DNA of 63,965 nucleotides, filler included, from Theionarchaea archaeon (GCA_018992565.1; 3 parts of 3 records of this genome joined end to end with filler, not necessarily neighbours in it); one strand, 5' to 3'; counted from the whole stretch's first letter, positions 1 through 63,965 are shown. The notes: a model not told the origin generated them from the sequence alone. A program made the numbers and translations.

Positions 1-399
1 ACCAGTATTGACCGCCGGTATGAGACCACAGCAGATGCAGTGCTCAACTTACCAGATAGAGAACCAACTTATGTGGTTGTGGGTAATTTCCCGCTGGTGA
101 TACGAGAATCCCTGCTTGAACAGGTGTTTGACATTGGAGACAGAGTGGCAGAAGCCTCTCAAACCCTCCATGAAAAAGGGTTAATAGGTCCTTTCTGTCT
201 TGAGACTATTATCACAGACAAGCCAGAGATCGTAGTCTTTGAGATTTCAGCCCGTATTGTAGCTGGCACCAATATATTCGTCCCGTATTCCCCCTACACA
301 TATGCCAAGTATTTCGAACCAATGAGTGCGGGAAGGCGCATTGCACGGGAGATAAAGGCAGCGGTTGAGGAAGGAAGACTCAAAGATATTGTGACCTAG
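1..399 (+). CDS. purP: 5-formaminoimidazole-4-carboxamide ribonucleotide synthetase (PurP family), 3' part only
   Basis: Frame is open from base 1 (TSIDRRYET...). Motifs YVVVGNFPLVIRESLL, GPFCLE, FEISARIVAGTN and MSAGRRIAREIK are typical of archaeal PurP. Confidence 0.9.
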   Translation, partial: TSIDRRYETTADAVLNLPDREPTYVVVGNFPLVIRESLLEQVFDIGDRVAEASQTLHEKGLIGPFCLETIITDKPEIVVFEISARIVAGTNIFVPYSPYTYAKYFEPMSAGRRIAREIKAAVEEGRLKDIVT

Positions 400-550
400 A
401 GACAGCAGAGTCCATGCCCCTTTGTTCAGATGAGGAAAGAATATATAAGTACGGGAAAAATGACTGTGCTCATGAATAATCAGTGCTCCCTCAAGGACGT
501 GTCTCGTCTCACGTTGAGTGTGTTCTGTATCAGATTCATCAGGTGATCAT

Positions 551-2050
551 ATGCTGGAACCATACATTTCAGATATTTATGCCTGTGCCCGTTGTGGTGA
601 TTGCAGAGAGTCAGTGAAGCTGGAATCTTCCCACAAAGGTGTGTACCAGGTGTGCCCTATGAAAAATCAGCTGGGGTTTGACTCATATACTGCCAGAGGA
701 AAACTGACGGTGTTGCGCCACATAATAGAAGGAAAACCCATAGATGAAGATGTGGCTGATCTGTTTTACCACTGTCTTGAATGTGGAAGCTGCTCAGAAG
801 TGTGTATCTCTCAACTGGGTGAAGGAATTGATATCCCTTCTATTGTAGAGGAATTTCGGTCTGTACTGGCGGATAACAACCTCATCAGGAAAGAACACAA
901 GCCCTTCATTGCTTCCATCAAGAACTATGACAATCCCTGGCAGATGCCCAGGTATCGGAAGGCTGAGTGGGCTGCCCCCTACAGTCTACCTGACAAAGGC
1001 GACATACTTTTCTTTGCAGGGTGTTCAAGCTCTTTATTGAATCCAGCTCTGGCTGATTCGGTGGTGAGAATCTTTCAGACATTGGATATCCCTGTGGCAT
1101 ACCTGGGAAAGAAGGAGACCTGTTGCGGTTCTTTGTTAAAGCGTTTGGGAGCTCTCAAGGACTTTAACAAGATAAAAGAGAAGAATATGAAATTATTTGA
1201 AGAATCAAAAGCCAAGACTATAGTCACCACCTGTGCAGGATGTTATCGTACGCTATCCAGAGACTATGACCTTGAAGTTCAGCACATTACTGAATTTCTG
1301 GATGAATACAGGAAAACTCACGGGCTGACATTGACACCCTTTAAGGAGAAGGTGACTTACCATGATCCCTGTCACCTGGGCAGGCACTGCGGTATCTACA
1401 TCCAGCCTCGAACCCTTATCAAAGCCATTCCTGGGATAGACTTCAAAGAAATGCCTCGGAACAGGGAGTTCTCCTGGTGTTGCGGTTCTGGGGCAGGAAT
1501 AAAGACGTACGATCCTCAACTTGCGGTGAGCATAGCCCGGGAGAGGGTGGAGGAGGCTGAGGGCAGACTAATCCTGTCAACCTGCCCCTACTGTGAGGGC
1601 AACCTCCGGGATGGGGGGGCTACAGTGATGGATATCGCTGAATTGTATGCTGAATTGTTGAAGCCTGGTGCTGTAGAAGAAACGGTATCAGATGCACTCA
1701 AGGCCTTCATGGGATATCTACAGGATCATACAGAGATCTTTTCGGAAATCAAGAGTGGCGGCATCCTGTTGTATAAGATTGAGGACCAGTTCTTCACTGT
1801 AGAGCAAACCAAGAAGGGAACCGAAATAAAGAAAGGAGAACACGACAAGCCCGACCTTCTCATAACCATTACCCATGCAGGGTGTGAGCGGTTGATGGCA
1901 TGCAAGACCAAGGAAGAGTACCTGGCCATGTACAAACACCTGTACAAGGAGACGGACGACCTGGATTTTGAGGTGAAGACTAACATGTTTAACATGGCGA
2001 GAAAGGGCTATGTCTCCTGGGCGAAGAAAGCAGGACTTCTTTCAATATAG
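551..2050 (+). CDS. Fe-S oxidoreductase, HdrD/GlpC family (2x4Fe-4S plus two CCG domains) with a C-terminal SCP2-like extension
   Basis: CARCGDC and CLECGSC clusters; CCG motifs (ETCCG, YHDPCHLGR, SWCCG). SD GGTGA lies 4 nt before ATG 551. The last ~120 aa include KKGEHDKPDLLITIT. Confidence 0.85.
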   Translation: MLEPYISDIYACARCGDCRESVKLESSHKGVYQVCPMKNQLGFDSYTARGKLTVLRHIIEGKPIDEDVADLFYHCLECGSCSEVCISQLGEGIDIPSIVEEFRSVLADNNLIRKEHKPFIASIKNYDNPWQMPRYRKAEWAAPYSLPDKGDILFFAGCSSSLLNPALADSVVRIFQTLDIPVAYLGKKETCCGSLLKRLGALKDFNKIKEKNMKLFEESKAKTIVTTCAGCYRTLSRDYDLEVQHITEFLDEYRKTHGLTLTPFKEKVTYHDPCHLGRHCGIYIQPRTLIKAIPGIDFKEMPRNREFSWCCGSGAGIKTYDPQLAVSIARERVEEAEGRLILSTCPYCEGNLRDGGATVMDIAELYAELLKPGAVEETVSDALKAFMGYLQDHTEIFSEIKSGGILLYKIEDQFFTVEQTKKGTEIKKGEHDKPDLLITITHAGCERLMACKTKEEYLAMYKHLYKETDDLDFEVKTNMFNMARKGYVSWAKKAGLLSI

Positions 2051-2194
2051 GGGGGTGGAATATACCAGTAGAAATCGTTTGGAAGCGTTCTGATCATGAA
2101 AACCTCTCAAATGATGATGGTCTCACATAGTTTGGCAGGTGAGAAAACCATTTGTTAGAAAGACTTAAATTCGTGAGATTCACCAACAGTATCA

Positions 2195-3217
2195 ATGAAG
2201 GTATGGATTGATATATCAAACGCACCTCATGCACACTTCTTTAAGCACGTGATACGAGAGCTAAAAGCAGAAGTGATTGTCACTACAAGGGCATTTGATT
2301 CCGTACCCAAGATTTTGGACTTGAATAACATTGATTATACCATAATTGGTAATCATGGGGGATCTGATGTCAGAGAAAAGCTTATAGCCTCTTCAAAGCG
2401 AATTTTGGAGCTCACCGAATTTATTGCTGAGGAAGAAGTGGATTTAGCAGTATTCAAGCATTCTGTAGAAGCCCCCCGCGTGGCTTACGGGCTGCAGATA
2501 CCCTCTTTATGTATCCTCGACAATGAGAATGCAGTGGCCCAGAACAAGCTGATGCTCCCCCTGTCCAGCAGAGTGATAGCTCCAAGCTGCATTCCTCCTG
2601 AAGAGATTATCCAATTTGGAGTTAGGAGAGAAGACCTGGTCCAGTTTAATGGTATCTGCGAACTGGCCCACGTGCGAAATTTTACCCCTAACCCAGAAGT
2701 GCTTTCATATTTGGGGCTGGATCCTGACAGGCCCATTGTCGTCATGCGTCCTGAGCCTGCCAAGGCCAATTATTTCAACGGAGATCGAAAGAAGACTATC
2801 ATTAAGACGATTCTGCAGAACAACTCTTTTGACCAGGTGGTGGTTTTCCCTCGATTTGATGAACAGAAGCATGTGCTACAATTCCCTCATACAATCATAC
2901 CAGATGAACCTCTGGATTCTCTCAGTCTGATGTATTATTCTGACCTGGTGATCAGTGCTGGGGGGTCTATGAACAGGGAGGCAGTCTGTGTAGGAACCCC
3001 TGCCCTCTCCACCTACCCTGAAAGATTACTATCTGTAACCAAGTACTTAATGGAGCTGGGATTGAAGAAGCACTCTATTGATATCCCAGAGATTCTCACG
3101 TATGCCCACCAGCTCATTGAAGACAAGGGGTACAGAGAACGGGCCGGTCACATACTGTCCACCATGGAAGACCCCGTGGATATTGTCCTGAGAGAGATCA
3201 AGACCCTTGCGGGATAA
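2195..3217 (+). CDS. DUF354-family protein (GT-B fold, putative glycosyltransferase)
   Basis: MKVWIDISNAPHAHFF N-terminus; SAGGSMNREA..GTP motif. Confidence 0.85.
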   Translation: MKVWIDISNAPHAHFFKHVIRELKAEVIVTTRAFDSVPKILDLNNIDYTIIGNHGGSDVREKLIASSKRILELTEFIAEEEVDLAVFKHSVEAPRVAYGLQIPSLCILDNENAVAQNKLMLPLSSRVIAPSCIPPEEIIQFGVRREDLVQFNGICELAHVRNFTPNPEVLSYLGLDPDRPIVVMRPEPAKANYFNGDRKKTIIKTILQNNSFDQVVVFPRFDEQKHVLQFPHTIIPDEPLDSLSLMYYSDLVISAGGSMNREAVCVGTPALSTYPERLLSVTKYLMELGLKKHSIDIPEILTYAHQLIEDKGYRERAGHILSTMEDPVDIVLREIKTLAG

Positions 3218-3277
3218 CCTTCAATTCCCGCTGAAGTGAAGTGCAACCTTTATATTCTTCATCTTAGAGATACTACT

Positions 3278-3904
3278 ATGAATCTGGATGAGATGGTTCA
3301 TGTCTTCCGGACAGATGAGGAAAAGGCAAAGCTCCTGGCCATGCAGATTGCTAATGATCGAGGGCGGGAAGTGCTGGAATGCCTTTTCAGGGGAAGACCC
3401 AAGTCTGCATCTGAAATAGCTCGAGAGCTCAACGTTCCCCTTCCCACTGTCATGTTTCACATTGAACGCTTCTTGGAGATTGGTATCATAAAGATAGCAA
3501 AAACCCGTATGTCCAAGAAACTGCGGGAAATAAAGTACTACGGCCCCTCTAAGAGGGCAATCCTCATAATACCTTATCAGAAGGAGGAGACCATATCGTA
3601 CATCAAGGATGCTATACGAACATCTGTCATTACACCCATCTCTCTGGGATTGGCTGTCGTGCTTTCAGCAGTTGCAGGGTATGCACTTTACCAGACTGGC
3701 CGGCCCATGCCGCAGGCCCTTCTGGCTGATTACGAGGAAGCTCCTGTCGCCCCTCTGGAAAAGGCAGGGGGGGTGGCAGAAGGAGTGACACAGCACCTGA
3801 ATGAGTTCTTTTCTTTGTCCAACCCATTCGTTCTTGTGCTCACAGGATGTCTCATTACACTGGGCGTTTTAGTTGTCTATTCCTATGTAAAGAATAGAAA
3901 ATAA
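3278..3904 (+). CDS. ArsR-type winged-HTH regulator with two C-terminal transmembrane helices
   Basis: SASEIARELNVPLPTVMFHI HTH; two hydrophobic segments; TTTATAT box about 25 nt upstream of ATG 3278. Confidence 0.8.
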   Translation: MNLDEMVHVFRTDEEKAKLLAMQIANDRGREVLECLFRGRPKSASEIARELNVPLPTVMFHIERFLEIGIIKIAKTRMSKKLREIKYYGPSKRAILIIPYQKEETISYIKDAIRTSVITPISLGLAVVLSAVAGYALYQTGRPMPQALLADYEEAPVAPLEKAGGVAEGVTQHLNEFFSLSNPFVLVLTGCLITLGVLVVYSYVKNRK

Positions 3905-5128
3905 TCAGCGGTTGTTCTTATTTCTGAAGAAAAAGTAGAACAGTCCAGTACCCACCATATAGATGGAACCTGTGATCTGGAATGCCTGGTTGAAATTTCC
4001 TACAGACAGTAAATACCCTCCAACATCTGATCCCAAGGCCCTGAAGAAGGTGGATCCAAACTGTGACAGGCTATTTGCCTTTCCACGTTCATGTTCTGGG
4101 ATTTCATCCATGAAGAAATTCTGCTGTGCTGGGCTGGCCATATTCATCAACGTAGTCCTGAAAAAGTATCCGATAAACGAAGGGAACAGAGAGTCGGACA
4201 CAGTGATCAGCAACAGGAACGGAATGGATAAAACCTGCGTCAGCACAATGGATCCCACCTTTCCATATCTTCTCACTACAAAAGGCAGCACCAGAGAGGC
4301 GATGCCCATTGACAATTCTCCGAGGGAAAACATCAATCCAATCTGGGCAGGTGTGGCTTTCAGCACCTGAGAAAAGTACACATTGAAGAAAGGCACAATG
4401 ACTCCAGCCCCAAACCCAATTAATGACGAGCAAAATACAAACTGGCCCACAAATTTCTTCTTCTGTCCAAACAAACTGGTTTCTGAGGATGTAGTAATGA
4501 TAGCCTTTTTCTTTTCCGTGATAAGAAACAGGGGGAAGAAAGCCAGCAGTGTGAAGATACCAGCTGTCAACAACGTGTACTGGTACTGTACTGTCACTGT
4601 CATTCTCGTCACAGACAACACCGCGGGCAGCAACCCTCCGATTAGACTTCCTATCATCCGTGAAAAACTCCTCAAAGCAGCATCGACGCTGAACAGGTGC
4701 ATTCTCTCGTAGGGATTGCTCTGTTCCGTCATGAAGGGGGCGATAACTACCATAATCAAAGAATTCGACAACCCACGGATGCTGTTCCCCACCAGGAGGA
4801 GGTATCTATCCTGAGCAATACTCACTGCAATGGTAGAGCCAATCATCAATCCGGTGGAAAGGAGCAAGGTATTCTTCCTGCCGATCTTATCTGAAATAGC
4901 CCCTCCAGGGAACAAGAACACTGCAGAAAAGATGAGGTTTGAGGAGATCACTATTCCCAGAAACGTAGCAGAGTAACCCAGTTCCAGAATATACAAGTTG
5001 AAGATTACGTTGAAAATTCCTAGCCCAACAGTTATCAGACAGTGACTGAAGAGGAATATCTTGCTGTTTCTGGAGAAGGAACGGATTCTGTCCATGTAGT
5101 CTGTGATCTCATCCTTGATGGCAGCCAT
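3905..5128 (-). CDS. MFS transporter
   Basis: About 12 TM segments; motif A GAISDKIGRK. Confidence 0.9.
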   Translation of the reverse strand: MAAIKDEITDYMDRIRSFSRNSKIFLFSHCLITVGLGIFNVIFNLYILELGYSATFLGIVISSNLIFSAVFLFPGGAISDKIGRKNTLLLSTGLMIGSTIAVSIAQDRYLLLVGNSIRGLSNSLIMVVIAPFMTEQSNPYERMHLFSVDAALRSFSRMIGSLIGGLLPAVLSVTRMTVTVQYQYTLLTAGIFTLLAFFPLFLITEKKKAIITTSSETSLFGQKKKFVGQFVFCSSLIGFGAGVIVPFFNVYFSQVLKATPAQIGLMFSLGELSMGIASLVLPFVVRRYGKVGSIVLTQVLSIPFLLLITVSDSLFPSFIGYFFRTTLMNMASPAQQNFFMDEIPEHERGKANSLSQFGSTFFRALGSDVGGYLLSVGNFNQAFQITGSIYMVGTGLFYFFFRNKNNR

Positions 5129-5213
5129 CGAGTGGTAGAATTTGGGTCACTATAAAAAGCTATTGGTTGCAAGGTGTCGGTTACAGGACCTGTGATATCT
5201 GGCATTGTGTGGA

Positions 5214-6449
5214 TCACTGTAGTGCCTTCAAATAGGTCGGGGCAGCTCCGGTGATGGTGACTCTTGAGAATGAACCCATACTTCCCACACAAACCACAGG
5301 TTTATAATTGGAAAGCCTACCTATCATGGTGGGAGATACTGTTCCTTCCTGGTTAATAAGAACTTCATGAGATTCTCCCACGTACCTTCTGTTGATGGAT
5401 AGGGAGATATCCATTCGAAGCTTGTATAACAGGCGTGAACGTTCTTTTTTTATCCAATCAGGGATTTGAGGCATTTTAGAGGCTTCAGTCTTGGGACGAG
5501 GTGAGAATCTGGTAACATTTATCTTGTCCGGGTTGATCTTCTTCACCAGCGCCAGTGTATCGTGAAATTGCTCTTCTGTTTCTGTGGGAAATCCCACAAT
5601 GACATCCGTACACAGGTAAAGTTCAGGGAATTCGGTCCTGAAGGCCCGACAGACAGTCAAGAACTCATCTACCGTGTACTTCCTGTTCATTGCCTGGAGG
5701 ATGTGATCATTCCCTGATTGAACAGGAATGTGCAGGAACTTGTAGATTTTATCGTGGCGGTACACAGAGACAAGGTCCTCCAGGATATCCAGGGTATGGT
5801 TGGGGTTCATCATCCCCACTCTGATTCTGAATTTTCCTTCTAGGGAGGCGAGTTTTTCCAGAAGGGAATGGAGTCTCTCTCCTGCATCAAGATCTGTGCC
5901 GTAGCACCCGGTATCCTGGGAAGTGATTTGCAGTTCCTTATACCCATTAGAAATGAATTCCCTTGCTGTTTTTACAATTGACTCTAGAGGATAGCTGTAT
6001 AAGTGACCCCGGGCAAACCGAGCAGCACAATAGGTGCAGGAACCTAAACATCCTTCAGAAATTGGAATGATGGCGTTGACTCCATCTCCTACGCGAGGAT
6101 AGCACAGTTTGTTCTTTTTTTCGTCTCTAATAATGTGAACAGCACTCCCTTCTCTGACTTTTTGAACAGCCTCAACAATATCATAAACATTAGTCCCTAC
6201 AACATTGACATCCAGGTCAGATATCTTGGGAAGACATCCTGCCACAATCAAGGGCTTATTGGTGGCCTTGATTTCTTCAATCCGTTTTCTTATCTTGTGT
6301 TCAGTGGGTCCTTTTACCCCACAGGAATTTATAATGGCAATATCTGCTTCTTCTAGACTTTCTGTAATTTGAGGACGGAGTAAAGCCTTGATGATTTCTG
6401 AATCTGCCTTATTCATGGTGCAGCCATAGGTTTCCAAATAGATTGACAT
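5214..6449 (-). CDS. Archaeal-type tRNA methylthiotransferase (MiaB-like/MtaB; UPF0004-radical SAM-TRAM)
   Basis: ETYGCTMN, NSCGV, AGCL, GCLGSCTYC, HIPVQSG and a TRAM tail. Own TATA near 6472-6479. Confidence 0.9.
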   Translation of the reverse strand: MSIYLETYGCTMNKADSEIIKALLRPQITESLEEADIAIINSCGVKGPTEHKIRKRIEEIKATNKPLIVAGCLPKISDLDVNVVGTNVYDIVEAVQKVREGSAVHIIRDEKKNKLCYPRVGDGVNAIIPISEGCLGSCTYCAARFARGHLYSYPLESIVKTAREFISNGYKELQITSQDTGCYGTDLDAGERLHSLLEKLASLEGKFRIRVGMMNPNHTLDILEDLVSVYRHDKIYKFLHIPVQSGNDHILQAMNRKYTVDEFLTVCRAFRTEFPELYLCTDVIVGFPTETEEQFHDTLALVKKINPDKINVTRFSPRPKTEASKMPQIPDWIKKERSRLLYKLRMDISLSINRRYVGESHEVLINQEGTVSPTMIGRLSNYKPVVCVGSMGSFSRVTITGAAPTYLKALQ

Positions 6450-6534
6450 TTATTGGAGAGGGGCATGGAAATATATAACAGTTATTGACGTTCCAGAGTG
6501 CTGACCAGGGCACGTCGAGATGGCATTCTTGCCC

Positions 6535-7758
6535 TCATGTATCTAGTGGCTCTCGCGTGGAACATTCGCCAGCCATCCTCAGCATGAAAAGAGCAGGTAT
6601 GCCCAACAGAATCACTGCTGATGCTGCATACCATGAACTAATAATGGAAGTATATTCTGCAATCAAACCAAATATAATGAGTCCCAGAGCTGCAGCTCCT
6701 CTGCACATCATGGAATCAAATGAAAGAATTGTTGCCCTTGTTTCTGCTGGTATGTGGTCATTTATATAGGCTTTCCGGGTGGGAAGCATAACGCCTCTCC
6801 CCATGAAGTAAAAGAAGAAAACAGGTAGCGACAGTATGAAGTAGTTTGATAGTGCCAGTCCCAGAGATGTTGCAGCACAAACAAGAGTTGAAACAATCAA
6901 TATCTGGTACCGTTTGAATAATGATGTCCAGTGCACCAGAAGACTTCCGGCCATCAATCCAAGCGATAGGGCGACCCAGGCAAACCCTACCTCTTGGGTA
7001 TTGGCAATTTCCTGAAAGTATGGCTGCCAGTACTGCATCACAGCCATGTATGCAAACATTGAGATCGCACCAGGTATGATCAGAAGCAACACAACCTTGT
7101 TCTTCACGCCGTAGGTCACGCTGAATCCGATGATTTTTCTCATTCGTGATACTCCGTTTCTCAGAGACAGGGATTCTTTTTCCAAGTACACCTCATCCAT
7201 CAAGACGTATCCCATCCAGAGGGTTGCCAGAGCCAGAAAAGCTCCTCCCAGGAAGGGAAATGCCAGGTTGTATGAGCCCAAGAATGCTCCAAACAGACCA
7301 GCGGCAATTGATACACCGCTGGTGAGCGTGGCAGCTCTTCCAAAGAGCCTGTCTTTCTTCTGTGTATACCCATTCATGTCCAGAGAGTCCACAAACCATG
7401 CTTCCAGTGCACCTGAGTGGAAGGTCATCCCAATGGCAGCCACCACTTCAGCCATGGCAAACAAGAGAAAGGAGCCGGAGAAAAAGTATATGAGAAAAGA
7501 GAGAGACATGAACATGCAGGCGATCAGGAAAGAACGTTTGCGTCCAAACATATCTGATACAGCACCCGTTGGAATCTCCAGAAGGAATACGCTCCCCATG
7601 TAAAAGATGTTTACAAGGTTGACTTGTAACAGATTTAACCCTTTGGATAGCATAAAAAGTATGTTTGTAGCCTGGATGGTATTCACTGACAGCATAAAAA
7701 AGCATTCCATCAGGTAAAACGTGAGCACTGTCTTCTTTAGTCTATCTATGATGCTCAC
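6535..7758 (-). CDS. MFS transporter, putative exporter of RiPP locus 1
   Basis: LEIPTGAVSDMFGRK and FHSGALEAW motifs. The start overlaps the stop of the upstream radical SAM gene. Confidence 0.88.
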   Translation of the reverse strand: MSIIDRLKKTVLTFYLMECFFMLSVNTIQATNILFMLSKGLNLLQVNLVNIFYMGSVFLLEIPTGAVSDMFGRKRSFLIACMFMSLSFLIYFFSGSFLLFAMAEVVAAIGMTFHSGALEAWFVDSLDMNGYTQKKDRLFGRAATLTSGVSIAAGLFGAFLGSYNLAFPFLGGAFLALATLWMGYVLMDEVYLEKESLSLRNGVSRMRKIIGFSVTYGVKNKVVLLLIIPGAISMFAYMAVMQYWQPYFQEIANTQEVGFAWVALSLGLMAGSLLVHWTSLFKRYQILIVSTLVCAATSLGLALSNYFILSLPVFFFYFMGRGVMLPTRKAYINDHIPAETRATILSFDSMMCRGAAALGLIIFGLIAEYTSIISSWYAASAVILLGIPALFMLRMAGECSTREPLDT

Positions 7759-9118
7759 CCTCGGGCCTCTCCTTCAAGAAAGGATAGTAGTACCGAGCAG
7801 ACTCACTGAGAACTTCTCCCACATCAGTGCAGTAGGGCCTCCCGATGCCCTCCCCCTTTTCAGCGGCAAGCTTGGTACACCCTCCGCCGCATACAAGCGC
7901 CAGGTTGCAGGATTTGCACTCAGGAATGTGAAGGATACTCCTGTTTCTCCACTGCCCCAGTGCGCTTTCATCTATTTCGAGAGTGGGAAAGAATCGTCCG
8001 ATTTTGTACTCTTCAACGCCGGCGCAATTAACACAGGTATATACATCCCCCTTTAAGTCAAAACAAAAGCGAGTCATATTCGCTCCACAAAACTTGAACT
8101 GGGGAGATGGCAGCTGGTCAGTTTCCAGGGCCTTTCTGAAGATTTCCGCCCCAACCCATCCAATAAGGTGGATGACACGCATCTCCTGGTAATTCCGGTA
8201 CAGGTCGTAGATCTGGTGTAACGCAACATGCTCTGGCAGCCTGTGCCTGTATTCCATGCAACTGATGTCTCTCATGGGGGCCATGTAGGGTACAATCAAC
8301 TTGTTTTCTTCCCAGCCCTGTTCTATGAAAAACCGAGCCAGCTCAGGTAGAAGGGCCAAATTCTGAGCATCCACATTGATGCGGATAGCCATCTTTATGT
8401 TGTTGTCCACAGCTTTCTGGATTCCTCTAATGATGGGGGTGAAGGTTCCACTGGTCTTGGGTGATATGCGCCTCTTGTTGTGCATCGTCTCCGGCCCGTC
8501 CACTGTAACCTGAATAAACTCCAGGTCATAGGAGGACAGCATGTCAACATAGGATTCAAGTTCCACGCCGTTTGAGACTATCTTTGGCTTCCATCCACGA
8601 TTACTACTCTCATCAAGAATCTTCTTGATGACTTCGAATTGCCTCTTACTCTTCAGGAGCGGTTCTCCTCCGAATATTACAAAGTAGGGGAGTTCTTTGG
8701 ATGGTGATTTTTCTTGAAGATAGTCCATGCTCTCAAACGCAGCGTGAAGGCATTGATCATCAATAACCACATTTTTCCGAGCCGAGTGATCCTGAAAGCA
8801 GTAGCTACATCGAAGGTTGCACGCATAGGTGGGGTACAGATAAAAAACGGGAAGACTCATCTTGATTTTCTGCTCATACTCTCTGAATCGGTAGTTCAGA
8901 TATTTCTCTTCGTATTCTTCCGTTTCGAACACGTATCCCTTTCTCTTCAACGTGGTCAGTGTATCGCCATTATTGACTTTTTCACCACGTTCCACTCTCC
9001 TGAGAATGTCCACCACATCATCATCAACAATATCCATGGCGGATGACAGGTTATTCATTAAAATATACATTCCTTTTTCGTCCACTGGGAACAACAAATT
9101 ATAACGACTGAGATGCAT
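7742..9118 (-). CDS. Radical SAM/SPASM peptide maturase B, N-terminal RRE-like domain
   Basis: CNLRCSYC, FGGEPLL; SPASM CGA..GDVYTC...CKSC..VCGGGC..C; N-terminus SRYN..LMNNLSSAMDIVD. Confidence 0.92.
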   Translation of the reverse strand: MHLSRYNLLFPVDEKGMYILMNNLSSAMDIVDDDVVDILRRVERGEKVNNGDTLTTLKRKGYVFETEEYEEKYLNYRFREYEQKIKMSLPVFYLYPTYACNLRCSYCFQDHSARKNVVIDDQCLHAAFESMDYLQEKSPSKELPYFVIFGGEPLLKSKRQFEVIKKILDESSNRGWKPKIVSNGVELESYVDMLSSYDLEFIQVTVDGPETMHNKRRISPKTSGTFTPIIRGIQKAVDNNIKMAIRINVDAQNLALLPELARFFIEQGWEENKLIVPYMAPMRDISCMEYRHRLPEHVALHQIYDLYRNYQEMRVIHLIGWVGAEIFRKALETDQLPSPQFKFCGANMTRFCFDLKGDVYTCVNCAGVEEYKIGRFFPTLEIDESALGQWRNRSILHIPECKSCNLALVCGGGCTKLAAEKGEGIGRPYCTDVGEVLSESARYYYPFLKERPEGEHHR

Positions 9119-9124
9119 GTTATG

Positions 9125-10495
9125 CTAACCTCCCTCTGCTTTTTTCTTTATCAAGGGGTAGTAGTAATGAAACCCGAGATTCAATATCTGATGTATCCCC
9201 ACACAGGGACTGGCCTGCAGTGAACCATATTTGGTTACTGCAATGAATGTACAACCTCCCCCACACAGGAGGTTGTAAGAACAAGTGCTGCACTTAGGAA
9301 GTGTCAGAATATTCCTGGTTTTCCACTGGTCCAGCAATTCAGTATAGAACTCAAGGTCAGGTGAATACCTCCCAATGATCTGGCTCTTCTCCCCTGCGAA
9401 TCCAGCGCACGCATAGATGTCCCCGAATGTGTCAAAACACAAGCGTTTCATTCCAGCACCGCAGAAGTTGAAGAGTGGAGAATACAGCCATCCCTTCTTT
9501 ATGAGATTCTCTATGCTTTCCATCCACCTCCATCCCATGAGGGTGATGATTTTTGTTTCTGGGTTGTTGGTATACATTTTCAGTATTGTCTTCAGTAACT
9601 GGGGGAGTGGAATGACGTTTTCCTGTCCAATGCATCCAGAATCTCTCACAGCTGCAATATACGGAGTAATTAACCCCGTGTCTCTCCAGCCTCTTTCTAT
9701 GATAAATGAGGCCATTTCAGGTAATGAGTGGAGGTTCTCCTTGTCTACATTGATTCGCAGTGCGATATGCATTCCTACTTCTTTCAACACTTTGTCTACA
9801 TTATCTGCAATCTTGTCAAAACTTCCAGACCCGTCTGCGAATATTCTCCTCTTGTTATGAATATCTCTCGGTCCATCCAGGGTGACCTGGATATGTTTGT
9901 CTACATATTTCTGGATTGTGTCTATGTAGTGATTGAGATCAACCCCATTAGTGATAATTTTTGAGTGAAATCCACTATCTTGGCATTTCTTCAAAATATA
10001 GGTGACCGCATCTTTCTGCTCTTTGCGGTACATCAGTGGCTCTCCTCCAAACAAGGTGAGCAGGGGTTGTCCTTTGGATCCTCCCTCTGCATGGATTTTT
10101 TCCATGACTTCAAACGCCCTATCAACGAGACGTGGCTTGATGACATCTCCCTTCCTCATGTCCTCTGTCTGAAAACAGTAGGTGCAGCGCAGGTTGCATC
10201 CATATGTCGGATAGATAAAGAAGGACTCAGGCTCTAAAGCAAGGTTCTTACTCCACTGTTCAAATGCTTCTGTAATCAACCTTTCTTCATCTTCTTTTTT
10301 TCCATAGATGTACCTTCTCTTTGCCAATTCATGAAGTATTTCCGTCGTACCTGTTAGCTTCCCTTTCCGTAGGTTCTTGATGACATTGATGACCTCTGCG
10401 TCAACAATGTCGACAGCTCCTGAAAGAGGATTTACCAAGATAATGTCCTCTGTATCAGAAATAGGAAAAAAGAAAGTATAACGACTGACGTACAT
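9125..10495 (-). CDS. Radical SAM/SPASM peptide maturase A, N-terminal RRE-like domain
   Basis: CNLRCTYC, FGGEPL; SPASM CGAG..GDIYAC...CSTC..LCGGGC..C. GGTGA SD 5 nt before ATG 10495 (MYVSRY...). Paralog of 7742-9118. Confidence 0.92.
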   Translation of the reverse strand: MYVSRYTFFFPISDTEDIILVNPLSGAVDIVDAEVINVIKNLRKGKLTGTTEILHELAKRRYIYGKKEDEERLITEAFEQWSKNLALEPESFFIYPTYGCNLRCTYCFQTEDMRKGDVIKPRLVDRAFEVMEKIHAEGGSKGQPLLTLFGGEPLMYRKEQKDAVTYILKKCQDSGFHSKIITNGVDLNHYIDTIQKYVDKHIQVTLDGPRDIHNKRRIFADGSGSFDKIADNVDKVLKEVGMHIALRINVDKENLHSLPEMASFIIERGWRDTGLITPYIAAVRDSGCIGQENVIPLPQLLKTILKMYTNNPETKIITLMGWRWMESIENLIKKGWLYSPLFNFCGAGMKRLCFDTFGDIYACAGFAGEKSQIIGRYSPDLEFYTELLDQWKTRNILTLPKCSTCSYNLLCGGGCTFIAVTKYGSLQASPCVGIHQILNLGFHYYYPLIKKKAEGG

Positions 10496-10548
10496 AGTAA
10501 TCACCAAATCCGGCACTGTGTGTCTTATGGCCCAGCAACTCCATGTAT

Positions 10549-10725
10549 TCAGAAAGTTGGCTGAACTTCAAGAGCACAGAAAGTTGGCTGAACTTCAAGA
10601 GCACAGAAAGTTGGCTGAACTTCAAGAGCACAGAAAGTTGGCTGAACTTCAAGAGCACAATAGAGTGTTCCACTCTCGTCTCTCAAATTGAGATTCTTAT
10701 CACTGACCACAGATTTCATGAACAT
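10549..10725 (-). CDS. Putative RiPP precursor, 58 aa: MFMKSVVSDKNLNLRDESGTLY(CALEVQPTF)x4
   Basis: Translated by hand. GGAGGTGA lies 4 nt before ATG 10725, and TGA falls immediately after the 4th repeat. Same strand as, and directly upstream of, two SPASM maturases. Below the ORF-track size cutoff. Confidence 0.9.
   Translation of the reverse strand: MFMKSVVSDKNLNLRDESGTLYCALEVQPTFCALEVQPTFCALEVQPTFCALEVQPTF
10551..10658. repeat. Four identical 27-bp tandem repeats (AGAAAGTTGGCTGAACTTCAAGAGCAC) encoding the precursor cores
   Basis: Copies start at 10551, 10578, 10605 and 10632, with no spacers. Confidence 0.98.
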
Positions 10726-10767
10726 GTGTTCACCTCCTAAGGATTTCTTTTTTCTAGTCCAGAAGAG

Positions 10768-10781
10768 TATTTAAAGTTATG
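10768..10781 (-). promoter_or_regulatory. TATA box of the locus 1 precursor operon
   Basis: TTTAAATA on the minus strand (10775-10768), about 43 nt upstream of the precursor ATG. Confidence 0.65.
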
Positions 10782-10869
10782 GTTGCCCGACTCTCGAGTG
10801 GATAGGGTGTTCATGTACTAATACTGATTGTTGTTGACAAATCCAGAGGATTATTCAAGAAGTCCCAAT

Positions 10870-12309
10870 TCAGAATAACCCCAACCTTTTCCTCATGATC
10901 ACCTGCAGCATTCGAAGCCCTGTTTTCACATTCTGCACCTTCCCAGCGGAATGTTTTGATTCCCCTCCACGTCTCCTGCAGTATGTAACTGGAATTTCAG
11001 TCACTGTCATATCCGCTTTCAGGGTTTCAACCATCATCTCTACAGAGAAAGGTGCTCCCTCGGCCCGCATATTGTCCCGAATTCTCTGGTAGGTCCACTT
11101 CCACAGCCCCCGGTACGTGCACCCCACATCGGTGAATGAAGCTCCCTTATTACACCATAACACACTCACCAGCTTTCCCAAAGCTCTGTTTCCCCATCTC
11201 AAGAACCAGTCCATGTTAGCTCCCTGTTCAATCATGCTTTTGGAGGTCCTGGTCCCCACCACCATGTCAGCCTCTTTTAGCTGCTCCACAATGCTGGGAA
11301 GATCCTTCGATCTAAAAGAGTGATCTGACTCTGTTATCACTACTATGTCTTCCTTTGCAGCGTCCATACCGCATTTGAGTGCATTCCCATACCCCTGTCT
11401 TGGTTCTGATACGACTCGAGCCCCTTCCTTTTCAGCAATTTTCGCTGTCCCATCAACGGAATTATTATCTACTACGATGATTTCAGCCACTGGTGTGCGA
11501 GAGAAATCGTCTATGACTCTCTTGATAGAGGCTTCCTCATTATATGCAGGCATCACAACAGAAATCGAATACGAATCAAAATGAGACCGTCGCCATTGGT
11601 ACGTGGCCCGATTCAAGTCATGTATTGTATTAATATTTGTATAGAACCCTTCCAGAAAGAAGGCATACACCTTAGATTCCTGGTGGGCGAGCGTATCAAT
11701 GACATCAGTAATCTCGATTTCATTTCGTAGAGAGGAGGGAGAAGCATTCCTGATGTAGTCAAATATCAGTGGGGTAAACGCATAGGTGCCGACTCCCAGG
11801 AGATCAGTCCCGGGTGAACCAGGCTTTTCTATCACAGAGAGTATTCTGTCACCTTCAAGGCGTGCAGTATAATTCTGCTGGATGGCTTTCAGATCATCTG
11901 TCTCTTGAAAGGCACAGATAGCATTGAAGTCACGGGAGAACAGTGAGAGCATATCCTGATGGTTGGTGTCAATATACATTTCGTCCCCCAGGATGACAAA
12001 AAAGGGGGTGTCAATATACTCTTCCCCTAACCCAATGGCATGACCTATTCCTCTAGGAGTTTTCTGGGTAATATAGTTGATTTCCAGTCCCAGAGAAGAC
12101 CCGTCTTCAAAATATGAGCTAATCTGGTCTCCGTACTCTCCAGTAACAATATATACTTCTCTGCAGTCTAGGTTCGTCTTGAGCAATTCGAGGTTGTACT
12201 GGAGGAGGGGTTTCCCGTGTATGGTGAGCATTGCTTTTGGCTTCTTTTCTGTTATGGGGTACATGCGTAACCCCCTCCCGGCAGCAGGAATGAGTGCTAC
12301 ATTGGTCAT
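10870..12309 (-). CDS. Fusion of sugar-phosphate nucleotidyltransferase (RmlA/GlmU-like) and GT2 (DPM-synthase-like) glycosyltransferase
   Basis: AAGRGLRMYP...PKAM and ILGDE in the N half; SVVMPAYNEE, VVDNNSVDGT, GYGNAL in the C half. Confidence 0.9.
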   Translation of the reverse strand: MTNVALIPAAGRGLRMYPITEKKPKAMLTIHGKPLLQYNLELLKTNLDCREVYIVTGEYGDQISSYFEDGSSLGLEINYITQKTPRGIGHAIGLGEEYIDTPFFVILGDEMYIDTNHQDMLSLFSRDFNAICAFQETDDLKAIQQNYTARLEGDRILSVIEKPGSPGTDLLGVGTYAFTPLIFDYIRNASPSSLRNEIEITDVIDTLAHQESKVYAFFLEGFYTNINTIHDLNRATYQWRRSHFDSYSISVVMPAYNEEASIKRVIDDFSRTPVAEIIVVDNNSVDGTAKIAEKEGARVVSEPRQGYGNALKCGMDAAKEDIVVITESDHSFRSKDLPSIVEQLKEADMVVGTRTSKSMIEQGANMDWFLRWGNRALGKLVSVLWCNKGASFTDVGCTYRGLWKWTYQRIRDNMRAEGAPFSVEMMVETLKADMTVTEIPVTYCRRRGGESKHSAGKVQNVKTGLRMLQVIMRKRLGLF

Positions 12310-12459
12310 GGGTCATGCCTCTCTTTCAGTAGGTACCAGTATTTTTATATAAAGGTTCAGTTGTCTCTGTCTCTAGGTTAAGTGTGAACTATCGAATTGA
12401 GAACCTGATTGTGTCGTTTTTGTTTCTAACCTTTATAAACAAATACACCAAGAATATTC

Positions 12460-15006
12460 ATGGAGCTGAAGCACACCAGAGTGATATCCTTTCTCGTCCT
12501 TGCTTTACTCACCGGGCTGGACACGCCCTTGAGACCCATCTTCTCTCTGGTGCTGTTCAGCTACTTTCCAGGGTTGCTCATAGTGTCCCTGATGAAGAAA
12601 AGGGTTGATATTCCAGAACTCGTGGGACTCCCCCTCCTGGTGGGAATTTCTTTCTGGATTCTCTTCTTTTATTGGACATCAGGACTTCCTGTTCTCACCT
12701 GGTATGTGCTGGGAGGGGTATCCTTTGTGTGCGCTGTTCTTGCAGATAGACAGACCCTGATGGTTTCATATGAACATTATTGGAGTGTATTCATTCTGGG
12801 ATTCTGCTGTCTGTTTGTTGTTTCTTATCTGTATCCTTGGGATCAGTTCTTCCAATGGATGCCTCCTGGAGATGACATGAAGTTTCACATTCCTCAGATT
12901 GAATATATTATTTCTGAACACGCTCTCCCTCAGGACTATGGTGCTTTGTACCCTGAAATATCCACACTCACCTATTCTCTGGGGTACCATATTACCGCCG
13001 GGTTGACAGTGGTTGCTGGCTATTCTATACCTTCTGTTATAGTTGCTACTTTTTTTATTGTTTCCCTGGCATGTTTTTCTTTTTATTATCTGGGGAAGAC
13101 ATTATTCGACTGGAAAACTGGAATCTATGCGGCTTTTTCTTTTGCGTTCCTGTCATTGTTTTTCCACCGGCTGTCCTCTACGGGAACGTATCCTAATCTG
13201 TTGGCTGTGGCACTGCACGTTGCAGGGCTTTCTCTTCTCGTTGAGATCATGGTTGAGAAACCTGGTGTTTCCAGACTCTTTGAAGAAGTGAACAAGAGAT
13301 GTGGGATTCTCTGTGTGATTCTGTTGTTTTCAGGGGCTGCAGAAACCCATCCCTATATTCTGGTGTTGGAGGGTATGGTTCTGGGAATTACGTTGTTATA
13401 CTGGTCATGGAAGCGGGATTTCAGGGCAGGGGCACTCAGTGTCGTGACAGGTGCGGGAGTCTTGTTGCTTTTAGTTCCTTTCTTTCTCAGATTTGATCCG
13501 GAACCACTTTCTGAACTTGAAATTGCCACATTTACTGCCTGGTACAGAATTGATTCTTTCCTGTCAATGCAGGATCTCATACGGAATATTGGAATTATCA
13601 GCCCACTCTTATTGTTTCTGGGAGTGTTTGGCTGTATGATGGTTGAAAGAAGATGGATTCTAGGTATATGGAGCATAAGCATGATGATTATTCCCCTGCT
13701 GTCTGTTTTCCAGATACGGTATCCCGAATGGTACACTATTTCTCCCAACAGGTTCTTTTTCTTCTTGTTCATGCCACTCTCTATCATGTCTGGGAGGTTC
13801 CTTTCCTCTATGGAAGAATATATGACTTTCAGGAGGTTTGCAGGGTTCCTGCTTATCCTGATCGTGGTGTCAACGGGAATGCATCATCACAACCTCTTCC
13901 ATTCTTTTTCACAGGACCCCGTCTCTCAAGTTCAGATGAATACCGACGATGCCTTTGTCATTGACTGGATTGCAGCTTATACACCTCACGATGCAGTCAT
14001 TCTCAATACTGGGCCTGTGGCAGACTGCTCTTCATGGGTTCCTGCACTGGCAAGAAGGAAGGTGATTTTTCCCTTTTTTTCAGGGCACCGAGGTGATAAC
14101 TGCATAAAAACTCTGAAACCCTACAGCAAACTGGCTGATCTGAAGGTACTCACTCATACCCCCGATTCTGATCTGGCTCTCACTGTTCTGGAGAAGTATG
14201 GCATCCGGTATATTTACATTCCTGCCTGGAGGCAAATTCCGTGGCTCGACCTCCACCCGGAGCTCTTGGTGGGCTCCCCATTGTACCGGACACTGACCAA
14301 AAAGGGAGATGCATACTTGTTCGAAGTACAGGGTGATACTCATCCAAAAACGACGTACTTCACAGTGATGGAAGCCAAGCAGATCTCCTCATGTTCAGGC
14401 ATGGTTTCTCTCTTCTTTGACCCTGTAGTCTCCTTTGGAGTCCGAGGAATCCTGTACGTACAGATAGATTATGCAGATACAACACATGAGCAAATTGACA
14501 TTTATGCCAATGAGAAATACCAGGAAACTATATACACGTATCTCACCGGTGAGGAGAGATCACTGCTACTCCCTCTTTCTCCACTGGAACCCTCGACCAT
14601 TCTCTTCAGAGGGACAAATGATTTCGTTCTGGAGGGAATTTCTCTTCTGGTTGGTGTTGAGGACTGCATTCGTCTTTCTGAAACTGTTGGGTTACAGGGA
14701 GAATGGGCAAGAACAGAATCTGGCGTCATTGCTCCAGCTGGTGAGAAGAACCTCCAGGTTCTGGTGGTCACTGTGTCTGGAGGGGAGGTCACATTGGTGT
14801 ATAGAGACGTGGGCATGGGGGATGTTACAATCTTTGGAATTGATGTCCACGGGGAGCGGCACTTCCTCCAGACTATCTCCAGAGAGGGCACAGGAAATGA
14901 TGGAACAGTCACCATCTCTCTTCAGGGAGAGTACTCAGTTCTGGCTCTGGGTGTAGACGTCCATGGCGATGACTTTCTCATAGTAGGGATCACATATACT
15001 ACGTGA
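12460..15006 (+). CDS. Large polytopic membrane protein, GT-C-like glycosyltransferase with extracellular C-terminal domain
   Basis: Many TM helices; loop PPGDDMKFH..YSLGYH; DWIAAYTPHDAVIL and KYGIRYIYI resemble PMT/STT3-like soluble domains; divergent from the GT2 fusion. Confidence 0.65.
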   Translation: MELKHTRVISFLVLALLTGLDTPLRPIFSLVLFSYFPGLLIVSLMKKRVDIPELVGLPLLVGISFWILFFYWTSGLPVLTWYVLGGVSFVCAVLADRQTLMVSYEHYWSVFILGFCCLFVVSYLYPWDQFFQWMPPGDDMKFHIPQIEYIISEHALPQDYGALYPEISTLTYSLGYHITAGLTVVAGYSIPSVIVATFFIVSLACFSFYYLGKTLFDWKTGIYAAFSFAFLSLFFHRLSSTGTYPNLLAVALHVAGLSLLVEIMVEKPGVSRLFEEVNKRCGILCVILLFSGAAETHPYILVLEGMVLGITLLYWSWKRDFRAGALSVVTGAGVLLLLVPFFLRFDPEPLSELEIATFTAWYRIDSFLSMQDLIRNIGIISPLLLFLGVFGCMMVERRWILGIWSISMMIIPLLSVFQIRYPEWYTISPNRFFFFLFMPLSIMSGRFLSSMEEYMTFRRFAGFLLILIVVSTGMHHHNLFHSFSQDPVSQVQMNTDDAFVIDWIAAYTPHDAVILNTGPVADCSSWVPALARRKVIFPFFSGHRGDNCIKTLKPYSKLADLKVLTHTPDSDLALTVLEKYGIRYIYIPAWRQIPWLDLHPELLVGSPLYRTLTKKGDAYLFEVQGDTHPKTTYFTVMEAKQISSCSGMVSLFFDPVVSFGVRGILYVQIDYADTTHEQIDIYANEKYQETIYTYLTGEERSLLLPLSPLEPSTILFRGTNDFVLEGISLLVGVEDCIRLSETVGLQGEWARTESGVIAPAGEKNLQVLVVTVSGGEVTLVYRDVGMGDVTIFGIDVHGERHFLQTISREGTGNDGTVTISLQGEYSVLALGVDVHGDDFLIVGITYTT

Positions 15007-15051
15007 TAAAGGAAAAGGAAATTTTAAATGGGATGGCACTAAATATGGTCC

Positions 15052-15741
15052 ATGATTTTATTTGACGAATCACATAGTGAATTCTGTACGATTTCAGAGG
15101 TCAGGAAAAAACGATCATATTTAGCATGGAAAGAAAGTGTTAATCATGAAGTCGTTCCCTTACTATCCAGAAAAGAGTTTATAACGCGTCTTTCTCAGGC
15201 GAAAGTCATGGTGGTTGCTGAACCACATTCCTATTTTGTGCTGGATGAAACGCTGGCTCTCATTGATTTTGTAATGAAAGGGGGATCATTACTCCTCATT
15301 GGCAATCATCACAATACTTCTCGGTATTATTCATATGGATGCAACGAGATCTTGAACGTGATTTCCAGTCCCTTTGGGATGCGATTCAATGATGATGGAG
15401 TAGTCTTCTATGGAGAGAATGTGATCCAGAAGTTTGGGGACCATCCTGTATGTGCAGATGTTGAGCTCCTTCACTACTGGAGAGGCTGTTCTATCACCTT
15501 ATTGAGGCAGAAAAGGAAGTATGTGGCAGAGGGAGTAGCTTTTGGCTCCCGGCATGATGTGTCTGAAGTGTACAGGAGAGAACCAATAGTGGCTGCCCTG
15601 TACGAGAAGAATGGGAAGGTATTTTGTCTTGGAGATTCCAGTGCTTGGTCAGATCCAGATACTGAAGTTGAAGATGACAATTTTGCTTTTGCGCAAAATG
15701 TGATGGAATGGGTATTGAAGAACAATCTGAAACCAGAATAG
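15052..15741 (+). CDS. DUF4350/GATase1-like domain protein
   Basis: MILFDESHSE, FVMKGGSLLLIG, GKVFCLGDSS, NFAFAQNVMEW. Confidence 0.65.
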   Translation: MILFDESHSEFCTISEVRKKRSYLAWKESVNHEVVPLLSRKEFITRLSQAKVMVVAEPHSYFVLDETLALIDFVMKGGSLLLIGNHHNTSRYYSYGCNEILNVISSPFGMRFNDDGVVFYGENVIQKFGDHPVCADVELLHYWRGCSITLLRQKRKYVAEGVAFGSRHDVSEVYRREPIVAALYEKNGKVFCLGDSSAWSDPDTEVEDDNFAFAQNVMEWVLKNNLKPE

Positions 15742-15862
15742 GATAGCCTGACAATCAGTACCTATGAAAGGCTGGAAATCAAGAGAGCATGGAGAAGACT
15801 GTGTATGGGTTACATTGCCCTGCGTGCAGAGACAGCCTCTTATCTTGAACATTTGTGTGAGG

Positions 15863-18510
<2,648 letters not shown>

Positions 18511-18621
18511 TGATTTTCTTCCTGTTGAATTGAGTGTTGCTTCAGGGCCGCTTTGCTGTAGCTGGAAAGGCGAATAGAGTCATTCGTATTCAGAAAACGA
18601 GACACGTGTATTGGAACGTAC

Positions 18622-21222
18622 TTATATGAACTTTCCTTGGAATTCACTTCTCATCTTGACTAATTCCTCTAGTGCTTGCTCTATTATGAGCGTAGGTATG
18701 GATTTAGTTAATTCGTATGAAACTTTGCTATAGTAATACACGTTTTGCGTATTCTTGTCTATGCGAGTAGTTCGCAATCTCTTGTTGCCCAAAAGCCATT
18801 CTTCTGCAGTCTTCATATCTGAATTGAGAGCTTTGAGAGCACGAGTGGCGAAGAAAGCTTCTTTTGGCGTTAGTTCGAGGGAAAAACGAGCCATTATCCA
18901 TTGTCTACATGCATCCATGTTCTGGATTTTGAGAGTGCCGAGCAAAGAAAGCGATTCTACTGCATAACACGTCTGTAATAAAGGGGAACACGTATCATAC
19001 TCGAAACTGAAATAGCTCCCATTAAAGGAGTTTAACACCCATGTAGTGTGTCTTGACATGTTTTTCGTCTCTTCAAGAAGAGAGAGTGACTGCACTGCAT
19101 AGTACAAGGCTTCAATTTGTGCATGTCCGTCAATAATGAAAGAGAACCCTCCTTCTTCTCTTTCGGTCGCAAGAATCCAACTCAGGACTCTCTCATTCAG
19201 GCTGATTTCGAAGAATTTTGCAGTCTTGCTGTGAATAAAGGTTCCTTCTTGATTCGAAAATCCTTTAGCTTCATGATGAAATCCTCCGTCAAGAGACTGG
19301 TGTCTCCTAATGACTTTTTCGATGAATTGCGGATATGTGTCCTCGATGCCATTTCCTGACGAAGCAATCTCGAGGAGAAAGGAGAACCTGAGGAAACTGA
19401 AGGGCATCGTGATTCTGGTAAAATATAAGAGCAAGACAAAGAGTGCTGATAAGAGGAGTAGATTGCCTCCTGGCACTGCTATGAAGGCCTTAACCATGCA
19501 GAAGACAATGTAGAACATGATAGAGACAAATGTAGGTACAATGAGCAAAATAAAAAGAATCAACAAGTAAAACAGAGGGTTACTGACTGTGACAAATTCC
19601 TTCGTCTTCTTGAAAAAGAAGAGAATTCTTTTTTCTGTGTACACATCAACATTTCCACGTATTACAAGAGATAATAGGGCAAAGAAACCCAGTATGAGTA
19701 CACATAGCATCGAGGGAACGAAAGATTGTGGCTCAATTGTAGTATGGAAGAAAAATCCATGGATGATTGTCATGGGGGGCCAGACAAGAGCAACCATAAG
19801 AAATGGAGCAAACAAAAGATACCAGTCTCTAGAATCGAAATCATTGTGTCTGTTGTTAAGAAATCCTGCAAAGGACATCAAGAGGCCGCAGGCACCAAAT
19901 CCTATAGAAATTACTACGCACTCTCTGTCAAGGAAGAGGCCATAACTAGTTATGGCTGCAGCTGATAGAGTAATTGCTGCATTACTCGCAAGGGGAAAAA
20001 AGAAATCCTTACGGACTAGATCGCAAAAGTGTAGGGGCGTTCTGGTAATTGGAAATACATAAGTTATTGCCACCAGGCTGGAAGCTCCAACAAAAGGAAT
20101 GACTCCTTTAAGAAATGCCTCGAATTCTGGTGTCGATGTGATTTGAAACAACACATTTGCATTAATAAAGAAGTGATTAATGGAGTAGTAAAGAAAGACA
20201 GACATTACTCCTATGCAGAATGCAAATACGGGCGAAAAGTTCTCATTCTTCGCTTTGAGAAAAGTCTTTTCATCAATATTATTGAGTCTCTCTTGGAGAG
20301 GTGGATGAGTTGACAGTCCATGTCTTGATTTCGCACCCTGATGAAAACAAAGATTCACGATACCACCCCTTTCCAATGTTCCTATGCTAGCATACTTCAC
20401 CAGAGCTGACTTCAATGAGGTGTCACATCCATGAAAGATGGTATAGGCATCCGCTATTGACTCTCTGGTCCTGGAAAGGGAGCTTTTAAGGAATACCAGG
20501 GAAAAGTAGAGCAGCAGGACGAGAATGGGGAACAGTATGACAGCTTCAAGATCAGGGCTAAGCTCAAAAACAAAGGGATATGAAAATCCAGAATGGGCGG
20601 AGTATACGAATTCTGCATAAGCGAGAGGAAAAGGGGGAATCCAATACTTGAAGCCTTCAAGGAGAATTGTCAACCAAGTGAAGAATCCCACATCGCCTTG
20701 ATAGACATGAGAGAGCTCGTGCGTAATGACAGCATGTTGTTCTTTTTCAGTCAACAATGACATACTCTCAGGAAGTACAAGTACAGACTCTCTTCTGCCT
20801 CTTCCGTAGACGAGAGGTGAAATTCCTAGTGATGTACTTTTCACTTTTGGCGTTGCAGCCAGACTAACAAGACGACTGATTTTTCGAACATTTCCTGGCG
20901 TCTTCATATCTTTGAGATGGAGACGCCTTTCAACTAGCATGAGAAGAAACTCATACACGACTATACCTAAGAATAATGGAAGAAGGAAATAGACAGAAAG
21001 GATGAAGAATTTGAAACTACCAGTGTGGAAATACAAGGAAATGAAGACAAGTGATACGCTACAAAACAAAAAATACAGACACAATAAAACAGCAAGGATA
21101 AGCAGAATCTGAATATCGCTCTCATACTTGTCAATTATTCTCTTTCTCTTTCCTACACAGAGATAGAAAATAGGAATTGACATACCCAATAGATAACACC
21201 ATGCTATTACTGCAGAACCCAT
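18622..21222 (-). CDS. M48/HtpX-like zinc metalloprotease with multi-TM region and C-terminal prenyltransferase-like alpha/alpha repeat domain
   Basis: HELSH, RESIAD and STHPPLQERL M48 motifs; DGGF/EGGF repeats followed by YYAVQSLSLL and CYAVESLSLL. Confidence 0.75.
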   Translation of the reverse strand: MGSAVIAWCYLLGMSIPIFYLCVGKRKRIIDKYESDIQILLILAVLLCLYFLFCSVSLVFISLYFHTGSFKFFILSVYFLLPLFLGIVVYEFLLMLVERRLHLKDMKTPGNVRKISRLVSLAATPKVKSTSLGISPLVYGRGRRESVLVLPESMSLLTEKEQHAVITHELSHVYQGDVGFFTWLTILLEGFKYWIPPFPLAYAEFVYSAHSGFSYPFVFELSPDLEAVILFPILVLLLYFSLVFLKSSLSRTRESIADAYTIFHGCDTSLKSALVKYASIGTLERGGIVNLCFHQGAKSRHGLSTHPPLQERLNNIDEKTFLKAKNENFSPVFAFCIGVMSVFLYYSINHFFINANVLFQITSTPEFEAFLKGVIPFVGASSLVAITYVFPITRTPLHFCDLVRKDFFFPLASNAAITLSAAAITSYGLFLDRECVVISIGFGACGLLMSFAGFLNNRHNDFDSRDWYLLFAPFLMVALVWPPMTIIHGFFFHTTIEPQSFVPSMLCVLILGFFALLSLVIRGNVDVYTEKRILFFFKKTKEFVTVSNPLFYLLILFILLIVPTFVSIMFYIVFCMVKAFIAVPGGNLLLLSALFVLLLYFTRITMPFSFLRFSFLLEIASSGNGIEDTYPQFIEKVIRRHQSLDGGFHHEAKGFSNQEGTFIHSKTAKFFEISLNERVLSWILATEREEGGFSFIIDGHAQIEALYYAVQSLSLLEETKNMSRHTTWVLNSFNGSYFSFEYDTCSPLLQTCYAVESLSLLGTLKIQNMDACRQWIMARFSLELTPKEAFFATRALKALNSDMKTAEEWLLGNKRLRTTRIDKNTQNVYYYSKVSYELTKSIPTLIIEQALEELVKMRSEFQGKFI

Positions 21223-21302
21223 GGGATATAATATTGCTCTTGGCTGAAAAATGTTTGCTTTCTGATAGAATTCTTTCTACTATTAACAGAGTAAGAAAGC
21301 AG

Positions 21303-21375
21303 TGCCGCGGGCCGGGCTTGAACCAGCGACTTCCAGATCTTCAGTCTGGCGCTCTCCCAACTGAGCTACCGCGGC
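21303..21375 (-). tRNA. tRNA-Phe(GAA), no intron, CCA not encoded
   Basis: GCCGCGG TAGCTCAGTTGGGAGAGC GCCAGA CTGAAGA TCTGG..GCTGGTTCAAGCCCGGC CCGCGGC A folds to a cloverleaf; TTTTTAA box about 26-32 nt upstream. Confidence 0.97.
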
Positions 21376-21429
21376 TATTCTACTGTTTTTCGACTCAGCC
21401 TTAAAAAGATTGTGGTCCCCGTTTTCTCT

Positions 21430-21529
21430 NNNNNNNNNNNNNNNNNNNNNNNNNNNNNNNNNNNNNNNNNNNNTTAATTAATTAANNNNNNNNNNNNNNN
21501 NNNNNNNNNNNNNNNNNNNNNNNNNNNNN
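21430..21529. other. Artificial contig linker (N-run with TTAATTAATTAA six-frame stop)
   Basis: 44 N + TTAATTAATTAA + 44 N. Confidence 0.97.
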
Positions 21530-21530
21530 C

Positions 21531-21788
21531 AGCATATGTGAAACATCCGTTTTTCAGCCGTACCCGGGCTCGGAAGCTTTTGAGAGTCCTGGAGAACATG
21601 ATGTGGTCATTGATTCCTTTCATTGGTCAAACTACAGAGAAAACCCTCCTTTCTTTCCGCCTGTTTCTCACTTGGGTGAATTTTCCCCATTTGAAATCAC
21701 TCAGTGGTACTGGACATTCAGATTACATGTTCTACAATGGCTTACAAGAGCCTTGGGATATACATTCGAAGATCTCAACGAGGTGTAG
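21531..21788 (+). CDS. C-terminal fragment of a probable B12-binding radical SAM protein, truncated by contig start
   Basis: Open frame SICETSVFQPYPGSEAF...FHWSNY; the F.PYPGS motif is typical near the end of class B radical SAM barrels. Confidence 0.5.
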   Translation, partial: SICETSVFQPYPGSEAFESPGEHDVVIDSFHWSNYRENPPFFPPVSHLGEFSPFEITQWYWTFRLHVLQWLTRALGYTFEDLNEV

Positions 21789-21987
21789 GAGATTCTGAAT
21801 GAAGTGAACACATGTCGTTGCAGGAGATGCAAGGACTCTCATGACAATGACTACCAGGTTCCCTGCGAGGAATAGCATTCATGCTAAGAATAAGCTGACT
21901 ACCATATCGATACATGTACCTTTGTTACTGGATAATCGTTCAGAACCCTTTTTAATTTCGCTTTTGAATGTGACGTGAGGTGATGTC

Positions 21988-22131
21988 ATGCAAGCAGTAA
22001 TAGCTCTCATTGGAATAGCAACACGGCTCATACTCTCTGCGGGCCTCATTTATGTCCTGCTCAAGATAGGAAAGGTTCTGGACGTTCTCCCAGACATTCT
22101 GTCGAAAAAGTATGCATCAGAAAACAAATAA
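21988..22131 (+). CDS. Small 47-aa single-TM protein MQAVIALIGIATRLILSAGLIYVLLKIGKVLDVLPDILSKKYASENK
   Basis: TTTTTAA box near 21948-21954, GAGGTGA 4 nt before ATG, and a T-run directly after TAA. Not in the ORF track. Confidence 0.8.
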   Translation: MQAVIALIGIATRLILSAGLIYVLLKIGKVLDVLPDILSKKYASENK

Positions 22132-22314
22132 TCCCTTTCTTTTTTTGTTCTCCCTGGTCATCCCGGCACTGTGAATCAAAGCTTCATCTACCTTCTGGAT
22201 CAGAATTTCTATTCTTGCAGGGAACCCTTCTCCAGTAGTCTTTACACTTCTCTAGTTACCTCTACCTTTCTCTTCTCACTACATAATTGAAACGGGTGCA
22301 AAGGAAAATAACGA

Positions 22315-22851
22315 TCATACCTCAATATCCTCATCTGAAGTAACAGAAATGTGATCCTGACCCATTACAATAACATAATCTGCTGCATTCTGCAGTGCAA
22401 TGGAAAATCCAGGTTCTGCGCCAATGACAATGGTCTCTTTTCCATATTCTTTTGACTTGACCAAGATGGGTAGAAAATCAGTGTCTCGAGTGGCCAGGGC
22501 TACAGTATCCACTGTGTCATTGTAGATCAATTCCATGGCCTCTATACCCATCCTCACATCTATGTCCCCAGCTACCACAATAGAGTCAAATCCCTGGTTT
22601 GCTATAGCCTCTATCAACCCCTGGGAAGCATACTGGTTGAGCAGGACTTTGCCAATCCTGATATCTCCCATGTTCTCCAGAATTGCCTTCACGTCGTCCA
22701 GGTTGATGCCAAACTCTTTTCTCAGTATATTTGGACCATCAATGATCAATCCGATTTTGCGATCTTTACTGCGCTTCTTTCTGGCAACTGTACCAACGTA
22801 GCGAGTAATTCCTTGTGAGACGCGCTTGACATTTCTCCATCCAGCGTTCAT
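22315..22851 (-). CDS. NYN-domain (PIN-like) protein, TIGR00288-like
   Basis: IDGPNIL, GDIDV, ATRDTDF, ALQNAAD. Confidence 0.9.
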
Positions 22852-23029
22852 GAAAACACCAATATGTTCTAATCGTTTAAAAACCTTATAAACCTTTCTA
22901 CCTGATAATTGTGATAATTTCCTTTTGAAATGCTCATAATTGCGATGAAAGGAGTGTTTCTAAGAGCTGATTACCTGTTAATCTGTTCGCAGTATGGAAG
23001 AACAGGCGCAGGGTTACCAACCCTGGAGG

Positions 23030-23719
23030 CTACAGTGCAGCTGCCTTTTCTTCCATTTCTCTCATCTTACCGCAGGAGAGATCTTTTTCAGGACAGGATC
23101 CAGACTGTACGCAGGAAGGTCCCCCCTTGGAAAAGATGAGCGGAGCTTTCCCTTTGACCAGACTCAGCATCTTCCATGCAACCTCTCGCAGCTCCCACTG
23201 GGTTCTTTCACAGCAGCGCAGGGCAAAGAAATGAAGCAGTTCTCGCGCATTCATGGTCACCATTATATTAGTCATAGCAGCATTCGGAAGAATGAAGCGC
23301 GCATCCTCCTCAGGAATTTTCATTCCCAGGAGGTTCTGATACAATTCAAACCCTTCATGGATATTCTGACGGAACTTCTCTGCGGCTTCCTGGTTTTCTT
23401 TGATGTTGGGAGGAGTGACGAATGAGAGAGATTCCACTGTTACATACCGCTGAGATTGTTGTGTATAGCTCGCAAGCCTGTGCCGCACTAACTGGTGGGA
23501 GCAGGCCCGAGAAATTCCTTCAAGGCTGAAGGTGAAAGATGCATGTTCGATGACTGAGATATGTCCTTTTTCAATAGCATCTGTCAGGTGGGTTAGATCA
23601 GTCCCATCATTCCATAGGTCCTTGAATTCAGACCACGGCCTGGGCCATTTCGAGACAAGGGCTGCTTGAGCACAGAGACGATCGGGATCTGGAGTGTGAG
23701 CGACGAGTTCAACATTCAT
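23030..23719 (-). CDS. thyX: FAD-dependent thymidylate synthase
   Basis: GHISVIEH, HQLVRHRLASYTQQSQRY, EDARFILP, QWELR. Confidence 0.96.
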   Translation of the reverse strand: MNVELVAHTPDPDRLCAQAALVSKWPRPWSEFKDLWNDGTDLTHLTDAIEKGHISVIEHASFTFSLEGISRACSHQLVRHRLASYTQQSQRYVTVESLSFVTPPNIKENQEAAEKFRQNIHEGFELYQNLLGMKIPEEDARFILPNAAMTNIMVTMNARELLHFFALRCCERTQWELREVAWKMLSLVKGKAPLIFSKGGPSCVQSGSCPEKDLSCGKMREMEEKAAAL

Positions 23720-24050
23720 ATATTGACCTCTCTTGAGATGTATTAAAGGTTTCTCACGGATTATAGACGAGAGGAGAATACCTAATTAGTGGAGAAAGGT
23801 ACCTGAGTCCAGGTCTCCAGCATCAAGACTTGCATGCAGTGGTGCAAAGTCAGGTATGTCAATTAATGAGAGCTCTCATTTTCAGTGTAATCAGTATACT
23901 GCTGAATCGAGGTTTTATATTCTGCTTTTCAGAAGGATTAGAGGAACAGTATATTTCTCACTAGGACCTTCAATACATCGTCTTCACGAGAATCACCAAC
24001 TCCTCCCAACTCTCGAAAAAGTTTAAATAGCATCCGCCCTAACCACTCCC

Positions 24051-24737
24051 ATGATTGTTGGCAGTGTGCTCTTCGATCTCACTGGAACACTGGTGTGGTC
24101 CGAACCCCCAGGAGAGACCCTCTTCTGTGAGGCATGCGATCTTCTGGGATTTCATGTATCGCCCTCTGAACTATACCGGGCTACTGCAGAAGTAGATCGG
24201 ACTATTCACGTTCCACTGCCAGCCACACGAAAAGAAGAAGCAGATTTCTTTGCTTATGGCCACATGTCAGCTCTGCATAAGGTGGGGATTGATGCTACTG
24301 TGTCCCATGGATGGTTCATCCACCACTACATCCAGGACCGCATGAGGTATCATAAGTTTTTCGATGTAGACACTGTTCTTTCGTGTCTGAAAGAAACAGG
24401 ATTGAAGCTGGGGGTCGTGGCCAATGCAGCACCTTCTACACGTGAGCGAATTGCGAACCTGGGACTGGACGTTTATCTTGATACTATAATCCTCTCGGGA
24501 GAAGTGGGGTTCGAAAAACCAGAACCCCAGATTTTCAAGGCTGCGCTGAGAATCCTGGGAGTGAGTCCCCAGGAAACAGTGTACGTTGGAGATACCTACC
24601 ATACTGATGTCGAAGGAGCTTTTGAAGCTGGCATCATCCCTGTCCTGCTAGATAGATCACAGAGCTATGAACCGTTGGATTGCCTGAAAGTAAAAAGTCT
24701 TACCGAGTTTCAAGAAATGATGTCTATATTCAAGTAG
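24051..24737 (+). CDS. HAD-superfamily hydrolase (subfamily IA)
   Basis: FDLTGTL, KPEPQIF, VGDTYHTDVEGA. Confidence 0.9.
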   Translation: MIVGSVLFDLTGTLVWSEPPGETLFCEACDLLGFHVSPSELYRATAEVDRTIHVPLPATRKEEADFFAYGHMSALHKVGIDATVSHGWFIHHYIQDRMRYHKFFDVDTVLSCLKETGLKLGVVANAAPSTRERIANLGLDVYLDTIILSGEVGFEKPEPQIFKAALRILGVSPQETVYVGDTYHTDVEGAFEAGIIPVLLDRSQSYEPLDCLKVKSLTEFQEMMSIFK

Positions 24738-24765
24738 GTGTAGGGTAGTCTGTTGTTGATTGTCT

Positions 24766-25944
24766 TCAAAGGTAATGATCATATTCCCATTGGGATATAT
24801 GGGCCCGATATTCTTTGATTTCACTCTTCTTCAGACCAATAAACTCCTCTACCAGTTCTGCACCCAATACTCTGTGGACGAGGTCACTGGTTTCCAGTTC
24901 ATTCAGTGCTTCCTCCAGGTTGAGAGGCAAAACATCGCAGGGAGTTCCCCCACCTGACCCCTCTTCCGGAGGTTCGACCTTGTGGTTTACACCATCTAGC
25001 CCTGCGCCCACCATTAACGCCAGAGCAAGGTATGGATTGCAGGAAGGATCGGGAGCTCGATACTCAATCCGTGTTTTCCCACCTTTGGGAATTCTCACCA
25101 GCGCCGATCTATTGCTCTTCCCCCAGAAGATATTGATCGGTGCTTCGAAATCAGGAACAAGACGCTTATAAGAGTTAATGATGGGGTTACACACTGCAGT
25201 GATCTCCCTGGCATGGGAAAGCAGTCCTCCCACAAAATAGCGGGCAGTATCACCAAACCCCTGAAAAAGGCTCTTCCCATTCTTTTCCAGCAGTATATGA
25301 AAATGCATTCCGCTTCCCGCCTTATCCGCAAATGGCTTTGGCATGAAGGTGGCAGTCCAGCCATTTTGGAGAGCTTTTTTTTTGAGCATATCTTTGAGAA
25401 TGATGATGGCATCGCATCCAGACACTGCGGGGGCCATGACAGGTTCAATCTCGTACTGACCAGGTCCATTCTCATGGTGGAACCGTTCTACCTTTATGTC
25501 AGTTGTGCCAACAACATGCTCTACCAGGGCCAGTCCCTCTCCCGCATCCATGTATCCAGCCTTATCCAGAGGGGAACTACCCTTTAGCAGGAAGAATTCC
25601 AGTTCAGGCTTTACTAGAACTTCATAATCGGATATTACTCTTTTCAAAATGCTTCTGCCATCTTTGGAAAAGGGGCTACTCTCAGTCTCATACAAATCGC
25701 AGAACAATATGGCTTCATCTCCCACAACGTGGGGGTTCTCAACATCTGGTTTACAGATCACATCACTTGATCCCACCTGTGTGAAACCGGGAATAGAAGA
25801 GCCATCAATACTCATCCCCTGGATTACTTCTTCCACATAATCGGCAGGAATAACCATGTACTTGGGATTTCCGTGAATATCCACAACGAGAAGTCGGGCC
25901 CGGGTAATCTTTTTTTCTGCCATTGCATTGAGAAGCGTGTTCAT
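24766..25944 (-). CDS. Glutamine synthetase family protein (short GS-I-like or gamma-glutamyl ligase)
   Basis: DGSSI, PELEFFL, HHENGPGQYEI, FMPKP..GSGMH, NSYKRL, NRSALVR, RIEYRAPD. Confidence 0.88.
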   Translation of the reverse strand: MNTLLNAMAEKKITRARLLVVDIHGNPKYMVIPADYVEEVIQGMSIDGSSIPGFTQVGSSDVICKPDVENPHVVGDEAILFCDLYETESSPFSKDGRSILKRVISDYEVLVKPELEFFLLKGSSPLDKAGYMDAGEGLALVEHVVGTTDIKVERFHHENGPGQYEIEPVMAPAVSGCDAIIILKDMLKKKALQNGWTATFMPKPFADKAGSGMHFHILLEKNGKSLFQGFGDTARYFVGGLLSHAREITAVCNPIINSYKRLVPDFEAPINIFWGKSNRSALVRIPKGGKTRIEYRAPDPSCNPYLALALMVGAGLDGVNHKVEPPEEGSGGGTPCDVLPLNLEEALNELETSDLVHRVLGAELVEEFIGLKKSEIKEYRAHISQWEYDHYL

Positions 25945-26013
25945 ACTTCATGCTGTCAATTGTCTTATAAAACCTTTTCTATTCAGACCATATTTCAGTG
26001 GTGAGTACAACGC

Positions 26014-27396
26014 TCACTGGCGGATCATCTTTCTAGCAGTGACCACAGCAAGCAGAATGATCAGGAAGATCCCTAGGAACCCTTCTACCGCAACAGTGGC
26101 TCGAGCTAGTCCTCCTGCGGGAGCAATTGTTGGCTGGGAAAGGTGAGAGAATGTGATGGAACTGTAGTACAACGTGCTGAGGAAATCTTCAAGCAGCTGC
26201 CACGTGGGCCGCAGAGCAAGAATGCTGTAGTCGATTTTTGCAGCATCACTCTCGCCAAACAAGGTGATTCCATTGAAAAGGAAAACGAAAGCACTCATCA
26301 GTATCACAGCCAGTGAGATCAGGACTACCCGCTGGGGTTTCTCCCCATAGCCGCACAGCCATTTGTATAAGGTCATCCATAACCAGTTGGTTCTGCTCGT
26401 CCTTGACCTGCGTGCTTCCATCTCTCGATAGTAGAACTCTCCAGCAGTGCTGTAGTTGCCCCTTTCCAGGAGCGCATTCTTGACATTGCGGTAGCTCTTC
26501 TCCAGGAGAGCACTGGCCATGGGATCTTCTCCTGTATTGTGCATGAATTTACTTCCTTCAAAGAGGATTTCATCCCCGAAAGTTGTGTCCAGAAAAGACA
26601 CATTCTTGGCAAAGGTCGCCATCTGAAGGTCTACCGATTTTTCGAATCTCGCCTTCCAGAAACTGGTATCACCCATGAATTCAGCCTTTACAAAATCAGT
26701 GGTATCAGAAAATCTGGCTTCCTCGAACCTTGCCCACTTATGGAAAGTCGCGCTGAGGAAGTGTGCGTCTCCCGAAAACTTCGCACCCATGAATTCTGCT
26801 TCTTCAGAGAAATTCGCCTTGGAGAATCCTGCCCTGTTGGAGAAGACAGCACCCGAGAAATAGGCTCCTCCCGAAAAGGAACCACGGGCAAAGTGGGCTC
26901 CTCCCGAAAAGGTGGTGCCTGAGAAATATGCACCTCCAAAGAAGGTAGCTCCTGCAAAGTAAGCTCCCCCTGAAAAGACGGAACCCACAAAATTCCCCCC
27001 TCCAAAAAAGGTAGCTCCTGCAAAGTAAGCTCCCCCTGAAAATGTAGTATTCAAGAAGTTGGCGCGATCGAAGAAAGTGGTTCCCGCAAAATTCACTCTG
27101 GTTGAAAACGTGGAGTTGCTGAAATTGGCACTGCTTGAGAAGATGGCTTCCTCAAAATCCACCTCCCTGGAGAAAATGTGGTCTGCAAAATCCACTGTCT
27201 CTGGAAAGCAGTATCCTCTAAAATTGTAGTCCTCTTGCTTCAACTTTCTGGCCAGTTTCTTCCTGAACAGATTGAGGTTTTTCTCTTTTGAATTATCATG
27301 AAATATACATAGTCCCTCAGTTGACCCCTGCCATGCAGGTTCCCTGCAGATTTTGCTTCCGTCCCAGGATTTATATTGGCACTCAGTGTTGGCCAT
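26014..27396 (-). CDS. Pentapeptide-repeat protein with C-terminal two-TM potassium-channel-like domain
   Basis: CIFH N-terminal motif; many F..A.F...A.F repeats; CGYGEKP followed by TM-pore-TM. Confidence 0.85.
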   Translation of the reverse strand: MANTECQYKSWDGSKICREPAWQGSTEGLCIFHDNSKEKNLNLFRKKLARKLKQEDYNFRGYCFPETVDFADHIFSREVDFEEAIFSSSANFSNSTFSTRVNFAGTTFFDRANFLNTTFSGGAYFAGATFFGGGNFVGSVFSGGAYFAGATFFGGAYFSGTTFSGGAHFARGSFSGGAYFSGAVFSNRAGFSKANFSEEAEFMGAKFSGDAHFLSATFHKWARFEEARFSDTTDFVKAEFMGDTSFWKARFEKSVDLQMATFAKNVSFLDTTFGDEILFEGSKFMHNTGEDPMASALLEKSYRNVKNALLERGNYSTAGEFYYREMEARRSRTSRTNWLWMTLYKWLCGYGEKPQRVVLISLAVILMSAFVFLFNGITLFGESDAAKIDYSILALRPTWQLLEDFLSTLYYSSITFSHLSQPTIAPAGGLARATVAVEGFLGIFLIILLAVVTARKMIRQ

Positions 27397-28113
27397 GGTT
27401 TATTTTGAACCCACTCCTTTTTAACTCTTGTGCATAAAAGCGCAATAGAAGAGAGTGTCAACTGACGGCTGGTATAGTTCTGTCTTGGTGCACCACTTGT
27501 GAAAAGGGGTTCCTTTCGAGTGCTTTATTCTCTTCTTGTCTTGTCTTTCCGGAATTCTCTGAAAATATTCGTTCTGTAAAATCAGTTTTTTGACTTCTCC
27601 ACTTTTCATTTCAATTTCAATATTTTTGTATTTTTGTGCCTAAAAAGTGTCTTGAAAGCAACTACTTCTTAATGGAAGACCGAACTGGATTGTTTCTTGG
27701 TATTGTGGTGAAGGGACTTCTTCACGGAAGAAACAGTGGTTATTCTTCGTATGATGTAAGATATTCTAGGTGGAACCAAGTATGCTCCACCTGCTTCTTG
27801 TCTCTATTCATTTGAGGTTTGCGCACAGGAAAAACCTGCTCCTTTTCTGGAAGGATGTGGAAAGAAACGTGCTCCACCATTCTTCATAGTGTGAATAGCA
27901 CAGGGCTGATAAAAAGATTCAATGATATACCAAGGGCTCTGATTCCTGCTCCGAAAGAATCCAATACCTGTAGTGTTTTTGTGGCCTCAGAGATCTCTCT
28001 GCTTTCCGGTTGCGGATATGATTCTCTTGTCCCTATTTCCGAGCGCTGTGATAGAAAAAAGTAGGAAGGAAACGTAATGATGCTCATGCAGTTTCCCTCC
28101 TGTCAATCGTTAC

Positions 28114-28711
28114 CTAGTGTTGGCTACAGCAACAGCAGCTCTCTATGTCAATTCCTTGCTCTTCCAGGTACTGCTGCACTGCATCTCTGATCTCTTNNNN
28201 NNNNNNNNNNNNNNNNNNNNNNNNNNNNNNNNNNNNNNNNNNNNNNNNNNNNNNNNNNNNNNNNNNNNNNNNNNNNNNNNNNNNNNNNNNNNNNNNCAGG
28301 ACTGGCACCAGAGTCATTCATCTCCTGCACCAATTGCTCCAATGCTTCTCTCTGTTCCTCTGTCAACTGATCCCAGCAGCCTCCTGCAAATCCTCTGGCT
28401 CCATGTCCAGGTCCAAACCCTTTCATTTGACATGATTCTATGTCAATTCCTTGCTCTTCCAGGTACTGCTGCACTGCATCTCTGATCTCTTCAGGACTGG
28501 CACCAGAGTCATTCATCTCCTGCACCAATTGCTCCAATGCTTCTCTCTGTTCCTCTGTCAACTGATCCCAGCAGCCTCCTGCAAATCCTCCATGTCCGGG
28601 TCCTTTCCCTTCGGGGGTTCCATCAGATTCGGGGAAGGCAACAACCACGCTCGCTGTAGTCAGCGCGACGATCAACAGCAATGCTCCTATATGTTCTCTT
28701 TTTATGTTCAC
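28114..28711 (-). CDS. Secreted protein with at least two near-identical 65-aa LTxxQ-containing repeats and a C-terminal CCCC; spans a scaffold gap
   Basis: Signal peptide; repeat period 195 bp. The gap flanks join seamlessly into the repeat (..ASP|EEIRDAV..), ending IESCCCCSQH*. Confidence 0.8.
28197..28296. other. Scaffold gap (100 N)
   Basis: N-run inside a tandem repeat. Confidence 0.99.
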
Positions 28712-28771
28712 TTACTCACCATCTTGACCAGCTTCAACATTGTAGCATCTTGTTCGAAGTTTTTCAATCTC

Positions 28772-28871
28772 NNNNNNNNNNNNNNNNNNNNNNNNNNNNN
28801 NNNNNNNNNNNNNNNNNNNNNNNNNNNNNNNNNNNNNNNNNNNNNNNNNNNNNNNNNNNNNNNNNNNNNNN
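28772..28871. other. Scaffold gap (100 N)
   Basis: N-run. Confidence 0.99.
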
Positions 28872-29500
28872 AATGGAACAGGAAGAGAATCAGAAGGTTC
28901 TTGCTAAAATACATGCTGATAATCGTTATAGCTATTCCATTCTTCTACTTCTGCTCTTATCTCTCAGGAACTTGCATTGGTTCAATTGTCTTTGTAGTTA
29001 TCGTTTTCTCGCTATTTTTGTTCATCCATCTACTCTTTAGAGAGGAGAGAAAATTCTCGAATGTGTACATTTATTATGCCTCTTTGATCATGATGGTTTA
29101 TTTCACCATCCAAGTTACTTATGATACCTGGTCTGAGTCCGATTGTTTCGGTTGTGGAAGGTTCTGTGCTCCTCTCTTTTCTCTTTTCTTCTTGATGGCA
29201 GTGGTGATTTTTGCGGTTCTCTCCATGAAACACTGGGAATATGTACACAAGGAGCCATTTGAGACGTTCAGTAATGAGGAATATTTCGGAATTGGTCTTG
29301 ATTCAGTCCCATGGTCTAATATCAGAAAAATGTCAGTGAGAAAGAGTGAATTGGGGAATCCCTACGTTGTTGTTTATCTAAAGAATGGTGAACCTCCACG
29401 AAGCTTTAATATGGGATATTTCAAGGATAAAGAAACTTTTCTCAGACACCTGAAAGAAAAGGCAGCTGAAAAAGGATATGAATATCATGAAGAAGTCTGA
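28872..29500 (+). CDS. Membrane protein (4 TM plus PH-like C-terminus); 5' end lies in the gap
   Basis: Open frame from the gap; hydrophobic helices, CFGCGRFC loop, then VPWSNIRKM..VVVYLKNG. Confidence 0.7.
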
Positions 29501-29593
29501 TTCTTACAGGATACACAGCAGAGAAAGGACTGGCCCACCTCCAACCTGTTGTCACTGCTATACGAATTGGCAAATATCAGGGGAAGCCAGCAT

Positions 29594-30097
29594 CTAGACC
29601 AGGTTTTTCTTGATTTTCTCTTTTAGAATATCCACCAATTCATCCCTCGTTTCCTCTGTCACAGTTACCAGTTCCACATCATCTCGGTTCTTGATGGCAT
29701 CTGTAAAAGGGTGTGATTGCTCCATGATGGTGGCAATGACCTTACCCGTACCAAGAGCCTGGAGGACACGGTTTCTAAACTGATCACTAAAGAGCTCCAT
29801 CTTCCCTATCTCGTCAATGACAATGAGATCACGTTCCATCTCCAGACTTGGGACACATACTGCCTCAATGTCAGAGATGTTCACCCTGTACTTTGACACA
29901 CTGTACTTGCTCTTGATGTCCACATGGGCCAAAATACCTGTGGTCCCATCCACTGTCTCAATTGCAAACCCCACTCTTCTCCCCCTTCCCCTGATTTCAG
30001 TGGTGAAAAACCCTGATTTCGTATCAATATCCTCGATTACCTTCTTGATGAGAGTGGTTTTTCCCACTCCCGGCCGACCCGTTATGAGAATATTCAT
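29594..30097 (-). CDS. Nucleoside-triphosphatase (THEP1/NTPase_1)
   Basis: ITGRPGVGKTT, GFFTTEIR, VIDEIGKMEL. Confidence 0.93.
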   Translation of the reverse strand: MNILITGRPGVGKTTLIKKVIEDIDTKSGFFTTEIRGRGRRVGFAIETVDGTTGILAHVDIKSKYSVSKYRVNISDIEAVCVPSLEMERDLIVIDEIGKMELFSDQFRNRVLQALGTGKVIATIMEQSHPFTDAIKNRDDVELVTVTEETRDELVDILKEKIKKNLV

Positions 30098-30255
30098 ATT
30101 CCCTGGTTGCAATCAGGATTCTTAATACTTTGTAGCCCGCTTTTTCCTAAAACACATTCCACGAAAAGAGAACTGAACCCACCTCACGTTATAGCTACTG
30201 CGGGCTGTTGCACAACGCTTTTAAGCAGTCAGCCCACTGGAAAGAAGGTGATGTA

Positions 30256-31308
30256 GTGAAAGAATTTCCCTGCTTGCAGTTTCTGAAGGAAATGAAGTAT
30301 CGCATTGATGAGCAGCTGCTCGCAATGCTCACCTCAGAAAACCCGTATCTCCAGGAATTTCTGTATGACATAGCCAGGGAGTTTATTGAGAGAGGTGGGA
30401 AGCGATTCCGTCCTGCCTTCTGCTTACTATCATGCGAGCTGGTGGGAGGAAATCCGGACGATTTCATTGATATCTCATGTACTTTTGAATTGTTCCAGAG
30501 CTTTGCGCTCATTCATGATGATATAATGGATGACCAGCAGATGAGGAGAGGAAAGCCTGCTTCTCATCACCTGTATGGAGTCCCTCTTGCTTTGAACACA
30601 GGGGACCTGCTCTTTGCCAGGGCATTTGGAGTGGCTATCAATCGAGAAGACATTGATCCAGCTACCAGAATCCAGATTCTGGAGCTCTTGACCAGAATGT
30701 CTGTTCGCACTGTGGAAGGACAGGCCCAGGAAATTGGGTGGATCAAGGACAGCATCTGGGATCTTGACATGGCGGACTATCTCAAGATCGTGGAGCTGAA
30801 AACAGGGTACTACTCAGCAGTGGTTCCTCTCAAAGTAGGCGTCCTTCTTGGAGGAGGAGACGCTTCGGATTTGAAAGCCATGGAAGGATTTGGCATGAAC
30901 TTTGCCTTCGGGTTCCAGATAACTGATGATCTCCTCAATCTGATTCTGCCTGAAGACTCTGCCGCTTCTTCTCCGGATATCACCGAGGACCAGGTAGGAT
31001 ATGGTAAGGAAATTGGAGGAGATATCGTGGAGGGAAAGAGAACTCTCATGGTGGTGCACTTCATGAAACATGCTCCTCAGGAGAAGAGACAGTGGATGAG
31101 AGAGATTCTGGAAAAAAAGGAGAATTCTCCAGAAGAGATAAAGGAAGCTATTTCTCTCCTGAAAGAATACGGAAGCATTGATTTTGCCCGGAAAGAAGCC
31201 AGCCAGTATGCTGAGAAGGCCAAGACATTCTTGAAAAACTATCCTGATAGCGAACCCAAGAGATTGTTACTTGATCTGGCCGATTTCGCCGTTCAGAGAA
31301 TGTATTAA
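30256..31308 (+). CDS. Polyprenyl diphosphate synthase (GGPP synthase-like)
   Basis: GGKRFRP, LIHDDIMD..RRG, GQ, KT, FQITDDLLN, GKRT. AGGTGA 4 nt before GTG 30256. Confidence 0.93.
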   Translation: MKEFPCLQFLKEMKYRIDEQLLAMLTSENPYLQEFLYDIAREFIERGGKRFRPAFCLLSCELVGGNPDDFIDISCTFELFQSFALIHDDIMDDQQMRRGKPASHHLYGVPLALNTGDLLFARAFGVAINREDIDPATRIQILELLTRMSVRTVEGQAQEIGWIKDSIWDLDMADYLKIVELKTGYYSAVVPLKVGVLLGGGDASDLKAMEGFGMNFAFGFQITDDLLNLILPEDSAASSPDITEDQVGYGKEIGGDIVEGKRTLMVVHFMKHAPQEKRQWMREILEKKENSPEEIKEAISLLKEYGSIDFARKEASQYAEKAKTFLKNYPDSEPKRLLLDLADFAVQRMY

Positions 31309-31331
31309 ATGTGAACCCGGGCATCTGGGTG

Positions 31332-34300
31332 TCATTCTCCTGAAAGCACTTCGCCCAATGTTGCGCTCAACTCCTCCATGGTGTATGGCTTTGTCACCAC
31401 TCCTTTGAATCCATATGCTTTGTAGTCGGCCATGACGGGATCTGTGGAGTACCCGCTGGACACAATAGCTGTAACATCGGGGTCTACAGACAGTAATTCG
31501 CTGATGGCTTCCTCACCGCCCATGCCTCCCGGAATTGTCAAATCCATGATGACAACGTCAAAAGGTGTGCCCTGCTGGTATGCCTTCTTGTACAGGCGGA
31601 TGGTTTCTTCACCATCGCATGCAAACGTCACGTCATATCCAAGGTATTCCAGTACTTCTCCTGCTGCATCCCGTACCAGAGCCTCATCATCCATAAGCAG
31701 CACTCTCCCCGACCCGTCAAGCCTCTTCTCCTTTGGTTCTTCTCTTTTCTGATGTTCCAGTGAGGCGGGGAGCCATATATAGAAGGTCGTGCCGATTCCT
31801 ACCTCAGATTCTACATCAATAAGGCCATCATGTTTTTTGATGATTGAATAGCTAGTGGCCAATCCCAACCCGCTCCCCTTGTGCTTGGTGGTGAAATATG
31901 GGTCAAATATCTTGGAAAAGAGCTTTTCAGGCATGCCAATACCCTCATCTTTTATGGAGATCTTAACATATGTACCTGGACGCAGGGGAGTCTCTTCTTC
32001 TGATGTGACTTCCACATTTTCAGCTCGCACCTGGACGATTCCTCCCTCAGGCATGGCCTGATCCGCATTGATTATGAGGTTGTTGATCACCTGACCAATT
32101 TGTCCCTCGTCAATTTCTGCAGGCCACAGGGATTCATCAATATAGAAGTGGCATCTAACGTTTGATCCTCTCAGAGCAAAGCTGGCTGAATCCGTGATAA
32201 GATTCCTGAGTGAAACAGTCCTCTTGATGGGGGTTCCCCCCTTTGAGAAAGTGAGCAATTGCTGAGTGAGGTTCCGGGCCTGCAATGAGGCTTTTTCGAT
32301 CCGTTCCAGCTTAGCCTGTACTGTGTGATCAGCAGTCACAGCCCTAGCCAGGGTGACATTGTTGAGGACTGCAGTCAGAATGTTATTGAAGTCGTGAGCG
32401 ATTCCCCCTGCAAGGATCCCTAGAGATTCGAGTTTTTGCGCGCGGAGCTGACCTTGTTCGCTCCTCCTCTTTTCAGTGATATCCCGAAATACCAGGACCA
32501 CTCCAATAATCTGGCTGTTCTTGTCTCTTATGGGAGCTCCACTGTCTGCAATGATCCTTTCTGTTCCATCGCGGGCCACAAGTACTGTATTATTTCCCAG
32601 TCCCACCACACTGCCCTCCCTCAGCACTTTTTGCACTGGGTTTTCACAGGCGAGGCGCGTATTCTCGTTGATAATGGTGAAGACATCTTGCAGCAACATG
32701 CCAACAGCGTCCTCCTGGGACCAGCCAGTAAGCTTTTCAGCCACTCTGTTCACCAGTGCTACAGCACCTTCCATGGTAGTAGTAATGACACCGTCGCCGA
32801 TTGAACGCAGCGTGACAGCTAGCTGCTCCTTCTCTGCTGCCAGAGATTCTTCTGCATGTACACGCGTAATAATCTCTCTCTGCAGTTTCTCATTAATGTT
32901 CCTGAGTTCATCGGTTCTCTCCTCTACCAGCTCCTCCAGGTGGTGCCGGTATGTGAGGAGCTCTTCTTCCACTTTCTTGCGGTATGTAATGTCCTCGGAT
33001 ATTCCATCAATATACAGGAAGCGGCCTTCCTTATTGTACACGGGGGCTGCTGTATCAGATACAATAATATGGGTTCCGTCCTTTTTCTTGAGGTGCAATT
33101 CTTCATTTCGTAGCATCCCCTCAGATTGTATTTTCTCAGTGAACGCCAGTCTATCTTCAGGGTTCACATAGATACTTGACACGTTCAATGCCATGAGCTC
33201 ATTCTTATCTGAGTATCCTAGCATTGAGGCAAACGCTTTGTTGAAGTCAATGAACTGACCTCCCTTCCCAGGAGTAGATCGATACACACCAACATGAAGG
33301 TTTTCTACAAGCGTTCTGTATTTTTCTTCTGACAGGCGAAGCATTTCCTGAGTGCACTCTCTCTCCGTTATATCCCGTATTATTGCCTGAAATCCTGTAA
33401 TAGATCCATTTTTCCTCATAGCACCTACATGTATCTCTCCTGTATGAGTCTGACCATCTTCCAGGTTCCAGACAGCATGAAAGGGCCTGGGTGGCTTCCC
33501 CCTGACCAGGGAGTTGAGCACTCTGAGGTATTGAGGAATGTCATTAGCTCTCAATGCGGGAAGCCTCGAGAAGTGTTTTCCCAGCATCTCTTCTTCTGTA
33601 TGGCCTGCCATCTCCAAGAAGGCTGTGTTACAGGATGTAATAACTCCCTTTAAATCTGTGGTGATAATACCATCAGGGGCCAATTCAACAATGCTCCTGT
33701 ACTTTTCCTCAGATTCTCTCAATATTTCTTCAGCTTTCTTGCGTTCTGTAATATCTCTTGCCACGGCCTGCAGTCCCACTATCCTGCCCTCTTGCTTAAT
33801 GAGACTTACATAGGCTTCTCCAAGTCGCCTGCTGCCATCCTTGTGAATCCAGATGAACTCAAAGGGCTGGGAAATCCCCTCCTTGATGAATTTCTTGAAC
33901 AGGTTGATATACATGGGAATGTCCATGGTTCGCGCTGTGGGAAGTCTTGTGAAATGCTTTCCAACTATCTCTTCTCTCTCATAACCTGTAAGAGTAAGAA
34001 AGGCACTATTGCAGGACGTAAAAACCCCTTTCATATCTGTGGTGATAATACCATCAGGGGCCAATTCAACAATGCTCCTGTATTTTTCCTCAGATTCTCT
34101 CAATATTTCTTCAGCTTTCTTGCGTTCTGTAATATCTCTCACATTGAGGACTATTCCTGAGACTGCAGGATCATGCAGCAGGCTCTTTCCCCATACCTCA
34201 ACCCATACGTATGATCCTGATTTATGAAGAACTCTGAATTCATAGACCATGGTTCGCCCGGGATGCTCCAAGAGCTCAGAGAGTGCCTTTCCTGCCTTTT

Positions 34301-35309
34301 TCCGGTCTTCGGGATGGACGAAGTCCAGGATACTTGCGGGTTCAGATGTGTCTTCATAGTATCCTAGAATCTGCTGGACGTTGGGACTCACATATTCTAC
34401 CGACCCCTCCCTGTTTACAATGTAAACCACATCTGAGCTGTCGCGCATGAGGGCCCTGAATCGCTGTTCACTTCTCTCGAGCTGTTCTTCTCCTTTTCTG
34501 CGCTCTGTGATGTCCTCTACTGTTCCCTCGTAATACAGCACAGTGTCTTTCTCGTTCCGGACAACCTTTGCATTTTCTCGGACGTAGACAGCGGTACCAT
34601 CTTTTCGGATCCATGCTGATTCCAGCCCCGAAATCTGTCCTTCTCGTTCTAGGAAGTCCTTGAATACAGTGCGAGGATATCCTGCTTCGAACCCTTCCTC
34701 TTCCAGGTTGCGGGTAGCGAGGTCTTCAAAGGTAGTGTATCCCAAAAGGCGGACTAGCGTGGGGTTTGCCATGAGAATCTGCCCATCAGGGGTCGTTCGA
34801 TAGATCCCTATGGGAGCATTTTCGAAGAGACTTCTGTGTTTCTCTTCTGATTCACGTAGGATCTTCAGCTCATGTCTCAATGCCTGAAGGCAATTCCTCG
34901 AAAAAGCATGTTCATCAAAACCACCAGCAGGTGGAATCGTGGCAGCCTCTTCTACGGCGTGGACTGCTTCTTCTAGATCATGCGACAGATCAGGGCAGAG
35001 ATCAGCACCGGCTGCCAGAGCTAATTCCTTCAAGAGAGAGCCATCTACGAAGAAGACGACAGGAATTCCACGGAATCGGTCATTCCCTTTGACCGTGGAA
35101 CAGAAAGAGAATTCATCCAGAGTGTCTGGGTCTTGTATTCCTGCAGGTGAATCTCCCTTCCCCTGGAGTACAACCACATCCACAGGTCTGGCATCCAAAA
35201 GCACCAGTGCGTCATTCTGACTACAAGCAGTATACACTGTGTGACCTGCTTCTTCCAGTAGTGGTATCAACCTCTTTATCATCTCCCCAGGCAATGCAAG
35301 CAGGTTCAT
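31332..35309 (-). CDS. Hybrid sensor histidine kinase: degenerate REC, 6 PAS, HisKA, HATPase, REC
   Basis: AGGIAHDFNN H-box, NLIINA, DEGIG, FDPYFTTK..GSGLGL; C-terminal REC LLMDD..IMDL..KP. Confidence 0.95.
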   Translation of the reverse strand: MNLLALPGEMIKRLIPLLEEAGHTVYTACSQNDALVLLDARPVDVVVLQGKGDSPAGIQDPDTLDEFSFCSTVKGNDRFRGIPVVFFVDGSLLKELALAAGADLCPDLSHDLEEAVHAVEEAATIPPAGGFDEHAFSRNCLQALRHELKILRESEEKHRSLFENAPIGIYRTTPDGQILMANPTLVRLLGYTTFEDLATRNLEEEGFEAGYPRTVFKDFLEREGQISGLESAWIRKDGTAVYVRENAKVVRNEKDTVLYYEGTVEDITERRKGEEQLERSEQRFRALMRDSSDVVYIVNREGSVEYVSPNVQQILGYYEDTSEPASILDFVHPEDRKKAGKALSELLEHPGRTMVYEFRVLHKSGSYVWVEVWGKSLLHDPAVSGIVLNVRDITERKKAEEILRESEEKYRSIVELAPDGIITTDMKGVFTSCNSAFLTLTGYEREEIVGKHFTRLPTARTMDIPMYINLFKKFIKEGISQPFEFIWIHKDGSRRLGEAYVSLIKQEGRIVGLQAVARDITERKKAEEILRESEEKYRSIVELAPDGIITTDLKGVITSCNTAFLEMAGHTEEEMLGKHFSRLPALRANDIPQYLRVLNSLVRGKPPRPFHAVWNLEDGQTHTGEIHVGAMRKNGSITGFQAIIRDITERECTQEMLRLSEEKYRTLVENLHVGVYRSTPGKGGQFIDFNKAFASMLGYSDKNELMALNVSSIYVNPEDRLAFTEKIQSEGMLRNEELHLKKKDGTHIIVSDTAAPVYNKEGRFLYIDGISEDITYRKKVEEELLTYRHHLEELVEERTDELRNINEKLQREIITRVHAEESLAAEKEQLAVTLRSIGDGVITTTMEGAVALVNRVAEKLTGWSQEDAVGMLLQDVFTIINENTRLACENPVQKVLREGSVVGLGNNTVLVARDGTERIIADSGAPIRDKNSQIIGVVLVFRDITEKRRSEQGQLRAQKLESLGILAGGIAHDFNNILTAVLNNVTLARAVTADHTVQAKLERIEKASLQARNLTQQLLTFSKGGTPIKRTVSLRNLITDSASFALRGSNVRCHFYIDESLWPAEIDEGQIGQVINNLIINADQAMPEGGIVQVRAENVEVTSEEETPLRPGTYVKISIKDEGIGMPEKLFSKIFDPYFTTKHKGSGLGLATSYSIIKKHDGLIDVESEVGIGTTFYIWLPASLEHQKREEPKEKRLDGSGRVLLMDDEALVRDAAGEVLEYLGYDVTFACDGEETIRLYKKAYQQGTPFDVVIMDLTIPGGMGGEEAISELLSVDPDVTAIVSSGYSTDPVMADYKAYGFKGVVTKPYTMEELSATLGEVLSGE
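33654..34139. repeat. 105-bp near-identical direct repeat (33654-33758, 34035-34139) from a tandem PAS duplication
   Basis: Both encode RDITERKKAEEILRESEEKYRSIVELAPDGIITTD; spacing 381 bp; one mismatch seen. Confidence 0.9.
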
Positions 35310-35393
35310 ATCATCACCATGGGCTACCTATTACTGATTTTGCGCTGAAGGTTCATTTCAGTACCTCTTGGTCGTGAGTTGAATTCCTGTCTC

Positions 35394-37346
35394 TTATCCG
35401 AAGGTTATGATATAACTATCATCTGCAATACTAATGTGGAATCTCTTGAGGCCTACTCCCTCTAGAAGTCCCCATAGCATGCCCTTCCTGCGTGGATAAA
35501 GCTCAATATCTCCCTTGAAGCGCAGGATCAGCTTGCTGCCATTCTTGCTGCTCTCAAGATCCGAAAATCCTCCCATGTCCTTCCACCTTTTCATCTCCCG
35601 CACAAACATGTCGTACCAGTAGTCTGGAGAACTTCTCCTGGTCTGAATTGCCATAGAGGAGTACACAGTCTTCCCCAGCTCAAAAAACGCTTTACTCAAC
35701 TTCCCCCACCCCTCCTCATAGTAATTTCGACTTTCGTAGGACCAGCTGAATTCCAGCATGCGAGTGGCTGCATACACGATGTCCTGGTATTCTTCCACAG
35801 GATACCTTTCGCGGTCTTTGTATCCACGGTGCAGTTTGTGGGTTTTTCGCTTGAGGTATGGATCATTCATGGTTTTCAGCCGCAGGATCTCATTTTCTAC
35901 CTTGTTAATTGCAATGTCTTCCAGTGGACGAGGATAGTACACAGTAGACGTCCATTCTGTTCTGAAAATCTGCTGGAGATAGCGCAGTGTGGCATTGATA
36001 AAGGCCCCCTGCACGGTAGCCCCTCCTGCTGGAACTAATTCAGATGGTGGCCCCTCCTGGATACTTACAGGGGGAGGCTGTTCTTTCTTCTCAAGAGGTT
36101 TCTTCAGCCGGGGAGCAAAGTAAATGTCAATCTGAAAATTGCCCTTTGAAGCAGCTTCTTCCAGTGCTGAAAGTGCTTCCTTGGAGCGGAGGATTTTATC
36201 ATTCTCAAAGTATGCTTCAAGGACTTTTCCCCCATCAATGAAAACGAGTCCCTGTTCCTCATATCCTCTGAGGACAATACATCCTGAAAACTCGCTTTCA
36301 GAGAGGTTTTCCAGAATGTCTGCGTACTGAATCTGCTCAGAGCTCAAGTTCTTGAACAGAACCTGATCTTCCAGGTACCCCATGAGGAGATGAATGATCT
36401 TGGAGGGCACTGAATGCATGGTCAGTGCTCCCTTCTTCGTTTTGATCTGGTTCTCCAGAACCTCGAATGCCCGGATCTTGTTCCCATCCCGTCCAACAAT
36501 TACGGGGAGAACACATTCACCTTCTGAAAACAGCATGATGCCCTGGCCCAGGGGCAGCTGCGCTTCTAGAATGCAGCTCATTCTCTTGCGCTTTATCTCG
36601 TCTGTGAGGGTGTCAAGTCCAAGAAAGGGCGTGGGAACCTCTTCCATGAGCATCATTTTCGGAAGAAGGACAATGTCAGATGGAGGTGCAGCTACGGGAG
36701 ACGCTGAAAACTGTATCCCTCTATCAGAAATCTCGAAGGGATACCACTGGGTGGAGTGCTTTCTATCCAGGAACTTGAAGATACGCATGTACCGGCGGAT
36801 GGTCCCTCGCTCTCTGAGCCTGATTTCAATGACTGATGACACCAGTGACTTCATCTTGGTGAGAAAATCTTCTGTCTCTTTTGTTGGAGTGGCCAGGAGA
36901 ATCAGGCTGACATTCTGTTCCTGAAGTTTTCGGGTGAGGGCCTCTGTGAACTTCATGATCTTTCTCTCTTCCATTCCCACCATCAAAACCGTAAGAGAAT
37001 CCACGACTACCAGAGACAGAGGCTGAGTCCCCTCCCTGATGGCCTGGGTCAGGCTGATGTTGAGTTCTGTGGGGTCAGTCACGTCGCCGATTTCAATGAT
37101 TCCCAGATGTTTGCTCTTCAAGAAGGAGGATACATCCCAATTGAACAGCTTCTTTTGCTGGCCAATGAGGTTTATCTGGTTCTGAGACGCAATGCAGATG
37201 ACAACTTGCTGTCTCTTGAGAAGGTGGTACATCAAGTGTTGGGATAGAATGGTTTTACCACTACCTGGAGGTCCTACAATGAGGCAGCTGATCCCTGAAG
37301 GGAGATGTTCTTCCAGTATGTCCATGGGAGTAAGCTCTTCGTTCAA
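35394..37346 (-). CDS. KaiC/RAD55-like ATPase fused to two PATAN/DUF4388-like domains and an unknown C-terminal domain
   Basis: GPPGSGKT, VVVDSL, RRYMRIFK..H..YPFEISDRGI; later FSGCIVL..GLVFIDGGKVLEA. Confidence 0.75.
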   Translation of the reverse strand: MNEELTPMDILEEHLPSGISCLIVGPPGSGKTILSQHLMYHLLKRQQVVICIASQNQINLIGQQKKLFNWDVSSFLKSKHLGIIEIGDVTDPTELNISLTQAIREGTQPLSLVVVDSLTVLMVGMEERKIMKFTEALTRKLQEQNVSLILLATPTKETEDFLTKMKSLVSSVIEIRLRERGTIRRYMRIFKFLDRKHSTQWYPFEISDRGIQFSASPVAAPPSDIVLLPKMMLMEEVPTPFLGLDTLTDEIKRKRMSCILEAQLPLGQGIMLFSEGECVLPVIVGRDGNKIRAFEVLENQIKTKKGALTMHSVPSKIIHLLMGYLEDQVLFKNLSSEQIQYADILENLSESEFSGCIVLRGYEEQGLVFIDGGKVLEAYFENDKILRSKEALSALEEAASKGNFQIDIYFAPRLKKPLEKKEQPPPVSIQEGPPSELVPAGGATVQGAFINATLRYLQQIFRTEWTSTVYYPRPLEDIAINKVENEILRLKTMNDPYLKRKTHKLHRGYKDRERYPVEEYQDIVYAATRMLEFSWSYESRNYYEEGWGKLSKAFFELGKTVYSSMAIQTRRSSPDYWYDMFVREMKRWKDMGGFSDLESSKNGSKLILRFKGDIELYPRRKGMLWGLLEGVGLKRFHISIADDSYIITFG

Positions 37347-37484
37347 TGTGTTTTTTTTGCATGGTGAGTATTTAAGTATTGTGAATTATGGAGGAACCGC
37401 TGCCTGAATCTGTCAAAGACGGGGTTGGATTATAGAATCCTCAAAGAAATCTGGCTTCTACTGGTGGACTCACCGTTATGCTGG

Positions 37485-38786
37485 TCACTGGCTCTTTGGG
37501 TTCCACAGGTGCGTATTCGCCCGTACAGCAGCGGGAGTTGTGAGCAATTCGAGAGCTTCTCCTCCCTCCTGTAACAGATATATCAGGAGTCCTGCGTTAT
37601 CTCTCAAGAACTGCTCAAATCCTGACTGTTCATTGACTTTCCTGGGTTGAATTGAGTCTCGAGGGTGCAATATACCTGTACTGATCTTGTCGTACACGCG
37701 TTCTGCCCTTGCCCACGTATGGACAAAGTCGTGATCCCACATGCGCGGATCAAATCGTGGAGTTCCCTCCGTTGTTTGCAGGAGGGCAGGAAGGCTGACC
37801 AGTCCAGTCTTGCTGTGCAGCGAAAAAACACTCCTCAATTTACCCTCTCTCTTATTTGACGAATGATCAATCAACAACTTGAACTGGCGTCTGAAGCGAG
37901 AATACGGGTTGATTGACAAGATTTGAGGTATCCCCACTTTGACCGGTCCCCGAGAGGTTTCATAGATGTCCAGATCCTTCAACAAGTAGTCTTCCCTCTT
38001 CATAGGTTGAACAGACACGTGCAGTTTTTTCAGGTCATCTAATGTCAGGATTCTCCCAATGTCTCTCAGTTCATAGAACATAACTCGAGCTCCCACCAGG
38101 TCCACAAACCGACGAGCAACGAAAAAGGGATCCTTGTAGCTCTTGACTTCTTCAAGTTGAAGAATTTCATCCCTCGCAGCAGTACCCTGTTCTTGGGAAA
38201 GAGAGTCCGTATCCCTGGTCACAATGGTCTTTACTATGTCTTGATACACAGTAAAGGGCTCTTTCAATTCTACAGGAATCTGGATGTGCCAGCCTTTGTT
38301 GCCTGAGAATTTCACCATATAATAAAGGTTGTATCTCTCCAGAATGCCCAGAATCTTCTCTGTGACATAGGTATTCAATATCCAGCTCTTTCTTTTTCCC
38401 AATACTGCTTCCATCATACTTCCCGGGTCTGTCTCTATGGTGATGCTACTGGGATAGTCTTCATCAACCCTGTTGACAGCAGGCATGAATTCTGCAATCC
38501 CGTGCTCGACTACTGATGTATAGAGCTCCTCCCTGCAGGTAATCTCTACATTCTTCCACCCTGATAATGTCTTCACCATCATTCCCTGGCGCATTGAGCC
38601 TAATGGCGTTTTCAGCGTGAACAACACATGTCTACTGGACATGGTATCATATAGGATATCCTGGATTTGTGGGAGTGAGTAGAGTGCTATTGCAGCATCT
38701 GGAGGGGGTAAACGTACTCTCACGGGAAGATCTTCAGTTCCCAGAATACTATCATTGAAGTACAGGTTGATAGTCACTGCTTGCAT
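37485..38786 (-). CDS. Archaeo-eukaryotic primase (AEP) superfamily protein, LigD primase-polymerase-like
   Basis: IETDP (motif I position), KFSGNKGWHIQIP (motif II), LIDHSSN..RSVFSLHSKTGLVSLP (motif III region). Confidence 0.7.
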   Translation of the reverse strand: MQAVTINLYFNDSILGTEDLPVRVRLPPPDAAIALYSLPQIQDILYDTMSSRHVLFTLKTPLGSMRQGMMVKTLSGWKNVEITCREELYTSVVEHGIAEFMPAVNRVDEDYPSSITIETDPGSMMEAVLGKRKSWILNTYVTEKILGILERYNLYYMVKFSGNKGWHIQIPVELKEPFTVYQDIVKTIVTRDTDSLSQEQGTAARDEILQLEEVKSYKDPFFVARRFVDLVGARVMFYELRDIGRILTLDDLKKLHVSVQPMKREDYLLKDLDIYETSRGPVKVGIPQILSINPYSRFRRQFKLLIDHSSNKREGKLRSVFSLHSKTGLVSLPALLQTTEGTPRFDPRMWDHDFVHTWARAERVYDKISTGILHPRDSIQPRKVNEQSGFEQFLRDNAGLLIYLLQEGGEALELLTTPAAVRANTHLWNPKSQ

Positions 38787-38923
38787 GTGATTGAGTTCTT
38801 CTGCTGAGAAGAGGGCTTTAGCAGCAAAGACAAAAATGTCAGCGGTAATGCAACCCGCAGAACAGGGGAATTCCAGGACAGCACATGTTTTTACTCCATT
38901 TCCTTCTCTCCAGGAAGGACCCA

Positions 38924-39023
38924 NNNNNNNNNNNNNNNNNNNNNNNNNNNNNNNNNNNNNNNNNNNNNNNNNNNNNNNNNNNNNNNNNNNNNNNNNNNNN
39001 NNNNNNNNNNNNNNNNNNNNNNN
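38924..39023. other. Scaffold gap (100 N)
   Basis: N-run. Confidence 0.99.
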
Positions 39024-39583
39024 GGGACTACCTGGGTCTGCCGCTCGTAGTGGATGGCTTTGTGGGCACGGGACGGAGTGCTTTTACTGGCGCTGGAGTC
39101 TGGCTGATGGGTCATTTGAGACGCAGCCTCAACAGGTAACTGCAGAGAAACCACCTCGACGATTCGCGACCATGCGAATTCTCTTTCAGGATGAGTAGCT
39201 GATTCAGGAGAATTTATATGTATTACGTCAGTCCTTTGGAAAAATAAGGCACAATTTGAATTGATTCTTGAAAATAATTTTATTTACGTGAATAAAACTT
39301 CGGTTGAAGGATATTATAACATTGAGGCTCTAGAACCTGGAACTGGCATCAGAAGTGGGATGGGAAAATGAAAGCTCTTTCAAGCCACTGCGGATTTTGC
39401 GGCACATATATGTAGAATACTCTATTCTGGTGTGTGTACCACATGTGAGTGGCAACTTCTGGCTTTCGGATCCTGTATGTTCCCTGTTTTCTAGACCGCT
39501 GGATTCTCTACCACCCCCTTCCTGCCTTCTCTACCTCTACCATAAACCCTTTAAAAGGCAGAGCAAAATGGGAGCGTGATGTA

Positions 39584-40969
39584 ATGAATGAACTGCCCGA
39601 CACCCCATCTACAACAGACAAGATTTTAGATAGTATTGCCCACATCTTACCGGAAGTCCAGCTACCGAAACGACCTGTCCCTATGAAGGAACGTCTCCTG
39701 TGGACAGGTGGAGTGCTAACGCTCTTCTTCATTCTGGGTGAAATTACCATCTACGGAGTTTCTCAGGAAGCCCAGGACTATTTTGGCTTTTTCAAGGCTG
39801 TTCTTGCCTCTGAAAGTGGTACTCTTATTACCCTGGGTATTGGTCCCATAGTTGCTGGAGGCATCTTCATGCAATTGTTTCAGGGAGCTGAGATCTTTCA
39901 TTTTGACCTGACTTCTCACCAGGGAAAAGCCAGATATCAGACCGCCCAGAAAATGCTGGCCCTCTTCTTGTGTCTTTTTGAAGCTGCTGTATACATATTT
40001 GCAGGTGCTTTCGGTGAATATGGATTTGGAAGAGAAGTCTTCCTGACTCTGCAGATAGGATTCGGTGCAGTACTCGTGCTCTTCATGGATGAAGTGGTCA
40101 CCAAGTGGGGATTTGGTTCTGGCGTATCTCTGTTTATTGTTGGAGGAGTGGCAAAAGACATATTCTGGAAGACTTTCAGTTTTCTCCCCTCATCTGAACA
40201 GGGAGGTCAGTTGATCGGAGCAGTCCCTGGGTTCATTCAATCAATTGTCAGCGGGGCTCCTGTACTCATAAGGACTGATTTGCCGGACGTGGTGGAGGTG
40301 GCAGCCACACTTCTCATCTTCTTGATTGTCGTCTATTCTGAAACCCTTCGGATCACCATTCCGCTGTCAATGGGACGATTCAAAGGGACCAAGGGAGGGT
40401 ATCCCGTCAGATTCATGTATGCATCAGTCATCCCTGTGATTTTTACCATGTCTGTATTTGGTACTTTCCAGCTGTTTGCAAGATCAATTGAGAACAGATT
40501 TCATCTTGGAATACTGGGACAATTTTCAGCGACAGGTCAAGCAGTGGGTGGGATCATGTACTATATTTCACCTCCCAGAGGTATTGACCAGGTGATGCGA
40601 GACCCCGAACGGGCTCTCATCTATCTCGTGATCGTGCTGGTGTTGTGCGCTTTCTTTGCTCGAATGTGGACGGGTTATGTGGGAATGGATTCAAAGTCAG
40701 TAGCCCAGAGAATTCAAGAAAGTGGAATGCAGGTAGCCGGGTTCCAGAGGGACATACGAGTCATTGAGATGATGCTTGACAAATACATACCGCAGGTCAC
40801 GCTTATGGGAGGAATTGCCGTTGGATTGCTGGCTATTCTGGCTGACTTCACTCATGCGCTAGGAACAGGAACGGGCATTCTGCTTGCTGTTATGATTACG
40901 TTCAGAATGTATACTGATCTCGTGAGAGCTCCCGATCTTCCAGCGTCAATGAGAAAGCTCTTGTCGTAG
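39584..40969 (+). CDS. secY: Preprotein translocase SecY/Sec61alpha, stand-alone copy
   Basis: LPEV..P, GTLITLGIGPIV, DEVVTKWGFGSGVSLFI, YPVRFMYASVIP, GTGTGILL; TTTAAAA box upstream. Confidence 0.93.
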   Translation: MNELPDTPSTTDKILDSIAHILPEVQLPKRPVPMKERLLWTGGVLTLFFILGEITIYGVSQEAQDYFGFFKAVLASESGTLITLGIGPIVAGGIFMQLFQGAEIFHFDLTSHQGKARYQTAQKMLALFLCLFEAAVYIFAGAFGEYGFGREVFLTLQIGFGAVLVLFMDEVVTKWGFGSGVSLFIVGGVAKDIFWKTFSFLPSSEQGGQLIGAVPGFIQSIVSGAPVLIRTDLPDVVEVAATLLIFLIVVYSETLRITIPLSMGRFKGTKGGYPVRFMYASVIPVIFTMSVFGTFQLFARSIENRFHLGILGQFSATGQAVGGIMYYISPPRGIDQVMRDPERALIYLVIVLVLCAFFARMWTGYVGMDSKSVAQRIQESGMQVAGFQRDIRVIEMMLDKYIPQVTLMGGIAVGLLAILADFTHALGTGTGILLAVMITFRMYTDLVRAPDLPASMRKLLS

Positions 40970-41042
40970 TCACCAGGAAGGAACGTTGAGGTAGCGTAAG
41001 AACATGGTTCAGGAGATTAGACTCCATGGACTCGTATCTTCA

Positions 41043-41897
41043 TCAGGTGTAGTGTTCCCAGCCCAGTAATGGCATCTTCTCTCCATCAAGAAAGACGCCT
41101 TTTCCTGAAGTGACTTCTCCAATTTCTGTTCCTATCTCAGGATTAATATCAGAATCAGTGAATACCAGTTCATACTCCTCTCCACTCTTCAGAGCCCAGA
41201 GCACTGGATCTTCGCCCAGCATCTCGGCTTTCTCTTTCACTTCAGCATGGATGGGTATCAAGTCGGAGTAGATGGACAATGACACGGCTGAAGCTTCTGC
41301 GAGGTGATATACCTCAGAAGATAACCCGTCAGAAATGTCAATACAGGCATGTGCCTTCAGGGCCAACCCCTCCTTGATGCGGGGGTAAGGAGAGAAAATC
41401 TTCTCTTTCATGGCAGGAGTCGCACTGTCCATATTCTTGAGGCCCGCATACACCCGCCCCACGTCGCCCGTCACTCCCACCTTGTCTCCAGGTTTCGCCC
41501 CACTTCGTAACATGACAGTCCTGGAAATGCCGAGTGCAACCCCGGAGACAGATAGTTCTCCTTCATTCAGGTCTCCTCCTGCGTACAAACAGTGAAACTG
41601 ATCACAGGCACGGGTTATTCCTTTGATCAGGTCCAGGACAGGATATGGCTCAGGAGCAGTAATAGAACACAGAAAGTACTGGGGAGTAGCTCCCATTGCA
41701 GCCAGATCTGACAGGTTCATTACCACGGCCTTCCACCCTATGTCGGAAGGGGTCATTCCACGAGGGACATCGGTCTTTGCTACCAGCGTATCAATAGTCA
41801 GAGAGAAGAGAGAATCATCATGAGAGAACACAAATGCATCTTCACTATCAATGTGTAGCAGCTCTGTAATAGTATGAATCAATTCTCTTTCTTTCAT
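41043..41897 (-). CDS. thiL: Thiamine-monophosphate kinase
   Basis: MKERELI, NLSDLAAMGA, GGD, RSGAKPGD, IDISDGL, GEEYEL. Confidence 0.95.
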   Translation of the reverse strand: MKERELIHTITELLHIDSEDAFVFSHDDSLFSLTIDTLVAKTDVPRGMTPSDIGWKAVVMNLSDLAAMGATPQYFLCSITAPEPYPVLDLIKGITRACDQFHCLYAGGDLNEGELSVSGVALGISRTVMLRSGAKPGDKVGVTGDVGRVYAGLKNMDSATPAMKEKIFSPYPRIKEGLALKAHACIDISDGLSSEVYHLAEASAVSLSIYSDLIPIHAEVKEKAEMLGEDPVLWALKSGEEYELVFTDSDINPEIGTEIGEVTSGKGVFLDGEKMPLLGWEHYT

Positions 41898-41991
41898 GGA
41901 ATGGTCTGAGAAGAGGCACACTTAAGGGTTTCATATGAACCACAAATAAAAAAGGAGGAGCAGTCTCTTCTCAGGTAGTGAGAGAAGAAGC

Positions 41992-42954
41992 TCAATCTCT
42001 GAGCACGAACTGGTCCAAAACTTCCCGTGCCTTCTCTCGTTTCTTCTGATGTTCTTTCAGGTAGGCTACCAGTCGATCTGCCAGTTCTTTCTTGCACTGC
42101 CCGCACATCAAATCTCCACACTTGCATGCCTGTCTCCTCTTTTCAAGGGGAGTATCTTCAGGCTCAAACAGGAAGTAGTAGTACTGATAGACTGTGCACA
42201 CCTCAGGAGTTCCTCCCAGGTTCTTCTGTTCTTCCAGTGTCTCTCTCCCTCCTGTGAAAGCATTCATGACCTTTCTGCGTGCCACTTCAGGAGGGTCTAC
42301 AGTGAATATTGCTGACTCCTCAGCAGATGCTGACATCTTCCCCGAGGGGCCTTCCAGCGAGGGCAGGAAAATATTGTGAATAGCTGCAGGTTTGTAGTAT
42401 CCTAGCTTTTCTGCAACATCCCTGGCAATTCTCCAGTACGGATCCTGGTCAATGGCAGCAGGTATGACCACGGGGACCTTTCTGTTTTCAAGTTCAGAAG
42501 GGAGAAAACAGGGTACACCCTGAATAGCAGGAAAGAAGATCATACCAATATTGGTGGAATTGGTGAACCCGAACACAGCCTTTACCGTTGAGAAGGTAAC
42601 ACGTTTTGCTATTTTTACTGCAATCCGGTACAGGGTCTTTGCGTAGTCAATGTCAGTGAACACAAAGGTTTTCTCAGGGTCAAATCCCTGGGCTATGAAG
42701 TCCAGTGCATTGTCATACGCATATGTGCGTGTCTGCTCCAATGTCAGGTCATTTCTATGCATAAATTTCTCATCGTCAGTAATCTGGAAGTACATGGTGA
42801 CATCCAACTTCTCCTGGAGGTACTGGCAGAATATCCACGGCATCATATGTCCCAAATGGGTGTGACCAGAAGGTCCTCTGCCCGTGTAGATGGCAAATGG
42901 AACTCCCTTTTCGTACATATCCAGAATCCAGTCAAAGTCCCGGTGTGAAAAGAA
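41992..42954 (-). CDS. trpS: Tryptophanyl-tRNA synthetase (archaeal/eukaryotic type), 5'-truncated at contig end
   Basis: YTGRGPS..HLGH, QITDDEK, AIDQDPYWR, KMSAS. Confidence 0.96.
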   Translation of the reverse strand, partial: FFSHRDFDWILDMYEKGVPFAIYTGRGPSGHTHLGHMMPWIFCQYLQEKLDVTMYFQITDDEKFMHRNDLTLEQTRTYAYDNALDFIAQGFDPEKTFVFTDIDYAKTLYRIAVKIAKRVTFSTVKAVFGFTNSTNIGMIFFPAIQGVPCFLPSELENRKVPVVIPAAIDQDPYWRIARDVAEKLGYYKPAAIHNIFLPSLEGPSGKMSASAEESAIFTVDPPEVARRKVMNAFTGGRETLEEQKNLGGTPEVCTVYQYYYFLFEPEDTPLEKRRQACKCGDLMCGQCKKELADRLVAYLKEHQKKREKAREVLDQFVLRD

Positions 42955-43054
42955 NNNNNNNNNNNNNNNNNNNNNNNNNNNNNNNNNNNNNNNNNNNNTT
43001 AATTAATTAANNNNNNNNNNNNNNNNNNNNNNNNNNNNNNNNNNNNNNNNNNNN
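42955..43054. other. Artificial contig linker (N-run with TTAATTAATTAA)
   Basis: 44 N + TTAATTAATTAA + 44 N. Confidence 0.97.
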
Positions 43055-44559
43055 AAAAGCTCTTCAATGATGAGAGTGGCTCTTTCAACATTCATATCAA
43101 TAATCCCCAGATGCTTTTGTGTCATGTCATCGATGTCTTCAAGTCTCATCCTCAAAAAGTACGCTGAATTTCCAATGACTCCCAGAGGATTTCTCAATTC
43201 ATGGCCAACACTACTTGCAAGCTCTCCCAGGACTGCCAGTCTCTCTTTTCGAATCAGCTCTTCCTGGGCATCACGTAACTCCCTCGTCCTCTCTGCCACT
43301 TCCCTCTCAAGCTGTGCTGAGTATTCTTTCAATCGTTCTTCTGCTTTCTTGCGCTGTGTAATGTCTTCTACTGTCCCCTCATAGCATAGTATGACACCTG
43401 CCTCATCCTTGACAGCCTTTGCATTTTCCCGCAAAAAGACAGTGCTGCCATCCTTCCTGGTCCACGCTGATTCCAGCCCTGAAATCTGTTCATCTCGCTC
43501 CATTAGTTCCTTGAATGTACTGCGCGGATATCCAGGTTCGAACCCTTCTTCCTCAAGGTTTCGCATCGCCAATTCTTCAAATGTCGTATACCCCAGAAGG
43601 TTGACCAGCGCGGGGTTTGCCATGAGGATGCGCCCATCAGGAGTCGTTCGGTAAATTCCTATAGGTGCATTTTCAAAGAGATTCCTGTATTGCTTTTCGC
43701 TTCTTTGAAGGGCCTCCTCAATCTTTTTTTTCTCTCTCACGTCCCTCACAATGCTTTGGATGTAGGCAACGTTCCCCTTTTCATCTTTGATTGATGAAGC
43801 TGAGATTTCCACGGGAATTATAGTCCCATCCTTGGTCCTGAATTCTTTCTCGTAGATAGGTACATCTTCTCCTCGAAGCATTCTTTCCAATTTCTCTTCA
43901 GAATCCCGAACAGCTGAAGGAACCACTATGTCCCGAAATGAGAGCGTCTTGAATTCTTCTGCACTATAGCCCAGCAAGTCAACAGCCTTCTTGTTGGCCA
44001 CCAGATGCACCCCCTTTGTGTTGAGAATGAATGTGGCATCATGTGAACCTTCAAAGAGGATCTTGAACCATATCTCAGATTCAGACAGTCTCTCTTGAAA
44101 ACTTCTGGATTTCTCTGACATTTCGTCAAGTTTCTTCTTCAGGAAAAGACTATATTCCATCCAAAAGCCCTTTGCTGCCCTTCTAATCTTCTGGTTCTCA
44201 GAACCCTCCATGATACTCCTGATCTTCAGAACAATAACATCCGGGTCTTCGTCTCCCAGAATGAAGTCAGCTCCAGAATCAAGAGCAAGTCTTCTCTCCT
44301 CAGGACATGGGGATTCTGTCCAGAATATAAAATGAATTCCCCGCAGAGCTCTGTCACACTTGATCCTCCTGCAGACTTCCAGTCCATCCTTTCCCGGCAG
44401 AAATGTGTCTGAGATGATACCGTCGATATGTTCTCTCTGGACAATTCCAAGAGCTTCCCCCGGGTTCTTCACCGTCACCATCTCGTAGCCAGTTTCTTCA
44501 AGGACATCCGTTGCCCTATCGAGGATTTCTGATCCCTTTTTTATCACCAAGACTTTCAT
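43055..44559 (-). CDS. Sensor histidine kinase REC-PAS-PAS-HisKA, 3'-truncated at contig edge
   Basis: VGHELRNPL H-box; two PAS/PAC domains. Confidence 0.92.
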
Positions 44560-44852
44560 ACTCCTCCTCCGAGCGCAGAATCATGATTCTTTCAACTTCC
44601 CGTCCAGGAGGTAGTCCCGCGCGAAGAGAGAAATGCAAGTGGATTCCTGATTGGAGCCCTTTCAATCAAAAAGGCACCGAGCCTTATAAAGGTTTTCGAA
44701 TATCTCTACAATCTGCAGAAATTGACTGATTTGGCTCTTCTCCATGGTTTGACCTTTACAGATGTCTATGTCAGCAGGTACTACAATTATCACCTCCCCA
44801 CATAGAGCTTTTCCAGAAGAGATAGTAGTCGACTCAGGAATGAGTCCGCCCG

Positions 44853-45305
44853 TCAGGAGCCCAGTCCAATAGTTGCATATACCTTTTCATTTCCTGAGTC
44901 CGCAACGCTGACAACCACTATACCACCAGCTAATTCATCTCGCATGACTGTCAGTGAAAAGTGGAATCCTTTCGATCTTCGCAGGTCTGGAGAAGGCACA
45001 TCAGCTCTCATTGGCTGAGGGTCCCAGTCGGATCCAATTCCTTCCCATGTGAATCTCTGTAGACTGGCAGGACTCTCCTTGTGCCAGATCACAACAATCA
45101 CTTTCTTTACATCAGCTATGGTGTTGGAATCTTCCAGCAGGAACGACACAGTGAGAAAGGAACCACTGCAGATTCCTGTCAACCCTGAAAGTGTGGGAGC
45201 AGCATTCTGGACTCCCAGCGATACAGTGACTGGCTCTGCATAGACTGCAGACAGCAGGCTGAGCGTCATGATGACAGCCCCCGACCATGAACCAATTCCT
45301 GACAT
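44853..45305 (-). CDS. Putative secreted beta-sandwich protein
   Basis: Signal-like AVIMTLSLLSAVYA-EPV, NAAP linker, VSVADSGN; start uncertain. Confidence 0.55.
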   Translation of the reverse strand: MSGIGSWSGAVIMTLSLLSAVYAEPVTVSLGVQNAAPTLSGLTGICSGSFLTVSFLLEDSNTIADVKKVIVVIWHKESPASLQRFTWEGIGSDWDPQPMRADVPSPDLRRSKGFHFSLTVMRDELAGGIVVVSVADSGNEKVYATIGLGS

Positions 45306-45698
45306 GCTATCACGCAAGGGGAGGTAGGTGGCGTGTCGAGGATTATTTTTGCAGGTGATCAGATCAACAATATCATATTGAACAGACACACCACCGATAC
45401 CTATAGTCACCCCCATATCCAAAAGAATAAGGGGGGAAAATGGCCTGGACATGCGCGAATATGCATGCAGCAGGCCGGTGAGGGACGTTTATTCCACAAG
45501 GTCTGTGTCAGCAGAACTGCGAACTCCATACCTGATGCTTCGTGATGTGAAAACGCAAAGGATGACTTTGAGGAACCTCAACGCCGGAGGTTGATGATTG
45601 TCTGCACCAGGTATGCTGATCGGAAATATCCACTCGATCTCTGCAAGAAGTGACAAAAAAGGAAGAGTATTTAAGTATTAAGTCTCTATAACAATAGT

Positions 45699-47111
45699 AT
45701 GGAAAGGCTGCTAGTAGTTGATGATGATGAAGGGCAGCTGGAAGTCCTCAAAGATATTCTAGAAGCTTGTAAGTATGAAGTGTTCACAGCCAGAAGCAGG
45801 GAAGAGGCACTCGCTGACCTTAAGGACCATACCTTTGATCTGGCCTTGGTTGACCTGAAACTCCAGGATGGCTCAGGATTCGACATCATTGAATATGTCG
45901 TAAATAATGGACCGCAGACTGTGGTTCTGGTGTTAACGGGTCATGCTTCTCTTGATTCTTCCATCAGAGCTCTAAGAATGGGTGCCTATGACTTCCTGCA
46001 AAAACCCATTAACACCGAAATCCTTCTTAAGGCTGTTGAAAGAGGTCTTGAGAAGAAACAACTCAAAGATCTTGCTGAATCTGTAATTAAGAAGATGGAG
46101 GAAGGGCTTGCAGTCTTGAATTATGAAGGAATGATAAATTTCACCAATGAGCAGTTCTATACCATGTTGAGGTATTCATACAGAGACCTGGTGGGAAAGT
46201 GCTTTCTTTCATTAGTAGCTCCGGAAGATGAGGGTTCTACCCGTGCCTACATGGTGTTGGCCAAGCAGGAAAAGCCACAGAAATTTCAAGCCATGCTTAT
46301 CTGTGAGGATGGCACCGAACTTGTGGGTATTATCAGTTTCACTGTAATAGGAGATAGAATGCTCTGTGTGGTCAGTGATATCACCCAGGTTGTTGCTCCG
46401 GAAATCACTAGAGAAAACCTCACCTTCGAGATCGAACCAGGGATAGTCTACTTGGTAGAAGAGGAGACTCCAGAAAGTGCCATGACCAGTTTCGTTGAGC
46501 TGGTGGATGCAGGACTGAAAGGAACTATGATAACGAGGGAATACCCTGACAAGATCAGAAAGAGATGGGGTGATAATTTTCAGGTTGTACGCCTCACCGA
46601 AGACGTAACAGGAGAAATAACCCTGTTCCCCAACGTGACGTTTTTCGCCAAAAGGATAGAGTCGTACCTCTCACAGTCAAGAGTAATTCTTATCGACAGG
46701 CTGGACTACGTGATTTCTAATAGCACATTCGACCTCGTGTTGAAATCCCTGCAGAAAGTCAGGGATATGGCTTTTGCGAGAAAAAGCATCGTCATCCTAT
46801 CTATTGATCCCAGGACACTCACTGAGAAGGAACTCTCACTGCTGGAGAAAGAAACTAATCCTCTGGAGGCTGTAGCAAGAACAGAACTCCGTGAGGACCT
46901 CATGCAACTCCTCGGGTATGTTTCCAAACGCAACGAGGTGGGAACCACACCTCATCACCGGGACATCCAGAAGAAGTTCAATATATCCAGGTCTACAGTG
47001 AGGGAACGACTGAACCTCCTGTCCAGCAAGGGACTGATCGTGGAGAAGAGAGATGGCAGGAGGAAGGTGATTCAAATCACTGAAAGAGGAAGGAAACTGA
47101 CTCATACGTGA
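45699..47111 (+). CDS. Response regulator: REC-PAS-DUF835-winged HTH
   Basis: LVVDDD, LVDLKL, LQKP; PAS; ITREYP..ILIDRLDYVI..SIDP (DUF835); C-terminal ISRSTVRERL..GRRKVIQITERG. Confidence 0.88.
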   Translation: MERLLVVDDDEGQLEVLKDILEACKYEVFTARSREEALADLKDHTFDLALVDLKLQDGSGFDIIEYVVNNGPQTVVLVLTGHASLDSSIRALRMGAYDFLQKPINTEILLKAVERGLEKKQLKDLAESVIKKMEEGLAVLNYEGMINFTNEQFYTMLRYSYRDLVGKCFLSLVAPEDEGSTRAYMVLAKQEKPQKFQAMLICEDGTELVGIISFTVIGDRMLCVVSDITQVVAPEITRENLTFEIEPGIVYLVEEETPESAMTSFVELVDAGLKGTMITREYPDKIRKRWGDNFQVVRLTEDVTGEITLFPNVTFFAKRIESYLSQSRVILIDRLDYVISNSTFDLVLKSLQKVRDMAFARKSIVILSIDPRTLTEKELSLLEKETNPLEAVARTELREDLMQLLGYVSKRNEVGTTPHHRDIQKKFNISRSTVRERLNLLSSKGLIVEKRDGRRKVIQITERGRKLTHT

Positions 47112-47324
47112 CTGAGCATGGCTCTCTTCACGTAACTTAGAGGAGAGAAAGAATGGATTCTTGCGAAGAAAGAGTCATATGAGGCAGAACTGCCTTCATA
47201 GACTTTCACGCATGTTTATCATGATCAAGGCTGCTTCAAACTAACATCAAAGAAAAAAGAGAATGAAGGATTTCTCCCATAGACAGCACGTACCAGAACG
47301 AGCTGGAATATGTCAGTCTCCCAT

Positions 47325-47714
47325 CTAGGATCCTTCATTCAAAACACTGATATAGGCTGTAGCTCCAGAACTCTTGTGGATTGTTGAGGTCGTGTAGGCA
47401 AAGAACACAGTATCGTCAGTGACTGTGGTTGTGTATGTCAGAGTGAACTCTTTCTGTCTCAAAGCTTCGTCTTCGTTCCATGTCCATACTTTCACCAGGT
47501 TAAAGTCCTGGTACAGCCAGATACAGGTAAGATGGTTGTCCTTGCTGTTTTCATAGTATCCTGTGACTTCAACTGTTACTTCACTTCCTGCGTTCAGGGA
47601 ATCAGGGGCACGTATTTGCAGTTTGGGGATAGAAGTATTGGGGAGTTCGTCAGCATACAGGGGCGCCATTGAGAAAGCAAGCGCAGCTGCAAGCACAATA
47701 GCCATTTTTTTCAT
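47325..47714 (-). CDS. Small secreted Ig-like protein, weakly desulfoferrodoxin/SoxZ-like
   Basis: MKKMAIVLAAALAFSMAPLYA signal; NHLTCIWLY..TIH; AGGTGA SD. Confidence 0.65.
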   Translation of the reverse strand: MKKMAIVLAAALAFSMAPLYADELPNTSIPKLQIRAPDSLNAGSEVTVEVTGYYENSKDNHLTCIWLYQDFNLVKVWTWNEDEALRQKEFTLTYTTTVTDDTVFFAYTTSTIHKSSGATAYISVLNEGS

Positions 47715-47839
47715 TGTCCTCACCTTTTTGAACTTTTTCTATACAACTATAACCACCATGATAAAGATATGGAGGATTTATGGAGTGAATATGGTTTGAT
47801 TGTAACAGAAGAGGTCATGCACCTCAGAAAAAGGACTCA

Positions 47840-50251
47840 CTAAACAGGGAGCAATATGGTGAAGGTAGTGCCCTTTCCGACTTTGCTCCGAACGTGCAGT
47901 GAACCTCCATGTCCTTCTATGATATTCTTCACTATGACCAGCCCGAGCCCAATGCCCTTGGGCTTGGTGGTAAAAAGAGGTTCAAAAATCTTGTCGAGGT
48001 CTTCCTCAGGTATCCCCCTGCCTGTGTCCTGGATTGAAATCCGGATTCCCTCCTTCTCCCGAGCAGTATGAATCTTCAGTGTTCCTCTGCCAGGCATAGA
48101 CTGAATCGCATTCAGCACGAGGTTCAGGATGGCTCGCTGCATCTGATCAACGTCCACTGAAACTGCTGGGAGTGTTTCATCTAGGACAGTCTCAACGGCA
48201 ATGGTTTCTGGTATTTCGAGACCGGACAGTACTGTGACTATATCCTCGTTAAGGTCTGTCTTGGTAAGAAGAGGTGTCCCCGTTCTGGAAAATCCAAGAA
48301 GTCCTGAAATAATGTTGTTCGTTTTCAAAATATTTTCCTCAATAATGTCCAGGTGTTTTCTTGTCATTCCATCTGCAGGATCAAGCTTCATCTTGAGAAA
48401 GTAAGCAGAATTACCAATCACTGATAGAGGATTTCGCAGTTCATGTCCAACGCTGCCTGCAAGCTGCCCCATGACTGCCAGCTTTTCCTTTCTGACAAGC
48501 TCTTCTTGCGCCTCTCTTAACTCCCTCGTCCGTTCCTCTACCTCTTTTTCGAGCTGTGTATAGTAAGTTTTCACTCTCTCTTCTGACCTCTTCCGCTCAA
48601 GAAAAGAGGCAACCCGATTGGCAACTGAACGGACTACAAGATCCTCCTCTTCAAGGAAGGGGGTTCCGTTGCAGAGAGGTTCTTCCTTCACATACCGCAC
48701 TTCCACCCATCCTTCCTGTTTGCCATTGATGACCATCGGTTTCTTGAGCACCCACTTGGCTTCCCTAAAACCTGGCGTTTCATACGTGAGATCTTCCAGC
48801 ACGATTCGAACAACTGCTGCGCTTGGGTATCGAAATGCCTTTGGCATGATCCTCACAACCCTTTCAAGCAGTTCTTCAATTGATGTGTCCTTCTCTCTGG
48901 TCATCTCACCAATTGTGTAGAGACATCTCAGTTCCTTTATGCGTTCTCTCAATCCATGCAGAAGTTTTCTTCTGGTTAATTCGGTCTGCTTACGATGGGT
49001 TATATCCTCAAAGACTCCCATAATGCACAGGATATTATCATTTTCATCTTCAATTACACGGGTCGAGAATTGAGCTTCAAATTCTGACCCGTCTTTTCGC
49101 TTGCCTTTTAATTCCCCCACATACATCCCTTTGTTGATGGTCTCCTCCATTGCCTTCTGGGCCTGTCGCTTATTCTTCCAGAAATCAAGAACAGCCTTCC
49201 CAATGACTCCTTCTGTTTTTTCAAATCCCCACATGGTGATAAAAGATGGATTAGCATAGGTGATGACTCCTTTGGCATCAGCCAATACAATCCCATTCAT
49301 TGAGGATTCAATTGTCTTTTCCTTGATTGTAAGCTCCCGTTCAATTTCCTTTCGCATGAGTGTTTCTGTGAGGATAGCTGCAAATGATTCAACTGCCTCT
49401 TGATCCCACAGATCATAGCCATCTTCCTTGTCGGCCAGGACAATCATTCCGTAGACCTCTTCTTCTCCAGTCAGAGGAACAGCCAGGAGCGATGTCACAG
49501 GGGGGTGTCCTTGAGGCATCTCCAGATGAAAGTGAAGTACAAACTGGTTGATTATCAGGGGGGTTTTCTCTGTGAGAATTCTTTCCCATATTCCCAGTGA
49601 CTTCAACCTCTCTTCCATGACATCACGTAGGGGGTGGGGAGTCTCAGCCACTTTCCATTCCTCCCCGCTTGTGGCAACAACAAAGAATCTCCCGTCATCC
49701 AATTTGGCAACAAATCCAGACCTGCTGCCTGTCAATTCCTTGGCAGCAGCGAGGGCCGATTGAGCCACATCTTCATCAGTCTTGCTTGTAAAAGTCTCTA
49801 TGAATAGCCTGTTAACTGCTCTCAGAAGTGCATGTTCCCTCTCTTTCTTCACGTCTTCTCCCCGTCTGTGGATGATGTCGTACATTCTTCCTCTTATCTG
49901 CACTGGGTTGCCATCCTGATCTTTTTCCCATGTGATATGATCTTCAACCCAGCGCACTGCTCTATCTCGTGTCAAGATCCGGTATATGAAACACGTATCT
50001 TTGATCCTGGTTCTGGCTTCCTCAAATTCCTTGAGAACTCGTATTCTGTCATCAGGGTGGACTATTCTCTCCCACAGCTTTTCCTCCTCACGCCATTCTT
50101 CGGGTGTGAACCCGAACATCTTCTCTACTGCAGAACTCACAGAAAGAGGGTGCCCTGTCAAGGGGTGTGCATAGTAGGAAAACTCGCAGGATTCTCCTGT
50201 CGCACTTCCTGCAGCGCGACCGTCAGGTGATTTCCCATTATGTCGATCCAT
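47840..50251 (-). CDS. Sensor histidine kinase PAS-GAF-PAS-(GAF-like)-HisKA-HATPase
   Basis: VHPDDR, SLLAVPL..GMIVLAD, LRERIKEL.CLY, GHELRNPL, FEPLFTTK.KGIGLGL. Confidence 0.95.
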   Translation of the reverse strand: MDRHNGKSPDGRAAGSATGESCEFSYYAHPLTGHPLSVSSAVEKMFGFTPEEWREEEKLWERIVHPDDRIRVLKEFEEARTRIKDTCFIYRILTRDRAVRWVEDHITWEKDQDGNPVQIRGRMYDIIHRRGEDVKKEREHALLRAVNRLFIETFTSKTDEDVAQSALAAAKELTGSRSGFVAKLDDGRFFVVATSGEEWKVAETPHPLRDVMEERLKSLGIWERILTEKTPLIINQFVLHFHLEMPQGHPPVTSLLAVPLTGEEEVYGMIVLADKEDGYDLWDQEAVESFAAILTETLMRKEIERELTIKEKTIESSMNGIVLADAKGVITYANPSFITMWGFEKTEGVIGKAVLDFWKNKRQAQKAMEETINKGMYVGELKGKRKDGSEFEAQFSTRVIEDENDNILCIMGVFEDITHRKQTELTRRKLLHGLRERIKELRCLYTIGEMTREKDTSIEELLERVVRIMPKAFRYPSAAVVRIVLEDLTYETPGFREAKWVLKKPMVINGKQEGWVEVRYVKEEPLCNGTPFLEEEDLVVRSVANRVASFLERKRSEERVKTYYTQLEKEVEERTRELREAQEELVRKEKLAVMGQLAGSVGHELRNPLSVIGNSAYFLKMKLDPADGMTRKHLDIIEENILKTNNIISGLLGFSRTGTPLLTKTDLNEDIVTVLSGLEIPETIAVETVLDETLPAVSVDVDQMQRAILNLVLNAIQSMPGRGTLKIHTAREKEGIRISIQDTGRGIPEEDLDKIFEPLFTTKPKGIGLGLVIVKNIIEGHGGSLHVRSKVGKGTTFTILLPV

Positions 50252-50567
50252 TGCAGTACCTCGCTAGCCACGAAGTAGCGCCGAGTCTCATCAACAAATG
50301 ATGCACCTTTCCTACAGTAACCCGCAATTCAGAATGAGTAAGCTCGCTTCCACGTCCAAAAGACAACTCAATCCAGCTGCGCCTCAACTTATTACATGTT
50401 CCCATCTCTTTTCCTCCACTAATTAATGTACAAACCTGCTTTAAAAGTTTTCCCTCGTATTCCCCCTCAGATGAAATCAAAATACTAAACCATCTCACCG
50501 TTAACACAAAGCTCAGACACACGACAGCAGAATATTCAGACAGCACCCGAGAGGAGCCCACACGCTA

Positions 50568-51398
50568 TCAAGGAAACTCGTAGGGGATAACTAGTGTAGC
50601 AGCTTCTGCATCAATTGATCCTAATTCGCTGCCAGCAGGGTAGCGAAGTGATGTAGTCTCGCAAATCAGGTACTTTGTACCCTGGAATTCAATGACTACA
50701 TCCCTGTCTGTGCCAAATCCGTCAAAATCAATATCTGATATGCCAATTGCGGCATGACGCTCGTTCCCGAAAATGAGAATTGCACAGTTGATATCTGCTG
50801 CCTTCAAAAGCGCACCGCAGGCTATGACGAGATCTATGCATACACCTCCTCGCATGAGAGTGACAGTAGGATGCTTTACCACATAACTGTCATTCTGATC
50901 GTATCCCACATTCTGGATGAGTGCGAGAATGGCTAAAGCTCTCTCAGTCTTGTCGGGATATCGCTCCTTGAACTGATTCGCCAAAAACTGGATGTCAGGA
51001 GTCAGTGGACGTATATAACTCTTGTCAACTTTCGAAACTGAATTTCTCAAGGTATTGTACTCTGCCTCCGTATACTCTTTGAGTGACAGGAAGTAGAAGA
51101 ATGGTTCTCCACCAACGTAGAAGACGCGACCCACCACAGCCTCCTCCGAAGATAACCGGTCAAACCCGTTATATTGAGAGAGAGATTTAAGCTCGTCGAG
51201 GTTGACCTGGTATAGTGCATAGAGCGAGTTGAGCTGATTGATGTTCTGGCTCATCTGGCCATTTGCTTCTTGAAGTGGACTTGTGTCTACCTGTACGTGG
51301 ACTGGGACCTCTCTGGTCAGTTGCACAAGGATGGTACACATCACCATCACCAGCACGACGAAGACTTCAAGGTGGAAAACCCATTGATTTCTATTCAT
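50568..51398 (-). CDS. Membrane-anchored transglutaminase-like cysteine protease domain protein
   Basis: N-terminal TM and coiled coil; GVCID, HAAIGI, ICETT (Cys-His-Glu). GGTGA before ATG 51398. Confidence 0.75.
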   Translation of the reverse strand: MNRNQWVFHLEVFVVLVMVMCTILVQLTREVPVHVQVDTSPLQEANGQMSQNINQLNSLYALYQVNLDELKSLSQYNGFDRLSSEEAVVGRVFYVGGEPFFYFLSLKEYTEAEYNTLRNSVSKVDKSYIRPLTPDIQFLANQFKERYPDKTERALAILALIQNVGYDQNDSYVVKHPTVTLMRGGVCIDLVIACGALLKAADINCAILIFGNERHAAIGISDIDFDGFGTDRDVVIEFQGTKYLICETTSLRYPAGSELGSIDAEAATLVIPYEFP

Positions 51399-51504
51399 TC
51401 CTGTCACCTTCTCTTGATACTCCTGCACTACCTTAACCATATGCAAGAATACAGGCGGGAAAAGGGATGAAAAAGAGTGTAAAAGTGGGGAGTACAATAC
51501 CCCC

Positions 51505-52059
51505 TCAAAGGATAGTGAATCCTTCCTCCAAGTAATTGTACTCCCTGAAAGTAAGTGTACCCTGGTGAAGAGGCATTATGAGTCGTGATCCGCACGCAAT
51601 CACGAGGTTTTGTAACTCATACAAGAATTCAAGTACCAGGTTGAAGCCTCTCTCTGTAATGAGATACTCCAGCCCGTCCAGCAGTATGATGCATCCCCCG
51701 TCCTGGCTGCAGTAGTTTTCTACCATTTCTGTGAGTTCTGTGAGGTCTTCTGGACTGATAGAATACTCCATCTCCATTCGAGAGAGCCAGTACATGGGTA
51801 TGCGCGACATCTCATGGTTCCTGATTACTTTTTCAGGATGTTCTCTGGAGATGATAATCCCTTCGATACCCAGCTCCATTGTATCTTTGAGCAAGCTGTA
51901 ACAACGACTCGGCCTCTTCTCTCTTATAATGTACACCCCTGGAGAGTCCAGAACGCCCACTATCTCTCCAGATGGTGGAGATCCATCTTTTCCATTGCAC
52001 GAATCGGATAGAATGGTTATCTCAAGTTGATTCAAGATTTCTAAGTTGTTTATTGACAT
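51505..52059 (-). CDS. DUF835-domain protein
   Basis: ISREHP, YWLS, ILLDGLEYLI..GF..VLEFL. Confidence 0.88.
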   Translation of the reverse strand: MSINNLEILNQLEITILSDSCNGKDGSPPSGEIVGVLDSPGVYIIREKRPSRCYSLLKDTMELGIEGIIISREHPEKVIRNHEMSRIPMYWLSRMEMEYSISPEDLTELTEMVENYCSQDGGCIILLDGLEYLITERGFNLVLEFLYELQNLVIACGSRLIMPLHQGTLTFREYNYLEEGFTIL

Positions 52060-52423
52060 CGTATCTCCTTGATTTTTCCGAACACTGACATGAAGTCAAT
52101 GTGGTCTATGTCACTGTGACTACCAGCAATCATAAAAGTATACAGGAGAAAATGTGTAGGAACATGCTGGGATATGCCTGAGTCCAGGAGTAATCCAGTA
52201 TGAGAACGCGAGGCAAGAAGTACTGTAGATACTGAAGTCCTATCTCGCGGTGACGACATCAAGAGCGTGCTCACTCAACCTCACTCTCCAGGGTGTATTC
52301 CTGGAGAGAATTTGCTGAATGAGTGCAGAGAAATGCTGGCATATATTCCACTTCTAGCAGACTATCGTTCTGTGAGGCTAGAGGGCCAGGCGACACATGA
52401 ACGAAAACACGTCATTTCCCGTC

Positions 52424-52798
52424 TTACTCGAAGGCTGCTTCCAGGTTCTCCATGAGGGTCAGGATTTTCTTAATGTCCAGCGGCTTGTACAAGACTTCTC
52501 GAGCCCCTTCTTTCAATGCATTCTGCTCCAGATTTTCCACAGGGAACGCAGTTATCATGAAAAGGTGTATTGAGGAATCGGCCTGTCTGATACGCCGGAC
52601 AGTTTCCAGTCCATCGATTCCGGGCATCTTGAAATCAATAAGAGCGGCATTACACGAGTGATGCTCAGCCTTTTCAAGAGCAGTACATCCATTTCCTGCA
52701 GTTTCGACATGATAGCCCACATGTTCCAGGATATCCTTCAATGTTTCTACCATTCCCTCATCATCGTCAACAATGAGGATACTGAGTCTATTCTTCAT
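52424..52798 (-). CDS. Single-domain response regulator
   Basis: ILIVDDD, LIDFKMPGIDG, ITA, YKP; overlaps the kinase stop. Confidence 0.95.
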   Translation of the reverse strand: MKNRLSILIVDDDEGMVETLKDILEHVGYHVETAGNGCTALEKAEHHSCNAALIDFKMPGIDGLETVRRIRQADSSIHLFMITAFPVENLEQNALKEGAREVLYKPLDIKKILTLMENLEAAFE

Positions 52799-54773
52799 TC
52801 CGTTCACCTGCTGGAAGTGGGAGCTTCACCATGCAGAGAGTACCCTCCCCCACGTTACTTACCACTGTTATTGTCCCATTGTGCTCTTCTATAATGTTCT
52901 TTGCAATAACTAGTCCCAACCCAATACCCCTCGCTCTGGTGGTGAAGAGGGGCTCGAAAATCCGCGTACTATACTCTTCGGGGATTCCCTGGCCCGTATC
53001 CTGTATTGCAATGGTGATATCTTCAGTGCAGCCCGTTTTCAAAGTAAGGGTTCCTCCCTCTGCCATAGCCTGGACAGCATTGGTGAGAAGGTTGATGAAC
53101 ACTCGCCTCAGGTGTTCTGGATCTGCCTCAACAAGGGGGACAGTCTCATCCAGATCATACTTCACCTGAATAGTGTCGGGTATTCTGAGACTGGTCAGAG
53201 CATCTCTCACGAGCATGTTAATATTCGTGGGAACATTTCGGGGCTTTCTGGTCCTGCTGAATCCCAGCAACTCTTCAATGATCGTGGAAGCTCTCTCAAC
53301 GTTTTGATCAATAATTCCCAAATGCTTTATTACGATATCATCTGCCCTCTGGAGCTTCATCTTCAAGAAATACGTTGAATTTCCAATGACTCCTAAGGGA
53401 TTTCTCAATTCATGCCCGACGATGCTTGCAAGCTGTCCCAGGACTGCCAGCTTTCCTTTTCGAATCAGCTCTTCCTGAGCGTCACGCAGCTCCTTCGTCC
53501 TCTCTGTTACCTCTCTCTCCAGCCGTGCTGAATACGCCTTCAAAGTCTTTTCTGCTTTCTTACGTTCAGTAATGTCTTCCAAAATACCGTCAATGTACAG
53601 TGGATTTCCTTCATCATCGTAGACACATGTTGCAGTGTCAGAAGTGATCATCAGAGTTCCATCCCTTCTTCTTAAAACGAGTTCCTTTTCTTTTACGTAA
53701 CCCCACGAGAAGACCTCATTCCTGTACTTTTCCCTATCGTGTGGGTTGGCATACATGTCGACCACTTTCAGCTTGAGAACATCCTCCTTTTCGTCAAACC
53801 CAAGAATCTTGGCACATGATTCATTCACCTCAATGAAATGGCCGTCTTCATCTGGACTAACCCGGTAGACACCCACATTCAAGTTTTCAACCAATGTTCT
53901 ATATTTTTCTTCAGATTCGCGCAATTTCTCTTCCATTTTCATTCGTTCAGTAATATCTCTCACAATGCTCTGGATATAGAGTACCTCTTCACTTTCGTCT
54001 TTGATGACAGAAAGTGAAACTTCCACAGCGATTGTTGCTCCATCCTTTGTTTTGATGTTCCTTTCATATTCATACATGCTTTTGCCTGCCAGCAGTTGTT
54101 TCAATTTCTCTTCAGCATTCTTGATTGATGGTTCAGTGACAATATCTCGAAAGGACCGCCCCTCCAGTTCTTCTCTGGGATATCCCAGAAGCTCTTCAGC
54201 TCTCTTGTTGGCAGCAATGTTGATTCCATCAGTGTTGAGAATGAATGTGGCATCATGTGAACCTTCAAACAATACCCTGTATCTTATTTCTGATTCAGAT
54301 AATCTCTTCTCAGACTTCTCCAACTTTTGCACTAGCCTGTCAAAACTTTCTTTCAATAGAAGGCTGTATTCCTGCCAAAAATCGGTTTTCTGGCTTTTCT
54401 CAAGAGAGTTCTCATCGGTCTGCATGAGATCCCGGATTTGAGACACAATCATTCTGCAATCGGAGGTCCTGACCAGAAGGTCTGCCCCGGCACTGTAGGC
54501 CAGTCTCTCCTCCTGGGCATTCATGGATTCTGAATAAAACACAACCCGAGTCTTTTTGAGAGTATCATCTTCTTTGATACGCATGCACAATTGAAACCCA
54601 TCAAGTCCTGGGAGAAACAATGTGGAGACAACACAATCAACAGGTTCCTCTCTAACACATCGCAGAGCCTCCCTTCCGTCTTCAACAACATTGATCCGAT
54701 GGCCACTTCCTTCCAGAGCTCGTTCCACGGGCTCGAATTCCCTGAGGTTGTGGCGTGCCAACAAAAGATTCAT
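52788..54773 (-). CDS. Sensor histidine kinase: pseudo-REC-PAS-PAS-HisKA-HATPase
   Basis: GHELRNPL, NLLTNA, DTGQG, FEPLFTT..GIGLGL. Confidence 0.95.
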   Translation of the reverse strand: MNLLLARHNLREFEPVERALEGSGHRINVVEDGREALRCVREEPVDCVVSTLFLPGLDGFQLCMRIKEDDTLKKTRVVFYSESMNAQEERLAYSAGADLLVRTSDCRMIVSQIRDLMQTDENSLEKSQKTDFWQEYSLLLKESFDRLVQKLEKSEKRLSESEIRYRVLFEGSHDATFILNTDGINIAANKRAEELLGYPREELEGRSFRDIVTEPSIKNAEEKLKQLLAGKSMYEYERNIKTKDGATIAVEVSLSVIKDESEEVLYIQSIVRDITERMKMEEKLRESEEKYRTLVENLNVGVYRVSPDEDGHFIEVNESCAKILGFDEKEDVLKLKVVDMYANPHDREKYRNEVFSWGYVKEKELVLRRRDGTLMITSDTATCVYDDEGNPLYIDGILEDITERKKAEKTLKAYSARLEREVTERTKELRDAQEELIRKGKLAVLGQLASIVGHELRNPLGVIGNSTYFLKMKLQRADDIVIKHLGIIDQNVERASTIIEELLGFSRTRKPRNVPTNINMLVRDALTSLRIPDTIQVKYDLDETVPLVEADPEHLRRVFINLLTNAVQAMAEGGTLTLKTGCTEDITIAIQDTGQGIPEEYSTRIFEPLFTTRARGIGLGLVIAKNIIEEHNGTITVVSNVGEGTLCMVKLPLPAGERNEE

Positions 54774-55198
54774 TTTCCCTCACCGAATTCTGGAGTTCTC
54801 ATGATGTAGGATTATCGCCTTTCCCAATTGCGATGCAAAGGCAATTCGCTCTAAGATAGACGTCTTTTCTGGCTACACCATGTTTCCGCGCTCCACGCTT
54901 ATAAACTTTCTTGATGTGTCAGGTTGAGATCAATCAAGAATTCACATAGTCTTGATCTAGAGTCTATTCCTCGCTTTGCTCACTATGAAAGCTGATGATA
55001 CGGCACATTCCACATATGCTCCTCTCATGGAGCACGTGTGCTGTCACTGAACCCTCACGCTACCAGGTATCTCACATGCACATCGTGACCGAAGATGTTG
55101 CCCCTCTTCTTCTTGTTCCTAGTCTTGTTCTTGTCCAACTCCTTTGATAAGAGGATATCATGCAGAAGTCTTTTTAAGAAGGGCAGCCATCACACTTC

Positions 55199-56689
55199 AT
55201 GCAAAGAAAACGAGCAATCATCCTGGTAATGCTCATGGTCATACCACCATTAGTAGCAGCTGAGGGACCCCGAGGTCCACTCTGTGATCCATTTCGTCCA
55301 GAAGTGGAAAACCACATCTGGTTCTGGTGGCCTGAGGGTATTGCAGGGTTTGAATTTGATGATGCAGGCAATTTACTCTATATTGTGGATGGGATTCCTG
55401 CTCAATCTGGAGAACTCATTTCCTCCAGTGTGCAGAGAGAATTCCGCAAGTTACCATTATCTGGAGAATTCACCTTCTGGCGCCCCATAAAAGAGGATGG
55501 ATTGGGTGGATTCTGGCTGAAACATTTTGCTGTAAAGAATCTGAACCAGCCCTGGGGGAAGGTTTCCCCGGGTGTAGATTACGCTTATCATCTTGACCTG
55601 GGAAATAGGATAACAGAAGTCAAGAGAGAGGATTTCAAATCATTCAAGGAACAGCCCTTTGCACAGGGCATGGGAGACTACATATGGAAAAAGGAAGGGT
55701 CTGAACTGCATGGCATAAAATTCGATACCAAAGGTGTTGCAATGTATCTGGTTCACGGCATCCCTGGAACCTACTCTCTGGATGATGCACCTCCCGATGG
55801 GTATATGGTGTGGCAGCCTGTGGATTCCAAGAGCAAGGAAGGGTTCTGGTTGAAACATGTCGCTGTGAGAGAACTGAAAATGCCATGGGGGAACGTCTAC
55901 CAGGGCGTGGACTACACCTACCAGTCAGAATTTACCTTGAGAGAGCTAACCCGAAGACAGGCTTCTGGATTTACCGATGACCCGTTTACCCCTGAGCTAA
56001 AAAACCATATCTGGAAAAAAGAAGGAGACACTCTGCGTGGATTCCAGTTTGATGAGAGGGGGCATCTCCTGTACATGGTGGAGGGAATTAAAGGTACCTA
56101 TACTCTGGATGATGTGCCCTTTTCAGGAGAGTATACGGTATGGATCCCCACTACTCCCAGCAGTTCCTCCGGATACTGGCTGAAGTATGCTGCAGTCACT
56201 GAGTGTGAGATGTCCTGGGGAGACGTGTATCCTGGAATTGACTATGCATATGAAGAAGGAAAATCAATCAAAGACCTGCCAAAGAGCAGCACATTCACCT
56301 TTTCACCCTTCTCTACAGGAGGTCTGGAAAATCATATATGGAAACAGGTAACAGACTCTCTCTATGGTGCGCAGGTTGACGACCAGGGGAAGCTTCTCTA
56401 TCTGATTCACGGTGTACCCGGCACGTATTCTCTGAATGATGTTCCTTTATCAGGCGAGTACGTAGTATGGTACCCTATCAAGGAAGGAGAACAGGCAGGG
56501 TTCTGGCTGAAATATGTTGCAGTGAGAGAAGTTGATATGGGATGGGGCCCTGTGACATATGGCGTTGACCTTTCCTACAACCAGCAGAAAGGCCATGGAA
56601 TATCATTTCTCACCAGAGATGACTACTATGAAAGCTGGGACCTGAGAAAGCTCTTGAAGTACTTCTGGGATGTCATGATGGATGACTGA
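55199..56689 (+). CDS. Secreted protein built of four ~108-aa aromatic-rich repeats
   Basis: Signal peptide; four copies of PF..NHIW..G..FD..G..LY.V.GI.G...GFWLK..AV.....WG.V..GVDY.Y. Confidence 0.85.
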   Translation: MQRKRAIILVMLMVIPPLVAAEGPRGPLCDPFRPEVENHIWFWWPEGIAGFEFDDAGNLLYIVDGIPAQSGELISSSVQREFRKLPLSGEFTFWRPIKEDGLGGFWLKHFAVKNLNQPWGKVSPGVDYAYHLDLGNRITEVKREDFKSFKEQPFAQGMGDYIWKKEGSELHGIKFDTKGVAMYLVHGIPGTYSLDDAPPDGYMVWQPVDSKSKEGFWLKHVAVRELKMPWGNVYQGVDYTYQSEFTLRELTRRQASGFTDDPFTPELKNHIWKKEGDTLRGFQFDERGHLLYMVEGIKGTYTLDDVPFSGEYTVWIPTTPSSSSGYWLKYAAVTECEMSWGDVYPGIDYAYEEGKSIKDLPKSSTFTFSPFSTGGLENHIWKQVTDSLYGAQVDDQGKLLYLIHGVPGTYSLNDVPLSGEYVVWYPIKEGEQAGFWLKYVAVREVDMGWGPVTYGVDLSYNQQKGHGISFLTRDDYYESWDLRKLLKYFWDVMMDD

Positions 56690-56764
56690 TGTGACGTATC
56701 ACCTCTACAAATCTGCAGCCACGCTCACAGAAAACCTTGATAAGCACTGGTGAGTAGTAGGAGT

Positions 56765-57508
56765 ATGGGAGTACCTGAAGCAGACATGACAGAAGAGGCA
56801 GTGCGCATAGTTGATGCTGCCCGCAACAGCAATGTGACACTGAGACTTCTGGGAGGGCTTGCCACCAGAATGCACTGTGAACATGTAGATTTCTGTGACC
56901 GGGAGTATTCTGACATTGATATGGTGGGGCTGAGCAAAGAGAAAAGCAAAATCACCACGTTGTTTTCAGGCCTGGGGTACATGGCTGACGAACGATTCAA
57001 TGCTCTCCATGGTCATAAACGACTGAAATTTGAAGAGACCACATACAACAGGCATGTGGATGTTTTTCTGGATCACTTTGACATGGATCATGACTGGGAC
57101 CTCTCCAGCAGGCTGAAGATAGAAAAGTATACGCTCCCACTCAGCGATCTGCTGTTGACAAAACTCCAGATCTGTAGGATAAATGAAAAGGATATCCAGG
57201 ACATAGTGACCCTCCTGAAAGACTGCGCCATTGGAGAGGAAGACGTCCCTCATACCATAAACGTAGAATATATAGCTGAAAAGTGCTCACAGGATTGGGG
57301 ACTCTATGAGGCAGTGCTTGACAACCTGAAAAATGTAGGTACACTTCTCGGTGCGTACGAATTGAGTGAAGAGGATAGAACCCTGGTGGACAGGCGACTC
57401 AAACTCCTGGCCAGGAACCTCATTTCGCATGAAAAGACTGCCAGATGGAGGATGCGCTCCGCAGTGGGAAGACATCTGGCCTGGTGTGAACAAGTGGAAG
57501 AGGAATAG
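56765..57508 (+). CDS. Pol-beta-superfamily nucleotidyltransferase, uncharacterised
   Basis: LRLLGGLA..REYSDIDMV, VDVF, LLLTKLQ, KDIQD. Confidence 0.75.
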   Translation: MGVPEADMTEEAVRIVDAARNSNVTLRLLGGLATRMHCEHVDFCDREYSDIDMVGLSKEKSKITTLFSGLGYMADERFNALHGHKRLKFEETTYNRHVDVFLDHFDMDHDWDLSSRLKIEKYTLPLSDLLLTKLQICRINEKDIQDIVTLLKDCAIGEEDVPHTINVEYIAEKCSQDWGLYEAVLDNLKNVGTLLGAYELSEEDRTLVDRRLKLLARNLISHEKTARWRMRSAVGRHLAWCEQVEEE

Positions 57509-57717
57509 CCTGTCTGCAGAACGCTCCAGGTTCTTCAAGAGTGAGCCCATTACAAAGTCCTTCACAATGTCGCAGAACCTACACCATGATCTAACCCACA
57601 CCCCATGACCACTGAAGTCGCTTTCTAATCCATCGAATTCTTCAGTGAGAGGCAGTATGTGATTCCTGCTCATCGCGCATTAACCGTACATTTATATTTG
57701 CCAGGAGAAGGTAGAGT

Positions 57718-58470
57718 ATGGAATCTCTCAAGGGAAAAACAGCTTTAATCACAGGCAGCTCACGTGGCATTGGAAGAGGATGTGCTCTGGTCCTGGCCAG
57801 ATGTGGCTGTAACATTGTCGTAAACTATGTTGAATCTCTGGAAAAGGCGCAAACCCTGATAAAAGAGACTAGGGAGCTGGGAGTGGAGTCTCTGTCAGTA
57901 CGAGCAGATGTTTCCAGGGAACAGGATGTTAAATTGCTGATTGAGAGTACGGTCAATACCTTCGGGGGAATAGACATACTTGTCAATAACGCAGGCATCC
58001 ACCAGCATCTCAAGACATGGGAGCTCTCACTGGAAGACTGGAATAGAGTCATTGCCACCAATCTGACAGGGGTATTCCTGTGTTCACGAGAGGCTGTCAT
58101 TCACATGAAGAAGGTACGATCAGGATCGATCATTAACATTTCATCGTGCGTGGCGTTCACAGGGACAGATCACGAAATACACTATGCATCCTCCAAGGCA
58201 GGTATTGTGGGATTCACCAAGAGTCTTGCTCTAGAAGCTGCCCCCTACGGTATACGAGTGAATGCTGTGTCTCCTGGATTCTTTGCTACTGACATGGTAC
58301 TGCCCCTGATCACCGACGAGGAAAGGAAAGCCCTGGAGGCCACAGTACCACTGGGGAGACTGGGAACCCCTGAAGAGATTGGCGATGCAGTTGCCTTTCT
58401 TGCATCTGACAGGGCACGTTACATAACAGGAGAGACACTCCATGTGAACGGTGGAGTCATCATGTACTAA
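57718..58470 (+). CDS. Short-chain dehydrogenase/reductase (FabG-like)
   Basis: TGSSRGIG, NNAG, YASSK, VNAVSPG. Confidence 0.93.
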   Translation: MESLKGKTALITGSSRGIGRGCALVLARCGCNIVVNYVESLEKAQTLIKETRELGVESLSVRADVSREQDVKLLIESTVNTFGGIDILVNNAGIHQHLKTWELSLEDWNRVIATNLTGVFLCSREAVIHMKKVRSGSIINISSCVAFTGTDHEIHYASSKAGIVGFTKSLALEAAPYGIRVNAVSPGFFATDMVLPLITDEERKALEATVPLGRLGTPEEIGDAVAFLASDRARYITGETLHVNGGVIMY

Positions 58471-60238
58471 CCCGTCTTGTGGAGGATTCCAGCACCGATA
58501 CGACGTGGGTGCCATCCCAAAAAAGGAGTCCATACTCATGAAGCGTTTCCAGGATGCTAAGGAGGGGTTTTTCATCAATGCGAGTGTGTTCCTTAATCTG
58601 AGAGATTGACTTGATTGAATTACAGAATATGAGGATATCAGTCTCATCATTATCCAATTCATAGGTTAATACATCTGGTCCATTCTCTTCAATGAATGAA
58701 CCATCCCGATAGTGGGTCCAGGTGTAAGAACGGTTCTGCGTTGTAAATAATGCCAGAGCAGCATCAAAATCGTCCCACAAGAAAGAGGGTTTCTCATGGT
58801 AAAACCCAAAAAACTCCCACCTGTCTTTTTCAGAAACCAAATGAGAAGAGCTGATTTCTTCCCAGAAGCGATTGTGCCTCCACTTTTGCCTGCTCTCTTC
58901 TGGCATGTCAGTGTAAAAGGGGGATCCTTTGTACAATTCCAGCGTGGAAGGGTGAAGTGTGTATGTGTTCAGGAGAAAACGCACAAATTTCACGTTGGCT
59001 ATGCTTTCCATAATATCTTCTCTGGATTCTGTGGGGATACCTCGTATAATGTTCAATCCGTCAAGAGAAAGGTTGAACCGTTTTCCAATCTTTAAGGCCT
59101 GTATATTGTGGACAACCCTGTGCCTCTTCTCCATCTTTTTCAGCAGAGAATCAGCCATGCCTTCAAATCCCATCTGTGTGGACATGAAAGAAGCAAGCTG
59201 CATTAAATGAGCTGTCTCTTCAGTAAGAAACAGAGGAGATATCTCTGCAAAAAAATGATAAGGCTTTTTCCGCTTACGTGAAGCCTCCACCAAGAGAGTC
59301 AAGAGAGTTGTGAATCGACTTTTATTCCCGGCTACATCAGTATCCACAAAAATGAAGTCACCAGTGTCATGAGTTTCAGCTTGGTATTCAATTTCTGCAA
59401 CAATATTCTGGGGCGTGCGGGTTCGATACTGATACTGCTCATTCAGGACACAGAAGGAACATTTATTCCAGGGACAGGATCGTGAACCCCAAATAGGAAT
59501 GAGGATTCTCATACCAGCCAATCCAAGACTTTTGACTGCATCAAAGTAGTCTGTATGGTCTGCAAAAGCGAATGAATCCAGGTCCTCAGATGCAGCACAA
59601 GGTTCCGTAGACACGAGTGTATTCCCCCGGTAGACAAGACTACTGCACCTATCCTCCATAGTGCCACTCTCCAGTGTCTTGACCAGGTGTAGTAAAGGAT
59701 ACTCGCCCTCACCATATATTGCATAATCAATGTGAGGGATCAACCTCATGAAAGCTTCAGCCTGCTCTTTACAGGTTGCACCCCCCAGGATAATCGTGAT
59801 GTCTGGATTCACTTTCTTGAGGCGGGAGGTAATATACCAGTTCATGAGCCACTGATAGGTCTTCACAGTAATTCCATGAATCCCTTCTCTGTGCAGGTTA
59901 TTCTGGAGGATATACCTGTCAATTTTCTCCTTTAATGAGAAGATCACATCATCAATTTCCTCATCAGTCAAGACGGAGGAAAACAAAAGAGAGAGGGAGG
60001 TCCTGTCCTTGATCCCCATCAAGCGTTTCCACGCGTAAACAGTGAGCGCTTCCATTGAAAAAGTGTTGTCTCCTGCTGCCTTGAGTGTCTTGTTAAATCT
60101 GGAAATTTCAGAAGAAAGCTCCAGATTCCAGTACACATTTTTCACAGCAATACCATGAGACTGTAAGAACCCCTTTAAATAACCCAGTGCAGGATTGGGA
60201 ATATCCAGAGCGTATGGTAGATTACTGTGGAGTATCAT
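58460..60238 (-). CDS. B12-binding-type radical SAM enzyme resembling RiPP-maturation C-methyltransferases (TIGR03975-like)
   Basis: PNPALGYLKGFL..VYWNL, IILGGA, GEGEYP, GSRSCPWNKCSFC, QMGFE; C-terminal wHTH-like segment; divergent from precursor A1. Confidence 0.8.
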   Translation of the reverse strand: MILHSNLPYALDIPNPALGYLKGFLQSHGIAVKNVYWNLELSSEISRFNKTLKAAGDNTFSMEALTVYAWKRLMGIKDRTSLSLLFSSVLTDEEIDDVIFSLKEKIDRYILQNNLHREGIHGITVKTYQWLMNWYITSRLKKVNPDITIILGGATCKEQAEAFMRLIPHIDYAIYGEGEYPLLHLVKTLESGTMEDRCSSLVYRGNTLVSTEPCAASEDLDSFAFADHTDYFDAVKSLGLAGMRILIPIWGSRSCPWNKCSFCVLNEQYQYRTRTPQNIVAEIEYQAETHDTGDFIFVDTDVAGNKSRFTTLLTLLVEASRKRKKPYHFFAEISPLFLTEETAHLMQLASFMSTQMGFEGMADSLLKKMEKRHRVVHNIQALKIGKRFNLSLDGLNIIRGIPTESREDIMESIANVKFVRFLLNTYTLHPSTLELYKGSPFYTDMPEESRQKWRHNRFWEEISSSHLVSEKDRWEFFGFYHEKPSFLWDDFDAALALFTTQNRSYTWTHYRDGSFIEENGPDVLTYELDNDETDILIFCNSIKSISQIKEHTRIDEKPLLSILETLHEYGLLFWDGTHVVSVLESSTRRVST

Positions 60239-60494
60239 CTCTTACCGTTCTCTCGATCACTTTAAAGGTTTTGCTGAGGGTGTTTCGCATTTCATTTTGT
60301 CTTTCTACATTATGAGATCTTTGACACAGTGAGGTTAACTGGTATATAATTCATTGCCAGATCAATTATTGCTCCCATCATATTTTATAACCAAATCGAG
60401 AGGTTCCATGTTTTCTGAGTACATTTGAGAGTAAGAGAAACTTTTTCAAGAGTAATTGCGCCTAAAATCTGGTTCATACAGCACGTAATTTCAG

Positions 60495-60510
60495 CAGAAA
60501 CATTTATATA
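60495..60510 (+). promoter_or_regulatory. BRE/TATA of precursor A1
   Basis: CAGAAACATTTATATA about 43 nt upstream of ATG 60553. Confidence 0.7.
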
Positions 60511-60552
60511 GTAGCATGTCATTAAAATCGCAAATGAAAAGGAGGTGCTTCC

Positions 60553-60657
60553 ATGAAATTCAACGTCAAGAAAGTGGAGACTGTTTCCACAACTGCAATG
60601 GCCATTGTCGATGATGCAGGTGGCCCGTGGATGGAGTCCAAGAACCAGTGCCTGTAA
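60553..60657 (+). CDS. Putative RiPP precursor A1, 34 aa: MKFNVKKVETVSTTAMAIVDDAGGPWMESKNQCL
   Basis: AGGAGGTG SD, TATA, a paralog at 63664 with many synonymous differences, and a position directly upstream of RRE-radical SAM genes. Confidence 0.93.
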   Translation: MKFNVKKVETVSTTAMAIVDDAGGPWMESKNQCL

Positions 60658-60694
60658 GGCAAGTGAAGCCTTCTTCATTTTTTCATTTTTTTTT
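60656..60694 (+). terminator. Short hairpin (AAGGC/GCCTT) plus T-tract between A1 and maturase 1
   Basis: AAGGC aagtgaa GCCTT cttcattttttcatttttttttg. Confidence 0.6.
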
Positions 60695-60707
60695 GTGAGG
60701 TGATAAT

Positions 60708-62051
60708 GTGCCGTACCTGAAAATTGCCAGGACACCGCTCATAAGGAGAACACCTTTGGGAACATTTGCATGCTTCCCTCATGATTTTCGACTGGAGTCA
60801 TTTTCTCCCATAATGGAGATTGACGAGTCAGTAGAACAGCTCCTCGCCCTCTGCGATGGAACCCATACCAGAGAAGAGATACTCACCCTCCTCTCTTCTG
60901 AGACAGGAGAGCCCATCCAGGAATTTGAAGCTGATTTTGATGCATTTGTGGAGTATATGATGGGGGAGCATGTGCTGGAGTGGTCAGATACGCCAGCATA
61001 TGTAGAACCAATATACCAGAGAAAAAGGCCCTACAGCATCACCATGGAGGTGACCAGTGCATGTAATCTGTCCTGTGTCATGTGTTCCACTGATTCAGGT
61101 AGTGCTGGTCAGGATGATTTGACCCTGGATGATATTATCCCGTTTGTGGAGCAGGTGAAAAAATACAAACCCACACCCTTTGCCATCAGTGGAGGGGAAC
61201 CGCTCATCAAAAAGGAGATGGTCCTTTACATGGTGCGGGAGCTTTCTCCTGTTAGAGAGATTGCTGTCAGTATTTTTACCAATGGTACGCTCGTAACCAA
61301 AGACTATGCTCAGCAGCTTGCTGATGCAGGGCTGAAGATAGCCAGAGTCTCACTAGATGGACACACAGCTGCTGTTCATGATGCAATCAGAGGGAAGGGA
61401 GCATTTGATAAGACGGTCCAGGGAATAGAGAATTTGAAAGAAGTGGGCATTCGCGTGAACACCGTCTCTGTGATATCTTCCCTGAATCATAGGTTCCACA
61501 ATGAAATACGGGCTTTTGTGAGAGACATTGCAGATAGTAATGATTTTGTGGGAGTGTATCCCTGGGGGAGGGCAACTGAAGATTTGAATCTGACAACTGA
61601 AGAATCCCTGGAGTTCAGAGTAGGGAGCCTTGCAACAGATAGAATCGTCACCAATGTCAGCCCCCGTAATCGGTGTAATGTGGGTGAGACTATCTATGTG
61701 AAAGCCAATGGAGATATTTTCCCCTGTTTCTTGCTGCGATTTCCAGAGTTCAAAGTGGGAAACATCAAAGAAGATGATCTTTCATCAATCTATGAGACTG
61801 AAATGTTCCAGGAACTTCTGGGAATAACAGTTGAGGATATTGAGGGGTGTAAAGACTGTTACATTCGTTATTACTGTGGTGGAGGGTGCAGGGCTCATGC
61901 CTACCGCTGCAATGGCTCAGTATATACGCCTGATTCTTTTGATTGCGAGAGGACCAGGGTGACAGTTGAAAGGATTCTAGAAAATGGTGAAGAAACAACG
62001 CAGAGACTCATGAAAGAATTGATTGAAACCAGCAAGACTGCAGACCAATGA
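60708..62051 (+). CDS. PqqD/RRE-radical SAM-SPASM maturase 1
   Basis: LLALCDGTHTREEI (PqqD-like), CNLSCVMC, SGGEPL; SPASM C..GDIFPC...CKDC..YYCGGGC..C. GAGGTGA 4 nt before GTG. Confidence 0.94.
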   Translation: MPYLKIARTPLIRRTPLGTFACFPHDFRLESFSPIMEIDESVEQLLALCDGTHTREEILTLLSSETGEPIQEFEADFDAFVEYMMGEHVLEWSDTPAYVEPIYQRKRPYSITMEVTSACNLSCVMCSTDSGSAGQDDLTLDDIIPFVEQVKKYKPTPFAISGGEPLIKKEMVLYMVRELSPVREIAVSIFTNGTLVTKDYAQQLADAGLKIARVSLDGHTAAVHDAIRGKGAFDKTVQGIENLKEVGIRVNTVSVISSLNHRFHNEIRAFVRDIADSNDFVGVYPWGRATEDLNLTTEESLEFRVGSLATDRIVTNVSPRNRCNVGETIYVKANGDIFPCFLLRFPEFKVGNIKEDDLSSIYETEMFQELLGITVEDIEGCKDCYIRYYCGGGCRAHAYRCNGSVYTPDSFDCERTRVTVERILENGEETTQRLMKELIETSKTADQ

Positions 62052-63399
62052 TGGAGGTGGTACTACCACAGCATCCTACCCTCGTGTAAGGCACCAGGTT
62101 ATTATCAGGGAAACGAACCTGGGAGACTATTTGCTATCGGGGTCCAGTGTCCTGGAAATAGATGATGCCAGTAGGACTGTTGTTGCATTGTGTGATGGGT
62201 GTCACACTGTCCAGGATATTGCTGCAGTAGTTGCCTGCCAGCAATGTGAGCCTGTTGAGACGGTAGTTGATGAGCTGGTGCCATTTCTGGATATGCTGGT
62301 GGAGGAGGGAGTCATCCAGTATTATGATACACCCGAATACATTTCTCCACTCTATGCATATGATAGACCGTTATCGGTGATATGGGAAATCACCTATGCG
62401 TGTAATCAGGCATGCCAGTACTGTATTGCTCGAGCAGGAAAAGCTGCACCTGATGAACTCTCCAGGAAAGAAATGGACACCATCCTTCAGGAGCTTATCA
62501 GCCTGGATGTGGGATTGATCAATATTACAGGCGGAGAACCGTTATTAAAGAAGGAGACAGCTCTCCATATAGCAAAGAAGGCTTCTGAGAATGGAATTGA
62601 ACTGGAACTCTTAACCAATGCTATGCTGGTAACAGAGGAGGTGGCACATGAACTGCATGAAGCAGGGATCAGGTATGCCCAGGTGAGTATTGACTGTGTC
62701 CACCCTGAAGTCCACGATGCACAGCGTGGGGTTGCTGGAGCCTGGGAACGAGCTGTGAATGGTATCACCAGGTTAAGAGATGCAGGCATTGAAGTCATGG
62801 CAGCTGCTGTTATGAACAAGGAAACACTCCCATATTTTATGGAGACAGCAAAATTCCTGGAAAATTGCGCAGACAAGGTAAAAATGGGTCCTGTACAACC
62901 CATGGGGAGGGGAGAGAAGAGTGAGCTGCTTCTCACGCCTGAGATGTACTATGACTTGCAGGTTCTGAGGAGTACCACACCTGATAACCAGCTGGTGGAT
63001 TTCATCTTCTGTAAGGAAAGATGTTCTATTGGGACAACTCCTGTCATCTGTCCCAACGGAGATGTGTATCCCTGCATGTTGACCAAATATAAGGAGTTGA
63101 AATTAGGAAATCTCAAGAAAGAGTCTTTCAGGTCAATCTACAAGAACTCCGAGGTGTTGCATGAGCTGTTTCAGGTGACCGTTGACGACATTGAGAAGTG
63201 CAACTCCTGCTGGAACAGGTACTATTGCGGGGGAGGGTGCAGGGGATGTGCTTTTGCGTACCATGGGACAATCTACAAGTGGGACCCCTATCAATGTGAG
63301 GGGGAGAGAAAATTTGCTCGTGCACTCCTGAAGTGGGGACATCCAGAAACCAAGAGAGCGCTCAAAGAGTTGCTGCGACTTTCAAAGAACCTCCCATGA
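62023..63399 (+). CDS. PqqD/RRE-radical SAM-SPASM maturase 2 (start uncertain: TTG 62023 or SD-positioned ACC 62065)
   Basis: VALCDGCHTVQDI, CNQACQYC, TGGEPL; SPASM C..GDVYPC...CNSC..YYCGGGC..C. Confidence 0.94.
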   Translation: MKPARLQTNDGGGTTTASYPRVRHQVIIRETNLGDYLLSGSSVLEIDDASRTVVALCDGCHTVQDIAAVVACQQCEPVETVVDELVPFLDMLVEEGVIQYYDTPEYISPLYAYDRPLSVIWEITYACNQACQYCIARAGKAAPDELSRKEMDTILQELISLDVGLINITGGEPLLKKETALHIAKKASENGIELELLTNAMLVTEEVAHELHEAGIRYAQVSIDCVHPEVHDAQRGVAGAWERAVNGITRLRDAGIEVMAAAVMNKETLPYFMETAKFLENCADKVKMGPVQPMGRGEKSELLLTPEMYYDLQVLRSTTPDNQLVDFIFCKERCSIGTTPVICPNGDVYPCMLTKYKELKLGNLKKESFRSIYKNSEVLHELFQVTVDDIEKCNSCWNRYYCGGGCRGCAFAYHGTIYKWDPYQCEGERKFARALLKWGHPETKRALKELLRLSKNLP

Positions 63400-63605
63400 T
63401 ACCTGTGGGATAAGTACCGTACCGAGTATCGGGTGATTATCAATTTATTCAAGAATTCTGCATGATCTTAACAATTGCGGAAACAAATTTTCTGGCATTA
63501 CTTTCTTTCTTTGTATAACGTTCTTTTGAAATATTTTAATTATAGTTATTTTTTTAATAATAAATATGTATTCTTAGTGATTGATACTGAATGAAATAGA
63601 AATAC

Positions 63606-63620
63606 CCAAAAGTTTATAAA
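63606..63620 (+). promoter_or_regulatory. BRE/TATA of precursor A2
   Basis: CCAAAAGTTTATAAA about 44 nt upstream of ATG 63664. Confidence 0.7.
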
Positions 63621-63663
63621 TGGACATGGACATGGACATAAAACTACGCAAGGAGGTGAAATC

Positions 63664-63762
63664 ATGAAGTTTAATGTCAAGAAGGTTGAGTCTGTCTCCA
63701 CAACAGCTGTTGCTCCAGCAGCAAAGAATCCCTGGAAGGAAACCAAAGCACAGTGCCTGTAG
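63664..63762 (+). CDS. Putative RiPP precursor A2, 32 aa: MKFNVKKVESVSTTAVAPAAKNPWKETKAQCL
   Basis: AGGAGGTGA 4 nt before ATG; paralog of A1. Confidence 0.93.
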   Translation: MKFNVKKVESVSTTAVAPAAKNPWKETKAQCL

Positions 63763-63765
63763 GTA

Positions 63766-63792
63766 TCTTGTTTTTTTCTCATTTCATTTTTT
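63766..63792 (+). terminator. T-tract after precursor A2
   Basis: tcttgtttttttctcatttcatttttt, at the same position as the tract after A1. Confidence 0.55.
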
Positions 63793-63806
63793 CATGAGGT
63801 GATATC

Positions 63807-63965
63807 ATTTATCTGAGAGCTACCAAACCGTCAAGAGTGAAGGAGACCCCCCTGGGGAAGTACTTGTATGTTCCCCACGGGTTTCAATTGGAGTCATTTT
63901 ATCCAATACTGGAGATTGATGAGTCAGTAGAACAGCTCCTCGCCCTCTGCGATGGGACCCATACC
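63807..63965 (+). CDS. N-terminus (RRE region) of a third maturase, paralog of 60708-62051; runs off the window; probable ATT start
   Basis: IYLRATKPSRVKETPLGKYLYVPHGFQLESFYPILEIDESVEQLLALCDGTHT aligns with maturase 1; 63910-63965 matches 60814-60869 at 54/56 nt. Confidence 0.88.
   Translation, partial: MYLRATKPSRVKETPLGKYLYVPHGFQLESFYPILEIDESVEQLLALCDGTHT

Follow-up and report, generated by a model that had tools for sequence, protein, structure and literature searches.

Short peptides encoded ahead of radical SAM/SPASM enzymes are probable precursors of a RiPP family in Theionarchaea and Methanofastidiosia

We examined a 63,965-nucleotide stretch of DNA from a Theionarchaea archaeon assembly (GCA_018992565.1; three records joined end to end with filler; hereafter, the window) and identified two short peptide genes, A1 and A2, each followed by genes for radical SAM/SPASM enzymes. 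A1 and A2 are probably precursors of a RiPP family restricted to the Theionarchaea and Methanofastidiosia lineages – an explanation that takes in leader binding by the RRE, modification of the core and cleavage by a membrane protein. No product of the W-x-E-x-K-x-x-C-L peptide type has been described from archaea.

The proposed pathway has three steps. First, each maturase would hold the conserved 14-residue leader MKFxVKKVExVATT through its N-terminal RRE/PqqD domain. The radical SAM/SPASM enzymes would then modify the C-terminal core W-K-E-x-K-x-x-C-L, with M1 and M2 serving A1 and M3 serving A2. Finally, a membrane HExxH (M50/YydH-like) protein with an RRE-like N-terminus would cleave off the leader and may aid product release.

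Two probable precursor genes with their own expression signals

Both small ORFs of the preliminary description were located, with the sequences it had given (Table 1). A degenerate leader pattern has exactly two matches in the window (at 60553 and 63664) and none in 100 shuffles. A public protein (P0088) is identical to A2, and the A2 ortholog in the C19 cassette of genome G001 differs from it by two residues. Across four runs from four studies, A1 carries a single variant, a synonymous A>T change at 60591.

The agreement of the two leaders at 14 of 15 residues despite synonymous change, reported earlier, holds at the codon level: six of the 15 codons are identical, eight differ synonymously and one differs non-synonymously. 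This comparison demonstrates, at the level of sequence, purifying selection on the proteins that A1 and A2 are predicted to encode.

The peptide genes also have, as described before, a TATA box, a ribosome-binding site and a downstream T-tract each. A TTTATA(T/A)A box lies ~45 nt upstream of each ORF, and T-runs follow the A2 stop codon at 63771-63792. The T-runs after A1, between the peptide gene and M1, could possibly act as a partial terminator of archaeal type. The same arrangement recurs in the family: the TTTATA(T/A)A box and GGAGGTG precede, and T-rich tracts follow, six of six genes examined. The A2 promoter has a 6-nt deletion variant at 63620 in two of the four runs.

Table 1. Features of the A1/A2 locus, in window coordinates.
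Feature	Coordinates	Strand	Description
B12-binding radical SAM enzyme	58460..60238	-	592 aa, transcribed away from A1; candidate C-methyltransferase for tailoring
Divergent intergenic region with A1 promoter signals	60239..60552	.	TTTATATA at 60503-60510; GGAGGTG at 60541-60547; from sequence
Precursor peptide A1	60553..60657	+	34 aa; leader MKFNVKKVETVSTT, variable linker, core PWMESKNQCL
T-runs 3' of A1 (6 T + 9 T)	60678..60694	+	From sequence; putative terminator
Maturase M1	60708..62051	+	447 aa, type 1; N-terminal RRE/PqqD, radical SAM core CX3CX2C, seven-Cys SPASM
Maturase M2	62023..63399	+	~458 aa, type 2, start uncertain; domain order as M1; ~34% identity to type 1
A2 promoter region	63613..63658	+	TTTATAAA at 63613-63620; GGACAT x3 microsatellite; GGAGGTG at 63652-63658
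Precursor peptide A2	63664..63762	+	32 aa; leader MKFNVKKVESVSTT, linker, core PWKETKAQCL
Maturase M3 start, type 1	63807..63965	+	Cut by window end; first canonical start GTG 63837

The synonymous changes alone leave the strand unfixed, because an antisense frame that shares the wobble positions is likewise open across both A1 and A2. We therefore considered a highly unlikely alternative – that the small ORFs are not substrates, being either regulatory uORFs for the maturase genes or the shadow of an overlapping antisense ORF that is the real gene. Antisense ORFs of 46-116 aa do overlie A1 and A2, others of 87 and 103 aa overlie the G001 copies, and the antisense frame looks conserved too because of the common wobble positions. 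However, these antisense ORFs differ in length and have nothing in common outside the overlap, whereas in six of six family genes a GGAGGTG stands 5-7 nt ahead of the sense ATG, and in all 42 family members the stop codon comes exactly one residue past a Cys. The uORF version, moreover, leaves unexplained both the RRE on every downstream enzyme and the homogenization of RREs between enzymes that share a leader (see below).

A peptide family with an invariant C-terminal tail

A profile built from six peptides retrieved 38 library representatives at E ≤ 0.001 from 1.84 billion proteins, and 37 of these are peptides of 29-65 aa. The family comprises at least 42 distinct sequences, in which the leader is followed by a variable linker and a (P)WKExKxQC-L-stop ending. 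Leader residue E9 and tail residues W26, K30 and C33 are invariant across the 42-sequence alignment, while K27 is present in 38 members and E28 in 40. The penultimate residue is always Cys, 36 of the 42 sequences end in Leu, and seven members have extra Cys. W, E, K and C, the residues singled out in the preliminary description, are thus the conserved ones. The core motif it proposed, PWxE(S/T)KxQCL, fits both window peptides, but the wider family is better written W-[KRM]-E-x-K-x-x-C-[L].

The earlier remark that this precursor family was unrecognized also stands: the 42 members have no consistent Pfam or NCBIfam match (the most common Pfam family matches only two members, E 0.088, and the sole NCBIfam match involves one member, E 0.046), and those in public records are named only 'hypothetical protein'. 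Among 132 genomes of the class that we searched, peptide and enzyme are each confined to the same two genomes, and all named homologues of the enzymes come from Theionarchaea or Methanofastidiosia assemblies. Genomes carry two to three diverged precursor copies, each with its own maturase.

The peptide genes are paired with genes for RRE-radical SAM-SPASM enzymes

A1 is followed by two RRE/PqqD-radical SAM-SPASM genes (M1 and M2) and A2 by the start of a third paralog (M3), as the preliminary description had it. M1 and M2 score above the Pfam cut-offs for Radical_SAM (PF04055; 84.7 and 98.4 bits, cut-off 29.5) and SPASM (PF13186; 38.8 and 37.6 bits, cut-off 21.5). For PqqD (PF05402; cut-off 23.4 bits), M1 lies just above the cut-off at 23.8 bits and M2 just below it at 21.3, and homologues score 30.5 and 38.4 bits. 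Radical SAM residues C119, C123 and C126 and SPASM residues C323, C340, C381, C384, C390, C394 and C413 are invariant across 65 M1-family sequences, the latter being the seven Cys expected of a SPASM domain with two auxiliary clusters. An AlphaFold2 model of M1 (mean pLDDT 93.1) contains strands and three helices at residues 32-93, corresponding to the RRE, and its closest solved folds are CteB (the first Foldseek match), anSME, SkfB and SuiB. The full M3 product is a 439-aa protein (P0047) that starts at 63837 or earlier, with ATT 63807 at the position of GTG in M1.

A type-1 maturase lies directly downstream of all six peptides with visible context (A1 and A2 in the window; C3, C19 and C7 in G001; and one in G033), and all eight type-1 maturases in genomes with visible cassettes belong to a peptide-led operon. 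A search for homologous small ORFs beside orthologous enzymes thus succeeded. The earlier description of tandem precursor-maturase cassettes of the RRE-dependent radical SAM/SPASM RiPP type is supported. M2 has counterparts in the equivalent position in G001 C3 and G033. G001 C19 and the window's A2 unit are minimal cassettes with a single maturase, against four conserved residues, so enzymes and conserved residues do not pair off one to one.

Neither M1 nor M2 reaches the cut-off of any curated NCBIfam maturase family, so the crosslink chemistry is unreadable from homology. The top model for both is WgkB (NF050035; 134.9 bits for M1 and 145.5 for M2, cut-off 650). Scores are similarly short of the cut-offs for StsB (NF045574; 134.9 and 131.2, cut-off 625), MftC (TIGR03962; 116.3 and 138.2, cut-off 265), PapB (NF047865; 87.1 and 69.7, cut-off 340) and SCIFF (TIGR03974; 78.7 and 75.5, cut-off 425) maturases. 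M2 scores 96.3 bits against PqqE (TIGR02109; cut-off 381.35), a model absent from the best 25 listed for M1. Most likely, the radical enzymes downstream of the peptides cross-link the W-x-E-x-K-x-x-C-L tail. Our best guess at the chemistry is a Trp26-Lys30 carbon-carbon ring (of streptide, WGK or darobactin type) and/or a Cys33 thioether. Such a Trp-to-Lys ring would span i, i+4 with Trp first, unlike streptide, in which Lys comes first, unlike WGK, and unlike darobactin, which is i+2.

These data also bear on a different and improbable role for A1 and A2 – as precursors not of a secreted natural product but of a small redox cofactor made from a peptide, in the manner of PqqA (PQQ) and MftA (mycofactocin). 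Several features fit a cofactor: the precursor is very short, its W, E, K and C are invariant or nearly so at the extreme C-terminus, the enzymes are of the RRE-radical SAM-SPASM type with MftC the curated cut-off most nearly approached (by M2), and the genes inspected in the cassettes and immediately beside them include no transporter. However, a cofactor usually has one uniform precursor, whereas these peptides occur as multiple diverged copies with their own maturases, variable linkers and occasional extra Cys residues. The MftA-type GVY and PqqA-type E-x-x-x-Y motifs are absent from the 42-sequence alignment, and no gene for a cofactor-using dehydrogenase was found among the genes inspected beside the cassettes. 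An identification of M1 and M2 as MftC itself was rejected, given their scores below 265 bits and precursors that end C-L; the mycofactocin precursor ends Gly-Val-Tyr.

The RRE follows the leader

Within a locus, maturase paralogs have near-identical RREs and diverged catalytic parts: M1 and M3 are identical at 56 of 58 RRE positions (97%) and at 47% of the catalytic part, and the two maturases of G001 C3 (C3a and C3b) at 53 of 58 (91%) and 52%. For the orthologs M3 and G001 C19 the order is reversed, with 72% identity in the RRE and 81% in the catalytic part. The retention of near-identical RREs by within-locus paralogs whose catalytic domains share only 47-52% ties the RRE to the common leader.

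Co-folding of the leader with the RRE, a check proposed in the preliminary description, gave a qualified result. M1 with A1 reached an ipSAE of 0.54 (runs 0.54, 0.53 and 0.56), against 0.01 for the best of three controls; at least 36% of contacts agree between runs, and partner pLDDT is at least 45, with the peptide's own fold uncertain. Of 80 solved complexes, 58 reached our mark, as did 2 of 110 mismatched pairs, but M1-A1 falls in the range (0.60 or below) that holds seven of the 80 solved complexes and both passing mismatches. The pass may also reflect likeness, because similar complexes (SuiB-SuiA, CteB and ChlB-ChlA) have already been solved. The modelling thus lends weak support to the A1 leader being held by the M1 RRE.

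A membrane HExxH protein closes the cassettes

In each of the four related cassettes that could be followed to the end, the last gene encodes a membrane HExxH (M50/YydH-like) protein, and another such gene very probably lies just beyond the end of the window. Residues H175, E176 and H179 are invariant in 23 sequences. PF02163 matches three of the four closing proteins at 16.1, 20.2 and 16.6 bits (cut-off 27.2) and does not match the fourth; no NCBIfam family or PDB relative was found. Several carry the JGI name 'putative peptide zinc metalloprotease protein', the KEGG name of YydH. The N-terminus of the closing protein aligns with the M1 RRE (hhalign probability 72%, E 3.3e-5). Homologues form 68 clusters at 52% identity or more, followed by a gap down to 32% or less, and M50-like and M1-family clusters fall on contigs of exactly equal size nine times, versus 0.18 expected by chance.

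A divergent B12 radical SAM enzyme may act at the locus

The TIGR03975-like B12 gene described earlier as divergent from A1 is present and aligns end to end (residues 8-581 with 7-603 of the 606 model positions), but its score of 174.2 bits is below the cut-off of 281.85. The 592-aa product also matches Pfam Radical_SAM (42.3 bits) and, just under the cut-off of 32.1, B12-binding (30.0 bits). Its family comprises at least 134 clusters at E ≤ 1e-100, a lineage-specific expansion.

We see about an even chance that this enzyme adds C-methyl groups in the A1/A2 locus. Its proposed place in the pathway is not repeated at the four related cassettes (G001 C3, C19 and C7; G033), none of which has a B12 gene beside it, but coincidences of contig size hint indirectly that B12 genes and such cassettes lie together elsewhere. 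Slightly less than even is the chance that the enzyme stands outside the A1/A2 pathway, belonging to a large group of Theionarchaeal paralogs that act for other peptide cassettes, and lies beside A1 by accident. G001 encodes five B12 paralogs (39-50% identity), none of them next to any of its three W-x-E-x-K-x-x-C-L cassettes; where a contig has both, as two do, paralog and cassette are ~30 and ~40 kb apart. Other RRE or radical SAM/SPASM genes adjoin three of the four paralogs whose flanks were read. No B12 radical SAM gene is among the genes seen in the flanks of the G033 cassette, and no RRE was detected in the B12 enzyme. Against an accidental placement, the B12 gene and A1 share a 314-bp divergent promoter region. 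B12-family clusters also lie on contigs of exactly the same size as M50-like clusters five times (0.36 expected) and as M1-family clusters four times (0.38 expected). Five of the seven distinct sizes among these B12-family contigs are short (3,987 to 11,040 nt), and the closest two non-identical B12 homologues (66% and 59%) belong to such coincidences. One contig size, 48,411 nt, is common to a B12 homologue, a 78% M1 ortholog, an M50-like protein and an A1-like peptide.

Comparison with known systems

As a candidate C-methyltransferase, the 592-aa enzyme resembles TIGR03975 proteins in its alignment over the whole model, its radical SAM core and its near-threshold B12-binding match, and departs from them in its sub-cut-off score.

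The epipeptide system of Bacillus subtilis, YydF/G/H (EpeX/E/P), likewise pairs a radical SAM enzyme with a small peptide and a membrane HExxH protease. However, EpeE ranks only ~34th among the fold matches (TM 0.42, 13% identity). In contrast to that system, no ABC transporter was seen among the A1/A2-type cassette genes, and the membrane protein here has an RRE-like N-terminus.

Ranthipeptide, sactipeptide and SCIFF maturases (PapB, CteB, StsB and AlbA) have the RRE-radical SAM-SPASM architecture of M1 and M2, and the invariant Cys of A1 and A2, being near Glu, could give a Cys-Glu thioether. However, the A1/A2 core has one conserved Cys rather than a Cys-rich array, and this Cys is C-terminal to the candidate acceptors. 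Archaeal SPASM enzymes can install ranthionine links, as reported for CrpC of Methanococcus voltae (PMC13692751); CrpC acts on a Cys-rich protein, whereas A1 and A2 are peptides on the 30-aa scale.

The streptide, WGK and darobactin systems (StrB/SuiB, WgkB and DarE) resemble the A1/A2 loci in having a short precursor gene followed by one for an RRE-radical SAM-SPASM enzyme, and a short core in which Trp and Lys are invariant. Over the whole length, the best structural overlap is with SuiB (TM 0.63-0.65), at 15-17% identity. The motifs of the known Trp-Lys systems are K-G-D-G-W, W-G-K and W-N-W-S-K-S-F. The A1/A2 family differs in its W-K-E-x-K-x-x-C-L core with an invariant Cys, its archaeal origin and its use of up to three maturases per peptide.

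A1 and A2 are small genes of a shared type

Two small precursor-peptide genes, A1 and A2, are present where the preliminary description had put them, with two RRE/PqqD-radical SAM-SPASM maturase genes (M1 and M2) after A1 and the start of a third (M3) after A2, as had likewise been claimed. A degenerate pattern of the nine first codons common to A1 and A2 matches exactly twice in the window and gave no match in 100 shuffles.

Features of the peptide-maturase locus
Feature	Position	Strand	Details
B12 enzyme	58460-60238	-	592 aa; divergent from A1
A1	60553-60657	+	34 aa; ORF listing
M1	60708-62051	+	447 aa; 50 nt after A1
M2	62023-63399	+	~458 aa, start uncertain; next after M1
A2	63664-63762	+	32 aa; ORF listing
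M3 (start)	3' of A2, running past window end	+	ORF listing

The TATA box, ribosome-binding site and T-tract described earlier were found for each gene, and they recur in all six family genes compared (A1, A2, three from the related genome G001 and one from the related genome G033): GGAGGTG lies 5-7 nt 5' of the ATG, a TTTATA-like box lies ~45 nt upstream, and T-rich tracts follow the stop. Synonymous change in the leaders was also borne out – 9 of 15 leader codons differ between A1 and A2, and 8 of these 9 changes are synonymous. An antisense frame that shares its wobble positions is likewise open across A1 and A2. The ends and lengths of the antisense ORFs are unrelated (46-116 aa in the window, 87 and 103 aa in G001), while the sense ORFs begin and end at homologous positions in every member, on which ground we take the sense strand to be the coding one. 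Among contigs drawn from four runs (four studies), the A1 and A2 genes vary at one site only, a synonymous A>T at 60591 (Thr13). A GGACAT microsatellite of three units (63620-63637) sits between the TATA-like box and the ribosome-binding site of A2, and a 6-nt deletion variant of it occurs in two of the four runs compared.

The peptides belong to an unnamed family with an invariant core

Following the earlier suggestion to look for A1 and A2 homologues with a profile, we built one from six peptides and searched it against 1.84 billion representative proteins (E<=0.001). This returned 38 matches, 37 of them peptides of 29-65 aa and one (P0088) identical to A2, and gave an aligned family of 42 distinct sequences. 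We excluded P0125, a 226-aa match with a repeated 'DENSWKESK', as a repeat translation.

The family consensus is MKFxVKKVExVATT, followed by ~5-14 variable linker residues and (P)WKExKxQCL, within precursors of 29-36 residues (except for a few records with longer called N-termini). E9, W26, K30 and C33 (A1 numbering) are invariant; K27 is found in 38 of 42 members and E28 in 40 of 42. The penultimate residue is cysteine in every peptide and the final residue leucine in 36, and seven members have extra cysteine.

The precursor family had not been recognised from the sequence, and database searches agree. Source annotations read 'hypothetical protein' or are blank, Pfam and NCBIfam searches of the members gave no consistent match, and the nearest ESM Atlas neighbors of A1 are only unnamed clusters of 30-33 aa peptides (scores 0.89-0.90). 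The named clusters, clostridial bacteriocin families, scored 0.75-0.77 in the same atlas, below the level of a lead.

Peptide-led cassettes recur within one archaeal lineage

Comparison with G001 and G033 revealed a common layout in which a peptide gene lies directly 5' of a type-1 maturase (the type of M1 and M3; M2 is type-2) in six of six cases, and all eight type-1 maturases are part of a peptide-led operon. On G001 contig C19, an A2 ortholog is followed by one type-1 maturase and a 445-aa membrane protein. On C3, a peptide precedes two type-1 maturases, one type-2 maturase and a 413-aa membrane protein. On C7, the divergent peptide MSIAVRKLEKKKTTAFTDNVWKESKMVCL precedes a 436-aa maturase and a 389-aa membrane protein, and this cassette (L117, 1786-8450) goes on with a radical SAM/SPASM enzyme that lacks an RRE and with a pair of TldD/PmbA proteases. 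The C7 peptide is a divergent family member, MSIAVRKLEKKKTT...VWKESKMVCL. In G033, contig C28 ends with a peptide and the first 150 maturase residues; C45 resumes ~three residues later in the same gene, behind which lie another type-1 maturase, one of type-2 and a membrane protein of 424 aa.

A scan of the class (132 genomes) for the C-terminal peptide pattern gave nine matches (three real in G001, one real in G033 and five by chance), and maturase homologues at E<=1e-60 were confined to the same two genomes. Leader-pattern scans of genome contigs found G001 only, plus a chance match (L003), with the second pattern demanding serine at a position (12) that is alanine in most of the family. A core-pattern scan of genome contigs gave 32 matches, of which two G001 loci are real, with a pattern that left out the G033 variant (glycine). 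Scanning metagenomes with a maturase alignment retrieved generic radical SAM/SPASM genes at 23-35% identity, with the peptide motif at none of 80 loci.

In a large collection of proteins, homologues of the type-1 maturase form 68 clusters at >=49% identity (next 35%) and those of the membrane protein likewise 68, at >=52% (next <=32%), and the longest contigs of the two sets are exactly equal in size nine times, against 0.18 expected. Homologue sources are named Theionarchaea, 'Candidatus Methanofastidiosia' and 'uncultured Thermococci', and the system is restricted to this little-studied archaeal lineage. The stretch 58400-63965 occurs near word-for-word in 20 runs from 7 studies, or in 9 runs from 6 studies once possible source runs are excluded (labeled marine sediment, mangrove, sediment, soil or plain metagenome); none of the carriers listed is an RNA dataset. 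Sediment metagenomes (marine, estuarine and mangrove) from several studies contain it nearly unchanged, which implies that the producers are not rare.

The window holds other genes of note. A second radical SAM block (5214-10516, minus strand, with 3905-5128 and 6535-7758) contains a MiaB/UPF0004-type enzyme at 5214-6449, radical SAM genes at 7742-9118 and 9125-10516, and two MFS transporters; it is presumably the first of the loci numbered in the preliminary description. An 866-aa ORF at 18622-21222 (minus strand) combines Peptidase_M48 and prenyltransferase alpha-alpha toroid domains, and a 496-aa protein at 55199-56689 (plus strand) carries four internal repeats, marked by HIWKKEG...GVDY units that recur, and matches no Pfam family.

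Maturase RREs track their leader peptides

M1 and M2 had been described as RRE/PqqD-radical SAM-SPASM enzymes. Both exceed the Pfam cut-offs for Radical_SAM and SPASM, and the M1 family keeps the cysteines of CX3CX2C as well as seven in the SPASM domain; PqqD scores fall right around the cut-off of 23.4, with M1 passing at 23.8 bits and M2 falling short at 21.3 bits.

M1 and M3 are 54% identical overall, yet 56 of 58 residues are identical across the RRE helices (residues 36-93), compared with 47% identity in the catalytic part. The tandem maturases of G001 C3 show the same mosaic (53 of 58 residues in the RRE, 52% in the catalytic part), whereas the pattern is reversed between M3 and its ortholog on G001 C19 (72% in the RRE, 81% in the catalytic part). 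Together these contrasts indicate that enzymes with the same or a near-identical leader keep the same RRE. Such coupling is the best in silico evidence here that the peptides are maturase substrates. The RRE-coding DNA is near-identical too (M1 60814-60983 and the matching part of M3 past 63965), which points to gene conversion; in four of four metagenome runs 60814-60983 acts as an assembly repeat, with ~2x depth and broken contigs. Homogenization of the RRE within the locus offers a clean natural case of a leader and its RRE evolving together.

The probable start codon of M3 is an ATT (63807), which is non-canonical. Its 5' end (63796-63840) carries GAGGTGAT plus 3 nt and ATT, mirroring the GAGGTGAT plus 3 nt and GTG of M1 (60697-60710), and the in-frame IYLRATKPSR of M3 matches PYLKIARTPL of M1; the first canonical start is the GTG at 63837.

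A co-fold of M1 with A1, in line with the leader-RRE co-fold proposed earlier, gave weak support. The ipSAE was 0.54 (0.01 for the best of three controls), with >=36% of contacts agreeing between runs and a partner pLDDT >=45. Of 80 solved complexes, 58 reach the mark, as do 2 of 110 mismatches; passes at <=0.60 comprise only 7 of the 80 solved complexes and both of the passing mismatches. Like complexes have been solved, and the pass may reflect likeness to them.

A membrane protein with an HExxH motif closes the cassettes

The membrane protein that closes every cassette seen to its end has invariant H175, E176 and H179, which form an HExxH motif. Pfam Peptidase_M50 scores 16-20 bits on it (cut-off 27.2), and searches found no NCBIfam family and no PDB relative by sequence. 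Its N-terminal residues 27-93 align with the M1-family RRE region (hhalign probability 72%, E 3.3e-5). Several members carry the JGI name 'putative peptide zinc metalloprotease protein', a name also used for YydH, which is encoded in the epipeptide operon of Bacillus. Judging by the gene order on G001 C19, a membrane-protein gene probably lies 3' of M3, just past the window end.

A B12-type radical SAM enzyme is a candidate accessory

The divergent gene beside A1 had been called TIGR03975-like. Its product aligns to that model over the whole length, at 174.2 bits, below the cut-off of 281.85. At its 3' end the gene overlaps a convergent one for a short-chain dehydrogenase. No RRE was found in the B12 enzyme: an hhalign comparison with the M1 family aligned the radical SAM core only (10.9% probability), and the last 110 residues have no Pfam match at E<=10.

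The enzyme belongs to a large lineage-specific family (134 clusters at E<=1e-100). G001 has five paralogs, beside none of its three cassettes, and no B12-type gene was seen in the flanks of the G033 cassette. The flanks of four paralogs in G001 were read, and three of these paralogs (L108, L112 and L114) adjoin other RRE-like or radical SAM/SPASM genes. Such neighbors suggest that the family is a recurrent accessory of differing peptide cassettes. Although equal contig size is no proof of gene adjacency, the longest contigs of B12 clusters equal those of M50-like membrane-protein clusters five times (~0.36 expected) and those of M1-family clusters four times (~0.38 expected). These coincidences represent seven distinct contig sizes, five of them short (3,987 to 11,040 nt), and include the two nearest non-identical B12 homologues (66% and 59%); one size, 48,411 nt, is common to a B12 homologue, a 78% M1 ortholog, an M50-like protein and an A1-like peptide. 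We judge the B12 enzyme about equally likely to belong to the pathway and to stand outside it.

Relation to known radical SAM RiPPs

The proposal that this locus encodes a RiPP is well supported so far as gene content, conservation and the coupling of RRE to leader go. From the invariant residues we infer a role in the reaction for Trp26, Lys30 and Cys33 and, probably, for Glu28. The top-ranked options would be a carbon-carbon ring between Trp and Lys and a thioether that joins Cys to Glu or to some other residue. More tentatively – and we lean against it – the W-K-E-x-K-x-x-C-L peptides could constitute a new archaeal RiPP class whose maturases would install an undescribed crosslink topology, such as a Trp-Lys carbon-carbon ring together with a link from Cys to Glu or Trp at the very C-terminus, and, in some loci, B12-dependent C-methylation.

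To our knowledge, no structurally defined radical-SAM RiPP is known from Archaea, and the new class, if real, would provide one. The family is a compact and testable entry point: the ten-residue core is fixed at four positions, each peptide is served by one to three dedicated enzymes, and natural variants already cover positions that are not essential. A literature search found no paper on this peptide family. According to a 2025 survey of archaeal RiPPs, genome mining shows radical-SAM RiPP clusters to be widespread in archaea but uncharacterised, and its accessible portion names no product from them (PMC12144867). CrpC, the sole characterised archaeal SPASM enzyme that we found in the literature, is described in the available part of its 2026 report as acting on a Cys-rich protein, in which it forms ranthionine links (PMC13692751). 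Neither source, as far as its accessible text extends, names a structurally defined archaeal product (PMC12144867, PMC13692751).

The top NCBIfam models for the maturases are WgkB, StsB, AhbD and MftC, all far under their cut-offs, so that homology does not give the reaction. SkfB is the top match in a PDB sequence search with M1 (E 4e-15), a match that sheds no light on the chemistry. The AlphaFold2 model of M1 (mean pLDDT 93.1) resembles the folds of CteB, anSME, SkfB, SuiB, ChlB and PqqE at 15-21% identity, with a TM-score of 0.63-0.65 to SuiB.
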